Part shown: one piece after another, positions 1 to 64,000 of the stretch
Numbering within the stretch: the first letter of the stretch is position 1
How the letters are laid out: every line of letters begins with the position of its first letter
Virus record (IMG/VR): IMGVR_UViG_3300031454_000255
Coordinates: 1,779-65,778 of that record
From: a virus
Strand: one strand, 5' to 3'
DNA: 64,000 nt
Notes under the pieces: generated by a model
Database searches by the model: none
Told to the model about the DNA's origin: nothing
What the model saw: the letters and a program-made list of their open reading frames with translations, nothing else
Program-made: the position numbers and the translations under genes

Positions 1-8
1 CTATTGTA

Positions 9-2423
9 TTAATAGCGACTCAAAACCGCGTCATATTTGGCTTTCGCCTCCGGTGATTTGCTTCTGAATCTTTTGCCGCGCAAAACCGGAACAAGCGCGG
101 CTTTTTCGTCTGCCGGTGCTTGCTCGAACGCTTCGATGGCTTTATCGGTATCAGTTGCGGTCGTGATTTGGAATTTCGCAGGCGATTGGACAATGCCCGC
201 AACAACCAATTTACGATTCTCAGTGGATAAATTCTTTATTTCGCTTTCGACTTTTTCGCCGCGTTTCCCTCGTTCAATTAAATCGGCGACGGTTTTTTTG
301 TCGGCTGCCGTTTTCTCTTTTTTATCGACTGCCATTTCCTTTTTGGCAATCATCGGAGCTAATTCCCGTTTTTCGTCGTCGCTTCCGGCTTCGGCGGCTT
401 TTTGCAAATCTTTGAGCGAAGACTTCGGCGTGATATGAGCGACCGGCACAGTCCCGCGAAGTCCGGGAATTCCGGTTTTTAAGTGTTCGACCAGAGTTTC
501 GGGTTTTCTCCTGCGCGGATTGCCGTCGCTGTCTTTGTCGGTCAGACCGGCAACCCATTGAACGCCCTGCGGAACAACGATTGATTTGGTCAACTCCCCG
601 ACGAATTGCCCGCGTTTCTTTTCGTCAAACAGTTTCTCGAAACTGAGCATTGTTTTGATAAACGGCACTTCTTCGGTCAAACCGAGTGCGCCCGCCCAAA
701 CGCCCGCGCTCAAACCCTGCGATTCTTCATCTTTCTTCTTTAGCCTGGAATCAGCCACGCGGCGAATGGTCGAACCAAGCTGCGCTACTTCCAAAAGCGG
801 GTTGTGAACCAGATACGAAGGAACATCGGCGCCGAATAGCCGCACGCCGCCGAATTTAACATCCGTTTCGTCGCGCTTATCGCCCGGCTGGTAAAATCCG
901 CCGAAACCATCAGGCAAGAAATAACCGAGCAGCAGAACGGCTGCGCCCAATAATCCTTTTTTCAAGTGCCGCAAAATCTGGTCGGCTTCTTCGGGCGATA
1001 AATTCTCAGTGCCTTTGGCAAATGCTCGACCGAGTTTGTATGAGCCGGTGACTGCGCCGGTTGCGTAAACAAAGGTTTCGCCGACGATGTTGGTCGGGAT
1101 TTTGACGACCGGCAAAAGGACGCGAGAGGTCGTTGCGGCGATTTTGCCGAGCAGTGGTGCTTCGCCCGTAATTTTGTCTTTTTCTTCCCAACCGCTAATC
1201 ATTTTCTGGTAAGCCGAAACGACGCGATTGTCCTGCATAAAAATTGAACGCAAGGCATCTTGATAGGCTTCGGTTGCCAGCCGCGTTTTGACCAATTCAT
1301 CGGTAATATCGACGCCGCCCGCCGCCGCCGCCGTCATTCGCTTTTGCAGGGAGCGAACAAACTCGCTGCGTTTGACCGGGGCTTTTAACGCGCCGTGCAG
1401 TTCTCCGGCGAAATTTATCCACGAACGCGCCTCCGGGTGCGCTTTGCCGTAAGCGGCATCTAAATCGGATTTTCCGGTTTTTAAGATTTTCCACGAATCA
1501 GCCATTCCCTGCACAAAACCGGCTGAAATGGCTTTTGCTTCGGCGGCGACGTTAAATCCGCCTTGACGCGGTGCGCGGCTTGCCACGCCCGGAATTGCTT
1601 TGCCGAGGATGCCGCCGATAATTTCTTCCATCGGCGCAATGCCAATCCTTTCGATTGCCGCCGCCGTCAATTTTGCCAGCGTAAGCGGCGAAGATAAGAC
1701 AAACGCCCGGCGAACTTCCAAAAATTTGTCAGTCGCTTTTTCTACTCTGGTGCGGTTTTTTAACCGGTCTTGGGCGACATTAACCTGAAATTCTTCTTTG
1801 GCGCGACTTAGTTTCGCTTTAATTTTTTCGCCTTTCGGGTCAATTTTCGGAGCCTGAGCTTCCGCCGGGTCAGCATCGAACTTTGCCGCTTCCGCGTAAT
1901 GTTCGCGGCGCACCGAAGCAACGGCTTTTTGTTCTTCGGTCGCCGACGGTTTGCCGGATTTTATTTGGTCAATCGCGGCGGCGTGAATTGCCGAAATCGT
2001 TTCATCCGACAATTTTCCGCCGGTCAACTGATTAAGTGTGTTTTTGAAATCGCCGACGCTCATTGTGCCTTTCGGCAAGTTTTCAAGCAAAGTCATCGTT
2101 GACCAATCAACAAGGTCGGAATCAATCGCGCCCGATTCGCCGCGTTTTAATATTCCAAAATCTTCGACACGCTTCATCGAAACATTGCCGAATTTTGCCC
2201 GGATATTCGCCAGCATATCGGCTTCGCGCAATTTCAGTTCGGCGAGAATTTGATTGTGCGGAGTATTTCTGATTGCCGCCGGTTTGTCGGCTTTGAGGCG
2301 GGCAAGCTGCTGCTGGACGTTGCGGAGTTTTCTGTCCCGCTCATTATTATAATCGTCAAATTCCTTTTGAGCGTCGCTGATTTGTTTGTGCAGCCGCCCA
2401 AAGCCGCCGCGCGTTCTCTCGTT
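9..2423 (-). CDS. C-terminal part of a large virion/DNA-ejection-type (large polyvalent-like) protein; frame open for 804 codons with no clear start, directly behind the TGA of the tail-tip gene
   Basis: The ORF track gives 9..2231 (TTG). I translated upstream and found no stop until the TGA at 2424-2426 (NERTRGGFGRLHKQISDAQKEFDDYNN...). The helical sequence with a hydrophobic stretch (KKGLLGAAVLLLGYFLP) resembles the C-termini of giant phage internal proteins (recognised by eye). Confidence 0.5.
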   Translation of the reverse strand, partial: NERTRGGFGRLHKQISDAQKEFDDYNNERDRKLRNVQQQLARLKADKPAAIRNTPHNQILAELKLREADMLANIRAKFGNVSMKRVEDFGILKRGESGAIDSDLVDWSTMTLLENLPKGTMSVGDFKNTLNQLTGGKLSDETISAIHAAAIDQIKSGKPSATEEQKAVASVRREHYAEAAKFDADPAEAQAPKIDPKGEKIKAKLSRAKEEFQVNVAQDRLKNRTRVEKATDKFLEVRRAFVLSSPLTLAKLTAAAIERIGIAPMEEIIGGILGKAIPGVASRAPRQGGFNVAAEAKAISAGFVQGMADSWKILKTGKSDLDAAYGKAHPEARSWINFAGELHGALKAPVKRSEFVRSLQKRMTAAAAGGVDITDELVKTRLATEAYQDALRSIFMQDNRVVSAYQKMISGWEEKDKITGEAPLLGKIAATTSRVLLPVVKIPTNIVGETFVYATGAVTGSYKLGRAFAKGTENLSPEEADQILRHLKKGLLGAAVLLLGYFLPDGFGGFYQPGDKRDETDVKFGGVRLFGADVPSYLVHNPLLEVAQLGSTIRRVADSRLKKKDEESQGLSAGVWAGALGLTEEVPFIKTMLSFEKLFDEKKRGQFVGELTKSIVVPQGVQWVAGLTDKDSDGNPRRRKPETLVEHLKTGIPGLRGTVPVAHITPKSSLKDLQKAAEAGSDDEKRELAPMIAKKEMAVDKKEKTAADKKTVADLIERGKRGEKVESEIKNLSTENRKLVVAGIVQSPAKFQITTATDTDKAIEAFEQAPADEKAALVPVLRGKRFRSKSPEAKAKYDAVLSRY

Positions 2424-5400
2424 TCAAACCGTTGACGACCCGCCGCCGTCAACTATAATCCTTTTGTTATTATGCACGGCAAACCCGCCCGCGAAATATG
2501 TGTGATTTTTAAGGACGTGCAGATTATAAACCTTCACCGCGCCTTTAATATAAACGCGCTCAATGAATTTTAATTCTTCAAGCCTATCGCCGTTTTTGAC
2601 GAAGACGCTTTGATTTTCTTGCAAATCTTGAAGCGCAACAAATTCATTTTTTGCCGTTAAAAACGGGTGTTCGCCCGTAACGCACAAAACCTGCCCGCCG
2701 GGGAAACGCGCCTCAAAGTATCCTTTCGACGCGTGTTCGAGCGTGGCGGCAACTGTGTCAATTTCAATATCAAAAGTTTGCGGGTTGAAACTGTAAATTA
2801 AATCACCGCTGCGTATTTTATCGAGTCTTAAAAGTCCGCCTTGTGTTTCGATTAAAGTATCACCGGTAAAACATTCGCCGCCGCCCGCCGTTGTGCCGCC
2901 CGTTGTGCCGCCCGTTGTGCCGCCGCCGCCGCCCGCCGGAGGTGTCGGGTCAACAGCTGTTCCGCCCGTGCCGTCCGCCGCCGCGAAAGTAATATCGATA
3001 ATATTTGACCACGCGCCGAATTCGACATTGTTCGATGAATGCGCGACGCGGACAAAGCGCGTCTCGCTGGTCGCTAAATTCGCCGTTCTCGATAAAGTGA
3101 CGACGGGCGTTAAAATCAGTCCGACTTCATTTTGCGCCGAATGGATAAATTCAGACGGGCTGACAAAAGTGTTCAATGCCGCCGTCTGCACTTTTCTAAA
3201 TTGCGCGCCCGTCCCGTAATTAGTCACGGACACATTAACGCTTCTGTTTGTTGCCGTGCCCGATTGGTATATAACCGGCGCGTTCTGTTCGGTATTCGTT
3301 CCGGCGTTGGTGACAACGGGGAGCGGCACGATTTTTTCCCTAATTTGATCGTCAGAAAATTTGCGGTGGTATTTACGCCCCGACATTCCGATTTGCGCAA
3401 AACCGTTTTGGTCGCGAATTCCTAAATCGGACAATCGAATCAGCGCGTTGACAAAACGCCCGGATTCTTCGGTCACGGCAATCACGTCGGCTTCCTCTAG
3501 CAATAGTGCTTCCCCGTCGCTGGAAAATCCTGTATAGGTGTCGGCGTCGCGCAATTCCGCCAGCCTCTGCTGCGCGATACGCATCATTTGATTATATGAA
3601 TCAATCGCCGCGCCGTTGATCGTCACGGGATTAACCTTTTTAACCTTTTTGATGTGCGCTTTGTCTTTGAGACGGCTTTTCGTCAATTTAAAATCCTGCG
3701 ACGCATCCCTCCAATCAATATCTATCGCGTTCGTCGTCGGCTGATCGCCGCCCAAATTAAACTCGAAACTACCGCTTAAAATATTCGACCCGCGCAAGTT
3801 TGCCGCCCTGGATGTTTTGTCGGCAAACGCCATCGCAACGTGCGTGATTTCCGCCGCCGTTTCGTTCAATGCGGGTTCATCGGGATCATCGTAAAGCGGC
3901 AATTTATCAATCGTAAAAGCCCCCCCGCGATTTTCTCTGACAAACCGCGTTCTGATGCCGTTCGCCTCAATCGAGCAATAAGTTCGCACAGAGATAATGC
4001 GCGCAGACAAGGTAATCGCGGCGACGCTGATGTTTTGATTGGCGGCGAGTGTGATAGCGGCAAGCGGTGACGTTAATGTTTCGCCTTCGACTGTGATGAA
4101 CGAACGGCAAACCTGATAAACGCCCGCCGCCAGAGTTCCGCCCGCCGCCGCCGTCAAAATCGGCGCGCTAGCCGGATTATCGATTGCGGTTTCGTGAATG
4201 TATTGGAGCGGCGTGTCGAGCGTCAAATATCCGGCGCGGCTCGAAACCAGAACGGTTGACGCGCCTGCCGTCCAAGCCGCTTTGACGCGCTTGTTTAAAT
4301 AGTTATGTGAATTTATCAAAGCGGCGAGCCAGCCCGCAACCGTCGCTGTCGTGTCGCCCCCGACCGGATTATAAACAAGCCGGTAATTGTCAATCGTGAC
4401 AGTTTTCGCGCCCGCCGCATTTGAGACTGTCAATGTCACCGACGGCGGCGCGGTATCGGTACCATTCGCTAAAGTCGCAGATGAGCTTGCCGCGCCGCCG
4501 CCTGCCGTAATTGTGACGCTCGAAGCTACATACCGAAACGCCGTCACCATTCGGACTTCGGACGTTCCTAAATTCGAGCCGACGACGATTCTTGTTCGAT
4601 TGCTGCGAAAAGGATTAATATTTTCAACAAAGATTTCAGACGCATTTGCCGCAGTTGCTGCTTTTATAAAAGTAAAGTCAGCCGGTTTCATTACTTTGAC
4701 GGCTATTTTACCGCTTGCCTTTTGCGTTAGATAGCCGTTAAAAGATGCGAAAATGACATCGTAAAGAAAATCGAAGGCTTTCGTCTGCTCATTGATTATC
4801 ACGTTCGTCGTGTAGCGTTTGCGGAAATAGACGGGCGGCGTTTGATAATCGGGCAAACCCGAACCGTTCAAATCGTCGCCGATAAGCGGCGGGTCGTCGT
4901 AAAAATTGTAATCGACCTCCTCCAAATACTCGCCGTTGTTAAACGCGCCCCCGGCGCGGTTCGTAAAATAGCGCGGATTGAGCCTTGCAGTCGATAAATA
5001 GTTGCGGTAAGCCGCGCCAGCCAGCCCGATTTGCGAGGCGTCGTATTGCACGACTTCGGAATTTGAATTGTCGGTCAAAACGTGGTCATTGTAATCAGCC
5101 GTCTCCAGAGTGTCATTGTCATCAAGCCACGCCGGGTCAAGATTGAAAACGTCCGGCGAATTTATAAACCACCGCGAGATAATCGCGCCGTTTGCCGACA
5201 TTTGGGAAAGCGTGAATAAGCCGGACGCATCCGGGCAGGGCATTTTAAGTCCTAAAATTACCCCGACAATCGAAGGCGCGGCGTCGTCGACGTCAATCAA
5301 AGTGCCGGTTGATTTACCCCGCACGTAAGCCGTCCGCGAATAAATACCCGACGCGATAAAAGCCGGGTCGTCGTTGATCTGGCTGCCCGTGCCGCCCAAT

Positions 5401-6056
5401 TGCCCTATTTTTGGCAAAACCGGCAAACCCGTAATATGCGACGTATAACTGCCGTCGGTAAAGTCGGTGAACGTAAAACCGGGCGTGACCGAACGCAAAT
5501 TCTCGATGCCCTCAATCTCGCCTTCGCACGCAATCGCTAAAAATTGAATCTCTAAGCCGGTGTCGGCGGAGGCGAAATTGGTCAACTCCATCTGCGCTCT
5601 GCCGAACACATACGGCAGATACTTGCTGGCATTGGCGTCCGAGTGCGAAGACCACTGCAAAGTCTGTTTGACCGGTTTCTTGAGTCCGAGAAGCCCCAAA
5701 ATCCCACCGCGTTTTACTTTACTTTTAAATTCAAAAGCACCGTTTCGCGCTTCATAACGAAAGCCTTCATACAGCGGGTCTGAAGGCACCCTGCCCGTGA
5801 TGTCGTCGGGAGAGAATGTCCGGCGCGGCAAATTAACTTCCACTTGGTCAAGAATCTGTTTAACGCCGATTGTCACGGTCTCGCTCGACTTTTTGAACGT
5901 GTTCGGTTTTTGGCAGCGACCTGTAAACTCGACAATCGTGTCTTCTAAGTTGACGGACACGCCTCTGTCAAGAATTCTAATCACGCAAATCAAGCCCTCA
6001 AAGCCTAAAACTCTTTCTATATCCGCAACCCTGATTTTTACTTTTGTTGTCGCCAT
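2424..6056 (-). CDS. Tail-tip/host-specificity (lambda J-like) protein with C-terminal Hint domain
   Basis: About 1210 aa, last gene of the tail operon. Putative tail-protein segment (FEFNLGGDQPTTNAIDIDWRDASQDF...ALLLEEADVIAVT), Gly/Thr linker, then a Hint domain. The ATG at 6056 is preferred because the track's 6098 start lies inside the leader hairpin. Confidence 0.8.
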   Translation of the reverse strand: MATTKVKIRVADIERVLGFEGLICVIRILDRGVSVNLEDTIVEFTGRCQKPNTFKKSSETVTIGVKQILDQVEVNLPRRTFSPDDITGRVPSDPLYEGFRYEARNGAFEFKSKVKRGGILGLLGLKKPVKQTLQWSSHSDANASKYLPYVFGRAQMELTNFASADTGLEIQFLAIACEGEIEGIENLRSVTPGFTFTDFTDGSYTSHITGLPVLPKIGQLGGTGSQINDDPAFIASGIYSRTAYVRGKSTGTLIDVDDAAPSIVGVILGLKMPCPDASGLFTLSQMSANGAIISRWFINSPDVFNLDPAWLDDNDTLETADYNDHVLTDNSNSEVVQYDASQIGLAGAAYRNYLSTARLNPRYFTNRAGGAFNNGEYLEEVDYNFYDDPPLIGDDLNGSGLPDYQTPPVYFRKRYTTNVIINEQTKAFDFLYDVIFASFNGYLTQKASGKIAVKVMKPADFTFIKAATAANASEIFVENINPFRSNRTRIVVGSNLGTSEVRMVTAFRYVASSVTITAGGGAASSSATLANGTDTAPPSVTLTVSNAAGAKTVTIDNYRLVYNPVGGDTTATVAGWLAALINSHNYLNKRVKAAWTAGASTVLVSSRAGYLTLDTPLQYIHETAIDNPASAPILTAAAGGTLAAGVYQVCRSFITVEGETLTSPLAAITLAANQNISVAAITLSARIISVRTYCSIEANGIRTRFVRENRGGAFTIDKLPLYDDPDEPALNETAAEITHVAMAFADKTSRAANLRGSNILSGSFEFNLGGDQPTTNAIDIDWRDASQDFKLTKSRLKDKAHIKKVKKVNPVTINGAAIDSYNQMMRIAQQRLAELRDADTYTGFSSDGEALLLEEADVIAVTEESGRFVNALIRLSDLGIRDQNGFAQIGMSGRKYHRKFSDDQIREKIVPLPVVTNAGTNTEQNAPVIYQSGTATNRSVNVSVTNYGTGAQFRKVQTAALNTFVSPSEFIHSAQNEVGLILTPVVTLSRTANLATSETRFVRVAHSSNNVEFGAWSNIIDITFAAADGTGGTAVDPTPPAGGGGGTTGGTTGGTTAGGGECFTGDTLIETQGGLLRLDKIRSGDLIYSFNPQTFDIEIDTVAATLEHASKGYFEARFPGGQVLCVTGEHPFLTAKNEFVALQDLQENQSVFVKNGDRLEELKFIERVYIKGAVKVYNLHVLKNHTYFAGGFAVHNNKRIIVDGGGSSTV
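2469..2873 (-). other. Hint (intein-like autoprocessing) domain
   Basis: Begins CFTGDTLI, has the block-B TGEHPF motif and ends VYNLHVLKNHTYFAGGFAVHN. Preceded by (GGTT)x3, encoded by a 12-bp tandem repeat near 2889-2922. Confidence 0.9.
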
Positions 6057-6205
6057 TTTAATTAAAATAGAAAAGCCCGCCGATAATTCAGCGGGCAAGA
6101 AGCGAAGCTAAATCTAACGGCGGGCGGGAAAGTCTTTAAGAAAAGAGTTTCGAGACCCTTATTCAGTTGTGGTTATTATAAACTAAATACCAATAAAAAC
6201 AAGGT
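6057..6205 (-). promoter_or_regulatory. Leader A: sigma70-like promoter, GGGTCT box, terminator-like hairpin
   Basis: TTGTTT-16-TATAAT, then GGGTCTCG, then hairpin GCCCGCTG-AATTAT-CGGCGGGC-TTTTCT just before the ATG at 6056. An upstream GCCCGCCG could pair with the same 3' arm. Confidence 0.65.
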
Positions 6206-6256
6206 TTATTTGAAAATTGGACTGTTACTTTAAGACTATATTTAGTAAAATATAGT

Positions 6257-7018
6257 ATGCTTTTAATTAAAAATTGCGAGACTTGTCACCAAGAGTTTTC
6301 TAGAAAAACAGGATACAGTTATAAATATTGGAACACGCAAAGATTCTGCTCTTCAAAATGCAGGTCTATTGCCATCGGTAAATTATTAAGCATAAAATTC
6401 AGTCAAAAAATAAATTTAGTCTGCCAATCCTGTCATATCTCTTTTTCAGTTTCACCCTGCCAATCGAAGCAAAAATATTGTTCGAGAAAATGCCAGCCGA
6501 GGTCGGTAAATGTTTTTGGGCATTGTCCGAATCGCGCAATAGTTTTTAGAACTTGCCCGAATTGCGAGAAAGTGTATAGCGGAAGTAATAATAGATATTG
6601 CTCAATACAATGCAAAAAGCAAGGAGTTAAAATTCAGAGAGCCGCAAAAGCAATGAAAGGCGAAGAACTTAAAATGGCAAAAAGAGTTTATGCCTCAAAC
6701 AGACGCTCAAAAATAATCGCAAACGGCGGCAGTTTTACAAAAGAGCAATGGAGATTAAAGTTAGAATATTTCGGCAATCGCTGCTATCTATGCAGTAAAA
6801 CCGTAACTGAAAAAACCGCCCATATCGAACATCGAATTCCTATCAGTAAAGGCGGCAAGTCTTGGGTTTCCAATCTTGCGCCCTCTTGCGCTAGCTGCAA
6901 TTTCAAAAAAAACCGTAAAACAGAAAAAGAATTTAGAGAGATTTACAATCTCAAATCCGCGCTAACTGTCGCTCGATTTCACCAACCCGTCGAAGCAATG
7001 CCCGCCGCTCATCAATAA
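6257..7018 (+). CDS. HNH endonuclease with N-terminal CxxC...FCSxxC zinc repeats
   Basis: C-terminal CYLC...HIEHRIPISKGGKSWVSNLAPSCASCNFKK; AT-rich and antisense to the tail operon. Confidence 0.85.
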   Translation: MLLIKNCETCHQEFSRKTGYSYKYWNTQRFCSSKCRSIAIGKLLSIKFSQKINLVCQSCHISFSVSPCQSKQKYCSRKCQPRSVNVFGHCPNRAIVFRTCPNCEKVYSGSNNRYCSIQCKKQGVKIQRAAKAMKGEELKMAKRVYASNRRSKIIANGGSFTKEQWRLKLEYFGNRCYLCSKTVTEKTAHIEHRIPISKGGKSWVSNLAPSCASCNFKKNRKTEKEFREIYNLKSALTVARFHQPVEAMPAAHQ

Positions 7019-7118
7019 GCCTTTGCTTTTTTGGTTTTTGGGAGTCAACAATTTTCCGCCTTAATAAACGCTTTTTCTCTTCGATAATAACTGGAGTGTT
7101 AGAATCTAAGTTATCCAC
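6951..7118 (-). CDS. Small basic protein, 55 aa (peptide family copy 1; not in ORF track)
   Basis: Manual translation from GTG: MDNLDSNTPVIIEEKKRLLRRKIVDSQKPKKQRLIDERRALLRRVGEIERQLARI. Start overlaps the stop of 7111..7572. Shares NLDSN and RR...EI.R.L with 35533..35730. Confidence 0.6.
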   Translation of the reverse strand: MDNLDSNTPVIIEEKKRLLRRKIVDSQKPKKQRLIDERRALLRRVGEIERQLARI

Positions 7119-7572
7119 CGTTCTTTAACCACCTTAATATCGCGCCATCTAAAGACTCTCCGTCTTCAATGTCAATTTCAAATGTCGAATTCGAGAGCGT
7201 GAAAGACGCGCCCGATAATTCTTTGCGATAGGTGCGCTTTATTTCCGACACATCCGTCATCAGCCGTTTGTAGGAACGCCCGCGAAACGTCACGCCGTCT
7301 GTTTTTGCGAATCCCATTAAAAAGTTGGGATTTTGAGGGCAAGGACAAAAACCCACAACGGAAGAATTTAAAACGCTAGCAGTTTCTGTAACTTGAGTTT
7401 GATTTTCTGTAACCGGAATTGCATTTTCTGTAACTATCACTTGCGCTGTTTGGCAAGCGCAAAGCGAAGGAAATGTGTCACTTTTGTACAATTCTACCAC
7501 CCACGATTGCCTTTTAGCAGTCGCGTTGCCAGAGGTGAGGACAGTGAGCAAATTGTCAGAAACGGTTTGCAT
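7111..7572 (-). CDS. Minor tail protein; probable N-terminal half of the split tail-tip gene
   Basis: MQTVSDNLL...GVTFRGRSYKRLMTDVSEIKR...ASFTLSN resembles the start of siphovirus tail-tip/hub proteins. The continuation (FEGLICVIRILDR) begins the 6056 ORF. Confidence 0.55.
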   Translation of the reverse strand: MQTVSDNLLTVLTSGNATAKRQSWVVELYKSDTFPSLCACQTAQVIVTENAIPVTENQTQVTETASVLNSSVVGFCPCPQNPNFLMGFAKTDGVTFRGRSYKRLMTDVSEIKRTYRKELSGASFTLSNSTFEIDIEDGESLDGAILRWLKNGG

Positions 7573-7582
7573 TGATTTTGAG

Positions 7583-10321
7583 TTATGCCGCGACGTGAGT
7601 GACCGTGCCGTCGGCGTTGAATACCAATTTACGCCCGTCAATCGCCCAACCAATCTGCGGCTGTGTTGAAACAAGATGAATCACGCCGGTCGCCGCATCG
7701 CGGTAAACCATCATTCCGTGACCGTTTGCTTCAATTAATTCAAGCTGCGGTCGACCGCCGTCCGGTGAAACAATGCTGCGAACCGGTTGTTTCTTATTAA
7801 CAAAGTTCGTTGCCCGGCTGTTGTATTCGGGGGCATTAGCTAAAAGTGGATCGAGAACGTCCCGCTGGTAGCGGTTGCGGGATTCAATGTAACTGCCGCG
7901 GTCGCTCCGCGTGATAAAATCCGAAACCGAACCGGCAGACCATCGCGTCGCGTTATGGGTAGCCAAATCGCTTCCGCCCGCTTCCGGTCGATTGAGAAAG
8001 TAGTCATTCGCGCTGATAATGCCCGCGCCCGCGCCCGGCACGTCTTCAAATGTGCCGTAAGTCGGACCGCAAACATAAAGATTATCGTGAGTGATAAAGG
8101 TCATAGCCGCGCCGAAAAACACTTTCGACTGAACCAAGGTGCCGCCTTCGACGATAAAACCGCCGCGAGTAAACGCGCCGCCCGCTTTATTCAGGAAAAA
8201 CTCCATTCGTTCATCTTGCCCGCCATTAACACGAATTGTATTAAAGACGTTTGTGCTTCTGATAAATGTCGTTCCGTTTGCCACTCTGCCCGTCACGGGC
8301 GAATATGCCGATCCTAAAGTACCGATCGTGTGATGCGAGTTGATTTCCAAATAGCCCGCTTCCAAAACATCGTAAGCGATGCCGCCGTCCGGCACATAGG
8401 AAAACGGCGTGTTGAATATAACCGAGTTATTTACAGAATTAGACCGATAGCCGATTGAATTAAGATCGAAAATCGGTTCATTAAAAACCATATTTTCGAC
8501 TTCCATATCCGTTCCCGATGTCGGGTAATAATCGACGCCGACGCCCGCGCCTTTAAACCAGCAGCGATTGTAAACAACATTAAAAATCGGATTCATACCG
8601 GTTAATAAAATTAACGACGTGCCGGTTGTCGATACCGATTCAAGACGCATATCTGAAAAGACGTTGTTTTTCCATTGCGGGTCGGTATTGGCGGCATCTG
8701 ATTGAATCTTAAACAGGGATGTTCCGGCCAGCATTGACCGAAAGCCGGTCGTTCTCTGACTTCCGCCCTCCATCATTATGCCCTGCGGCATCGTATGCCC
8801 GCCGTTTGTCTGCCACATTCCGTCCGGAACGTAACCCCGCGTGCCGGGTCTTAAAGCTGCAATCCAGCTATCTATCGCCGCCGTATTCTGCGCGGTCGTG
8901 CCGCCGCCGGAAATGTAATTCCCTAAATTAACAACCGGCATTCCGGCTTTCGATTGAACGTAAGTAGTCAAGGACGCGTTATCTGCCGCCGCGCCGCCGA
9001 GAGTCGCAAAAGTTGACGTACCCGTGCCGCTGCCAGCCGGACCGGTCGCACCCTGAATTCCTTGCGGTCCCTGCGCTCCGGTCGCGCCTTTGATGTTGGC
9101 GACAACCGAGTAACTGCCGCTCGTTTGTCTGTAAACGTCGCCGTTCAGGTTATTAAGCCAGAAATCACCGTCGACATTATTGGTTGGCGGTGCGCCGCTA
9201 CCGGCTCGCCAAACGGCTCCGGGAGCGCCTGCTGGTCCAACCGTTCCGGTGCCGGTGCCTGAGCCCGCCGGACCCGTTGCGCCTTGAATTCCCTGCGGTC
9301 CTTGCGCGCCTGCTGCACCTTTAATATTAGCGACGACCCCGTAGTTGCCGTTCGTTTGTTTATAGACATCGCCATTCAAATTATTTAACCAGTAATCGCC
9401 GTTAGCGTGATTGGTTGGCGGAGGACCATCACCATTGCGCCAAACGGCGCCGGGAGTTCCCGCCGCGCCCTGCGGTCCGGCTGCACCGCTCCCCGACGCG
9501 GCAAACAGTCCGTTAAGTCGGGCGGCTAAAGAATTGCCCGTGTCCGGTGAGATAACTGCCGATGCCTGTAATTCGTTGGGCGCGACACCTGTTCCGAGCA
9601 TCCGAATCGAGGTAGTATCGGTATGCAAAACGCCTGATGTTCCGCTGCCCGTTCCCGCCGCGCCCTGGTAGTTTTTCCACAGTCCGGCGAAATCCGCCGC
9701 CGCCGGTGCATTGATTGCCGCTGCGCTCGTTTTGATAGCAATATAGTTTTTCGCCGCGCTGAAGGTTGTCGTAAAACCTGTGCCGTTTGCGTCGTCGGCA
9801 TAAGCGATATAAATATAAGCCGGAATGCCCTTTGCGCCTTTAATATTGGCGACGACTTGATACGAGTTAGGACCGCCAAGCTGCTTGTAGACGTCGCCGT
9901 TCAAATTGTTGAGCCAGTAATCGCCGTCGGCGTGATTAGTCGGCGGCGGACCGTCCCCATTGCGCCATACCGTTCCTGTACCGCCCGGACCGCCTGCCGG
10001 AATCGTATATGTTCCGATGCCGTTTAAGAATTTCAATGCGTCATTCGGCAGCTTCGGCGCGAAACCGTGCTTTGCCGTCGACACGTCATTGGTTACAACA
10101 TCGGTAATTGCAAGCGAAACATCAGTTGCCGTGCCGCTTCCGCCGCCGCCGATTATGTTCCAGCCCGAATTTGACGAATTACGAACTTTTCGCGTAATTG
10201 GTGATGTCGACGTGTCGTTCCATTCGATGCCGGCGCGAATCAGACTGCCCGTCGGCTCCGTCGCCTGGTTATACGCGCTCGGGTGAAGCGAATTCAATTC
10301 GTGATGTTCTATAAATGCCAT
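7583..10321 (-). CDS. Tail fibre/spike with collagen-like repeats and C-terminal beta-helix (pectate-lyase-like) domain
   Basis: GAQGPQGIQGATGPAG repeats, three VWRxGxGxPPTN..DGDYWLNNLNGDVY modules, and the GGGTTAQNTAAIDSWIAAL...YVPDGMW beta-helix start. Confidence 0.8.
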   Translation of the reverse strand: MAFIEHHELNSLHPSAYNQATEPTGSLIRAGIEWNDTSTSPITRKVRNSSNSGWNIIGGGGSGTATDVSLAITDVVTNDVSTAKHGFAPKLPNDALKFLNGIGTYTIPAGGPGGTGTVWRNGDGPPPTNHADGDYWLNNLNGDVYKQLGGPNSYQVVANIKGAKGIPAYIYIAYADDANGTGFTTTFSAAKNYIAIKTSAAAINAPAAADFAGLWKNYQGAAGTGSGTSGVLHTDTTSIRMLGTGVAPNELQASAVISPDTGNSLAARLNGLFAASGSGAAGPQGAAGTPGAVWRNGDGPPPTNHANGDYWLNNLNGDVYKQTNGNYGVVANIKGAAGAQGPQGIQGATGPAGSGTGTGTVGPAGAPGAVWRAGSGAPPTNNVDGDFWLNNLNGDVYRQTSGSYSVVANIKGATGAQGPQGIQGATGPAGSGTGTSTFATLGGAAADNASLTTYVQSKAGMPVVNLGNYISGGGTTAQNTAAIDSWIAALRPGTRGYVPDGMWQTNGGHTMPQGIMMEGGSQRTTGFRSMLAGTSLFKIQSDAANTDPQWKNNVFSDMRLESVSTTGTSLILLTGMNPIFNVVYNRCWFKGAGVGVDYYPTSGTDMEVENMVFNEPIFDLNSIGYRSNSVNNSVIFNTPFSYVPDGGIAYDVLEAGYLEINSHHTIGTLGSAYSPVTGRVANGTTFIRSTNVFNTIRVNGGQDERMEFFLNKAGGAFTRGGFIVEGGTLVQSKVFFGAAMTFITHDNLYVCGPTYGTFEDVPGAGAGIISANDYFLNRPEAGGSDLATHNATRWSAGSVSDFITRSDRGSYIESRNRYQRDVLDPLLANAPEYNSRATNFVNKKQPVRSIVSPDGGRPQLELIEANGHGMMVYRDAATGVIHLVSTQPQIGWAIDGRKLVFNADGTVTHVAA
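9090..9970 (-). repeat. Three dispersed ~40-aa repeats plus duplicated collagen-like spacers within the fibre gene
   Basis: Repeat consensus VWRNGDGPPPTNHA(D/N)GDYWLNNLNGDVYKQ...Y.VVANIKGA; synonymous differences between copies are visible in the DNA. Confidence 0.9.
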
Positions 10322-10368
10322 ATATTTATGAGGTAAGAGACGGAGCGGTTAATTTCCCTTTTGGGTAA

Positions 10369-12846
10369 TTATCTGAGAGCGACAACCTTAATCGTCGGCG
10401 TGCCAAGTGCTACAGCGACGTCGCTCGGATTGGAAAAACGAAGGAAAATATGACCGTTTGCGTCTACTGTACAAAGTGTTATTCCGACATCGGCGGGAAA
10501 ATTCTGCGCAATCGTCGATGCCGCGCATACGTCGCCGGTCAATGCGCCCGGAAAATTGAAAGGCAAGGTAATGGTTGAGTGCGCGGCAATCGAAGTTCCG
10601 GCAGATACGTTCAGAACAACATTCGGAAGTGTTGTTGTGCTTGTGCCGCCGCCCGTGCCGCCGAACGGCGTGAAATCAGTCGGCGCCGTCGCAATTCCCG
10701 CCGCTCGAGCCGTTGTCACAATCCAGCCGACGGGTGCTGTCGGAGTGACGCCTGCGCCGCCGTTCCAGAAAATATCACCGAGCCGAGTCAGTCCCGCTCC
10801 CGGCAATGCGCCCGCACCGTTGATAAAATTCCATTGCCTCAATGCGCTCGGCGCAGTGTTTGTACCAAAACGCATAGGCAACGGTGAATAATTAAATCCG
10901 TTAAAGCCGATTTGAAAAGCTAATTCGTTTGCTTTGAAAAACTCAAAATCCGCGCCGCCGCTGACCGTCGAAAATATTAATGATTTGTTATAAAATGCCC
11001 CATTACCGGAGACGCTGCGTATTTTTGAGTTGTCGTTCGGTCGATTTGCCGGAGAAGGTATTTCATCACCCATATTGCCGACTTCCAATCCATTCAGCGC
11101 AGTATTTAATCCTTCGATTGAATTGGCAAAAAGTGTGCTTGTCGCGCCGTTTCCCATCATTATTTTCCCGATACCGAGGTTAGGGTCGGTATTTCCGAAC
11201 GACGCGGGAAGTCCCGTAGCAGGAGCCAACATTTGAACGACACTGGAGCGATTGCCGGTAATTGTCGTGCCGTAAGAAAAACCGTCGATAAAGCCAACCA
11301 GCACTCTGAAAGTACCGACATTGTTCGCGATAACATTTACGCCATAACTGTCGGTAATAACAATCGGAATAACATAACCTGTACCGCCGCCGCCGTAAAT
11401 AGTGTTTCCGGTTATTAAAACACCCTGCGCATTTCTGATTCTAATAACTCCGTAATTTGACGCACCGCCCCCAAAGTCGTTGAATTGATTGCCGCTAACG
11501 ACTAAATTCCACATCTCATCCGTATCGGTGGCGTCAATCGCTCTTAAATCGCTATACGTAATCGGTTCGCCGTATCTGTCGATTCCGATATTAGTAGCAG
11601 TGCCGCCCGCTGCCGGTAAATCTTGAATACCTTCAAAATTATTATTGGTTATTGACCAGGAATGCCCGATATTTTGAATCGAGGTTCCAAGGTCGCTAAA
11701 AGAAGAAGCGTCAATTTGACCGAGGTTACTTTCACCGACAAAAATCGTTTCCGCTCTTACTCCTCGACCTCTGATTCCAACCATTCCAAACTTAAAAACA
11801 CAGCCCTTTATAGAAAAAACCGTCGTACTCGCCAGCAGTAATAACGCTTTTGCGTGGTAAGAGGTGTTTCCGCCGCCCGCAAATGTGCAGTTATTAAATG
11901 ATATGCCGCCGTTATCACCGCTGTTATTGAGCGCATCACGATTAATATCAAAAAGATAACCCGTAAAACCCGACGAATTATAGTCAAAGGTTACGTTGTT
12001 GGCAGAGAAATTATTGACGGCGTGCGCGACAAACGCCGATTCCGCGCCCGAGCCGGTATAAGTTATTGAAGAACGGGCTTTAAATGTTCCGGCTGGCGCG
12101 CCGTTGATTGTTATTCCCAGTGATCTGTTGATATTTATCGGCGTCGAGTAAGTATATCTGCCTTTTTCTACCAATTGGATTATCGTCGTTGTGTAGTTAC
12201 GAGATTTGCCGACATCGAGCATTCTCTGCATCGAAGCCGCGTTATCGGTTTCAGGAACGATGCCGAACCATTCAAAATAACATTTCTCGAATTTCGCCTG
12301 CGATAAATCGACGTCGCCCGTCCCGGTGAGATTGAAAATCTTATCCGCGCCCGCTCTGATTTCACCCTGAACAACTAAAGTGCCGCCCGTGATATTCAAA
12401 ACACCGCCGCGTTCTATTTCGAGAACGACGTTGGAAGGAATCGTTTGATTTGCGGATATGCTGATCGGGGAAGTTATCGATAGCACGTTCGGACTGGTCG
12501 TGTAAGCGGCAACCGCCGTGACCGCCGCACCAAACGAAGAATAGGACGCGGCGTTATTTTCACCCGTCACGGTCGTGACCGTATTCGTGACGTTATTAGT
12601 TGTCGTGCCGCTGATTACGCCGTCTTTAGTGACACTATTCGCCGGATTGCAGAAATAATCTCCGTAACCTTCGACAAACCATTTTTTGCCAGCGTCGGTG
12701 GCGTAACTGCACGTCAGAGCGTCGAGCTGCGATTTTGTAATGCGCGTCGCCGTCGTCGTTCGCGGTCTGGTTTGAGCGCCTGCGCCGAAAAATCCGCCTA
12801 AAATTAACTGGCAAAAAAGTGCTGTGATTAAAAATCTTTGTTTCAT
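10369..12846 (-). CDS. Beta-helix depolymerase/tailspike-like protein with an apparent Sec signal peptide
   Basis: N-terminus MKQRFLITALFCQLILGGFFGAGA|Q; EWFGIVPETDNAASMQRMLD pectate-lyase-like start; Asn/Gly-rich beta-helix repeats. Confidence 0.65.
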   Translation of the reverse strand: MKQRFLITALFCQLILGGFFGAGAQTRPRTTTATRITKSQLDALTCSYATDAGKKWFVEGYGDYFCNPANSVTKDGVISGTTTNNVTNTVTTVTGENNAASYSSFGAAVTAVAAYTTSPNVLSITSPISISANQTIPSNVVLEIERGGVLNITGGTLVVQGEIRAGADKIFNLTGTGDVDLSQAKFEKCYFEWFGIVPETDNAASMQRMLDVGKSRNYTTTIIQLVEKGRYTYSTPININRSLGITINGAPAGTFKARSSITYTGSGAESAFVAHAVNNFSANNVTFDYNSSGFTGYLFDINRDALNNSGDNGGISFNNCTFAGGGNTSYHAKALLLLASTTVFSIKGCVFKFGMVGIRGRGVRAETIFVGESNLGQIDASSFSDLGTSIQNIGHSWSITNNNFEGIQDLPAAGGTATNIGIDRYGEPITYSDLRAIDATDTDEMWNLVVSGNQFNDFGGGASNYGVIRIRNAQGVLITGNTIYGGGGTGYVIPIVITDSYGVNVIANNVGTFRVLVGFIDGFSYGTTITGNRSSVVQMLAPATGLPASFGNTDPNLGIGKIMMGNGATSTLFANSIEGLNTALNGLEVGNMGDEIPSPANRPNDNSKIRSVSGNGAFYNKSLIFSTVSGGADFEFFKANELAFQIGFNGFNYSPLPMRFGTNTAPSALRQWNFINGAGALPGAGLTRLGDIFWNGGAGVTPTAPVGWIVTTARAAGIATAPTDFTPFGGTGGGTSTTTLPNVVLNVSAGTSIAAHSTITLPFNFPGALTGDVCAASTIAQNFPADVGITLCTVDANGHIFLRFSNPSDVAVALGTPTIKVVALR

Positions 12847-12864
12847 ATATTTATTTTCTTTTTC

Positions 12865-13995
12865 CTAACTCGGTGTCGCGCCCAAATCGTCGGCGACCTG
12901 CATTAAAATTTGCAGCACGTCTTCGGTTTGCGCCGCATTAACATCTAAAGTTTTCAAAGTAAGACCGCCCGCGATTGAGTAATCGGCAAAGGTGCGATTC
13001 ACAATTTTGTCTTCGGTGACGGTGCGGGCAAAATTTATAATTTTCACTAAGTCGTTGTAATCAATGTTGAAATTTACCGTTCTGGTTACTGCGAAAGCAC
13101 CGGAATATCCGGTCAAAGAAGTTCCCGCCTGCAAATCGGTGATTAAAGTTCCGGTATAAGCCCTCAAATCGCTCAATTGACCGTCCGTTTCATTCAGAGC
13201 TTTGAGGCTAAACGGATTCGTGATTGTGTAGCCTGACAAAGCCGCGCCGCCGCCCGGGGTGTTTGCCGGATTAACGGCAATGGTGAACGATTTATCGATT
13301 GCCGCGCTCCCACCGGCGTCCGTCACTCTGATAACGGTTGAGTAACCCGAGCCTTGCGGATTGGAAATCGTCAGCAGTCCGGCGGGCGTCGGCGGCGCGT
13401 TCAGATTGCCCGCCACGCCCGCAAACGTATAAGGCGGAGTGCCGCCCGCCGCTTGAAACTGATAAGTGTACGACACGCCCGTCGTCGCTGCGGGAAGCGC
13501 AGACGGCGAAGTAAAAGAGAGCGCAGACGGCGATGGTGTCGGCGTTGGTGTCGGCGCGGGCATAACCCCGACCGCGCCCAAATACGGAACCTCGAAATCA
13601 TTCGCTCTGCTTCCTGCATACGGATCGCAGATGATCGTAATCGTGAGCGTCGGGAGCCACGATTTATGTCCTTCGTGCGGGAAATCAAAGAATTCATAAC
13701 GACAGCCCTCGATAACCAGCCCTCGTTTTTGAGTAAACGGAAACGTCAGGGACTTTTGCCGTTCATTGTAATGATTGACGAAAATCGCTAAATTATCGAC
13801 ATCCGCCTGCCGCCTTAAATCAAACTGAAACACTCTGTGCCATCTCTGCGGCGCGACATCGTTCAGACGGTTGAAGGCTTTGCCCTGGTCTTCGTAAGTA
13901 TGCGTGGCGGTCACGGCTTGCCAGTCAGCCGGTTCTTTCCGGTAGTGAAAAGTCGGCTGATTAATTGGCGGGTAAAATGGATTCGTTGCTGGCAT
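12865..13995 (-). CDS. Distal tail-like protein with a Pro/Thr linker and a putative Ig (He_PIG-like) domain
   Basis: Directly follows the tape-measure gene; PTPTPTPSPS linker, then LPAATTGVSYTYQFQAAGGTPPYTF...VIRVTDAGG. Confidence 0.6.
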   Translation of the reverse strand: MPATNPFYPPINQPTFHYRKEPADWQAVTATHTYEDQGKAFNRLNDVAPQRWHRVFQFDLRRQADVDNLAIFVNHYNERQKSLTFPFTQKRGLVIEGCRYEFFDFPHEGHKSWLPTLTITIICDPYAGSRANDFEVPYLGAVGVMPAPTPTPTPSPSALSFTSPSALPAATTGVSYTYQFQAAGGTPPYTFAGVAGNLNAPPTPAGLLTISNPQGSGYSTVIRVTDAGGSAAIDKSFTIAVNPANTPGGGAALSGYTITNPFSLKALNETDGQLSDLRAYTGTLITDLQAGTSLTGYSGAFAVTRTVNFNIDYNDLVKIINFARTVTEDKIVNRTFADYSIAGGLTLKTLDVNAAQTEDVLQILMQVADDLGATPS

Positions 13996-16900
13996 TAACC
14001 GTCCACCGTCCTTAAAATTAATCCGTGTAAATCGCCCCTGTTCGAGACGTTATTGCTGACGACGCCCAAAATATGCGAGTCATTCGATTTGGCGATGATA
14101 TTTACCGTATGAACGACTTGCTGCGGTGCGTTGCGTGTTGTTTCCCGTCGTTTGTCTTCGGATTCGCCGCTCGAAAAAGCCGTCCCGCCATTGCTCGAAC
14201 CGCTTCTGCCTTGTGTCGTTTTTATTTCACCATTCGAGCCGCTTGATATTTGGGACTCTTTCTTAAACGAATTCGCTGAATTTTGGTTTGAGCTTCCCGC
14301 TAATGCTCGCCCCGCTAATGCAGTCCCAACAGCAAGAGCCGCCCAAAGCCCCGCTGAGATAAAAGCGTGACCCGCCGCCGCAAAATTACCTTCTGCCAGA
14401 TTCAAAAATCCAAGTGCTGTTGCGTAAAGAGCTTTGACCGTTGCCACGCCTGCGATGTGCGCGAGTTCGGCGGCAAGAGCCTGTTTAAGAGCCTTTCCGA
14501 CGCTTCCGCCGTATAACGCCCATTGCTGAATAGCGTTGCCGACGGCGTTAGTCATACCTTCAAAAGCGCCGACAGCAATATCGCCAAACGCCGATAATGT
14601 ATCGCCAAAACCGCGTATACCGTCTTGTTTTTCGAGCAGCTTTGTTAGTCCGGTAGTAAACGCGCCGAAAAACCCGCTTTCCGCGCTCGTATCAGTAATT
14701 TCTTTGCCAACTCCGTCACGGATTCTTTTTAATTGGTCTTGGAAATCCTGTTCGGAAATCTTGGTTTTATTTTTATAAAGTTCATCAATCGCCGCTTTTT
14801 GTTCGGCTTCGTTTATCGCGCCTTTGACTCTTTCAGTCGCGGCATTGTGTTCAAACTCAATCGCTTCGGCATCGCTTGTGTGCTTTTCGGCGGCGATTTT
14901 TGTTTCAAAATCATAAAGTTCACGCAAAGCAGCAATCCGCGCCTTACCGAAACTGGAATTAACTCTTGTCTCTAAATCTTCTCGTTTTGAATCGTTTTGA
15001 ACTTTTTTCAGTTCTGCGTCTGCTTTTTTGACGGCAACAGTCAATTGACTAAGATTCGCGCTGGCTTTTTTTGATGCCTCGTCGCTTGCTTCAGTTTCTT
15101 TGTTGATAGCTTGGGTAACTAAAGTTGAAGTGGCAGTGCGCTGCGTCGAAAGGGAAGTTTCGAGAACGGCAACTCTATTTTTTGTCTCAAGCTGCTTAGC
15201 CGGTGATAAATCCTTATTGAGCGCAAGCCGTTTGGTTAATTCGAGTTCGTCACGAATTGCATCCTCTTTTATTTTTTGTTCGTCACGAATTCGAGAGGCT
15301 TCGCGCTGATTACTCAAAGTTGCGAAATTCGCGGCTTCGGCTAATCGCTGCTTATTACTCGCCTCATATCTTTCAAGAGTGAATTTATATTCATCTTCGG
15401 CAATCGCTACGCGCTTATTTGCCGCCGTTTGAGTTTCCTTGACGGATTCCTTTTGCGCGTCGGCAATTAGTTTTTCGTTTGCCTTTATGCGCTTCGAGCT
15501 TTCATCATTGATAGCGTCAATTGACGTTCGTTCATCCGTTCGGATTGCTTTTCTTGCCGTCGGATTTTTTTCACGACCGGCTTTTACGTCAAACTCATTC
15601 GCGGTAAGTTGAATTAATTTTGCGACAAATTGTCTCTCGTTTTCAAGGTAATTTTCACGGAATTTTTCAGCCGTGACAGCGCGATTTTCAAAATTATCTC
15701 TTGTGAGTCCGTCTAATGTTTCGTAGCCTTTTTTGAACTGTTCAATAGTTGCGGTATTTAACTTTTCAACCGCGTCAAGTTGTTCTTTTTCTGCTTTTTC
15801 GCGTTCCTTTTTTGCTTTTTCGGATTCTTCCCGCTGGTTGTCAAGCGGAGGCAAAAACGGCGAATTCGTGTTCACGCTTCCGTTCGGATTAGGCGTATCA
15901 GTTAAATTCGGAAGCGTATTGTCTGCTTTCGGCGCGGGCGCTCCGCCCGCCAAACCTTGTTTTATTCCCTCAAATATCGCCGCTCCGATTGCCATACCCG
16001 CCCGAATCAATTCCGGCACTAGCTTCAAGAGCGTGAAAGGGAGTTTAACGAATTGTTCAACAGCAAAAGCGATTCCTAAAGTGACTGCTTTGCCGAATGC
16101 GACTAATGCTTCCGTGCCGTACTGAAATAAAGCCGTGCCTAAAAGTTTCAGAATCTTGGAACTAGAATCAAGAATGGTTGTAAAAATCCGCACGGAAACT
16201 TCAACCGCTTTTGTAATTATGCCTTTGAAGGTTTCCCACGCGCCTGACCAGTTGCCGTTAATTAACTGCATTGCTAGTTTGACAACGCCTTGGATTAAAT
16301 CAACACCAGCCGATATGATTCCTTTAATACCGTTCCAAGTGGTAGAAACAATATCGGTAATTTGTCCGCCGTAATCTTTCCAGAAACCGCGGACGACTTC
16401 CAAAAAACCCTTAACAATGTTTTTAACCGCCTCCGATACGGTAGAAACGGTTTCTTGAATTAACGGATAATTGTCTTTCCAAAAAGCTACGATGTCAGCA
16501 ACGACGGATTGCGTTAAATTACTAATGACGCTCATCGCCGATTCAATTACAGATGAAACGGCATCGAAAATCTCTTTTGTAATATCACGGATGCCGCCGA
16601 AATTTGTTTCCCACGCTTCGTAAACGGCGAATGATGCCGCTGTCAGTAATCCGATAACACCAACAATACCCGCCACTACCGGCAGAATAGTCGATAAGCC
16701 GCCCAACGCCGTTATTGCGCCGCCGATAGCGGTTATACCTGTAATTACCGAACCGATTACAACTAGCGCGGGCGCGAGCGCGGCAAGAAAACCGCCGACG
16801 GCAACGATAATCGTTTTCAAAGTTGGTGAAAGCGAACTAAAAGCATTGGAAAGCGTTTCAATATACGGCGATATTTTCTCTATCGCCGGAACGACGGCAT

Positions 16901-17720
16901 TCAAAATTATTTCACCGAGCGGCGCAAGCGCGACATTTGCCCGCTCAAATCCTTTTGCCAATTTGACCGTTAAGTTATCGGTGATGTTTCCGACACGCGG
17001 GTCTTTATCAACGGCATCACTCAAACCGTTGAGAAAGCTGTCGAGTGTTAATTTTCCTGATTCTTTTAACTCTTTTAATTTTGAAGTGTCATTTGTTTTA
17101 AAAGCTGATTTTAAAAGCTGGTCAAAAATCGGAACTTGTCCAATTGCTTCTCTAATATCGCGCGTGTTGAAATCTTTAGAGAAAATTTGAACAAGATTCC
17201 GATTGAATTTTTCGCCATCCTCAATCTTAAAAGCCGCGTTTAATTTCCCAATCGACGCGATGATTTTATTAATTGATTCGTCGGCAATCCCGCCGATACC
17301 CTTAAATTGAGCGAAAGTATTGAGAGCGTCTTTTTGCAGAACGCCGACTGAATTATTAGCAAGGCTTCGGAGTTCGGCAATCTTTTTGTTGGCTGTATCG
17401 GCGTCGCCGACGAGCGCAATCATTTTCGTTCTGACGGCATCGAGTTCTAACGCCGCTTTTACGCCAAGCCCGCCGATTGCCAAAAGCGGCGCGGTTAAAG
17501 CAAGTGATAATTTCGTGCCGACGCTGGTGATTGACGCGCCGATTTTGCCGAACGATTCCGAAAGTTGGTTGCCGCCCGCCGTTAAATGATTAAAATTGTT
17601 TTGGATTTGATTGACTTGAACATTTATCGTTTGCGCGAGTTGGCTAATTGCCGTCGCCGCGCCCGCCGTATTTGCGTTTACGTTAAATGTAAGCCCAACA
17701 TTTGAGTTGCCAAAAGCCAT
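13995..17720 (-). CDS. Tail tape-measure protein 1 (1241 aa)
   Basis: Lies between the chaperone gene and the distal tail gene; tape-measure-type N-domain, aromatic-spaced hydrophobic repeats (WETNFGGIRD, FWKDNY, WSGAWE) and a long coiled coil. Confidence 0.9.
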   Translation of the reverse strand: MAFGNSNVGLTFNVNANTAGAATAISQLAQTINVQVNQIQNNFNHLTAGGNQLSESFGKIGASITSVGTKLSLALTAPLLAIGGLGVKAALELDAVRTKMIALVGDADTANKKIAELRSLANNSVGVLQKDALNTFAQFKGIGGIADESINKIIASIGKLNAAFKIEDGEKFNRNLVQIFSKDFNTRDIREAIGQVPIFDQLLKSAFKTNDTSKLKELKESGKLTLDSFLNGLSDAVDKDPRVGNITDNLTVKLAKGFERANVALAPLGEIILNAVVPAIEKISPYIETLSNAFSSLSPTLKTIIVAVGGFLAALAPALVVIGSVITGITAIGGAITALGGLSTILPVVAGIVGVIGLLTAASFAVYEAWETNFGGIRDITKEIFDAVSSVIESAMSVISNLTQSVVADIVAFWKDNYPLIQETVSTVSEAVKNIVKGFLEVVRGFWKDYGGQITDIVSTTWNGIKGIISAGVDLIQGVVKLAMQLINGNWSGAWETFKGIITKAVEVSVRIFTTILDSSSKILKLLGTALFQYGTEALVAFGKAVTLGIAFAVEQFVKLPFTLLKLVPELIRAGMAIGAAIFEGIKQGLAGGAPAPKADNTLPNLTDTPNPNGSVNTNSPFLPPLDNQREESEKAKKEREKAEKEQLDAVEKLNTATIEQFKKGYETLDGLTRDNFENRAVTAEKFRENYLENERQFVAKLIQLTANEFDVKAGREKNPTARKAIRTDERTSIDAINDESSKRIKANEKLIADAQKESVKETQTAANKRVAIAEDEYKFTLERYEASNKQRLAEAANFATLSNQREASRIRDEQKIKEDAIRDELELTKRLALNKDLSPAKQLETKNRVAVLETSLSTQRTATSTLVTQAINKETEASDEASKKASANLSQLTVAVKKADAELKKVQNDSKREDLETRVNSSFGKARIAALRELYDFETKIAAEKHTSDAEAIEFEHNAATERVKGAINEAEQKAAIDELYKNKTKISEQDFQDQLKRIRDGVGKEITDTSAESGFFGAFTTGLTKLLEKQDGIRGFGDTLSAFGDIAVGAFEGMTNAVGNAIQQWALYGGSVGKALKQALAAELAHIAGVATVKALYATALGFLNLAEGNFAAAGHAFISAGLWAALAVGTALAGRALAGSSNQNSANSFKKESQISSGSNGEIKTTQGRSGSSNGGTAFSSGESEDKRRETTRNAPQQVVHTVNIIAKSNDSHILGVVSNNVSNRGDLHGLILRTVDG

Positions 17721-17725
17721 TTAGT

Positions 17726-17969
17726 CTACCAAATTTCAGGTTCTTGTGTATCGTTAGTGTTTTCGGGCGACCCCATAAGCATTGAACTTAAAACTTCAAA
17801 GCGTTTTGTTTCGCGTTCGTTATCAAAACGAATTAGCCGAGCCGTGCAAGCCGCGTCAAAACCATAGGCACGAACCCCACTGGTTACCTTGTGCCGAACG
17901 CTTGCCGGAACGCCCGTTTCACGCATTACCAACGCAATTAAAAGCAGGTAGTCATCATTTTCCAGAAAA
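17726..17969 (-). CDS. Tail assembly chaperone T-frame (GT extension) 1
   Basis: +1 frame relative to G, entered at TTT TCT: FLENDDYLLLIALVMRETG...FDAACTARL..FDNER. Confidence 0.7.
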
Positions 17970-18398
17970 GGTATCCAGCCCGTCTTGGACTGATTCACCT
18001 CCGCCCGTATTCGCCCAATTCAGAAGAAATATAAAATCTTCGCTTGTGATTTCTTCTGCCGAAATTTCATTGTCAGCTTGAGGGTTATCAACAATTAGCG
18101 GGTCAACGCAGATATGACGAAGTATTTTCGCTGAAAACTCAATTGCCTTAATTTGTTCTTTTGCCGAAAGCTGTTTATAAGCATCTTCTTCGCTTAATCC
18201 GTCAGATTTCGCTTGCTGCATTTTCTCAACTAGCGCGAGCGGCAACGTACCAGAAACTAAAAAGTTTTCTAAATTCGGCAGGCGCAAAACCCAAATCATT
18301 CCAGACGGCGATTCGACTTCAAAAGTTTTTTGAGACGCTTGCTGTTTTGTTTTGAGTCGCCGGTATTCGGCAACTGACATTCGTTTTTTTATTTTCAT
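17955..18398 (-). CDS. Tail assembly chaperone G 1
   Basis: Upstream of the tape-measure gene; paralog of 24749..25300 and 31743..32219 (SPSGM.W, DP.I...P..D.EI, L.NW..TGG). Confidence 0.75.
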   Translation of the reverse strand: MKIKKRMSVAEYRRLKTKQQASQKTFEVESPSGMIWVLRLPNLENFLVSGTLPLALVEKMQQAKSDGLSEEDAYKQLSAKEQIKAIEFSAKILRHICVDPLIVDNPQADNEISAEEITSEDFIFLLNWANTGGGESVQDGLDTFSGK

Positions 18399-18409
18399 TT
18401 GTGGTGTCG

Positions 18410-18575
18410 GCAAAAAGAAAAACACCCGCTCAAGAAATGAAATAAATCCATTTCTTGAGCGGGTGTTTAGTTCCTTTTCGGAAGTGCAGACCCTTTTATT
18501 AAATTTTATGCGTTTAGACGAAAAGCGTTTTGCCTAAACTGTAAGAAGTATAATAGTTTTTTTGATTATCTACAA
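18410..18575 (-). promoter_or_regulatory. Leader B: promoter, GGGTCTGCAC box, small hairpin, strong terminator-like hairpin
   Basis: TTGTAG-17-TATACT; GGGTCTGCACTTCC-GAAAA-GGAA; ACACCCGCTCAAGAAATG...CATTTCTTGAGCGGGTGT-TTTTCTTTTT. Confidence 0.75.
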
Positions 18576-18588
18576 ACAAATTTTTTGT

Positions 18589-18972
18589 TTATCTGATTTC
18601 CCAGGCAATGCGCCATTTTCGGCTTTCACGAAACAATTTCATTTGTATGGATTCTTTCGAGCCACCATTAAATAAAACATCGCCGATAACGCCCGCTGTT
18701 TTAAAATCAATTAATTTGTTTCTGAGATTAAAACCTTTCAAGCCGCCTGCGCTTTTGCAAGATTTATTCCAAACCTCAAATGCTAAGTCTATAACCGATT
18801 TGTGCAGACGAACCGTTGAAGAAAGTTGCTGTTTTGCTTTGATAAAATCGCCGCCACAAATATCTTGATAAAATGTTTTCACAGTATCGGACGGGCGCGG
18901 CACAGCGAATATATTGATATTCAAACTTAAAGTAAAAACAAACGCCAAAAACAATCCGAAAAACATTTTCAT
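18589..18972 (-). CDS. Secreted/periplasmic moron protein (NTF2-like fold suspected)
   Basis: Signal peptide MKMFFGLFLAFVFTLSLNINIFA; PSDTVKTFY...KWRI pattern. Confidence 0.65.
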   Translation of the reverse strand: MKMFFGLFLAFVFTLSLNINIFAVPRPSDTVKTFYQDICGGDFIKAKQQLSSTVRLHKSVIDLAFEVWNKSCKSAGGLKGFNLRNKLIDFKTAGVIGDVLFNGGSKESIQMKLFRESRKWRIAWEIR

Positions 18973-19010
18973 TTTCGGATTGTAGCTTTAAAGATTTGAG
19001 TTTGAAAAGA

Positions 19011-19205
19011 CTAAATTTGAAGTTCCTTGACCCGCCGCGCCTCTAACGCTTCTAAAACCAAATCCATATAAGCCGGAATTTCAAGCCGACCCGTTTCGTA
19101 GCCTGAAACAGTATTTGAAGCAAAGCCGAGAATTTTAGCTAATTCGCTTTGTGTTAATCCTAACCTTTCGCGCCGTTTTTTTAGTTCGGTTTTTTCCATT
19201 CTCAA
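19011..19205 (-). CDS. XRE-family helix-turn-helix regulator
   Basis: LKKRRERLGLTQSELAKILGFASNTVSGYETGR; paralog of 56481..56720. Confidence 0.85.
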   Translation of the reverse strand: MRMEKTELKKRRERLGLTQSELAKILGFASNTVSGYETGRLEIPAYMDLVLEALEARRVKELQI

Positions 19206-19340
19206 AATATATTCTAAGTATAGAAATAAATCAAATAGATATGATTTTATCTCTCTGTTAGATTGACAACTATATTTTAGATATAGTAAGATATATCTAC
19301 GTTAGAGATAACGAATAAAACAAAAGGACGGAAAACGGAA

Positions 19341-19499
19341 ATGCAGAAAATTAAAATCAACGGCTACACGGTGACAATCTTCAACCACTACAACGGAACG
19401 CAGTTATTTATTAACGATTCAAAAGGCGTTCAAATCTACGCTCATAAAGTTACGGGCGATGCGATGCTGCGAGCTTTGGAAATAATCGGACAAAACTAA
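19341..19499 (+). CDS. Small hypothetical protein, 52 aa (not in ORF track)
   Basis: Manual translation MQKIKINGYTVTIFNHYNGTQLFINDSKGVQIYAHKVTGDAMLRALEIIGQN; purine-rich RBS; same position as 33191..33391 in the twin module. Confidence 0.6.
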   Translation: MQKIKINGYTVTIFNHYNGTQLFINDSKGVQIYAHKVTGDAMLRALEIIGQN

Positions 19500-19505
19500 A
19501 AACGA

Positions 19506-19545
19506 AAAGGTTTAGATAAGTTCGCGCTTACCTAAACCTTTCTTT
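19506..19545 (+). terminator. Intrinsic terminator-like hairpin
   Basis: AAAGGTTTAGATAAG-TTCGCG-CTTACCTAAACCTTT followed by CTTT. Confidence 0.6.
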
Positions 19546-19571
19546 AATCCCTTCGGGAAGGAATCATCAAT

Positions 19572-20087
19572 ATGGACAAGATAACACGAAAGAAATTAGA
19601 AAAGAAACACGGACAAATAAAAATTTGCTTTACCTGCGGAAAACCCAAAGCCCTTTTTGATTTTTATAAATCTTCATATTGGGTAAGCAACAAAGGCAAT
19701 CCGGTTGTTAAATACGCCGTTCACCGAAATTGTAAGATATGTGAACGAAAACAAACAACTTCCAAACGAACCTCGCCCGCAAAAACTCGCCAACCGCGCC
19801 CGATTATGAGTTTTGAAGATACTCAAATCGCAAAGCGCAATAATTTATTAAAACGTAAATACGGCATTACGCTTGACCGATACAACGAATTTTTAGAACG
19901 GCAAAACGGCGGCTGCGCGATTTGCGGCGAACCGCCGACAACTCAAATTTTAGTTGTTGACCATTGCCACAAATCCGGCAAGATTCGCGGTCTGCTCTGT
20001 CATAAACATAATTCGGCAATCGGATTCTTAAACGACAGCCCAGAACTAATCAAAAAAGCAAACGAGTATTTGGGAGAGGCGAAATGA
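19572..20087 (+). CDS. Endonuclease VII-like HNH nuclease
   Basis: LKRKYGITLDRYNEFLERQNGGCAICG...LVVDHCHKSGKIRGLLCHKHNSAIG. Confidence 0.85.
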   Translation: MDKITRKKLEKKHGQIKICFTCGKPKALFDFYKSSYWVSNKGNPVVKYAVHRNCKICERKQTTSKRTSPAKTRQPRPIMSFEDTQIAKRNNLLKRKYGITLDRYNEFLERQNGGCAICGEPPTTQILVVDHCHKSGKIRGLLCHKHNSAIGFLNDSPELIKKANEYLGEAK

Positions 20088-20524
20088 AAATTTGTAGCAA
20101 CTGCCGACTACCAAAACCGCTAAAAATGTTCGTCGTCAAAAGATGCGGTGTTTGGGCTTATATCGAGAGATGTAAGCCCTGCCGCGCCGCCTCGAAACCT
20201 TTCCGCAAGTTCTGGAAACCATTAACGCCGGAACAGCGCGAACGAAATCGAATGGCGAGCCGCGCCAGAAAATTAAATTGCTCTGTGATTATTCCTTTTA
20301 CAAAAAGAGAAATAATTTTTCGTGACGGGTTGAATTGTTATTTATGCGGGAAATTATTGACTGAAAAAACCGCAACTATCGACCACGTTAAGCCGTTATC
20401 GCGCGGCGGTTTTCATTGTCCGAATAACGCAAAAATCGCCTGCAAACCTTGTAATCAAAAGAAAACTAATAAAGAATTATCGGAGTGCTGTGATGAATTT
20501 AATCAAAAAACTAACATTGCTTAA
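20084..20524 (+). CDS. HNH endonuclease
   Basis: IFRDGLNCYLCG...TIDHVKPLSRGGFHCPNNAKIACKPCNQKK. Confidence 0.85.
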   Translation: MKICSNCRLPKPLKMFVVKRCGVWAYIERCKPCRAASKPFRKFWKPLTPEQRERNRMASRARKLNCSVIIPFTKREIIFRDGLNCYLCGKLLTEKTATIDHVKPLSRGGFHCPNNAKIACKPCNQKKTNKELSECCDEFNQKTNIA

Positions 20525-22025
20525 AATTGAAGGTGAATTGGTCAAAACTTGCAATCGCTGTAAAAGACATTTACCATCGCATTTTTTTTCCAAAATAAAC
20601 AATCCTAAAAGAGAGTGCGAGAAAGACGGGCTTGCAATTAGTTGTTTTGATTGTGCAAGACTGCGTTCGGCGAAATGGCGAGAAGAAAAAAAAGGTGCAG
20701 TTGGTTTGGTTGCTTTAACCCAAAAGAAAATTGAACTTGAAAGATATTTAGTTGCCAATCCGCACCTGTTCTGGTGTGTTAAAGGTCAACACGTTTCTGA
20801 AAAAGAAAACGTTACCATAGCAAATCGAAATTCGAGTGGTTTAGGTTCAATTTGTAAAAATTGCAAAAAACAATTTTACAAAATAAATCCTGAGTATTCC
20901 AAAATTTACTACCAAAACAATAAAGCGCAAGTATTGGAAGCAAGCAAAGAATACAGTAAAAACAATCAAGCAAAAATTGCGAAAATGAGAAAGAATTGGG
21001 TTTTGGCAAACCCTGATAAAGTTAGAGCTTCAATAGAAAGAAGCGTTAAAGTTAGAGCGGAAAAAAGAAGAAAAGTAAGTGAAGAATTAAAGTCCATTCG
21101 TATCTTAAAGAAAAAAACAATCAAAGAAAAAACTTGCTCTAAGTGTAATAACATTCTTTCTATTGAAAACTTTCGTAGCAATACAAATATATGTAAAGAT
21201 TGCAAAAAAAACGCTGATTATGAAAGAATAATGAAAAAATTACCCGTTACTGTTGCTGAAGAGAGATGCCAAAAACACACTGAAAAAAAAGCTCGTGACA
21301 AATATATTTTAGCAAACCCTAGTATTAAATGGTGTGAGAAAGGAAAGCATTTTGTGTGTCGAAGTGAATTTTATAGTGCAGCAAAACGTAAAGATGGTTT
21401 AATGACGACTTGTCAGTCTTGTTTGAAAAAATACATCAATCAAAATATTGAAGTAGTTAAAAAACGGCGAAAATCTTACTATGCCCGAAACCGAGATTTG
21501 ATTATTAAACGAAGTTATTTAAATTACAAACAAAACAAATATAAAATATTAGGACGACAAAAAGCATATAATCAGGTAAATAAAGACACTATTCAACAAA
21601 GAAAAAAACATTATTACCAAAATAACTTTGCTAATAATGAGGAATACCGAGCCAAAACGCGGGCATATCGTGAAAAACACGCCCAAAGAATTTCTGTATA
21701 TAAACAACGAGGATTCGCAAAACTTCGCTCCGTTCGGCAAAACATTAAAGGCGAATTCTCGCTCGACCAATGGTTGTTAAAAATTGAGTTTCACGGTTAC
21801 TGTTGTTATCTTTGCGGTAAATCACTCCAGGGTAAAAAGTTTCATCTTGAACATAGAATACCATTAAGCAGAGGCGGAACAAATTTCTTGGCGAATGTTG
21901 CGCCCTCGTGTGTTAGGTGTAACCTAAGCAAAGGGAACAAAACCGAATTTGAATTTCGGGAATGGAAAAAACAAAACCCAAAACTACGCAGTAAAACCGA
22001 ACTTATTTCCGCCTTCCGCAATTAG
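20490..22025 (+). CDS. Large HNH endonuclease with multiple CxxC zinc modules
   Basis: Repeated CxxC modules, an internal repeat (YLVANPHLFWCVKGQHV / YILANPSIKWCEKGKHFV), and C-terminal CYLCG...HLEHRIPLSRGG...PSCVRCNLSKG. Confidence 0.85.
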   Translation: MMNLIKKLTLLKIEGELVKTCNRCKRHLPSHFFSKINNPKRECEKDGLAISCFDCARLRSAKWREEKKGAVGLVALTQKKIELERYLVANPHLFWCVKGQHVSEKENVTIANRNSSGLGSICKNCKKQFYKINPEYSKIYYQNNKAQVLEASKEYSKNNQAKIAKMRKNWVLANPDKVRASIERSVKVRAEKRRKVSEELKSIRILKKKTIKEKTCSKCNNILSIENFRSNTNICKDCKKNADYERIMKKLPVTVAEERCQKHTEKKARDKYILANPSIKWCEKGKHFVCRSEFYSAAKRKDGLMTTCQSCLKKYINQNIEVVKKRRKSYYARNRDLIIKRSYLNYKQNKYKILGRQKAYNQVNKDTIQQRKKHYYQNNFANNEEYRAKTRAYREKHAQRISVYKQRGFAKLRSVRQNIKGEFSLDQWLLKIEFHGYCCYLCGKSLQGKKFHLEHRIPLSRGGTNFLANVAPSCVRCNLSKGNKTEFEFREWKKQNPKLRSKTELISAFRN

Positions 22026-22182
22026 GGCAAGAATCAATTTTCAGCATCTTGTTGACCTTAGACAAGGATTTAATGATTTCACGCCGCAAATCCATCAATT
22101 CAGCGTTAGGCAATGAAGATGAATTTGCGGCAATGTTTACCCTAGCTACTGATTTAATTTCTTCGCTTTGCATTTGAGGCAT
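22003..22182 (-). CDS. Small protein, 59 aa (peptide family copy 2; not in ORF track)
   Basis: Manual translation MPQMQSEEIKSVARVNIAANSSSLPNAELMDLRREIIKSLSKVNKMLKIDSCPNCGRRK; starts 5 nt after the stop of the truncated tape-measure gene. Confidence 0.65.
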   Translation of the reverse strand: MPQMQSEEIKSVARVNIAANSSSLPNAELMDLRREIIKSLSKVNKMLKIDSCPNCGRRK

Positions 22183-22187
22183 AAAAC

Positions 22188-22706
22188 TTAAATACCCGCA
22201 AAAACCGCCGCCGCGCCGACTGCTGCGACACCGGCAACGGCAATCGTTGCGGGATTTGCTAAAGCGAGAAGGTTTGAGCCGACGGCACCGATTGAACCGG
22301 AAAAATCCGTAACTAACGCGCCCGCGATTTTACTTGATGAACCTAAGCCCGTGATTGAGCCGAGAAATGAAGAAATGGCGGCAGATGATTGGGGACTGGC
22401 GACGCCGCTAATTGTTCTGGCGAGTTTTGCCGCTTCATTTTCGGCGACTTTGACGCCTTGCGAAAGATTTTGGGCGTGAGAGATTAAATTGCGGGCGTCG
22501 GTTGCTAATTGTTCAGCGTTTGCCGCGCCGCGCGATTTAGCGGCAACCGCTTCGGCTAGCGACTGAGACGCGACTTTCGAGGCTTCGGCGGCAACCTTTT
22601 TCTGTTCGCTGACGGCAAGCGCGGCGGTCTCTCTGATTTCCTTTTGGGCATCAGAGCCGTTTGCAGAAATTTTGAATAAAAGATTTACCGCGTCAGAAAA
22701 TCCCAA
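22188..22706 (-). pseudogene. Truncated tape-measure gene (N-terminal 172 aa only)
   Basis: MGFSDAVNLLFKISANGS matches the N-terminus of 27685..31542 (MGFSDAASLTFKILGDNS); Ala-rich sequence that ends at the HNH insert. Confidence 0.7.
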
Positions 22707-22798
22707 AAGAAAATGCCTCCCGCTGAAAGTGGAGACACAAAAGGCGCGTCACAAAGGTAAGTTAGATTTATATTAGATTAAAAGGCTGAAAATCGCAA
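22707..22798 (-). promoter_or_regulatory. Leader F: promoter plus weaker hairpin/U-tract
   Basis: TTGCGA-17-TAATAT; TGTCTCC-10-GGAGGCA-TTTTCTTTT directly before the TTG start. Confidence 0.5.
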
Positions 22799-22807
22799 GA
22801 AATATAA

Positions 22808-23383
22808 TTATGGTTTAAATGCTTTCTTTTTTTTTACATTCTCTGGTGTTTCGGATAATGCTTTTTGATTTTGTTTTTCTTCTATGGCTAGTTCTGCAAA
22901 TGTTTTTCTTATGGTAAGTGTCGGCTTATCCAACAAAAAGATTACACTCATTCCAAACGAATTGCAGTCTAAATTGCGCTGAACTTCCGGCAAATGGCAG
23001 GCAAGCTGGCGTGGGCAATACCAATAACCTTTCGAGAGATTCAATGACGGGGAAATCGCATCGGTAAATTCCGCCGATGAATCCCATTTTACTGAATCGT
23101 CGTAACTAAAGGAAATCTCATTAACTTCGTTTAACTTGCTAAAATCAATGTGAATACTTTCAAGGTTTTTGCTAAAAGCTGAATTTGCGATTTTATTTTT
23201 ATCGAGCGAAGCCCAATCAGTAAATAAACTTGCTGAAGGATATAAATTCTTTACCTGCTCAAACGACATTCCTAATTTCAAACCGCGAATCGTCGGCGAA
23301 TCTTTCAAAGTTAAATCGCAAGGTTTTGTTTGACCATAAGAATTAATTGAGAATAATAAAATGAAAAAGGCGAAGTATTTCAT
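22808..23383 (-). CDS. Secreted/periplasmic moron protein
   Basis: Signal peptide MKYFAFFILLFSINSYG|Q; IRGLKLGMSFEQVK motif. Confidence 0.7.
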   Translation of the reverse strand: MKYFAFFILLFSINSYGQTKPCDLTLKDSPTIRGLKLGMSFEQVKNLYPSASLFTDWASLDKNKIANSAFSKNLESIHIDFSKLNEVNEISFSYDDSVKWDSSAEFTDAISPSLNLSKGYWYCPRQLACHLPEVQRNLDCNSFGMSVIFLLDKPTLTIRKTFAELAIEEKQNQKALSETPENVKKKKAFKP

Positions 23384-23485
23384 TCACCTTTTTTATCATT
23401 TAAAGATTGAAATTGAAAATTAAATTTGGGTAAAATCTTTCATTTATACTTGCAAACTATACCATTTTATAGTACAGTTTATTTA

Positions 23486-23836
23486 ATGAATGAGACGCTT
23501 TTACATTTTATCGAAACATCGGCTTTCACGAAAAGAATTGACAAACTGGCGAGCGTTGAAGTTTTGATTGCTTTGCAAAACGATTTGCTGATTGACCCGA
23601 AACGCGGCGCGGTTATTTCAGGCACGAACGGCGCGAGAAAAGCGCGTGTTTCCAATAAACAGCAAAACATCGGTAAAAGCGGTGCGTTTCGTTACATTTA
23701 CATTTATTTGGAAAAAGCCGAAACGATTTATTTGTTAGTGATTTTCGGGAAAAATGAAATGGACAATTTAGACAAAGGCGAACGAAACGATTTAGCTAAA
23801 TTAGTTAAAATTCTAAAAGATAAATACGGAGAATAA
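23486..23836 (+). CDS. RelE/HigB-family toxin
   Basis: FIETSAF...PKRGAVISGTNGARKAR...GKSGAFRYIYIY...IYLLVIFGKNEMDNL; upstream of an HTH antitoxin. Confidence 0.85.
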   Translation: MNETLLHFIETSAFTKRIDKLASVEVLIALQNDLLIDPKRGAVISGTNGARKARVSNKQQNIGKSGAFRYIYIYLEKAETIYLLVIFGKNEMDNLDKGERNDLAKLVKILKDKYGE

Positions 23837-23837
23837 A

Positions 23838-24134
23838 ATGGATAAACAATTATTTGCAGATTTGAAAGAATCGTTAGGCGAAGCGATTGAACACGCGAGC
23901 GGCAAGCGAAACCTAAAAACAACGACTTTGCCGCGCCCGCCGAAAGTTATGACGCGAATGGATATTGCGGTATTGCGAGGCAAAATGAACGCCTCGCAAG
24001 CCGTCTTTGCTCGCTGTTTGAACGTATCGGTAAAAACCGTGCAGGCGTGGGAGCAAGGAAAAAAACCAAACGGCGCGGCGCTGAAATTGCTTTCAATTGT
24101 CGAAAAGAATCCGTCAATCTTGTATGAAAATTAA
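23838..24134 (+). CDS. HigA-type HTH antitoxin
   Basis: LRGKMNASQAVFARCLNVSVKTVQAWEQGKKPNGAALKLL. Confidence 0.85.
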   Translation: MDKQLFADLKESLGEAIEHASGKRNLKTTTLPRPPKVMTRMDIAVLRGKMNASQAVFARCLNVSVKTVQAWEQGKKPNGAALKLLSIVEKNPSILYEN

Positions 24135-24336
24135 CATCATAATCGAAAAAGGAAAAAAGGAATTTTGGGGACGCGTCGAAGGTTATGATTTTTTGCCCGT
24201 TACCGTCGGCAAAAGCATCGCGGAAGTTATTGCGAACTTGAAAATGTTAATTGTCGATTACATTGAACACGAAGGACAAAGCGATAAGCAGTGGAAAGAT
24301 TTTGACCGAGATAAAATAGTATTCTGCCTACATTAA
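24124..24336 (+). CDS. HicB-like short protein
   Basis: IIIEKGKKEFWGRVEG...TVGKSIAEVIANLKMLI resembles the HicB N-domain; no hicA partner seen. Confidence 0.55.
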   Translation: MKINIIIEKGKKEFWGRVEGYDFLPVTVGKSIAEVIANLKMLIVDYIEHEGQSDKQWKDFDRDKIVFCLH

Positions 24337-24585
24337 GATTTACAGACAAGGCTTTTCTAATCTTTCACAAGCACAATCCGCGCATACTATATTTTCAACC
24401 GGCTACAAACTCGCAGCCTCTTTATTTAATTTCGACAAAGGTATTTTCTTAATATGCCAGGTGCTTTCGTGCCGCAGCTTCACGCAAACGCGCACTTCGC
24501 CCGACGGCTGTTTTTCAAGGAAATATCCTTTCAAATTGCATCCAGACTCTTCGCAGGTTTTTGCTTTTCTACTTTCAGCCATAAT

Positions 24586-24841
24586 TTAATCACCAAACTT
24601 CGGTTCTACATCACCACCACTGCCGCCCACGCCCATCATTTGTCCGCTCAAAACTATCGCCAGAGCTTCAAAGTCGTCGATTCTTTTGGCGTTATCGTAA
24701 ATTTGCAATCGAAGCGAACAGGCAATGTCGAAACCTAAGGCGACGCGGTTATTTTTTATGCCGACTAGCTCGCTTGATTTTTGCCCTGAGTTCCGCGCCG
24801 TCAATGCCAGCGCGGCGGCTTGATTGTGGTTTTTCAGGAAA
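24586..24841 (-). CDS. Tail assembly chaperone T-frame (GT extension) 2
   Basis: +1 frame entered at TTT CCT: FLKNHNQAAALALTARNSG...FDIACSLRLQIYDNAKR. Confidence 0.7.
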
Positions 24842-25300
24842 CATCGCCGCCATTAAAGCGGCATTGCCTCCTGCTGAAATCCAGCGATACAGATACCCAA
24901 GGTCATCCGGCAGAATATGGGACGCCGACAATTCATTCGGCTTTGTCGCCTTGCCCATCACGATTTTCGGGTCGTAGCTGAGTGCTAAAACTTTATCGCG
25001 CCGCGCTTCGGCGATTCGGATGTTGCGCTGGTAATCGGTTTCGCTTTGCGGCTTTAAGTCCGTTTCAACAGGGATCGCGGGCGTATAAACGCCGTCCGCC
25101 TGCCAACTCTCCGCCGCTTCGTCAGCAATTGTCATCGGCAAATCGGTATCGCCCCCGGCATCCTCAAACAACGTGCTGACATCGTTTGAGGCGTAGAACT
25201 TAAACACCATTCCCGACGGCGCAGTGATGTCTTCGAGTTTCGGCGCGCCGTTTTGAATGGTTTGGCGATAGCGTTCCGTCGCCGTTAATTGCTTGCTCAT
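24749..25300 (-). CDS. Tail assembly chaperone G 2
   Basis: Canonical position after the tail tube gene; APSGMVFKF, DPKIV, YRWISAGG. Confidence 0.75.
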   Translation of the reverse strand: MSKQLTATERYRQTIQNGAPKLEDITAPSGMVFKFYASNDVSTLFEDAGGDTDLPMTIADEAAESWQADGVYTPAIPVETDLKPQSETDYQRNIRIAEARRDKVLALSYDPKIVMGKATKPNELSASHILPDDLGYLYRWISAGGNAALMAAMFPEKPQSSRRAGIDGAELRAKIKRASRHKK

Positions 25301-25303
25301 AAA

Positions 25304-25903
25304 TTAAATTCCTAAAGGCATTCCCGGGTCGACGTAACCGAGCGTATCGGATTTTACCCGCGTGGCAACGCCGACGCCTTTGAAGTCGAAACTGATTTTG
25401 GCGCGTTTGTTGCGAGCCGTTTCCACATCGAATGATCCGGCGTTGTAGCCTTTATACATATGAAAAACAAGGCATTTGGTCGGGTCATATAAAGTCGGCG
25501 CGATGACGGCGACACCCGTGTAACTGAGAACTCCGGTCCCGATTGTGTAGATCGTGCGCCCTGCAACGATTGTTGGGGTTCCGATGCCGGTAGTTGCCTG
25601 CGCGAGGTTGTCAGGGTCGAGAACCTGCGCTGCCTCGACCTTGATGTTCATCGTTGTTTTGTCAATCGTAAAATTCTGCGCCTCCGGCAGCTCGTCGAAG
25701 TTCTCTTCGGTCGTCGTCTTGCCTAAAGAGGAACTTGCACCCGCATCTGTAAGCCCGACGAGTTTGCGAAGCGGATTCTGAGTCGCATCCGGTTCGCCGA
25801 GCGCGTTTAGAATCATTGTCGTTCCGGGAGCGGGAAGGGCAATGCCGAACCAAACCTTTACCGGTCCTTTTTGAGTTTTTGTGATGTCCAAAGTCGTTCC
25901 CAT
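25304..25903 (-). CDS. Major tail tube protein
   Basis: 199 aa in the canonical position; QKGPVKVWFG...VGLTDAGASSS...FDVETARNKRAKISFDFKG. Confidence 0.75.
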   Translation of the reverse strand: MGTTLDITKTQKGPVKVWFGIALPAPGTTMILNALGEPDATQNPLRKLVGLTDAGASSSLGKTTTEENFDELPEAQNFTIDKTTMNIKVEAAQVLDPDNLAQATTGIGTPTIVAGRTIYTIGTGVLSYTGVAVIAPTLYDPTKCLVFHMYKGYNAGSFDVETARNKRAKISFDFKGVGVATRVKSDTLGYVDPGMPLGI

Positions 25904-25934
25904 AATTTTTAACCGTCCTTATTATTTGACCGAA

Positions 25935-26234
25935 TTATTTAACCAGGTTGTTTAATGCCGTATTTATTGCGCCGCGCCGCTGTGTGTCTTCTTCTGCGGG
26001 CGCGCCGAGTCCGCCGAAAAGCGAGCTTTTAAAGTCCGCTTCGGTAATCACGCCGTGACCGCCGAATTGAGCGTATGCTTGCAGGGCTTGAACGGCGTTT
26101 TCTTCGCCGAACAGCGCGGTTGCGTTATGCAGATTGAAATTGCCGCCGATTTTCTTGACGTAATCGATTTCTTTTGCGGGCACGTCCGCTCCCTCATTCG
26201 CTTTACCGTCTTCGGTGTTTGGTTTGTTTGCCAT
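25935..26234 (-). CDS. Hypothetical protein (tail cluster)
   Basis: GGAG RBS; intact ORF between the terminator-like gene and the tube gene. Confidence 0.6.
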   Translation of the reverse strand: MANKPNTEDGKANEGADVPAKEIDYVKKIGGNFNLHNATALFGEENAVQALQAYAQFGGHGVITEADFKSSLFGGLGAPAEEDTQRRGAINTALNNLVK

Positions 26235-26252
26235 AAAAATAATTCTCCTTAA

Positions 26253-26756
26253 TTAGTTGTCAGAACTTGCGTAAAACCGATAGACGGCTCGCACTTGAAA
26301 GTCTTGAAAAAACAATGATTTCTCGGGATCCTTAAGGATTTCGGGAAATGTAATATTGGGAACCTTAACGCCTTCGTAATAACAATTCGTCTTGTCCGCG
26401 AGCAATGCTTCCGGCGTTATTTCGAGCAGCATGCTTTGTAGGGCTTTAGCGTAACTTTCGGCGTTTTTTATCGTGTCCGCGATATTACCGTTCACAATAA
26501 TTGCCTCAAAATCTATCGTAAAATCGCCATCCGTGATGTCATCGACTTCATCCGAGATACTTTTTCTTTTAATCGAAAGTGACGGAAAATTCGGCAACTC
26601 TTTATTTGCAATTTTGTCGGCGGCGAAATTAAATGGTTTCATCGCGCTGCCGTTTGCCCACACCAGCGCGGCGGCTTGATTAGCGCGGATAAACGCGACG
26701 ATGTTCGCCTCTAAATGCGTCGTGTCGAGCGGGTTATGTTTTGGCTGCCAAGTCAT
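26253..26756 (-). CDS. Tail terminator-like protein
   Basis: Position upstream of the tube gene; FPSLSI...FTIDFEAI...FQVRAVYRF pattern. Confidence 0.6.
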   Translation of the reverse strand: MTWQPKHNPLDTTHLEANIVAFIRANQAAALVWANGSAMKPFNFAADKIANKELPNFPSLSIKRKSISDEVDDITDGDFTIDFEAIIVNGNIADTIKNAESYAKALQSMLLEITPEALLADKTNCYYEGVKVPNITFPEILKDPEKSLFFQDFQVRAVYRFYASSDN

Positions 26757-26760
26757 TTAC

Positions 26761-27285
26761 TTAAAAGTTCGAGCGATAATTCTCTTCCGTCATTACAAAT
26801 GTCGTGTCCGTCCGCACATCGCCTAAAATCTCTTTTTGCATCACGTCGCCGATTCTTTTCAGTTGCCCGTCCGACAAATCAATCAGCGGACGGGCTGGCA
26901 AGTTGCGCGGCGCATACCCGAAATGCTGCGCTTTAGCCTGAGGCGTGTTCGTTCCAAACGCGGCGTCGAGCTTGTTAATGACGGTGACGGTATGTTCACT
27001 TTCCCCGGTTAAAGATTTATAGGTTGCATCGGTTAATCGCTCTAAACTGACGAAACCTAAAAAACCTAATTTGCTAATCTTCCGCGCTTCGTATTTTGGA
27101 GATAACGGCTGCCATCTGCCGCTTTTGCCCGTCGCATTGTCCGACTGGTAATTGTTCTTTTCAATCTCAAAAAACGCTTTCTGTGCGGCACGAAAAGCCT
27201 TTGAAAAGTCGTCTAATCCTTTACGGACATTGCTAAAGTTCCGTATTAGATTTTCTTCACCTTCAACTTGAAAAATAATTTGCAC
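26761..27285 (-). CDS. Tail completion / virion morphogenesis protein (Mu G / P2 S-like)
   Basis: GRWQPLSPKY...FGTNTPQAKAQHFGY..RNLPARPLIDLS; GTG start with AGAGG RBS. Confidence 0.8.
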   Translation of the reverse strand: MQIIFQVEGEENLIRNFSNVRKGLDDFSKAFRAAQKAFFEIEKNNYQSDNATGKSGRWQPLSPKYEARKISKLGFLGFVSLERLTDATYKSLTGESEHTVTVINKLDAAFGTNTPQAKAQHFGYAPRNLPARPLIDLSDGQLKRIGDVMQKEILGDVRTDTTFVMTEENYRSNF

Positions 27286-27299
27286 TAAACTGACCTCTA

Positions 27300-27452
27300 A
27301 AACGAAAAACACCCGCTAAAAATGAACGGTTGTTCAAATCTAGCGGGTGTCGAGTTTCTAAAAAGAAAGTGCAGACCCTTCGTTAAAATTTTTACCTAAA
27401 GACGCGCTTTAAGTTCACTGTTAATTTACCGCAAAAAACAGAAATTAGCAAG
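27300..27452 (-). promoter_or_regulatory. Leader C: promoter, GGGTCTGCAC box, small hairpin, terminator-like hairpin
   Basis: TTGCTA-17-TAAATT; GGGTCTGCAC-TTTCT-TTTT-AGAAA; ACACCCGCTAG...TAGCGGGTGT-TTTTC. Confidence 0.75.
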
Positions 27453-27459
27453 GTAATTT

Positions 27460-36239: not shown

Positions 36240-36584
36240 TTAGAACCATCTCACAGTCGTTGTAACCACGCCCGTCCCCCAAGTGACCGTAAAATCAACA
36301 GCCTCACCCGCTGCCGTTAAAACGCCCGAATAACCGAATCTTTTCAAAGAACGAATACGAATGCGTGCCAGTAATGAACTTGGGTCTATCGAAACCTTGC
36401 CGTTAATAATCGTCACGTCGTCGCGGTTTGCTTCCCACAAGTCATTATCGTCGGTTTGCGCTATCCACTTTTCCGAGGATAAAACCGCAACCATCGCTTT
36501 AAGGCGGGAGTTCTCCGCATCGTCAACAAACCCGAGAACGTCGCGCGTTAATTCGATTTGACTTAAATCCGTGACGACTGCCAT
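36240..36584 (-). CDS. Head-tail adaptor (putative)
   Basis: Position after the capsid cluster; size. Confidence 0.5.
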   Translation of the reverse strand: MAVVTDLSQIELTRDVLGFVDDAENSRLKAMVAVLSSEKWIAQTDDNDLWEANRDDVTIINGKVSIDPSSLLARIRIRSLKRFGYSGVLTAAGEAVDFTVTWGTGVVTTTVRWF

Positions 36585-36902
36585 TTATTTATAAGCGCGG
36601 ATCGCGTCCAGTGTTTTTTGTCCGATTCCTTTAATCGCCAAAATTTCTTCGTCAGACAACCCGGCGACGCTTTCGGGTGTCATCCCTTCGACCTGCCCTA
36701 AAACATCAAAGCCCGGATAATTTTCGGGAAATGAATTTACCGGGTGGTTTTTCGATGTGCCGAAATCGCCCGAAATCGCGCCTTGTTCGGTTAAATATTT
36801 CACTTGTCCGGCGGTCAAAACTTCGCTTAGTTCGTTTTCCATTCCCGCTTTATAAAGCGTGCCGCCAACGGGAACGGCTGATAAAATCTTTTTCTCTGTC
36901 AT
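36585..36902 (-). CDS. Head-cluster protein with C-terminal helix-hairpin-helix motif
   Basis: LSDEEILAIKGIGQKTLDAIRAY. Confidence 0.65.
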   Translation of the reverse strand: MTEKKILSAVPVGGTLYKAGMENELSEVLTAGQVKYLTEQGAISGDFGTSKNHPVNSFPENYPGFDVLGQVEGMTPESVAGLSDEEILAIKGIGQKTLDAIRAYK

Positions 36903-36958
36903 TGGTTTTCCTTTTAGTAAAAAGTGAGAGGTGAAATCAATCGCCTCTCACGGTTTCG

Positions 36959-38014
36959 TTAAACGCCGGAGTTTATTACGTATACTTTCGCCTCTGACGG
37001 AATCGGAAGCGCATTCACCTGAACTTCAAGCTCAAGCGATCTGCCCATCAATCCGCCTTCGTAGAAAGCCGTCTGCCCGCGAACGTCAATGCCCGAATTC
37101 GGAAGCGACGCCGACAAATCCATTGCGCGAACCACAGGCGCGAACGCCGTTCTGCCGACTCTGCCGCCCGCCGGAATCGCCGCCACTCGCTGCGCCGGAA
37201 ACACTTTAGCTGATGTGGTTGTCGTTCCGCCGTCAACAAACGGTTCTAACGTCTGTTCGTTGATAATGAAAGTGAAATCCGTTCCGATTGTGTCCTGAAC
37301 CATCGTTTCGATTTGCCGACGATTCGCGGTGATCGCGGGAAGCTCGCGCGGCGCGTCCGCCGCAATCGCGTTATAAGTCGCCTGCCGCATCATTGCGCCG
37401 CCGACCGCGCCGATTGCTTCGCCCGCGCTTGTCAAAAACGAAACGAACAGATCGTAGGCATTAACACCTGCGTCATTCCACGCCGTCGGCGCGGTTAGAT
37501 AGCGACTCGAATCGTAATTCAGAGACGCGGCGTAAGTTTCGCCCGTTTGCGGATTCTTCTGCGTAATCACGCCCAAAATCCACGCATTAAAAGCGTCAAT
37601 TTCAATTCGGCGATAATTCGACTCGACAATCTGCGTTAGTTTGCCGGGAATCGAAGTTTCCATAATCTGCTGCAAAAGCGCGGCGTTACCCAAAGTGCGT
37701 TCCGCCATTCGCTGCATTTCGTATTCGCCCCATTTGAAATTTCCTTCAACCGGCACGATGGAAACCTTTTTCGTGTCCGGCGTTTTGTTCGGGATTAAGC
37801 GCCCGCGCTGATTCCATTCGCGCCGATCTGACACCGGGCGATAATCAAGCGTCGTGATTTCATCGAGGTCAACCGAATCCACGTTTTCGCGCGGGAAAAA
37901 CCGCTCATAAAGCAGATTGTCGGGAACGTCCGATGCGTTAATAGTTTGAGCCAGAACCGTCAAGGCTGGCTCGGAAAGTGAATCTATTGCTGATACCCAC
38001 GCAAAACTGCTCAT
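36959..38014 (-). CDS. Major capsid protein (lambda gpE-like)
   Basis: 351 aa after the scaffold and decoration genes; LYERFFPRENVDSV...LELEVQVNALPIP. Confidence 0.8.
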   Translation of the reverse strand: MSSFAWVSAIDSLSEPALTVLAQTINASDVPDNLLYERFFPRENVDSVDLDEITTLDYRPVSDRREWNQRGRLIPNKTPDTKKVSIVPVEGNFKWGEYEMQRMAERTLGNAALLQQIMETSIPGKLTQIVESNYRRIEIDAFNAWILGVITQKNPQTGETYAASLNYDSSRYLTAPTAWNDAGVNAYDLFVSFLTSAGEAIGAVGGAMMRQATYNAIAADAPRELPAITANRRQIETMVQDTIGTDFTFIINEQTLEPFVDGGTTTTSAKVFPAQRVAAIPAGGRVGRTAFAPVVRAMDLSASLPNSGIDVRGQTAFYEGGLMGRSLELEVQVNALPIPSEAKVYVINSGV

Positions 38015-38036
38015 TTCTCAAGTTCTCCTTTTATAT

Positions 38037-38441
38037 TTATGTTCTGGTTAAATGCAGTTTCGAGCCTGCAAGGTCAAAGCCTGCGATTTCGGCAGCCGTG
38101 TAAGCGCGACCTAAGTTGTCTTCGGCAATGTCTCTATTGACCGTACCGATTGTGCCGACACCGACCGGCTGCGCGACCGTTGCGGCGGCGATGTCTGCCG
38201 ACGAATTGGACTCGGCGACCTTGATCGGCTCAATCGTCACGCCGTAAGCGGGGACGCCTGTTCCGAGTAACGCGCCGACTTTTGAAAACGGAACGCCCGG
38301 TTTCAAATAACCTTTCGAGTCAACTTCGGCGGTCGTTAAAGCCGTGACAATGACATTAACCACGTCAGAGGCTAAGATTTTGCCGACGAATACGGGCGCG
38401 TGCGTAAAACCGCCGACTGTTTTCGTAAATGAAAGTGGCAT
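38037..38441 (-). CDS. Head decoration protein
   Basis: About 130 aa immediately upstream of the capsid gene; GYLKPGVPFSK motif. Confidence 0.65.
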   Translation of the reverse strand: MPLSFTKTVGGFTHAPVFVGKILASDVVNVIVTALTTAEVDSKGYLKPGVPFSKVGALLGTGVPAYGVTIEPIKVAESNSSADIAAATVAQPVGVGTIGTVNRDIAEDNLGRAYTAAEIAGFDLAGSKLHLTRT

Positions 38442-38456
38442 ATTATTCTCCTAAAA

Positions 38457-39158
38457 TTAGTAAACCCGAGCCGCGATTTCCTTTAAGCTCACCGTTTGCG
38501 GCGAATTCTTTTTCTTTTCTTCGGCATTTTTGCGAATGCGGTCAAAAAGTGAATCGCCTCCGCCATAAACAGCCGGCGGCGGCGGATTGCCCGGTTTTTG
38601 GATTTGCTGCTGCGCTTCGCCTTGCTTTAACGCGGTTAAATATTTCGGAAATTTTTCCTGTCCGAAGTCATCGAGTGACGACTCTTTGCCGTCGAGCGAA
38701 ACGAAAGGAACCTCGCGCTCTTTGCTCGCGTCCTTTTCGTCTTTAATTTTTTTTGTCGTGAGCGTCGCTTCGGGAAACTTCGCAAGCTGTTCTTCGAGAA
38801 CGTCCAAATCATAGCCGAGCTTTTCAACATTTCGGTATGAATCACGCTTAACGAGTTTCTGGTTTTCGGTTTCGAGTTCCGACACTTTGCCGAGTCGCTC
38901 TTTGGTTTGATTGAAGTCTAGTTTCACTTCAGCTAAAAACGCATCAGCTTCGTCAAGGCGGTTCTTTTCTTCGGGTGATAAAATAATCGCGCCGTCTTTC
39001 GGCTGCGTGTTTTTCAATTCGCGCTTATCACGGCGCAGTTGAAAATTCTCGTCAAATAGCTGCGAAGCTAATTTGAGAGCGTCGTTGTTATTTTTCGTTA
39101 AAAGATTCTGAAATGCTTCCGCCGGATTCGGCTTATTATCTTGATTTTCGTCTGGCAT
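38457..39158 (-). CDS. Scaffolding protein
   Basis: Charged coiled coil with a Pro-rich C-terminus; AAGGAG RBS before MPDENQ. Confidence 0.7.
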   Translation of the reverse strand: MPDENQDNKPNPAEAFQNLLTKNNNDALKLASQLFDENFQLRRDKRELKNTQPKDGAIILSPEEKNRLDEADAFLAEVKLDFNQTKERLGKVSELETENQKLVKRDSYRNVEKLGYDLDVLEEQLAKFPEATLTTKKIKDEKDASKEREVPFVSLDGKESSLDDFGQEKFPKYLTALKQGEAQQQIQKPGNPPPPAVYGGGDSLFDRIRKNAEEKKKNSPQTVSLKEIAARVY

Positions 39159-39189
39159 AAACTCCTTGAGTTTGTTTGAATTTAAAAAC

Positions 39190-39336
39190 AAAAAAAACGC
39201 CCGAAAAACGTGAACATTAAGTTCAAATCTTTCGAGCGTTCTACCTTTTCAGGCGTTCTACTCTAAACTGATTAAATTGTCTACGCACGGATGCGCTTAA
39301 CTAGAAATCTACATTATCTTTTCCGTAAAAGCAAGA
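39190..39336 (-). promoter_or_regulatory. Leader E: promoter plus terminator-like hairpin before the scaffold gene
   Basis: TTGCTT-17-TAGATT; AACGCTCGAAAAG...TTTTTCGGGCGTT-TTTTTTG; an upstream AACGCCTGA could pair with the 3' arm. Confidence 0.65.
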
Positions 39337-39345
39337 TAAATTTAT

Positions 39346-39510
39346 TCAAACTTTGCGTCCGCATTTACTACAAGTTTTAATCCCTAAGACGCGCGCCAAC
39401 TCCAGCATCACCGACACGGCGTTGCAGTAAGCGGCATAAAGACGCGAGCAGTTATCTTCTTTTTTCGGCACGTCTTTAGCTTTCGTTATTTTTATCGGTC
39501 TTTCAATCAT
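39346..39510 (-). CDS. Small protein, 54 aa (peptide family copy 4; not in ORF track)
   Basis: MIERPIKITKAKDVPKKEDNCSRLYAAYCNAVSVMLELARVLGIKTCSKCGRKV; ATGA-coupled to the MuF-like gene stop. Confidence 0.65.
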   Translation of the reverse strand: MIERPIKITKAKDVPKKEDNCSRLYAAYCNAVSVMLELARVLGIKTCSKCGRKV

Positions 39511-40188
39511 TTGAATTCCACTTCACACAAACACCATACTCCGCAAACTAAGCTGCCGATTTCCGGCATCTCTTCAATCGGTATAAACTCATACGAAGCA
39601 ACCTCAGAGCATTCGACACAGCCTTCTTTCGAGTTAATCACGCGCCTGCAAAGTGTCGCGTCCCCAGCCATTTCAGCAACCGTCGCCAGTCCGTAATAAG
39701 CGGGGCGAACGCCTAAAGCATAAGCCGCCGTGCGCTGTTCAATCTGCAATCCTCCGGCGCGTCCCGTTTCGATGTCGCGGCGCAGTTTGTCCAAATATCC
39801 GAATTGTTTGTCGATTCCCTTTTGCGCTGTTGCCCCAATCCGCATTCGTCATTTGTCTGCGCCCGCCGCGCCCGATTGCCGCCGCTAACTTTTGGGCTGT
39901 TGTAATCCTTTCTTTGACAAGCGATTGCCAGGCGGCTAAGGTTATCGCGCCCGTCGCCAAACTCTTTCCGATTACCCGCAAATCTTCGCGGACAATCTCC
40001 ACGATTGAGTCAATCGAGGCGCGAACCTGTTTCGATGAAACGCCTTTGTAACGATTGGTTTTTTTGTCGTGTTTAATCGTCATCGCTTCGAGCAAGGCTA
40101 ATGCCAGCAATCCTGCGCGGCGGGCAAGTTCGCGCGTTCGTTTTATTTCCTCGCGTGTCGGCTCGCTCGCGTCTCTACGGTCGCTCAT
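39507..40188 (-). pseudogene. MuF/SPP1 gp7-like minor head protein split by a frameshift near 39835
   Basis: Frame 1 ...GGRRQMTNADWG; frame 2 continues GATAQKGIDKQFGYLDK...CVEC...CGVWCLCEVEF. Confidence 0.6.
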
Positions 40189-41714
40189 TTAGTTGTCACT
40201 GCCACGTTTGCCGCCGCGTCCGTCATTCCGTAAGCCTGCGCCGTTATCGGGTCTTCTTTTGCAAGCTGACTGATGATTTCCTTTATTTTCTTTTCGTCGT
40301 AACCTAAAAACGCGATACGCTCCCGAAGCGGCAAAAGTCCGGTGGCTTTATTGGCGTTGTCGAGTTTTGCACCGTCAATCGCCACTCGTTCATCTTCGGA
40401 TTGTTCGATTAAAAGAGAGCGTTTCAAATTGAAATCTAAATCGCCGCCTTCGTAGGAATCGAGATTGAATGGCGCGAACACCTTTTGCTGGTTCGTTTTC
40501 CCCGCCCATCCGTTTGATAGTCGCCAGCCACCAATTGCCGTCTGCATCTGCCGTAGTTTGATTAATTGCCCGTCGTAATTCGGCGCGGCGCGATCAAGAC
40601 GATTCTGTGCCGGAGTCAATAGCCGTTCGAGCGCGATACCTGAAAGCGTGGCGTTTTCTTTGATAATTTGCCGGTATTCGAGTTCGGGGTAATCCGCGCC
40701 GAAGGAGACGAGCAATTCTTTCAAATACGGCTGCGCTTCAGCAAGTTTGAGTTTGCCCGATAAATCATTGACCGATACCACACCTTTAGAAGCAATTAAA
40801 ACTCTTTCAAGTCGAGTGTCCGCTTCTCTGATTGTGCCGTCGGCGTTCTTTGTCGCGCCTGAAATCGTCATGATTGACGCCGGGTCTTCGAGTCCGAGCC
40901 ATTTGCCGGATTCGATTTCTTTGTGGATATTGTCGTGCAGGTGCGAAGCTAAAGAATTCGCGTGATTCACTTTCGCGTAATCATTAAACGCCGCGTCGCC
41001 GAACGCGCCCGCGCCCGTATGACGAAACTGAACAGCGGGACAAAAGCCGTAGGGATTCGTCACAACCGAGGGTTTGCCGAGATAATCAAAAGGTTTGTCG
41101 TTATAGAAAAAACGAAAATCGTCTTTGGTGATTTCCTTTCGGAATCTGAATGTTTCTTTAAGAACGGGGTCATACACGGGAATCTCAACCGTATAGGCTT
41201 CGACATCTCCGGCGCGATTCATTTCGATATGCTTGATAAATCCCGCCCAAACCGTATTCTGTTCGATTTTCTGCCGATCTTCGTTGTCGATGATTTCAAC
41301 CAGACACGACCCGGCAACGGCGGTGTAGGCTTTGATTTCGGCTTGCGCCCGCCAGAAGTTTGTCCATTGGTCAATCTGAGCAATCGTATCAATTATCTTT
41401 GGGTTCGCGGCGTAAGCGACCGGCGTCACCAAAGACGGATGGTCGGCGTCAGACGGCGCCGACCAGATGTTATCAACGTAGAAATCAATAATATTCGGCA
41501 CGACGTTAAAGACGAGCTTCGTATGCTGATACAGATCTTCCTTAGTGCGGAGCCACGACCAGTCATTCTCGACGGCGAACGCTTTCCGAGAGTAATATGC
41601 CCACGCGAGACGGTAACCGTCCAAATGTTCGTCCGCCGATGGTTTATCGAATAATCCCGCCGGATCGGTTAGTGTTTTATATGCCATTTTTACCCTCTCA
41701 AAAAAGTTAAACAT
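40185..41714 (-). CDS. Portal protein
   Basis: 509 aa after the terminase; NVVPNIIDFYVDNIW, ENATLSGIALERLL. Confidence 0.8.
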   Translation of the reverse strand: MFNFFERVKMAYKTLTDPAGLFDKPSADEHLDGYRLAWAYYSRKAFAVENDWSWLRTKEDLYQHTKLVFNVVPNIIDFYVDNIWSAPSDADHPSLVTPVAYAANPKIIDTIAQIDQWTNFWRAQAEIKAYTAVAGSCLVEIIDNEDRQKIEQNTVWAGFIKHIEMNRAGDVEAYTVEIPVYDPVLKETFRFRKEITKDDFRFFYNDKPFDYLGKPSVVTNPYGFCPAVQFRHTGAGAFGDAAFNDYAKVNHANSLASHLHDNIHKEIESGKWLGLEDPASIMTISGATKNADGTIREADTRLERVLIASKGVVSVNDLSGKLKLAEAQPYLKELLVSFGADYPELEYRQIIKENATLSGIALERLLTPAQNRLDRAAPNYDGQLIKLRQMQTAIGGWRLSNGWAGKTNQQKVFAPFNLDSYEGGDLDFNLKRSLLIEQSEDERVAIDGAKLDNANKATGLLPLRERIAFLGYDEKKIKEIISQLAKEDPITAQAYGMTDAAANVAVTTK

Positions 41715-41718
41715 TTGT

Positions 41719-42885
41719 TTATTTTAGAAGTCTGACGATTGATTTTTGTTCATCGGTCATTGCAAAGACGGGCTGATTAAAATAAAACGAAGCGTATCTG
41801 CCGGCGTCGAGTAAATGGTCGTCAAACTTGACGACTTCATCGGTTAAAGTGCCGCTTTTGTCGGTTTTCCACGAATAGCGTTTGATTTCCCGAAGTAGAT
41901 TGCCGCTAGTCTCTAAGATTCGCAAAGGTTTTGATTTAACAAAATCAACGGTGTCTTTGACTAATTTGAAAGCGGGTTGAATACGAAAACCAGCGCGTGA
42001 TATTTCTTCGATTCTCTGAGGTTCGGCAGCGTCGGCAATAATCAGCCTGCCTTTGAGTTCGGGGAAAGTTTTCAGTCTTTCGATTAAGTCGGCGTTTGTT
42101 AATTTCGATTCATACAGCATTTCGCGCCAGTAAAGCGTGTTGTCGAGCATCGTAACTTTGCACAAAGCCGTCGGATTGTTGTAACCGAAATCTAAACCGT
42201 AAACCATTTCGCCTTCGGGAATTAATGAAACTTCGCGCCAATGTGTGTAAATGCGCGAACCGCCCGCACCGATTTGACCAAGCCCGTAAATGTTCCAATA
42301 ATCGGCGTCGGCATCTTTTAATCTTTCAATTTCATCGATAATGGATTGGTCGAGAAACTTGTTATCAGTGTAATTTGTAACGAGCAAGTCACAGTCATTT
42401 CGGGTTTCGACGTCATCATAAATCCACGAAAAAGCCTCTGACGGATTATAATCAATAACAATTTTTTCCGTTGTTCTGAAAGCAAGCTGCCGAAACGCTT
42501 CAAGAGCGCATTCGTTCGCTTCATTGAGAAACAAATAATCGCGTTTTCGTCCGCGAACGCGCATTGATTCGTTCAAGCCGATAAACTCGACCAGATTACC
42601 GTGCAGAGTGTATTCGTTTGATGTTTTATTGTGAAAACTTTCATCATACAAGCCTAGATTTTCAAGCAATCCGAAAAAATCGCGCATCGCCGACGCTCTT
42701 AAAGCGGGCATCGTCTGGCGAGCAATCGTCAAGGTTTTTCCCGTTTCCTGTAATAGCCGCACAATCCAGTAAATCAGCGTATTTGTGGTTTTGCCCGAAC
42801 GAGTCCCACCCCGCAAAGACGTTATCCGCACAGCCGATTCGCTAAGGAATTCAAAGACGACGTTTGTTTTGATAACAGCTTCCAT
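41719..42885 (-). CDS. terL: Terminase large subunit (PBSX-like)
   Basis: Walker A RGGTRSGKT, Walker B YLFLNEANE, DYNP, GLDFGYNNPTA, DDHLLDAGRY. Confidence 0.92.
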   Translation of the reverse strand: MEAVIKTNVVFEFLSESAVRITSLRGGTRSGKTTNTLIYWIVRLLQETGKTLTIARQTMPALRASAMRDFFGLLENLGLYDESFHNKTSNEYTLHGNLVEFIGLNESMRVRGRKRDYLFLNEANECALEAFRQLAFRTTEKIVIDYNPSEAFSWIYDDVETRNDCDLLVTNYTDNKFLDQSIIDEIERLKDADADYWNIYGLGQIGAGGSRIYTHWREVSLIPEGEMVYGLDFGYNNPTALCKVTMLDNTLYWREMLYESKLTNADLIERLKTFPELKGRLIIADAAEPQRIEEISRAGFRIQPAFKLVKDTVDFVKSKPLRILETSGNLLREIKRYSWKTDKSGTLTDEVVKFDDHLLDAGRYASFYFNQPVFAMTDEQKSIVRLLK

Positions 42886-43260
42886 TTATTTGACAATTTC
42901 AACTCTAACGCTCGTTAAGATTTCTTTTTCGTTGCTGGTCAAATCGTTTTTGTCGCGTTGATTAAGTCTCTGTTTTCCGAGCCATATTTGCATCGATACA
43001 TTGCCTTCCATCGCCGTTGAAAACTGTTTCATTCTCAAAAGGTCATCACCTTTTGATTTCTTTTGCTGAGAAAATGTAGAAAAATCGATTTTATTGTCTG
43101 TCTGGCAGCGTTTATAAAGAATGTCGCGCGAAACGCCGATGGTATCGGCTATTCCGACGGCAGAGCAGTCAGCTTCAAGCATTTGACCGACTTCCTGCCA
43201 ATCAATATGCACTTTTGGTCTGCCCGCTTTTTTCGTTTTTCGTTTAACCATATTCAGCAA
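42886..43260 (-). CDS. terS: Terminase small subunit
   Basis: AGRPKVHIDW...GNVSMQIWLGKQRLNQRDK, directly upstream of terL. Confidence 0.8.
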   Translation of the reverse strand: MLNMVKRKTKKAGRPKVHIDWQEVGQMLEADCSAVGIADTIGVSRDILYKRCQTDNKIDFSTFSQQKKSKGDDLLRMKQFSTAMEGNVSMQIWLGKQRLNQRDKNDLTSNEKEILTSVRVEIVK

Positions 43261-43398
43261 TCAAATCGCTGCGGCATCGGCAAGCAATTTAATCGCGCAC
43301 TCCGCGCAAACAGCCACGTTCTTCGTGAATATCCGCCGTCCGCGTTCTTCACAGACGCGCGTTTTAATCTTTTTGATTCTCTCGATGTCGTTATTCAT
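43261..43398 (-). CDS. Small hypothetical protein, 45 aa (not in ORF track)
   Basis: MNNDIERIKKIKTRVCEERGRRIFTKNVAVCAECAIKLLADAAAI; fills the gap between neighbouring genes. Confidence 0.4.
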   Translation of the reverse strand: MNNDIERIKKIKTRVCEERGRRIFTKNVAVCAECAIKLLADAAAI

Positions 43399-43403
43399 TA
43401 CGT

Positions 43404-44405
43404 CTACCTACCCAAATTCTTCATAAAAGTTTGCATAATCGCGTTGTAATTGAATGCGTCGTTTGCGCTCAAACCCGCGCCGATGCTGATTGAAGCTGTT
43501 TGCTGAAGCGCGGCGAAATTGCTGCCCGCCGGAACAGGATTCATCGAACCGAGTGTAATCACTCCATTCGAGGCTGCCGCCGTGTCCGATGTGGTCGTGT
43601 TTGAGGCAATGACCGCCGCATTTTTGTATAACGTCCGGTTTGCCGCTCCGGTGCAGCTGCCGAGAAAAAAGCCGGAGCCGTCCGTTTGCCCCACCGATAC
43701 TCTACCGGTTGCCGCATTGCCCGAATCATAAATTGACGCGCTATCACCGCTGCGGCGGCAAATAAGCCCAAAAATCGGATTTCCCGTCGCCGTATTGCCG
43801 ATGCCGATATTCCAGCCGTCGCCCGCTTGCGACGCTGTGCGAGAGTAGTAGCCAAGATGGTTATTGGTTACCCAATCGGAAACATTTGTTGCCGGGTTGA
43901 ATCCGGTCGCCGGAAAGTTCGCTCCGTCGGGCGTCGCGCCGTCTGCGCCGTGCGTCCAAATCGCATTTGTAAATCCAATCGGATAAAGGTTCGGGTCTTT
44001 TAAGTTTAATGAATGCCGCGCAAAAGTTCCGCCGAGCATTGGGTAGAGCGCGTAAATTTTCGCCCACAGCGAATAGGACTTTAAGTCCGTAACGACTTTA
44101 TTGACGTAATACCAAAGCTGAATTCCTGTGCGCTGAAAGCCGGTTGACAAATAATAAATTGTGGAATCGTTGGCAATTCCGAGCGCCTTCATAAAAACAA
44201 TTGTCGCCGCATCGAAAGGCGCGGCGTTAAACGGCAGCCAGTGTGTTCCGTTATCGCCGTAAAAGGTCGCGTCCGGCGTCGAGAAAACAACGCGGTTCAG
44301 CACACTTCCAACCGGCGGCAATACGGTTACCGTCGATGTTTTAGCGGCTTTTATATCGGCGCCGATAGCCTGTATGACTGCTGTAATTCGTTGTTGAAGC
44401 GTCAT
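43404..44405 (-). CDS. Virion appendage/fibre protein with a putative lectin-like C-domain
   Basis: N-terminus MTLQQRITAVIQAIGADIK shared with 44411..44914; LWAKIYALYPMLGGT motif. Confidence 0.55.
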   Translation of the reverse strand: MTLQQRITAVIQAIGADIKAAKTSTVTVLPPVGSVLNRVVFSTPDATFYGDNGTHWLPFNAAPFDAATIVFMKALGIANDSTIYYLSTGFQRTGIQLWYYVNKVVTDLKSYSLWAKIYALYPMLGGTFARHSLNLKDPNLYPIGFTNAIWTHGADGATPDGANFPATGFNPATNVSDWVTNNHLGYYSRTASQAGDGWNIGIGNTATGNPIFGLICRRSGDSASIYDSGNAATGRVSVGQTDGSGFFLGSCTGAANRTLYKNAAVIASNTTTSDTAAASNGVITLGSMNPVPAGSNFAALQQTASISIGAGLSANDAFNYNAIMQTFMKNLGR

Positions 44406-44410
44406 TGAAT

Positions 44411-44914
44411 CTAGGTTTTTGCGGTCGTATAATCGGTTACGAAATTATGGTCAGTATCGCCGATTTCAACTGCCGACAGCGCGCCGGTATTCGTTCGCGC
44501 TTGAATCTGCTGAGCGGGCGTTAAACTTTGCGCTGCGTCGAATCGAACGCGGTTGCCAACGGCTGTTACCAAACCGGAAATCGCCGTATCGTCTGACTGT
44601 AAGATGTTTTGAATTTCAATCAGCGTATCGTAAGCCGCGCTTGCACCGCCCAAAATGTCGGTTTTCAAAGACGCGAGCAAAGCCGTGATTTTCGTTGCCG
44701 AATAAGTTTTAGTCGTCGAGTTTGAGGCTGCGGCGTCGTCGACTTCCGGCGTTCCGGCGGTAGCCAGCGCCGCTTTGATTTCGTTAATTGCCGCCACGAG
44801 CGAATCTTTTGCAGCCGTTGTCAATGTGGAAAGATTTCCGTCCTGTGCCAGTAATGTTTTAACATCCGCACCGATGGCTTGGACGGCTGCTGTAATTCTT
44901 GCTTCTAAAGTCAT
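44411..44914 (-). CDS. Fibre-like helical protein
   Basis: MTLEARITAAVQAIGADVK...AKDSLVAAINE...GASAAYDTLIEI...QARTNTGA. Confidence 0.6.
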   Translation of the reverse strand: MTLEARITAAVQAIGADVKTLLAQDGNLSTLTTAAKDSLVAAINEIKAALATAGTPEVDDAAASNSTTKTYSATKITALLASLKTDILGGASAAYDTLIEIQNILQSDDTAISGLVTAVGNRVRFDAAQSLTPAQQIQARTNTGALSAVEIGDTDHNFVTDYTTAKT

Positions 44915-44931
44915 AAATTAATCTCCAAAAT

Positions 44932-45186
44932 CTAAAGTTTTGCTATTTGGTAAAGAAGTAGTAAATTGACATCGCTTTGGTTGTCGCGCAGTGAGGGGAG
45001 CCACTCGGCAACCGTTCCCGTAAAACCGCCCTCGACGGCGATTTCATAAGCAGACGCGCCCGGGTCGCCTTGAATCGCCGCCTCGACAACTTCGACAACC
45101 TCATTTCGGATAAGAATGACTTCAGACGAGTCGTCGGTAACAACAACTTCGGCAACTTCGTTTCGGGTGATGATGATTTCACTCAT
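44932..45186 (-). CDS. Short collagen-start adaptor-like protein
   Basis: QGDPGASAYEIAVEGGFTGTVAEWLPSL. Confidence 0.6.
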   Translation of the reverse strand: MSEIIITRNEVAEVVVTDDSSEVILIRNEVVEVVEAAIQGDPGASAYEIAVEGGFTGTVAEWLPSLRDNQSDVNLLLLYQIAKL

Positions 45187-45560
45187 TTTCCGCTTTTAGT
45201 GATAAACAGCACGTCTTCGCGCGCTTTGGTTTTTACGTCGCCGTCCGAGTATGTAAATTGCAAATAACAGGCGCCGGTCGTATCCGGTCCGGTCGTTTCT
45301 TTGAAACCCGACAGACTTGAAGGCGGTATTTCAACTTCGATTTTGCCCGCGAGAGGCGTTATCTGAAGCGTCCCGCCGTCTGCCGGATAAGTTTTACTCG
45401 CCGTTTTGCCCTGTTCAATGACGAAAACGATTGTCACGCCGCTTAAATTTATCGGCGAAGCATAATTCGGCTTTTTATTATCCGGGGAACGCGGGTCTGC
45501 TGAAAGCGGATTATAAAAAGTCCAGGTGCGATTAAATGTGTTGCCGAGTCTTATTTTCAT
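45183..45560 (-). CDS. BppU N-terminal-like adaptor domain protein
   Basis: GNTFNRTWTF...INLSGVTIVF...AGKIEV...YLQFTYSDG. Confidence 0.55.
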   Translation of the reverse strand: MKIRLGNTFNRTWTFYNPLSADPRSPDNKKPNYASPINLSGVTIVFVIEQGKTASKTYPADGGTLQITPLAGKIEVEIPPSSLSGFKETTGPDTTGACYLQFTYSDGDVKTKAREDVLFITKSGK

Positions 45561-45760
45561 TTATTAAAAAAATTCACAGGTTCCGTGTGATAAAAATCAA
45601 CAAGGCTTTTCATACCTTCATTCGTCTCTTTCATCGCTTCGAGCAATTCTTTATTTTCAATCACGAGCATCATTCGCGTGCAGTTGTGAATCATTAAACA
45701 ATCCGCGACGGGTGTAATGACGGTCGCATTACATTTTCGGCATCGGAGTGGCTCATTCAT
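45557..45760 (-). CDS. Small CxxC protein
   Basis: LRCRKCN...NCT; overlaps its neighbour. Confidence 0.45.
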   Translation of the reverse strand: MNEPLRCRKCNATVITPVADCLMIHNCTRMMLVIENKELLEAMKETNEGMKSLVDFYHTEPVNFFNK

Positions 45761-45804
45761 TTGTTTGTAGCGTGGAAACTATCGCGCTTTTAGCCGACAG
45801 TTAT

Positions 45805-46170
45805 TTACTTGTTCGCGTTCTTTTTGCTTTTCGTCTGCCGAGCGTCTGATTTATCCTGACGGTTATCCGATGCGGTCTGCCGTTTGCCCGAATCATTATC
45901 CCTGACTTCGGATGCGTCCTGTTTAGCTTGCAGTTTTTCAATTAACTGCTGCTGCTTTTCGAGTCGGTCTTGGTTGCTCGAAATTCGTCCCTGTGCTTCG
46001 CGCAGTTTCTGCTGGTCTGCCTTGCCGGTGAACGCCATATAGGAATTAAATAAATTCGCGCCCAGATTAAAAATCGTCAGCACGCCGATAATGGCGAATA
46101 AAACGCGAGAATTTAGGTATTTGCGCCAACTAGTTTTGTAAGAATTTACTTTTTCTAATAATTTATCCAT
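45805..46170 (-). CDS. Single-pass membrane coiled-coil protein
   Basis: VLFAIIGVLTIFNLGANLF followed by a Q/K-rich coil. Confidence 0.6.
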   Translation of the reverse strand: MDKLLEKVNSYKTSWRKYLNSRVLFAIIGVLTIFNLGANLFNSYMAFTGKADQQKLREAQGRISSNQDRLEKQQQLIEKLQAKQDASEVRDNDSGKRQTASDNRQDKSDARQTKSKKNANK

Positions 46171-46321
46171 TTTTACCCTCGACTGACTAAATAAAAATTG
46201 ACTGCGTTCAGTGTCAGACTGACCAAACATAAGAACGAAATCACCAGTAACAGGATTTCAAAGTATTGAACTTTCTTGTGCAGGCGCATCCAATCCCCGT
46301 CTTCGGACGATTTCTCTTTTT

Positions 46322-46711
46322 CTAAATTTCCATCCATTGCTTCACCTCTCTGACAAAATCAAAAACGTCTACCGGCTTTTTGAAAAACTTTTCAACCTGC
46401 ACCCTGTTTGCCACTCTTCGCACGGGCGGATCAATGTTACTGCCTGTCCAAAATGCGATTTTTACGGGAGGTTCTTTTAGCCACGCTGATTCGTTGCGGC
46501 GAATTTCTTCGGACACTTGAAGTCCGTCCAGGGTCGGCATCGCCAAATCTAAGATTACCGAGTCAACCTCTCCGTGATTATCTTCCAGATATTCAAGAAC
46601 CTGACCGCCCGACGGAAAGAAATGAAAATCAATTTCAGGCTCATCACCAAAAGCAATCTCCATCATTCGCTTAATAGACCGGTTGTCGTCAACAAGTAAT
46701 ATTTGTTTCAT
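46322..46711 (-). CDS. Single-domain response regulator (CheY-like receiver)
   Basis: ILLVDD, VILDLAMPTLDG, FWTG and KKP: all catalytic positions present. Confidence 0.9.
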   Translation of the reverse strand: MKQILLVDDNRSIKRMMEIAFGDEPEIDFHFFPSGGQVLEYLEDNHGEVDSVILDLAMPTLDGLQVSEEIRRNESAWLKEPPVKIAFWTGSNIDPPVRRVANRVQVEKFFKKPVDVFDFVREVKQWMEI

Positions 46712-47091
46712 TGTTTAGGATTCCTCCCCTGTAATCTCAAATCCTTTTTTCTTAAATCTTCCTCTCTGTCTTCACAGCTTTTCAGCCGCCTTTCCGCTCT
46801 TTCAAGTTCGGCGCGGGTCGCGCTGTGCGATGCTATCTCATCGGCAATATCCTTTTTGCAGTCATCATATCTAGAACGCGAGCGGTTTAAGTCTTCTTTC
46901 AATGCTTCCGTTCCGGTTTTTGACCAATAGAAATAAACAATGGCAACAAACAAGCCGGCGACCGTTAAAAACGATAAAAATAACGCGAAATACAATCCGA
47001 CTTCCTGCGCCGTTAAACCGCTTTCAGCGAAAAACAAAAGAAGCGGCGCGAAACTATAGAAAATCAGCTCTGAAAATGTGAGTATATTCAT
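46708..47091 (-). CDS. Membrane protein with coiled-coil tail (holin/antiholin-like)
   Basis: Two hydrophobic segments then a charged coil; ATGA overlap with the receiver gene. Confidence 0.55.
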   Translation of the reverse strand: MNILTFSELIFYSFAPLLLFFAESGLTAQEVGLYFALFLSFLTVAGLFVAIVYFYWSKTGTEALKEDLNRSRSRYDDCKKDIADEIASHSATRAELERAERRLKSCEDREEDLRKKDLRLQGRNPKQ

Positions 47092-47108
47092 TGATTCGCG
47101 CCGCGTTT

Positions 47109-47846
47109 TTACGAAGTAATTACTGCCTGCGTTTTTCGGCAAACACCGCAAAATCTAAAATCCTCTAATGCAGCGACGGGTTTGCCCGGTTTGCGATAAT
47201 GCGTCGGCAAATGATAGATTTTCGATTTTCCGTAACTGACAAATCCGCTTCCCGCGGGATGTAAAGGCGCGGCATCGGTTCGTTCAATACCAATGACGGC
47301 GCGAATTTGCGCCGGCGAGATGTTCGAGCCGTCGTGCGAAAAATCCGATGCGTTTCCGAATGGAATATCCGAATAGCCTTTCGTAAAGAGCAGCATAAAT
47401 ATCTCTCCGGCAAGGGTGAAATATTCGGTCGAGTAATTCGATTTTTCCCACCACGTCTCGGAGTTCGGTTTTCCGTCGTTTAGAAGTCGGACGAATGTGT
47501 CACGCATTAAATCCGTCAAAGGCAGATAGTAATCGACGGCGTGAGCGATTTCGGCGCTGACGGTCGCCTCCGCCATTTCGGGATGGTTAATTAATTTTTC
47601 ATCTAAATAAATCGATGCGGTTGAAGGATAAAACACGCCGAGAATGTATTGCCTGCCTTCAAATAAGCCTTCGTGCGTGTCGGCTTCGCTCCCGATGCGG
47701 CTCTCGATGGCGGCTTTTGAATTCAAATCCTGCCAGCCGAGTTCCGCGCCCTCCGGCAAAGATAATCGCTCAAACGGAAACTTGATTTTCGAGATTGCGG
47801 CGACGACGATTTTTTGTTGTTCGGCACTGCCTTTTATTTTCCACAT
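47109..47846 (-). CDS. Hypothetical protein, zincin-like (AEIAH variant motif)
   Basis: ILGVFYPSTASIYLD...SAEIAHAVD...LAGEIF; C-terminal IYH...CGVC. Confidence 0.45.
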   Translation of the reverse strand: MWKIKGSAEQQKIVVAAISKIKFPFERLSLPEGAELGWQDLNSKAAIESRIGSEADTHEGLFEGRQYILGVFYPSTASIYLDEKLINHPEMAEATVSAEIAHAVDYYLPLTDLMRDTFVRLLNDGKPNSETWWEKSNYSTEYFTLAGEIFMLLFTKGYSDIPFGNASDFSHDGSNISPAQIRAVIGIERTDAAPLHPAGSGFVSYGKSKIYHLPTHYRKPGKPVAALEDFRFCGVCRKTQAVITS

Positions 47847-47894
47847 CTTGTTTTTTCTTTCTAAACTTGCGGCGTTTTGCCGAGATAATTTCTT

Positions 47895-48269
47895 TTAGCG
47901 TTTCCGATAACTTATAAGCCCAAATAAAAAGCTGATTTTCACTCCCTTGCGACTGTCGTAAACTTTCAACAGTTCGGCTTGGGACGCGATAATTTCATCT
48001 TTCTTTTTGATAATTGCGTCCTGTGCCGCGCTTAACTGCTTTTGGTTTTCGATAACAGCATTTAGCGATTTGATAACTGTCTCGCTTGAATCTAAGGCAT
48101 CCAGAGTCTTTGCGAGACGTCTTGAGCAGAGCTCGTCACGGTTGACAGCTTGGATCGTCGGCAAAGCGGGTGCAGAACCGATTTGCGGCATTTGCGCCGT
48201 CGTAACTATTGCTGTCGCGCCGAATAGAATTGTTAAAATCAGCAATTGCCGAATTAGCGTTAATTTCAT
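47895..48269 (-). CDS. Outer-spanin (Rz1)-like exported protein
   Basis: Signal peptide plus coiled coil; overlaps 48136..48552 in another frame. Confidence 0.45.
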   Translation of the reverse strand: MKLTLIRQLLILTILFGATAIVTTAQMPQIGSAPALPTIQAVNRDELCSRRLAKTLDALDSSETVIKSLNAVIENQKQLSAAQDAIIKKKDEIIASQAELLKVYDSRKGVKISFLFGLISYRKR

Positions 48270-48552
48270 TTTGTTTAACCTTTTCCTGAATATCAGTTTT
48301 TTGATTGGTAAGCTCGACAGCTTCGTTTGTCGCTAACGCAATGTTGGCGTTTATGTTCTCGATTTTCTTCGTCTCTTTTTGCGAGCGGCAAGACTCGCAC
48401 TCGTGCATCACAAAACCAAACACCAGCAGAACGATTAAAATAACCAAACCAACGCTTGCCAGAAATGAATTTCTTTCGAGATTCGGACTTTCGCCGGTTA
48501 TCAGGCGAAGAAAGAACTTGACGATTTTTTGAATAAAGAGGAATAAAATCAT
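48136..48552 (-). CDS. Inner-spanin (Rz)-like protein
   Basis: One transmembrane segment, periplasmic coiled coil, C-terminal Cys pair. Confidence 0.5.
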   Translation of the reverse strand: MILFLFIQKIVKFFLRLITGESPNLERNSFLASVGLVILIVLLVFGFVMHECESCRSQKETKKIENINANIALATNEAVELTNQKTDIQEKVKQNEINANSAIADFNNSIRRDSNSYDGANAANRFCTRFADDPSCQP

Positions 48553-48950
48553 ACTGAGTCCAAATCTTTTTCGTACGGCGACGCTGTAGTTTCGGTGGCG
48601 TCGCTTAACAGTTGGTTGAGTGAATCAGTTTTCACTTTTTCTAAATGTTCGCGTCGCAATTTGTTGTTATTTATCACCGTCGGCAAGGTAATTCCAGCCA
48701 TCGCTAAATAGATAAATGCGGCAAACGCGCCCGCGCCGAAAATGTATAAGATAATTACAACGACGGACGCGCCCGCAAATAAGAGAGCTTTGTATAAAAT
48801 CAATTTTGAAACATTCGCGTCGCCGTTTTTGTCTTGAAAGATTTTGTTTTCTTCTTCGATGCCGTCAACGCTCTTGTTTCGCTTTGACGTGATTACATCG
48901 CCCGCGAAAGTGAGGGCGCAAAAAGCGGCGGCGATAATTATAAAAATCAT
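48549..48950 (-). CDS. Multi-pass membrane protein (holin-like)
   Basis: Three hydrophobic segments; lysis cluster. Confidence 0.55.
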   Translation of the reverse strand: MIFIIIAAAFCALTFAGDVITSKRNKSVDGIEEENKIFQDKNGDANVSKLILYKALLFAGASVVVIILYIFGAGAFAAFIYLAMAGITLPTVINNNKLRREHLEKVKTDSLNQLLSDATETTASPYEKDLDSV

Positions 48951-48958
48951 ATTTTTCC

Positions 48959-49273
48959 CTAGACCGACGAAATTAATTTATGTTTGGAGAGCGTTTCGGT
49001 TTTGATAACTTCAATCGGCGTGTCGACGGGAGCGTTGCGGGCTTCACGAACGACATTGACGTTGTATTTTTGTTTCGCAATCATCCAGAGCAAACTGCCG
49101 CAGAAAAACAACGCGCCGACGAGATACTGCACAGATTCGAGACTCGTCAAGGTTTCAGTCTGCTCTGAATTTAACCAGCCGCTATGGACAAGTTTTAAAC
49201 CGACGACGACAAGAAATTTTCTGATTAAATCGGCGGCTAATTGTTTGTAAAAATCCGTATCCTTATTAGTCAT
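48959..49273 (-). CDS. Holin-like protein
   Basis: Two hydrophobic segments; overlaps the endolysin stop codon. Confidence 0.55.
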   Translation of the reverse strand: MTNKDTDFYKQLAADLIRKFLVVVGLKLVHSGWLNSEQTETLTSLESVQYLVGALFFCGSLLWMIAKQKYNVNVVREARNAPVDTPIEVIKTETLSKHKLISSV

Positions 49274-49904
49274 CGAGTTTCTCCAGAGCTTCTGTATAAC
49301 TAGAATTGAGCGGCGAAGGAGCGTGAGCGGCTTTGTTTTCGACTGTATCCGCATTGCTTTGTTCGCCGCCGTTTTCAACTTCCCCGTTAGCGGAGTTATT
49401 AACTGAGTTCGCGCGCGCTTGCGTTGGGGTTGGGGTTGAAAGTGAGTTTGTGTCAGGTGTTAAAAATAATTTGCGTTCGGCTTCACGGCGGCGCGTTAAA
49501 CCTTTAACGACAACCAATTTTCCTTTTACAGTTGCTTTTACCCAATCTAGGAAGTGGTTGCTTGCCGACACGTAATCTTTTTGGTTTAGCTTTCTCAAAA
49601 CCGACGAACCCGAAAAAGCGTGTGCGCCGATATTAAAAATAAGGCTCGTCAAAGCACTTCTTTGGTTATCGTTTATCGGAACTTTAACAAGGGTTTTAAC
49701 GGTATTGCCCGCCGAAGCTAAATCTTTTGTCAAAAAAGCATCGGATTGTTCGGATGTTATTTTTTGTCCTAATTTAAGAGTGCGTTTATCGTCTGCGGTC
49801 AATAAATGTCCACAGCCGACCGTTTCTAAGTTCGCGCTATCAAGATAAACTTTCAGCACTACGCCCTCAAATTGCTTTATTAAATCTAATGTTTGCTTAT
49901 TCAT
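49266..49904 (-). CDS. Endolysin, GH24 (phage lysozyme family)
   Basis: IKQFEG...YLDSANLETVGCGH (E-D-T triad), NQRSALTSLIFNIG, GLTRRREAERKLF. Confidence 0.92.
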   Translation of the reverse strand: MNKQTLDLIKQFEGVVLKVYLDSANLETVGCGHLLTADDKRTLKLGQKITSEQSDAFLTKDLASAGNTVKTLVKVPINDNQRSALTSLIFNIGAHAFSGSSVLRKLNQKDYVSASNHFLDWVKATVKGKLVVVKGLTRRREAERKLFLTPDTNSLSTPTPTQARANSVNNSANGEVENGGEQSNADTVENKAAHAPSPLNSSYTEALEKLDD

Positions 49905-50820
49905 TTTCTTTTTCTACAAACCGCGCTTTATATTGCCGAGAACCAAAAGTTTTAGCTTTTCCGTGCAAACAAGCCGAGATGTTTGAAGCCCAAGCATTTA
50001 ATTCGTTAGCGGCTTCAATGATATTTGTATAAGTTTTTATAATTTCATTACTTTTTGCGTCCAAAACTTCAAAAGGACGCGCAAGCCGTTTTCTTACAAT
50101 TTCAGAGGCTTTTGCTTTGTATTCTAATGATTGCAATACTTTATTAAGTTGCTCTTTCCGGTTTGGCGCATCTCGAAACTTAGATATTCTTTGCTGCTTT
50201 TCTTCTTTAGAAAGTGTTGACCACCATTGCTTTGTTTCTAGGGATTTTCGTTCTTTATAAGCAACTGTATTATGAGATTTTCTGATAGCAATTCCGGCTT
50301 TTGCCCTCGCTTCCGGTGTGTGTAAATATTTCTTTGCCACCGCTCGGCTGGCTTCTTTAATCTTTTCGATATTTGCGGCGCGTCCTTTACGAAGCGATTC
50401 AGTCAGTTTTGTTTTTTCTTCATTATTTGCCCAACGATTTTTTGCCGCAGCCGACATTCTTTTTTTGGTTTCATCTGAAAAACCTAACTGACGGTCGCCG
50501 CCTGATGAGGCGTTATAGCCGTTTTTAGCTAAAGTGTTGTAGGTCAAAATCGCTTCCATTTCTAAAATGTTTAATTCTGCAATTGAATCGGATTCGTATA
50601 ACACTTTCCATTCAAATTCGCGCTGTCCGTATTTACGCAAAGCGCAATGAAAAGGAAATTGCATTCCTTTTTTTGCTGATGCAATATGCCGTTTCTTTCT
50701 GTTTTCCAACAAATATCCGGTTGTGTGAATCTTTCTTGAATAAGTTTGCCCTACATATTGTTTGCCGTTTTTCAAACAAGTTGCGATATAAACAATTCCA
50801 AAAACTTTTATGTAAATCAT
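49897..50820 (-). CDS. GIY-YIG homing endonuclease with NUMOD3- and NUMOD1-like DNA-binding modules
   Basis: GIVY...YVGQT; FSDETKKRMSAA; YTNIIEAANELNAWASNISACLHGK. Confidence 0.88.
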   Translation of the reverse strand: MIYIKVFGIVYIATCLKNGKQYVGQTYSRKIHTTGYLLENRKKRHIASAKKGMQFPFHCALRKYGQREFEWKVLYESDSIAELNILEMEAILTYNTLAKNGYNASSGGDRQLGFSDETKKRMSAAAKNRWANNEEKTKLTESLRKGRAANIEKIKEASRAVAKKYLHTPEARAKAGIAIRKSHNTVAYKERKSLETKQWWSTLSKEEKQQRISKFRDAPNRKEQLNKVLQSLEYKAKASEIVRKRLARPFEVLDAKSNEIIKTYTNIIEAANELNAWASNISACLHGKAKTFGSRQYKARFVEKENE

Positions 50821-51142
50821 AGTAACTACAGTATATTACAGCTACTAAATAAAAGCTATTGAACATAAGCGAAACAAGCGCATCAAATTGGTTTTGTGTA
50901 ATCGGAACTTGAACTTCTTTGTTGATGGCGTTTTCGGCAATTCTTAAATCTTGACGTAAAAGTCTTTCACTCTCGGCTTTTGTGATTTTCCCGTTTAATT
51001 TATACGGTTCGTCTTTTAAAACAACGTGTCCGACACCTATCGTTAAGATTTTTACGGCATCGAGATAGCCGTGCAAAACTTCACCTTCAAATTCAATAAT
51101 TAAATTGATTCCGTTTTCACTTGTTATGTAATTATTTTTCAC
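50633..51142 (-). pseudogene. Truncated GH24 endolysin (homology ends near 50855)
   Basis: IIEFEG...YLDAVKILTIGVGH...QNQFDALVSLMFN, then unrelated residues running into the GIY-YIG gene. Confidence 0.8.
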
Positions 51143-51957
51143 GAAAACACCTCCATTTTATTGAGGCTAAAGGCGTTTTGAAGAAGTTTGGTTTTACCGG
51201 CTAACTGTTGCGTTTTCAAATTGGCTTTTTTAGTCGTCTCAATTTGTTTCGCTTTAGCTTTTTTTAGACGCGCTCTTTTAGCTTGTTTGACGTTTCGTTC
51301 TCTTTCTATGACGGCTAATTTTCTGGCACTTTCACGTTCTTTGACCGCTGCTTCCTTTTCTTTCTGCTGAATTTGTTTGATTTCTAAAAACGCCGGATTA
51401 CGCGATACGTTAAAATCTTCAATAAAAGCCGGTCTTTCTAATCGCTTAGTTACTTCACTCACCAGTGGTTCTGCTTTTTTCGCTATCGATTTTGCAACAT
51501 CACCGGCGGCTATGCTGTTTGAACCGGCAAAGAACGCAAGAGAGGCGATTATTTCCGGGTTTGCCGTTAAATTAAGGGCATTTAAGAAGCAATCGCCATT
51601 AAGGTAGACCCCATCAAGATAGTTAGCGATTTGAGAATTGATTTTTCTTTGAGCAACATTCAAGGTCTTATCGCTGATTTTCGTATTAAAAGAAAGTATG
51701 GTGTCAGAAAGCCATAAATTAACAGCTTCGCGCAAAGTAGGAACGATTAAACGGCAAGCAATATCCCGCCCGCCTGTAGAATAGATTTGGCGACGCCAGC
51801 CGTTAAATTGATTTGATAGATAATCCCACCACGCGACCGAGACGGTCTTTGTTTTTCTTTGAACCGGAAATTTATAAACCAAACCATCTAAATCGTTGAT
51901 AGCTTGTTTTATCGTATCGGCATAAATGTGTTGAAACATATTTTTGACCAAAAACAA
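51139..51957 (-). CDS. Hypothetical protein, first gene of the late operon
   Basis: Intact 272-aa ORF with a basic coiled-coil C-terminus. Confidence 0.6.
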   Translation of the reverse strand: MFLVKNMFQHIYADTIKQAINDLDGLVYKFPVQRKTKTVSVAWWDYLSNQFNGWRRQIYSTGGRDIACRLIVPTLREAVNLWLSDTILSFNTKISDKTLNVAQRKINSQIANYLDGVYLNGDCFLNALNLTANPEIIASLAFFAGSNSIAAGDVAKSIAKKAEPLVSEVTKRLERPAFIEDFNVSRNPAFLEIKQIQQKEKEAAVKERESARKLAVIERERNVKQAKRARLKKAKAKQIETTKKANLKTQQLAGKTKLLQNAFSLNKMEVFS

Positions 51958-52091
51958 AAAGCCCGAATTTTCTCTGGTAAAGAGAAAAAACGAGCTGCAA
52001 AACTTCGCTGGTGGTTTGCGTCTTCCGTTGCCGGACAGCGCGAACCGCTAAATTATTTTTAAGTTTAGTCTACTTTGTGGTTTTTAATCAA
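51950..52091 (-). promoter_or_regulatory. Leader G: candidate late promoter plus terminator-like hairpin
   Basis: TTGATT-18-TAAACT; GCTCGTTTTTTCTCT-TTACC-AGAGAAAATTCGGGC-TTTTTGTTTT. Confidence 0.55.
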
Positions 52092-52271
52092 GTTATTTGT
52101 TTGCCGAAAGTGAGTGGTTTTTTTGCAAGTCGGGCATTCGACTTGGAATTGACGGATAAGGACGCGGCAAAGTCCGCCGGACGGAGTGGCAAAATAAAAC
52201 TCGCCGCCTCTGGTTTGTCCGATTTCAGTTTCGCAATTTTTGCAAAGAAAAGGATTAAAACCTGAGTCCAT
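52065..52271 (-). CDS. Zinc-finger protein (Mu Com-like C2-C2)
   Basis: FLCKNCETEIG...FQVECPTCKKTT, immediately upstream of the late operon. Confidence 0.6.
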   Translation of the reverse strand: MDSGFNPFLCKNCETEIGQTRGGEFYFATPSGGLCRVLIRQFQVECPTCKKTTHFRQTNNLIKNHKVD

Positions 52272-52309
52272 AATTTAAATATTATCAAGGGCGGCGTTGT
52301 TAATAAGTA

Positions 52310-52531
52310 TCAAATTCCTTTCTCGTAAATGTGAGCGATTGAATCAATGTCATTTTTAGAAAACTCTGTGCAATCGTCGCAAACACCTAATAACTCATTG
52401 ACATCGCCGACGAGATAGATTTTCCCGTTTTTCAAGCAAAGAATATCGCCTGTTTTTATTTCATTGTGCTTGTTGTATTTTTTGAAAGTAAAACTTTTAA
52501 GAAAATTTTCCATTTGCTTTCTCCTTTTCAA
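52310..52531 (-). CDS. Hypothetical protein
   Basis: GGAG RBS near MENFLK. Confidence 0.55.
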   Translation of the reverse strand: MKRRKQMENFLKSFTFKKYNKHNEIKTGDILCLKNGKIYLVGDVNELLGVCDDCTEFSKNDIDSIAHIYEKGI

Positions 52532-52554
52532 ATTTCAGTTATTTGAATTTTATT

Positions 52555-52779
52555 TCAGTTTGTTGGGATGTGCTTTTCGTTGATACGGTCGGCAATCCAT
52601 TCGAGCGCGTGAGGGACGCAAAAACCGTGTTCCTCACATTGCGGAATCGCTTCTAAAACTCGTTGTCGTTCCGCAAGTATTTTGTCTGTAACCCCCAACG
52701 CTTCGTGCAACCGTGCGTTTTCTATTATAAGTTCCGCGATAACTTTCGAGTTATCGGATTTGATTGTTATTTCGTTCAT
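52555..52779 (-). CDS. Hypothetical protein
   Basis: Intact ORF in the early operon. Confidence 0.55.
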   Translation of the reverse strand: MNEITIKSDNSKVIAELIIENARLHEALGVTDKILAERQRVLEAIPQCEEHGFCVPHALEWIADRINEKHIPTN

Positions 52780-52818
52780 AATTATTTATTCAACCGGCAC
52801 GCTGCGTGAACTCAGCCG

Positions 52819-53142
52819 TTATGTGCCTAAAACTGATACGCAATCGCATTCCCCGACAGACAAAGCGGGCGCGTTATGAACGGAGCAATCTGACGAGTGC
52901 GCCAAATCCTGACAAGCCAGACATTGACAGCCGTTTTCCCTGTCATATTGTTTTTTAAGAACTAAATAATCCTGTATGACTGCCAGAAGTCTCACGTTTA
53001 GCATTCCGGCAACCTGTCGCCATTCGTGCTGCAAAGGTTCGGTGTCTTCACGGCGGCGAACTTCTTCCCAATAATTTACCATTTGGGTAAGTTGAGTTAA
53101 ATCGGCATCGTCTAATGTGTTTTTTAGGTTTAAGTTATTCAT
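52819..53142 (-). CDS. Hypothetical Cys-rich protein
   Basis: CQCLACQDLAHSSDCSVH...CDC. Confidence 0.55.
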   Translation of the reverse strand: MNNLNLKNTLDDADLTQLTQMVNYWEEVRRREDTEPLQHEWRQVAGMLNVRLLAVIQDYLVLKKQYDRENGCQCLACQDLAHSSDCSVHNAPALSVGECDCVSVLGT

Positions 53143-53199
53143 ATTTTATCCTTATTTTTTGCCGTTCGATAATTATTCACTCAATTGACGCACCTGCTT

Positions 53200-53481
53200 T
53201 CAGCCGTTCGGGAATTTTCTGCACGACAAACAAAAAAGATGTCCTTTTTCATCGTCGGATAGATAATCATCCGGAAATAAACAGTCGTAATGCGCCAAAC
53301 CGCCGCAGCTTTCGCACCCGTCGTGTTCTTCGGAATGTGAAAAAATCCGATGGCAATGCGTGCATTTGCTTGTTGCGCTCCGCGTTTCACCGTTGTCCGC
53401 CGTCGAACCATTCAACGATTGCTCTGGCAAACCGCTGCTGGCTATGCTTTGTTTTTCGTTTTCCATTATTTTACCCTTCAA
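53200..53481 (-). CDS. Hypothetical zinc-finger-like protein
   Basis: CTHC...CESC...HYDC...CLSC. Confidence 0.5.
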   Translation of the reverse strand: MKGKIMENEKQSIASSGLPEQSLNGSTADNGETRSATSKCTHCHRIFSHSEEHDGCESCGGLAHYDCLFPDDYLSDDEKGHLFCLSCRKFPNG

Positions 53482-53560
53482 GATTTACTCTACTGTTATC
53501 GGATTTGATTGTTATTTCGGTCATAATTATTTATTCAATCGGTAGCCCGTTTTTTAACTT

Positions 53561-53812
53561 TCAATTTTCCAATCTTCTCATCAGCTTGAAAAGCCGCTCT
53601 TTAACGATGTCCATTCGTTGCCCGTCAACAATATAGTCACGTCGCTCGTAAGTAATAAAAAGCCTTACCCAAACGCGGGATTCAACATCGCCGCGCGGCT
53701 CGACTTCAAGATTAAAACTTTCAATTTCATACGCTTTCACCAACCAGAAAAGACAGTCGGCAAGCGAGCGTTTTTCTTCTAAAGCGTCAAGATTTAAGTC
53801 GGATAGATTCAT
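53561..53812 (-). CDS. Hypothetical protein
   Basis: Intact ORF in the early operon. Confidence 0.55.
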   Translation of the reverse strand: MNLSDLNLDALEEKRSLADCLFWLVKAYEIESFNLEVEPRGDVESRVWVRLFITYERRDYIVDGQRMDIVKERLFKLMRRLEN

Positions 53813-53839
53813 ATCAAGTTAATTGTTTATCTTTCAAAA

Positions 53840-54139
53840 TTATCCTTCCGTTAAACATTTTGAAACGTCTTTTTCAAACGCCTTTTGACAAATATCTTTT
53901 CCGTCCTGAATCGAATCACATCTCGGCGGACTTTTTACCACTCCACACAAATTTTGAAAATTTTCAACACCTACATATCCCGCGCCTTTGTAAAAGAAAC
54001 CACCGCCAATCGCCGAATAAACAATAAATTTACCGAAAATGGTTTTCGCTTCCCAAGTTTCAGTAATACGCTCGGTTTTCTGCCCTTTATTCAGTAAACG
54101 CTTTGACGTTTGCACCCAAGGCAGCTTTTTGATTTTCAT
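53840..54139 (-). CDS. Hypothetical protein
   Basis: GAGG RBS; intact ORF. Confidence 0.55.
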   Translation of the reverse strand: MKIKKLPWVQTSKRLLNKGQKTERITETWEAKTIFGKFIVYSAIGGGFFYKGAGYVGVENFQNLCGVVKSPPRCDSIQDGKDICQKAFEKDVSKCLTEG

Positions 54140-54189
54140 TTTTCACCTCTTTTCATCTTCAAATTCCTCTAAAATCACTTTCGGTAATG

Positions 54190-54405
54190 TCATTTCCCGA
54201 AAGCTATTCTTTTCCATCTCGACAATCTTGCAGATACACAATCGCCCTCAACATAAGTTCCGAATCGTCTTTGAATGAACCGAGTCCGGTGTTGCAGGTT
54301 GAACAAAGCAAACCCCGAACCTTTCCTGTCGAATGGCAGTGGTCGACCACTAAATTGAATTATTAAAGGTTTCATATTTCTATCACTCCCTTTTAATTTG
54401 CGCAT
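54190..54405 (-). CDS. Hypothetical protein
   Basis: Short ORF; start uncertain. Confidence 0.35.
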   Translation of the reverse strand: MRKLKGSDRNMKPLIIQFSGRPLPFDRKGSGFALFNLQHRTRFIQRRFGTYVEGDCVSARLSRWKRIAFGK

Positions 54406-54415
54406 CCTTTGTGGT

Positions 54416-54670
54416 TTATGCGGCTTTTCTTTGTCCTCGCGTTCTAGCTTGCATTAGCTCGACTGACTGATTTATCTTGCCGCTTAGAAAAGATTTATCC
54501 ATTTTCAAACGCCGCGCAATTTGTATTTGGTTTAATCCGTCGGCGAATAAATTTTCAAGTTCACCTGGGTTTATATCGCGACGGTTTTTGCCTAGTTTTA
54601 ATTCGAGAACTCGCATTTTTATAAATTGTGTTTTAGCTTGTGCCGCTCCCAATGATTGCAGCCGTAACAT
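54416..54670 (-). CDS. Small HTH-like protein
   Basis: ELENLFADGLNQIQIARRLKMDKSFLS. Confidence 0.55.
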   Translation of the reverse strand: MLRLQSLGAAQAKTQFIKMRVLELKLGKNRRDINPGELENLFADGLNQIQIARRLKMDKSFLSGKINQSVELMQARTRGQRKAA

Positions 54671-55194
54671 TTGACGACGCCTTTCACGTCTAAGCCCTCA
54701 AAACGGCGCGTTTCACGACGAAAACCGGAGTCGGAACAAAACTCACACGGCTTGAAATACGGCGAATTATAGTCGGCTGTGGCATCTGCCGCTTGTTTTA
54801 ATCTGGCAGTCGCCGCCGCCTTCATTTCTTCGGCTTGAATCTCTCGATAAGCGTTCAGTAAATCAAAACCGTTTATCGCAAAATTCGATTTGTGCAACTC
54901 GACGGCGCGTGAATATGCCGCATCAAGTCGGTTTTCGGGAATGGCTTTCCAGAGCGTTTCCGTCCAGATGTCGAGCAGTTCTTCGTATTCGTCGCCGGAT
55001 TTATTTTGCCCGGCAAACGCCTGGACTTTGCGAAGAATTCGCCCCACTCTCGCCCTGTAAAACTCGGTCGCGTTCGGCGAGAACGTCGTCAACTTGCCGG
55101 AATACTCTGTTTCGTTCGGCGGCTTCACGCTGTCGCCGCTGGGCGTCGGTCTCTGGAAATCTGCCGCCGTGACGTTTTTGAATGCCTGTTCCAT
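54619..55194 (-). CDS. Replication-associated protein (helicase-loader position)
   Basis: Directly downstream of the initiator; C-terminal CEFC...CYGC. Confidence 0.5.
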   Translation of the reverse strand: MEQAFKNVTAADFQRPTPSGDSVKPPNETEYSGKLTTFSPNATEFYRARVGRILRKVQAFAGQNKSGDEYEELLDIWTETLWKAIPENRLDAAYSRAVELHKSNFAINGFDLLNAYREIQAEEMKAAATARLKQAADATADYNSPYFKPCEFCSDSGFRRETRRFEGLDVKGVVKCYGCNHWERHKLKHNL

Positions 55195-55948
55195 CGTTTG
55201 ATTCTCCGTTTGCTTGATAGGCTTCGTAAAAGCCCGTAAATTTCTCGATATTGCTGCCTTTTCTGCAAATTAATTCGATGTCGTCGTATTTCGTTCCCGT
55301 GTCATTTTCGCCTTGATGGAATGGTGAAAGGTGACAACCTTTGACCGCGATTTTTATTTGCTCAACTGAATAACCTTCCTTGAGCCGGTTGATGATTCTG
55401 CGGCGGCGTTCGTTCGTGAATTTGGCTTGTGTGTGATTTAACTCCGCTTGCCAAAACGAAAAGACTTCGGTTGCTGGAATTCCGAATGAGCCGTTGAGCG
55501 TTTCGCTCGACAAGTTTCCCTTAGGAAACTCTTCTTCTTGCTGGTTAATGGCTGGTAAAGGCTGGTTATTCCTTATATGCGAGTCTAAATTTTTAGACTT
55601 TGAGTCTAAATTTTTAGACTTTGAGTCTAAATTTTTAGACTTGTTGGTATCTTGAAAGTCTAAATTTTTAGACTTATTAACAGGCTGGAAATCTCCCACA
55701 AGCGGGACTAAGCCGCCGCTAGATTTGACCACCCAAGATTTTTCCGTTAATTCTTTCTGCACGTTAAATTTTGTTGCTCTGCTCCAATGGTAAAACGCGG
55801 CGCATTCATCGAATCCTTTCGGCGCAATGCCGGTTTTGTGGTTTCGATATCGACAGACGAAAGAATAACCAAGCTGTGAAGCCGGTTGAAGTTCTCCGTA
55901 TCTGTCGAGAGCATCGTCTGGAATAAATGCCATAATTAAAGTTCGCAC
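55001..55948 (-). CDS. Replication initiator (lambda O-like) carrying internal iterons
   Basis: N-terminal HTH-like region, SKNLD repeats, C-domain EVFSFWQAELN...RLKEGYSVEQIKIAV...KYDDIELICR. Confidence 0.8.
   Translation of the reverse strand: MRTLIMAFIPDDALDRYGELQPASQLGYSFVCRYRNHKTGIAPKGFDECAAFYHWSRATKFNVQKELTEKSWVVKSSGGLVPLVGDFQPVNKSKNLDFQDTNKSKNLDSKSKNLDSKSKNLDSHIRNNQPLPAINQQEEEFPKGNLSSETLNGSFGIPATEVFSFWQAELNHTQAKFTNERRRRIINRLKEGYSVEQIKIAVKGCHLSPFHQGENDTGTKYDDIELICRKGSNIEKFTGFYEAYQANGESNDGTGIQKRHGGRFPETDAQRRQREAAERNRVFRQVDDVLAERDRVLQGESGANSSQSPGVCRAK
55581..55675. repeat. Iterons (probable replication origin)
   Basis: Three tandem 21-bp units GAGTCTAAATTTTTAGACTTT plus a fourth copy; each unit is an inverted repeat (AGTCTAAA-TT-TTTAGACT). 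Confidence 0.85.
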
Positions 55949-56376
55949 CCAAAACCTTCGACTGCAAAATCCAACATTTCTGTATTTGAAACAATAACTT
56001 CTTGCGATAAATCAATAATTTTCATTGCAAGCATCGGCGTCGCCCCGCCGTCAAGCCGGTGGTCAAAAAGTGAAGCGCCATATTTAAGAGTCTTGTGAAA
56101 ATAAAAGAATTCTTCATACAGCCAGTCGATTTCCTCACCGCTAATATCAAACCATTCGCCTCGCTTTCTAAAATCCTTAAAATGGTCGTGCAAATGCTTT
56201 TCGTGTTCGGTCGTAGCAAGCCAGGCTTCAACAAGCTCAAAGTCATTCGGCATCGGCAACAAGGTTTTTTGTTTTCGTAAATCTTTAACTCGCTTTTGCG
56301 GGTCGTTACTAAAACCAATTTTGTGAAAGCCGGTAAAGTTATCTTTAATTAAGTAAATCCAAGTTTGATTGGGCAT
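55936..56376 (-). CDS. GIY-YIG-like (T5orf172/Mug113-type) nuclease
   Basis: WIYLIKDNFTGFHKIGFSNDPQKRVKDL...EKHLHDHFKDFRKRGEWF. Confidence 0.8.
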   Translation of the reverse strand: MPNQTWIYLIKDNFTGFHKIGFSNDPQKRVKDLRKQKTLLPMPNDFELVEAWLATTEHEKHLHDHFKDFRKRGEWFDISGEEIDWLYEEFFYFHKTLKYGASLFDHRLDGGATPMLAMKIIDLSQEVIVSNTEMLDFAVEGFGCEL

Positions 56377-56480
56377 AAATAGTGGTGATCCTTATGTTTT
56401 AATTTGCCCTTGATTAAAAAATCAAGATAAGCTACTATACCAATTGATTAGCTTGAAGTCAACACATTTGGTATAGCTTT

Positions 56481-56720
56481 ATGAATAATTTGCAAAATAT
56501 ATATTCCATCGGTATATTGAACGGTGTGAATGGTAACGACCTTAAAGCCTTTCGGGAACGATGTAACTTTACGCAAGAGTCACTTGCCAAAGAGTTGAGA
56601 GTCGCAGCCAACACCGTTGCCCGCTGGGAGCGCAACGAACGCCGCATCCCTGAATTTCTTGAACTTGCTTTGCAAACCATTGAAAGGAATCTCCAGCTAA
56701 AAAATAAAATCGCTTTTTGA
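56481..56720 (+). CDS. XRE-family HTH regulator
   Basis: LKAFRERCNFTQESLAKELRVAANTVARWERNE; paralog of 19011..19205. Confidence 0.8.
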   Translation: MNNLQNIYSIGILNGVNGNDLKAFRERCNFTQESLAKELRVAANTVARWERNERRIPEFLELALQTIERNLQLKNKIAF

Positions 56721-56749
56721 TTAGAGAAAGCGACAAAACTCTCCAGCAT

Positions 56750-57472
56750 TTACGCCCAAATCTGACCAAACATCGAAAGATAAAAACTCAATCCTAAAAA
56801 GGCGAAAATCAGAGCAAACGGAATATCTTCGTCATTCGGCGCACTTCCTTTGTAATGCTCATTCGCGCCAAAAGAATTCGCCGCCGCATTTGGTTTTTCA
56901 GTTTCGTTATTCATCGCTTGCGAATAATTACTATCCTCATCGTCGGTTATGCCGAGCGAATCAAATTCAGCCGATTCTTTTATCAGTTTTTTTATTCCAT
57001 CCGATAATTTGTCGTAAACTTTTTGGTCAAAATCTATTAACGAAAAATGCAATAAATCATTTATCCGTTCCGGTATCGGCATCCCTTTTGGAACGCCTGA
57101 AATACCGCTAACGGCAGTTTTCCCACTCTCTTTTTCGGTTATCGTAACCAAACAACATTTGTCGAGAATGTTTTTTTCATCAAAACCTTTGAGTTCTTCG
57201 CTTGTAAATTCACGTCCGCGCCAATTGACTAAATCTTTTCTGAGATTAGCTTTTTCCCCCAATGACGCTGTGTAAAATTTACTTGTAATGAAAGGTTTTC
57301 CGTCGTCGCGTAATTCGTTCGGTAGTTCCCAGAAAATTATGTTTTTTCTGGCAACGGTACGCTCGCCTTTGTACTCGCCGGTTTGGGTTCCGATGTCAAT
57401 AATTTTTATGCACCGTGCAAGAAAAGTTCCCGCAGGGGCTGATTCAAAAGTTGTCGATTCATTTTTCCACAT
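56750..57472 (-). CDS. Phage single-stranded DNA-binding protein-like, with hydrophobic C-terminal extension
   Basis: APAGTFLARCIKIIDIGTQ...SKFYTASLGEKANLRKDLVNWRG; acidic tail DEDIPF then ALIFAFLGLSFYLSMFGQIWA. Confidence 0.6.
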   Translation of the reverse strand: MWKNESTTFESAPAGTFLARCIKIIDIGTQTGEYKGERTVARKNIIFWELPNELRDDGKPFITSKFYTASLGEKANLRKDLVNWRGREFTSEELKGFDEKNILDKCCLVTITEKESGKTAVSGISGVPKGMPIPERINDLLHFSLIDFDQKVYDKLSDGIKKLIKESAEFDSLGITDDEDSNYSQAMNNETEKPNAAANSFGANEHYKGSAPNDEDIPFALIFAFLGLSFYLSMFGQIWA

Positions 57473-57716
57473 AGTATTTTGTTCCTTATTCGTATTAGTA
57501 TTCAGATTGCCGCAACCACACCGGCTTATGGTTAAACTTTTTATTTACCAAAGATTAGCAGAACGCCCCTTCCAAGCCGCTTTGGGTTTGGTGGTGGAGT
57601 GTCAAGGCTGATAAACGCCGACTCGCTGCGTTAAATTTCGCCGCGCTCTTCCAAAAAAGTCTCGGCAAGCGATTGCATCTTTTCGAGGCATTGTTGTTTT
57701 GTTAGAAGTTGGCTCA

Positions 57717-58124
57717 CTATTTTAATTTAATTTTAGTTCCGAAAATTGGTGTCTCGTTTAAAGAAACTGTTGTTTTAATTTCCTTTTTACCGTCGTCTTT
57801 CCAAATGATTTTTTCGGGAAAGATATTTTTTTGTTTTTTAATTTCCAAAGCTTCCAAAAGCGCGTCTGTAAAACCTGCTATATCCTTTGCGTGAATTAAC
57901 ATTCTTTTGAGTTCATCCATACAATCGGCAATACGTTCGGTCGGAACTTTCTCGAATATGTCTCGTATCGTTTTTAATTCGTGTTCAGGCATAATTCCTT
58001 CTAAAACTGCGGCATATTTTTTATTTATCGCGGACGGCTGCTTGCCCTGACCGCCCGCGTTTTGAAACCATAAAATGAGGTCAAATTCATTTTTTTTTAG
58101 GTTTCCCCTGCCGGAGAGTGTCAA
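57717..58124 (-). CDS. Hypothetical protein
   Basis: Start uncertain. Confidence 0.4.
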   Translation of the reverse strand: MTLSGRGNLKKNEFDLILWFQNAGGQGKQPSAINKKYAAVLEGIMPEHELKTIRDIFEKVPTERIADCMDELKRMLIHAKDIAGFTDALLEALEIKKQKNIFPEKIIWKDDGKKEIKTTVSLNETPIFGTKIKLK

Positions 58125-58229
58125 CGTTTCCGCTAAACTTGATTAATCCGGCGCGCCGTTCTTTTTTTTTGTATGGTTCTTCAGTCGTATAAAAAAAAAA
58201 TGGCAATATGCCGAACGCGCCGAAACTTG

Positions 58230-58577
58230 TTAAATCTCAATAATTTCTATCTCTACGCGAGCATTATTTCGGTCGTCAAACCGATAGGCGAATAGCTCAG
58301 TGATTTGCCGGTCATCCTTGTAAATTAAACCTGTTAGCGAATCCAGCGCGCTTTTTAACGCCGAATCTATATCGCCTGCTTTTCTCGGTCGAAAGATGTC
58401 TATTTTCACCCTTACTTCACCCGTAAGCACTGTTTTTACTTTTCCGCCGATTAGCGCGGCAACCGTCTTTTTGTACTCCCGCCCTTTCTTCGACAAAATT
58501 CTGCGTCCTTGGTATGTCGCGTACATTGAATTCGCCAAAGGTGGAAATGGTAAAGTTATTTTGATTTGCTGTTTCAT
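58230..58577 (-). CDS. rusA: Holliday junction resolvase RusA
   Basis: PFPPLANSMY...GDIDSALKSALDSLTGLIYKDDRQI. Confidence 0.85.
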   Translation of the reverse strand: MKQQIKITLPFPPLANSMYATYQGRRILSKKGREYKKTVAALIGGKVKTVLTGEVRVKIDIFRPRKAGDIDSALKSALDSLTGLIYKDDRQITELFAYRFDDRNNARVEIEIIEI

Positions 58578-58858
58578 TTAACTTTCTCAATTAGTCGTAC
58601 ACGCTCTAAATACTCATCGCCGTCTTTTGTGTAAATCACGAAAAGCGATGGTGTTACGCCGTGAGCTAAACCGAAATAAATCATTGTGATTTCACTTGTC
58701 CGTCTGATTTCGTCGATTTCCGCTTGCGCGTCAGGGTAGTTGCAAAGCAGGTCTGAAATTAATGTGAAATTATTATCGTATTTGCTCATCAACCAATCCC
58801 CGGAAATCTCACTCGAACCATCTTTAGGAACTCTCTGTTTCGCAGTCGCCTCTGCCAA
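58574..58858 (-). CDS. Hypothetical protein
   Basis: Overlaps the rusA start. Confidence 0.5.
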   Translation of the reverse strand: MAEATAKQRVPKDGSSEISGDWLMSKYDNNFTLISDLLCNYPDAQAEIDEIRRTSEITMIYFGLAHGVTPSLFVIYTKDGDEYLERVRLIEKVK

Positions 58859-58897
58859 CTTGCTTTATCCGTACACGCTTTTATGCAGAGGCACGCT

Positions 58898-59092
58898 TTA
58901 ATCTTTCCCGCCGAATCTTTGTTTTTGTGGAAAAGACATTCGACTATTTTCGGCAATGCTTTTTTCACCGTCTAAAACTCTTTGCGTATTCGCAATTTGC
59001 AAAATGGCTGATATACAAATTTTCCCCTGTCGCGGCGGCGCGTTCCTTTTCTTCTTTCGTCGCAAATCTGTAAATTCCTTTTTCGCGGTCAA
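58898..59092 (-). CDS. Hypothetical basic protein
   Basis: ATGA overlap with its neighbour. Confidence 0.4.
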   Translation of the reverse strand: MTAKKEFTDLRRKKKRNAPPRQGKICISAILQIANTQRVLDGEKSIAENSRMSFPQKQRFGGKD

Positions 59093-59361
59093 TAACCAGA
59101 TTTCCGTTCGCCGCGTGCGCGGTCGGCAAAATAAATTGTCGCCGTCACGTCAAAAAATCTGGCAAGGATATTCCGGCGGGCAAAATCCTCGAACCACGTC
59201 GCTTGCCGATAGAAAAAGTTTTTGTCAGGCAGTTTGTCCGTAATGCTCAAAAAGATTGTTATTAAGCGCGGGACAATGCCGTAAATAACATCTTTGTTGA
59301 CTTCGACCGTGCGCCGCTCGAATTGTTTTAGTTCGTCTAAAATTTCTTTGGTAATCTGCAT
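59089..59361 (-). CDS. Hypothetical protein
   Basis: Intact ORF. Confidence 0.5.
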   Translation of the reverse strand: MQITKEILDELKQFERRTVEVNKDVIYGIVPRLITIFLSITDKLPDKNFFYRQATWFEDFARRNILARFFDVTATIYFADRARGERKSGY

Positions 59362-59535
59362 TTTCTTCTGGTGAAACTTTCTGCTTTTTTCACCTGTTAA
59401 AACGTTTCAAAATTCTCTAATCTCGTAATTGCTGTAGCCGCGAAAGGCTAATGCGAGCGAGCCGTTAGTCGAACAGCGGATTCGCTTATGCGCCGGGTAA
59501 TCGAAGTTCTACGGAAACAGTAAATTGCCCGACTT

Positions 59536-59579
59536 TTTGAAACGGCTGAATTTTTGAAAGTTGATTCAGCCGTTTCAAA
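59536..59579. terminator. 16-bp perfect inverted repeat (terminator-like) downstream of the HNH-AP2 gene
   Basis: TTTGAAACGGCTGAAT-12-ATTCAGCCGTTTCAAA. Confidence 0.6.
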
Positions 59580-59583
59580 GTTT

Positions 59584-60099
59584 TTAGATTTTTGACAATC
59601 GAAAATTAGGTTCGGGGAAGTTTAAGCAAGCGAACTCCCCGAACAACTCTTTTGCTTTTTCGTCGTAGGCTTTTGCTGCTTCTTCGGCAGTATTGAAAGC
59701 ACCGAGACGGTAGACAATTTTTTCTTTACATATTGCCGCTAAAAACTTTCTCTGTTTTTCGATATAATTCACTCCTTTGAAGTGACACAAGCAACCTTTT
59801 CTTTTTCGTCGGTTTCTTCTGTTTTGGGCGACTGTTGCTAGACGCAAATTACAACGGCGATTGTTAAGCGTGTCAGCGTTTTTATGGTCAACTTCAACGC
59901 CTTTTGGCGCATTTAGAATAAATCGGTGCAAAAGTAAGGTTGTATGTTTGCCATTTTGAATAAACGCTCGTTTGGCGTAATAAATAACATCGAATTTTCT
60001 AATTATCTTTTGAGCGCACCATTTGAAAGCGGAAACGCGCTCAAAATCTTCGTCGTCAATAATTGCAACTTGGCTTTGTGTTAAGATAATTTCCTTCAT
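59584..60099 (-). CDS. HNH-AP2 homing endonuclease
   Basis: LHRFIL...EVDHKNADTLNNRRCNLR; AP2 domain FKGV...RLGAFNTAEEAAKAYDEKAKELFGEFA. Confidence 0.9.
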   Translation of the reverse strand: MKEIILTQSQVAIIDDEDFERVSAFKWCAQKIIRKFDVIYYAKRAFIQNGKHTTLLLHRFILNAPKGVEVDHKNADTLNNRRCNLRLATVAQNRRNRRKRKGCLCHFKGVNYIEKQRKFLAAICKEKIVYRLGAFNTAEEAAKAYDEKAKELFGEFACLNFPEPNFRLSKI

Positions 60100-60341
60100 T
60101 TTTCTTCCTCGTTTTTTAGCGGCGGAATGGGCAGCCAATGTGTCGGAAATCGAGTGCTATTAAAATCTATCCATCCGGCTTTTCTAAACGGCGGATTGTA
60201 ATGGTAATAAGCAATGCTGTAGCACTCGACTTTCTCGTTTGGTATTCCGTCGTAATGCACCAAAACCTGTTTGGAATGTTCCCAGCCCTCTTTCGCTTCG
60301 GGCAATCCGTCTTTAACATCAATCCATTTTTGTTCGTTCAT
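60096..60341 (-). CDS. DUF551/Eaa-like protein
   Basis: WIDVKDGLPE...THWLPIPP. Confidence 0.75.
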   Translation of the reverse strand: MNEQKWIDVKDGLPEAKEGWEHSKQVLVHYDGIPNEKVECYSIAYYHYNPPFRKAGWIDFNSTRFPTHWLPIPPLKNEEEK

Positions 60342-60452
60342 ATATTTATTCTTTATCCTCATCCTCACGCCTTTATTTCAAGCCGAAAAATCGGTCGAAA
60401 GCGGCGGCAAATCTGTAAATAATCCGTTGCGCGAATTTTGGTAAATTCATAC

Positions 60453-60788
60453 TTAGGTCAGTGGGAAAAATCCTTTATTTTCTAAAATAACCGCCAGTAA
60501 TTTGGCGTAAATTGCGGCTCGCGTGTCGGCTTGCACGAAAAAATGTGCGTCTGAATTAGCTCTCACGCCGTTCGGATTGGCTCGCAAGATGCCGTGAAAC
60601 TTGTGTTGTGTTTCTTGTCCTACAACCGCATTACCTTCGTTGATTTTGACTTCAAAGCCTTCAGGCACGAACGCCTGAAGAATTTTCTTGATTTCCTTTT
60701 CGGCTTCGGCTTTAAGAATGTGCGTTCGCCAAACTCTGGCGGCGTATTTGGTTTCTTGCGAATTTATAACGCTGTGTTCAGTAATCAT
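60453..60788 (-). CDS. Hypothetical protein
   Basis: AGGAG RBS. Confidence 0.6.
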   Translation of the reverse strand: MITEHSVINSQETKYAARVWRTHILKAEAEKEIKKILQAFVPEGFEVKINEGNAVVGQETQHKFHGILRANPNGVRANSDAHFFVQADTRAAIYAKLLAVILENKGFFPLT

Positions 60789-60801
60789 CAGTTTTCTCCT
60801 A

Positions 60802-60978
60802 TTAAAAACTCCTTAAAAAGTGCAGCACGTCGCGGTTTCCGTAGATAATCGAGGCGGCGAACATTGCGATACAGAAAGTAATCGCGCAGATGGTTATAGC
60901 GGTTCGGACGCCGGAGGCGATTTCGTAAGATAATTTGTCGTCAGGTGTTGTTTCGTCGTCAGATAATAAGCAGCCCAT
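60802..60978 (-). CDS. Small membrane protein
   Basis: AAGGAG RBS; AITICAITFCIAMFAASIIY. Confidence 0.55.
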   Translation of the reverse strand: MGCLLSDDETTPDDKLSYEIASGVRTAITICAITFCIAMFAASIIYGNRDVLHFLRSF

Positions 60979-60997
60979 ATTTTTTCTCCTTAAATTG

Positions 60998-61300
60998 TTA
61001 GCGGTAAATGTTGTGTTCGCCGTAGGATTCATCGAGAACCGCCGCGAAGTTTCCGTTTCGTATGTCCGCTTCATCGGCGAGACGGCGGACGAGTTCCGCG
61101 CTGTAACCGTGATACTCGACAAACTCGTGCGGGTATTCCCGCTCAAAACTGCGGCGGTGCTGTTCGCACATAATTGCGTATTCGGTTGAGCCGAGCCTTA
61201 TTACCAGAAACTTAGCGGGCGCGTTGCAACAGAATCCCCAAGCAATTAGCTGGTCGCAGGTGTCTTTAATTTTTGTTTCCGATGTTTTGATTTGCGTCAT
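60998..61300 (-). CDS. Hypothetical protein
   Basis: AAGGAG RBS before MTQIK. Confidence 0.55.
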   Translation of the reverse strand: MTQIKTSETKIKDTCDQLIAWGFCCNAPAKFLVIRLGSTEYAIMCEQHRRSFEREYPHEFVEYHGYSAELVRRLADEADIRNGNFAAVLDESYGEHNIYR

Positions 61301-61308
61301 TTTTCTCC

Positions 61309-61587
61309 TTAAATCTGCGCCGCCCGCGCTCTTTGTTTTTGTTTTTCGGTTAAACCTTTTGTCCGGTTCGCGCCCGGCGGCAAGATGCGCGGCGCGTTGG
61401 CTTCTTCGAGCCTTCGGTCGGCGCGGCGAATATCGTTTCGCGTCCAATACTGTTTTGAACTGCCGGTGAATTTGCGTCCTGCCGTCAGAATTCCAGCTTT
61501 TATCATTCGGGCAAGCGTGTAGTTACTGACTCCGAAATGCTGGAGAATCGCGCCGCGCCGGTAAATTAGTTTTGGCTGGTCGTTCAT
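61309..61587 (-). CDS. AlpA/excisionase-like DNA-binding protein
   Basis: IYRRGAILQHFGVSNYTLARMIKAGIL...QYWTRNDI. Confidence 0.65.
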   Translation of the reverse strand: MNDQPKLIYRRGAILQHFGVSNYTLARMIKAGILTAGRKFTGSSKQYWTRNDIRRADRRLEEANAPRILPPGANRTKGLTEKQKQRARAAQI

Positions 61588-61946
61588 ATCTTTAAAGTCT
61601 CGGTTTCGGCTTCAATGTCTCCGCAAATAAGGCGGTCAAGCTCTTTCAATTCATTTTTCCGCTCAGTGATTGTGGTAGTTTTGAATTCGTATTTTTGCAA
61701 CTCACGTTTAAATTTCTTATGCGCTCTCGACTGCGGACGCGAAACCCAAAAATTATGGTCGAATGTCTGCCAGCAATCGTCATTACAGAGAACGACGTGC
61801 GCGGTTTGCGCTTTATTGTTCGGGTTTAAATACGGCTTTGACAGCACCGTTTGACCTGTGTAAAGCGAGCTATGGCAAGCGTTACAACTTGTGTTACGGG
61901 TTAAAACCGTTTCCTTGAAAGTGTCTCTGGCTGTGATAATCGACAT
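61584..61946 (-). CDS. Hypothetical CxxC protein
   Basis: CNACH...LCNDDCW. Confidence 0.5.
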   Translation of the reverse strand: MSIITARDTFKETVLTRNTSCNACHSSLYTGQTVLSKPYLNPNNKAQTAHVVLCNDDCWQTFDHNFWVSRPQSRAHKKFKRELQKYEFKTTTITERKNELKELDRLICGDIEAETETLKI

Positions 61947-62169
61947 AAAATTTATGCGGGTCTGTAACTTCCCCGCCGTCAAACCGCTTTTACCGCTCAC
62001 TTTGCGGCTTTTACAAGTGGGTTTTACTTTTGAGCAGCCTTATCTGCTCTGCCATTGTGGGCATCCCTTCACACTCGCTTCGTATTTCCGCCTTCTGGTA
62101 ATCCAAGCCTAAAAAGGTCAAGGCACGTTTTTGGCGATTGCCGAAATACTACCGACGCCCTTGCGAATT

Positions 62170-62601
62170 TCAATATCTAACGCCGCCGATGTTTTCGACT
62201 TTGCGTTCTTCGTAAAGTTTTGCAGTAAATTTCCCGCAAAACTTTCTGAAATTCTTTTTAGCATTTTGGACGAATGTGGAATTTTGATAATTCGCTCGAC
62301 CTTTTGCTCTCATATCAGCCAAGTTTTCGGCTTGAGTTCCGAGAAACAAATGATTTGGGTTGATACATTTTCGGTTATCGCATTTGTGGCAAACAAATAA
62401 TTTTTTAGGGTCAACCCCAAAAGTGAAGTAGTAAGAAATTCGGTGAGGGTAACGCCAAAATTTGCCGTTAATTTTGTATTTCGCGCTCCCGTATCCGTTC
62501 GGCAATATGAAGCCATTCCATTCCCAGCAACTATCTTCACCTTTGCTTTTATCGGCATACGCCCAAAACCTTTCGCGCTGTGTATATTTGTTTTCAGGCA
62601 T
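62170..62601 (-). CDS. HNH endonuclease (HNH_3-type)
   Basis: RFWAY...CWEWNG...HRISY...[24 protein letters not shown]. Confidence 0.88.
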
Positions 62602-63059
62602 TAGACAAAAACGCCTCCAATTTTTTCTCTTTTTACTGCTTTGGTGTAGCCACCGGAAAAATACGGCGCGTTTTCGGGTTTAATTTCCGCAGGCGGCGCG
62701 AGGGCGAAATATCTGCCAAGAATTGCAAAAGTCGCCCGATGGTAACTGTATTGATTTCCGCAATCGCAAAAATTCGAGCAGCCAGATTTTGTTACAACCC
62801 GTTGCTTGTTTGAGTCTTGCGACACGAATGATAAAACGCCGCCGCCGAAATGAATGGTTTTGTTGGTTTCGATGTTCTTCATTGCTTTTTCAAGCGCGGC
62901 GTACATTCTTGAGCCGGATTCTTCATCCTCGAAGCAGACAGCCGTTGCGATTTCCTGCGCGAAGGCAGTTTGAAGAAGTTTTTTGTCTGTGATTAAAGGA
63001 CGGTTGTTTTCCATTCCTTTAACTTGTTGTTTTAGCTTTTCGATTGTGGTAGCTGACAT
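62601..63059 (-). CDS. Hypothetical protein with SWIM-like CxC...H motif
   Basis: [16 protein letters not shown]; AGAGG RBS; downstream of a TTGACA-17-TATTAT promoter. Confidence 0.55.
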
Positions 63060-63088
63060 CTTTTGACCTCTCTTTTTAATTGAATTAT

Positions 63089-63143
63089 GTTAACAAAGTT
63101 AACTTAGCAATTAAATAATAAGTTAACAAGGTTAACCTGTCAA
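63089..63143. promoter_or_regulatory. Operator/promoter with four GTTAAC boxes
   Basis: GTTAAC at 63089, 63098, 63122 and 63131; minus-strand TTGACA-17-TATTAT overlaps them. Confidence 0.7.
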
Positions 63144-63167
63144 GTAAAAAAAAGAGAGAAACGCAAA

Positions 63168-63446
63168 TTATTTTTCCGGCATTGTTTTTTCGGTTTCGGA
63201 TAAATCAATCGCCGAAAGATTTTCGCCGCCTTCCGGCAGTGTGTCGGCAAAAAACGCGACGAGTTTCGGGTGTTTATCTACGCGAAAACCATATGCTCCG
63301 CCGCTCTTTAGACAGACGTTTAGAATTGACTCACCGAGAATTACAGACGATACGGAAGCCAAGTCAATTAACAAAAATTCAAATGTTTCTTCGTTTCCAT
63401 TGCGGTCAATGGTCACCGCGTTATTTATTTTTATGAATTTGGACAT
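63168..63446 (-). CDS. Hypothetical protein
   Basis: GGAG RBS. Confidence 0.55.
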   Translation of the reverse strand: MSKFIKINNAVTIDRNGNEETFEFLLIDLASVSSVILGESILNVCLKSGGAYGFRVDKHPKLVAFFADTLPEGGENLSAIDLSETEKTMPEK

Positions 63447-63461
63447 TGCCTTTTTCTCCCG

Positions 63462-64000: not shown

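What the first reader, a model, noticed from the sequence alone, without database searches (positions are those of the whole stretch)
49266..51142. Endolysin broken at its conserved FN motif by a GIY-YIG gene, with a diverged full endolysin right behind
The upstream copy keeps the catalytic E-D-T region but stops matching at DALVSLMFN. The GIY-YIG gene starts about 35 nt later, after a short imperfect hairpin (AGTAGCTGTA...TGTAGTTACT), and its stop overlaps the start of a complete lysozyme. The second copy starts from its own Met1, so this is gene replacement rather than an intron.
Basis: partly seen in the sequence, partly recalled or inferred. Interest (0 to 1): 0.65.

Follow-up and report, generated by a model that had tools for sequence, protein, structure and literature searches.

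The report
Nuclease-linked endolysin replacement with leftover stub
A phage carries the dead front half of its old cell-wall-cutting (lysozyme) gene, then a selfish DNA-cutting enzyme gene, then a complete foreign lysozyme gene; this looks like the scar of a nuclease-driven gene swap, a known kind of event caught in an unusually readable form.

Summary
On the minus strand lie three features.
- **Stub (51142..50858):** a GH24 lysozyme fragment of codons 1-95. Every relative stops matching exactly after the FN motif.
- **Nuclease (50820..49897):** an intact free-standing GIY-YIG/NUMOD homing endonuclease gene, 37 nt after the stub.
- **Full lysozyme (49904..49266):** a complete gene only 44% identical to the stub. 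Its ATG overlaps the nuclease stop by 8 nt.

No intron RNA, second exon or C-terminal remnant exists. The full copy matches its own lineage evenly across the FN site. The spacer hairpin is no better than chance.

**Best reading (about 0.6):** the scar of intronless homing with one-sided, illegitimate break repair. The nuclease and its linked lysozyme allele were copied in, and the resident 5' half was stranded.

**Support:** a 41%-identical nuclease relative also starts with a genuine lysozyme stub, but of 20 codons. That shows a family habit and a variable left junction.

**Not shown:** that FN is the cleavage site.

The parts
51139..51957 (-). Upstream late gene (272 aa, no family match). 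Its stop overlaps the stub's GTG start (GTGA).
   Evidence: No relatives in IMG/VR. The overlap and a GGAGG ribosome-binding site just upstream place the stub's start in native context.
50858..51142 (-). Stub: codons 1-95 of the resident GH24 lysozyme, ending at SLMFN, with the catalytic E19/D28/T34 region intact.
   Evidence: Pfam PF00959 positions 2-77/125, E 2e-20. PHROG 7 endolysin. All relatives' matches end at 50858. Closest intact relatives are 74%, 68% and 66% identical and 331-367 aa long.
50633..50857 (-). Unrelated read-through tail of the stub ORF (74 codons). It overlaps the spacer and the first 62 codons of the nuclease gene in another frame.
   Evidence: no similarity to any lysozyme.
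50821..50857 (-). 37-nt AT-rich spacer (27% GC) with an 11-bp imperfect hairpin ending just before the nuclease ATG. No Shine-Dalgarno sequence.
   Evidence: The fold is not better than shuffles. The sequence is unique in the window.
49897..50820 (-). Free-standing GIY-YIG homing endonuclease gene (307 aa): N-terminal catalytic domain, helical basic linker, C-terminal NUMOD/helix-turn-helix module.
   Evidence: Pfam SegE_GIY-YIG 26.7 bits, over the cut-off of 25; I-HmuI NUMOD-like and NUMOD1 below cut-off. PHROG 7168 homing endonuclease matches over residues 8-301, E 7e-18. The model's best PDB matches are the I-TevI catalytic domain (1mk0, target TM 0.77) and I-HmuI. Y11, Y22, R41, H45, E87 and N103 are invariant in 14 homologues.
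49266..49904 (-). Complete, diverged GH24 lysozyme (212 aa): catalytic domain about 1-150 plus a low-complexity tail. Its ATG overlaps the nuclease stop by 8 nt.
   Evidence: Pfam PF00959 positions 1-125/125, E 6e-38. 44% identical to the stub. Nearest relative is P0013, 64%. Evenly similar to P0013 across FN.
48959..49273 (-). Next lysis-cassette gene: small membrane protein (holin-like). Its ATG overlaps the lysozyme stop (ATGACTAA).
   Evidence: Weak Pfam Phage_holin_10 hit below cut-off. No homologues in the 129 lysozyme-bearing loci searched.

Best explanation
This is the scar of a homing-endonuclease-driven replacement of the phage's endolysin.

A free-standing GIY-YIG endonuclease gene travels directly upstream of its own lysozyme allele. 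In a mixed infection or recombination with a naive phage, the resident lysozyme gene was broken. The downstream end was repaired by copying the donor's lysozyme and nuclease gene. That left codons 1-95 of the resident gene as a stub.

The stub is dead. The downstream copy is the working endolysin of the lysis cassette.

**Shown:** the anatomy, the absence of an intron, the foreign origin of the whole downstream catalytic domain, an intact nuclease, and a second stub-plus-nuclease case in the same nuclease family.

**Inferred:** that this nuclease made the break, that repair was one-sided, and which flank is resident.
For: - **Exact break:** the break falls at 50858 and nothing of the C-terminal half is left.
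- **Native context of the stub:** its GTG start overlaps the stop of the upstream gene behind a GGAGG site.
- **Tight packing of the incoming pair:** the nuclease stop and the downstream lysozyme start overlap by 8 nt.
- **Different lineages:** the stub's nearest relatives are 331-367-aa long forms at 66-74% identity. The full copy's nearest are about 150-aa short forms, the best at 64%.
- **The full copy's C-half is not the stub's missing half.** Against P0133, a hybrid of the stub and the full copy's C-half scores 0.74 (N-half) and 0.54 (C-half). Real protein pairs with N-half identity 0.7-0.8 have C-half identity 0.65-0.89 (5th-95th percentile, n=121).
- **Nuclease looks active:** all GIY-YIG catalytic residues are present and the fold is I-TevI-like.
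- **Second case in the family:** relative P0004 (41% identical) begins with genuine lysozyme residues 1-20. These are 95% identical to the start of an intact lysozyme in L304, and the nuclease domain follows directly.
- **Plausible immunity of the linked allele:** the eight codons before the break differ at 11 of 24 nt between stub and linked allele. The 33 nt before that are 29-31 of 33 identical among the stub's lineage.
- **Published mechanism:** intronless homing by T4 seg genes, and one-sided homing with illegitimate repair at microhomologies after resection, are documented (PMC2988022).
- **Nuclease-rich record:** it carries seven HNH genes besides this GIY-YIG gene and other duplicated late genes.
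Against: - No close relative of this phage, with or without the nuclease gene, was found. There is therefore no empty-site comparison and no donor.
- The two stub cases break at different codons (20 and 95). FN may be a resection endpoint rather than the target.
- The flanking genes have no homologues in any fetched lysozyme locus, and base composition is too noisy. The right-hand junction and the resident side are unresolved.
- The nuclease gene has no Shine-Dalgarno sequence and is overrun by the stub's reading frame, so its expression is uncertain.
- Cleavage specificity is untested.
- The stub has no internal stops. That fits a recent event but would also fit retention for some use.
Confidence: 0.6

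Rival explanations
1. Ordinary module exchange. Two phages recombined illegitimately inside the lysis region, and the nuclease gene merely sits at the boundary as a passenger. It did not make the break.
For: Nuclease genes often lie at boundaries of exchanged blocks (PMC10448857). The break positions differ between the two family members. No cleavage data exist.
Against: Two independent members of one small nuclease family (21 representatives at E < 1e-30) each sit directly behind a lysozyme 5' stub. Yet 0 of 129 lysozyme-bearing loci (79, 50) and 0 of 221 loci with distant GIY-YIG relatives show any nuclease-lysozyme adjacency.
Confidence: 0.2
2. The phage already had two tandem, diverged lysozyme genes. 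The nuclease gene inserted into the first one and deleted its 3' half.
For: It would give the same final map. Phages sometimes carry two lysis enzymes.
Against: None of the 79 loci examined for lysozyme copy number holds two GH24 genes or a fragment plus a full gene. The nuclease stop overlaps the second gene's start, which suggests the two arrived as a unit.
Confidence: 0.08
3. Replacement-terminus element, as in fungal mitochondrial mobile endonuclease ORFs. The nuclease brought only a recoded N-terminal half, fused at FN to the resident C-terminal half.
For: It would explain a break exactly at a conserved motif. Another window of this scan was read that way (e1-5653656). GH24 N- and C-half identities correlate weakly overall (r 0.46), so mosaics do exist.
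Against: The full copy is evenly similar to P0013 across the FN position. It carries the four-residue insertion of that lineage, which the stub's relatives lack. The hybrid fails the N-half versus C-half identity test against P0133.
Confidence: 0.07
4. A group I intron or other splicing joins the stub to downstream coding sequence.
For: GIY-YIG enzymes of this type are often intron-encoded. The best phage hit is annotated as intron-associated.
Against: No Rfam match at E <= 1. Only 37 non-coding nt are available. No exon 2 is present, and the downstream gene is complete from Met1.
Confidence: 0.02
5. Assembly chimera of two phage variants.
For: The source is a metagenome.
Against: The stub ORF and the nuclease ORF are identical on contigs of 171,936, 144,227 and 17,068 nt from different assembly sources. 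The junctions lie in unique sequence.
Confidence: 0.02

Closest known systems
Intronless homing by free-standing GIY-YIG endonucleases of phage T4 (SegF at gene 56, SegG at gene 32, SegE; review PMC2988022)
   Same: A GIY-YIG enzyme gene sits outside any intron, next to an essential or conserved gene. The linked allele is expected to resist cleavage. Spread is by break repair that co-converts flanking DNA.
   Different: In T4 crosses both flanks are homologous and the replacement is clean. Here a 95-codon stub of the old gene remains, and the incoming allele is only 44% identical. Cleavage was not tested here.
One-sided homing with illegitimate double-strand-break repair (td intron/I-TevI model; cited as refs 4 and 5 in PMC2988022)
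   Same: Homology on one side only. Junctions form at microhomologies after resection. It was proposed as the route by which these elements invade new sites. It predicts a stranded partial copy of the target.
   Different: That is a laboratory result with an intron. This is a natural, intron-free case carrying a whole replacement gene.
Mobile endonuclease ORFs of fungal mitochondria that create hybrid genes (Allomyces atp6 type). From my own knowledge and scan note e1-5653656; not read here.
   Same: The nuclease gene arrives with a substitute for the gene part it displaces, and the old part stays as a stub.
   Different: There only a terminus is replaced and fused in frame. Here the whole gene from Met1 is supplied, and the chimera test at FN was negative.
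Nuclease genes at boundaries of genetic exchange, "HEG islands" (Barth, Dunham and Seed 2023, PMC10448857)
   Same: The phage is nuclease-rich, and the nucleases lie beside or within essential late genes and at recombination boundaries.
   Different: My term search of that paper found split genes rescued by splicing and large exchanged blocks, and no stub-plus-full-copy scars. No lysin case appeared in that search.
Aeromonas phage Aeh1 mobE insertion that splits nrdA into two genes (from my own knowledge; mobE of Aeh1 is named in PMC2988022)
   Same: A free-standing nuclease gene lies inside a conserved phage gene without an intron.
   Different: There both pieces are kept and work together. 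Here the second piece is absent and a full foreign gene substitutes.

Membership tests
GIY-YIG homing endonucleases (I-TevI / Seg type) | GIY-YIG catalytic domain with the conserved Tyr, Tyr, Arg, His, Glu and Asn residues | tested here: met
   PF19835 scores 26.7 bits against a cut-off of 25. Y11, Y22, R41, H45, E87 and N103 are invariant in 14 homologues. The best PDB fold match is the I-TevI catalytic domain 1mk0 (target TM 0.77, probability 1.0).
GIY-YIG homing endonucleases (I-TevI / Seg type) | Separate C-terminal DNA-binding modules (NUMOD repeats, helix-turn-helix) joined by a linker | tested here: met
   PF22083 (24.3 bits) and PF07453 (16.8 bits) hit residues 249-291, both below cut-off. 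PHROG 7168 aligns residues 8-301 (E 7e-18). The model shows a confident C-terminal strand-and-helix module (pLDDT about 90), and the fourth-ranked fold match is I-HmuI.
GIY-YIG homing endonucleases (I-TevI / Seg type) | Site-specific cleavage of alleles that lack the nuclease gene, and resistance of the linked allele | not testable with these tools
   This needs an enzyme assay. Only the sequence difference at the candidate site is known: 11 of 24 nt.
GIY-YIG homing endonucleases (I-TevI / Seg type) | Sporadic presence or absence among otherwise similar genomes | tested here: inconclusive
   None of the 129 lysozyme-bearing loci carries the gene. None of them is a close relative of this phage either.
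Intron-encoded homing endonuclease in a group I intron | Ribozyme core around the ORF, and a downstream exon that completes the interrupted gene | tested here: not met
   No Rfam match at E <= 1 in 48000-52500. The spacer is 37 nt. No C-terminal half of the stub's allele exists.
GH24 phage lysozyme (downstream copy) | Full Phage_lysozyme domain with the catalytic Glu-Asp-Thr | tested here: met
   PF00959 positions 1-125/125, E 6e-38. E12, D21 and T27 align with the invariant columns.
Replacement-terminus mobile ORF (fungal mitochondrial type) | The incoming gene part is fused in frame to the resident remainder at the insertion point | tested here: not met
   The full copy starts at its own Met1 and is evenly similar to P0013 across FN. 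The hybrid test against P0133 falls below the 5th percentile.

The most novel reading that the evidence does not exclude
This small GIY-YIG family is a dedicated lysozyme-gene hunter. It spreads as a natural cleave-and-rescue cassette: it destroys the resident endolysin and supplies its own resistant one. The stranded 5' stub then serves as the upstream homology arm, or as the translation start (as the in-frame stub of P0004 suggests). That would make later homing into related phages efficient.
Probability: 0.3. Interest if true: 0.6.

Novelty: new variant of a known kind. Interest (0 to 1): 0.4.

Why it matters
- Targets of free-standing homing endonucleases are hard to find, because the cut site lies away from the nuclease gene. 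A stranded stub names the target gene and bounds the cut site (at or downstream of codon 95), so it gives a directly testable substrate.
- It is also a natural example of how such elements could enter a site with homology on one side only. That route has been proposed from laboratory crosses.
- It shows how endolysin alleles as far apart as 44% identity can be swapped between phages.
- With the other broken-and-replaced late genes in the same record, it suggests that nuclease-driven replacement can be a major source of mosaicism in some temperate phages.

Tried and rejected
- **Intron:** an Rfam scan at E <= 1 found nothing.
- **Hairpin as a regulatory element:** it folds no better than shuffled sequence, and the spacer is unique in the window.
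- **Chimera at FN:** rejected by sliding identity and by the N-half versus C-half test.
- **Membrane gene after the full copy as the severed C-terminal tail of the stub's long-form lineage:** no similarity was detected.
- **Base composition to place the junctions:** a low-GC trough spans about 49.6-52.7 kb, well beyond the cassette. GC3 is too noisy.
- **Synteny with L004, L005 and the other lysozyme loci:** no shared flanking genes.
- **Close relatives of the nuclease or the phage:** none in phage GenBank records, IMG/VR, GTDB genomes or JGI metagenomes.
- **Lysozymes next to 221 distant GIY-YIG loci:** none.
- **L326:** it looked like a second stub-plus-nuclease case but is an ordinary intact lysozyme.
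- **Sequence search of the PDB:** nothing with the protein or with the profile.
- **Literature:** searches for a published phage stub-plus-nuclease-plus-full-copy endolysin found none.

Full report
**Anatomy**

The window is most of a 66,453-nt IMG/VR record classed as a provirus. In the region of the finding all genes read on the minus strand.

- A 272-aa late gene (51957..51139) ends in GTGA. The GTG of that sequence starts a lysozyme reading frame behind a GGAGG site.
- That frame matches Pfam Phage_lysozyme only over profile positions 2-77 of 125 (E 2e-20).
- It keeps the catalytic Glu19, Asp28 and Thr34.
- It loses all similarity after Asn95 of the SLMFN motif.
- When nine full-length relatives are run against 47000-52000 by tblastn, every match to this copy ends at base 50858.
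- The frame stays open for 74 more unrelated codons, to 50633.

A 924-nt gene for a GIY-YIG enzyme (50820..49897) starts 37 nt after the break. Its last codons overlap by 8 nt the ATG of a complete 212-aa lysozyme (49904..49266). That lysozyme covers the whole Pfam profile (E 6e-38). Its stop in turn overlaps the ATG of a small membrane protein, which opens the rest of the lysis cassette.

The two lysozyme copies are 44% identical over 86 residues. The record holds no other lysozyme-like sequence, and in particular no C-terminal half for the first copy.

**Check of the observation**

- The spacer is 37 nt, not about 35.
- The imperfect hairpin in it is not more stable than shuffled sequence. 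The z-scores are -0.2 for 111 nt and -0.6 for 49 nt.

The stub ORF and the nuclease ORF occur letter for letter on contigs of 171,936, 144,227 and 17,068 nt from different assembly sources. This argues against a chimeric assembly.

**The nuclease**

- The protein passes the Pfam cut-off for SegE_GIY-YIG. It has sub-threshold NUMOD hits near its C-terminus.
- It aligns end to end with PHROG homing-endonuclease families.
- Tyr11, Tyr22, Arg41, His45, Glu87 and Asn103 are invariant in 14 homologues.
- An AlphaFold model (mean pLDDT 74) finds the I-TevI catalytic domain as its best PDB match (1mk0, target TM 0.77). I-HmuI ranks fourth.

The gene therefore looks intact. Stop codons lie just upstream in its frame, so the ATG at 50820 is the start. 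There is no Shine-Dalgarno sequence, and the stub's frame runs across the start. Weak or controlled translation is common for such genes in T4 (PMC2988022).

It is the only GIY-YIG gene in a record that also holds seven HNH nuclease genes.

**Not an intron, and not a chimera at FN**

- No Rfam family matches 48000-52500 at E <= 1.
- Only 37 non-coding nt are available.
- There is no second exon.

I also tested the idea that the nuclease brought only a new N-terminal half, fused at FN to the resident C-terminal half. Another window of this scan was read that way (e1-5653656). Three results speak against it.

- The downstream copy is evenly similar to its nearest relative P0013 across the FN position. 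Identity is 65, 70 and 80% in 20-residue windows starting at residues 71, 81 and 91.
- It carries a four-residue insertion of that lineage, which the stub's relatives lack.
- A hybrid of the stub and the downstream C-half scores 0.74 (N-half) and 0.54 (C-half) against P0133. Real protein pairs with N-half identity 0.7-0.8 have C-half identity 0.65-0.89 (5th-95th percentile, n=121).

The whole catalytic domain of the downstream copy is therefore foreign to the stub's lineage.

**Which part is old and which is new**

The stub's start is interlocked with the upstream gene. The nuclease gene is interlocked with the downstream lysozyme.

- The stub's nearest intact relatives are 74, 68 and 66% identical. 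They are 331-367-aa long forms with a linker and a membrane segment after the enzyme domain.
- The nearest relatives of the downstream catalytic domain are mostly about 150-aa short forms, the best at 64%.

The downstream copy nevertheless carries an LFLTPD linker tail like the long forms. This would fit a right-hand crossover in the conserved GLTRRR...LF region. I cannot show it, for three reasons. That motif is shared widely. Composition is uninformative. The flanking genes have no homologues in any of the 129 lysozyme-bearing loci fetched.

**Comparative evidence**

- The arrangement is rare. None of the 79 IMG/VR loci examined for lysozyme copy number has two lysozyme pieces, and none of the 129 lysozyme-bearing loci holds a gene of this nuclease family. 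None of the 221 loci holding distant GIY-YIG relatives has a lysozyme nearby.
- Full-length relatives of the nuclease are few: 21 representatives at E < 1e-30 among 1.8 billion proteins.
- One of them, P0004 (41% identical), begins with 20 residues that are a genuine lysozyme start. They are 95% identical to the first 19 residues of an intact lysozyme in L304 and 80% identical to those in over twenty other phage contigs. The GIY-YIG domain follows with almost no spacer.

So a second member of this family also sits directly behind a lysozyme 5' stub. Its stub ends at a different codon (after FEGLRL), and its junction lies at a different point of the nuclease gene. That supports a family habit of invading lysozyme genes. 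It also argues that the left junction is irregular rather than a fixed insertion site.

**Mechanism**

The T4 literature describes the following (PMC2988022).

- Free-standing GIY-YIG enzymes cut a gene in phages that lack them.
- They are inherited by break repair that co-converts flanking DNA. This is called intronless homing.
- When only one side has homology, repair is illegitimate, with junctions at microhomologies after extensive resection. This was proposed as the way such elements reach new sites.

The map here is what that predicts.

1. The break falls in the resident lysozyme.
2. The downstream end is repaired from a donor that carries nuclease gene plus lysozyme.
3. The upstream end is joined without homology.
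4. The resident 5' part is stranded as a stub.

Under this model the cut site lies at or 3' of codon 95.

The FN region is a reasonable candidate for the recognition site. The 33 nt before it are 29-31 of 33 identical among the stub, L004 and L005, although these proteins are only 58-68% identical. The linked allele differs at 11 of the last 24 nt. This is inference, not a demonstration. I put the full model at about 0.6, and FN as the actual cut site at roughly one in three.

**Limits**

- No close relative of this phage, of the nuclease or of either lysozyme exists in the collections I could scan.
The neighbourhoods of the four or more closest nuclease relatives remain unread. That is the cheapest decisive computation.

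**Comparison with what is known, and novelty**

The nuclease is a new, small branch of a well-known family. The process matches known homing biology. The Barth, Dunham and Seed paper on nuclease-bounded exchange (PMC10448857) covers the general theme, but my term search of it found no stub-plus-full-copy scars.

I found no published phage endolysin case of this architecture. The scan itself has noted similar loci elsewhere in this genome (e1-5346326) and in another phage (e1-5653656).

I rate it a new variant of a known kind, of moderate interest.

Noticed in passing
P0004 (protein from an ENA contig of 4,953 nt); intact counterpart at L304:4001-4520: A 41%-identical relative of the nuclease is called as one ORF that starts with residues 1-20 of a real GH24 lysozyme and runs straight into the GIY-YIG domain. 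The nuclease may borrow the lysozyme's start codon there.
   Followed up: partly
L004:4986-6098, L005:4218-5189 and proteins P0133-P0138: The stub's lineage of GH24 endolysins is 284-367 aa long. It has a low-complexity linker and a hydrophobic membrane-type segment at the C-terminal end. Known signal-anchor-release endolysins carry the anchor at the N-terminus instead.
   Followed up: no
window 13998-32225 and 6197-22022: A self-comparison of ORFs shows two full tape-measure-size genes (27688-31545 and 13998-17720, 28% identical) and repeated chaperone-like ORFs. It also shows related HNH ORFs on the plus strand (6197-7015, 20012-20521 and 20361-22022). This agrees with the scan's earlier notes on this genome.
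   Followed up: partly
whole record G000 (window plus flanks): Eight nuclease genes lie in 66 kb: four HNH_3, three HNH and one GIY-YIG. That is an unusually high load for a temperate-type phage.
   Followed up: partly
window about 49600-52700: A low-GC trough (34-41% against a window mean of 45%) extends from the downstream lysozyme's catalytic domain through the nuclease gene, the stub and the 272-aa gene, into the small ORFs beyond.
   Followed up: partly
proteins P0199, P0200, P0204: These longer relatives of the nuclease (384-434 aa) match the profile in two stretches. They appear to carry a second copy of the C-terminal DNA-binding module.
   Followed up: no
window 49266-49378: Two reading frames are open over the last 113 nt of the downstream lysozyme: its low-complexity tail, and the upstream extension of the following membrane-protein ORF. 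Whether the two were once one long-form gene could not be shown.
   Followed up: partly
PHROG families phrog_10457 and phrog_7910: Two phage "endolysin" families with profiles of only 95-96 positions match residues 50-148 of the full lysozyme. Short annotated proteins that cover only the rear two-thirds of GH24 therefore exist in phage genomes. They might be further split or truncated lysozymes.
   Followed up: no
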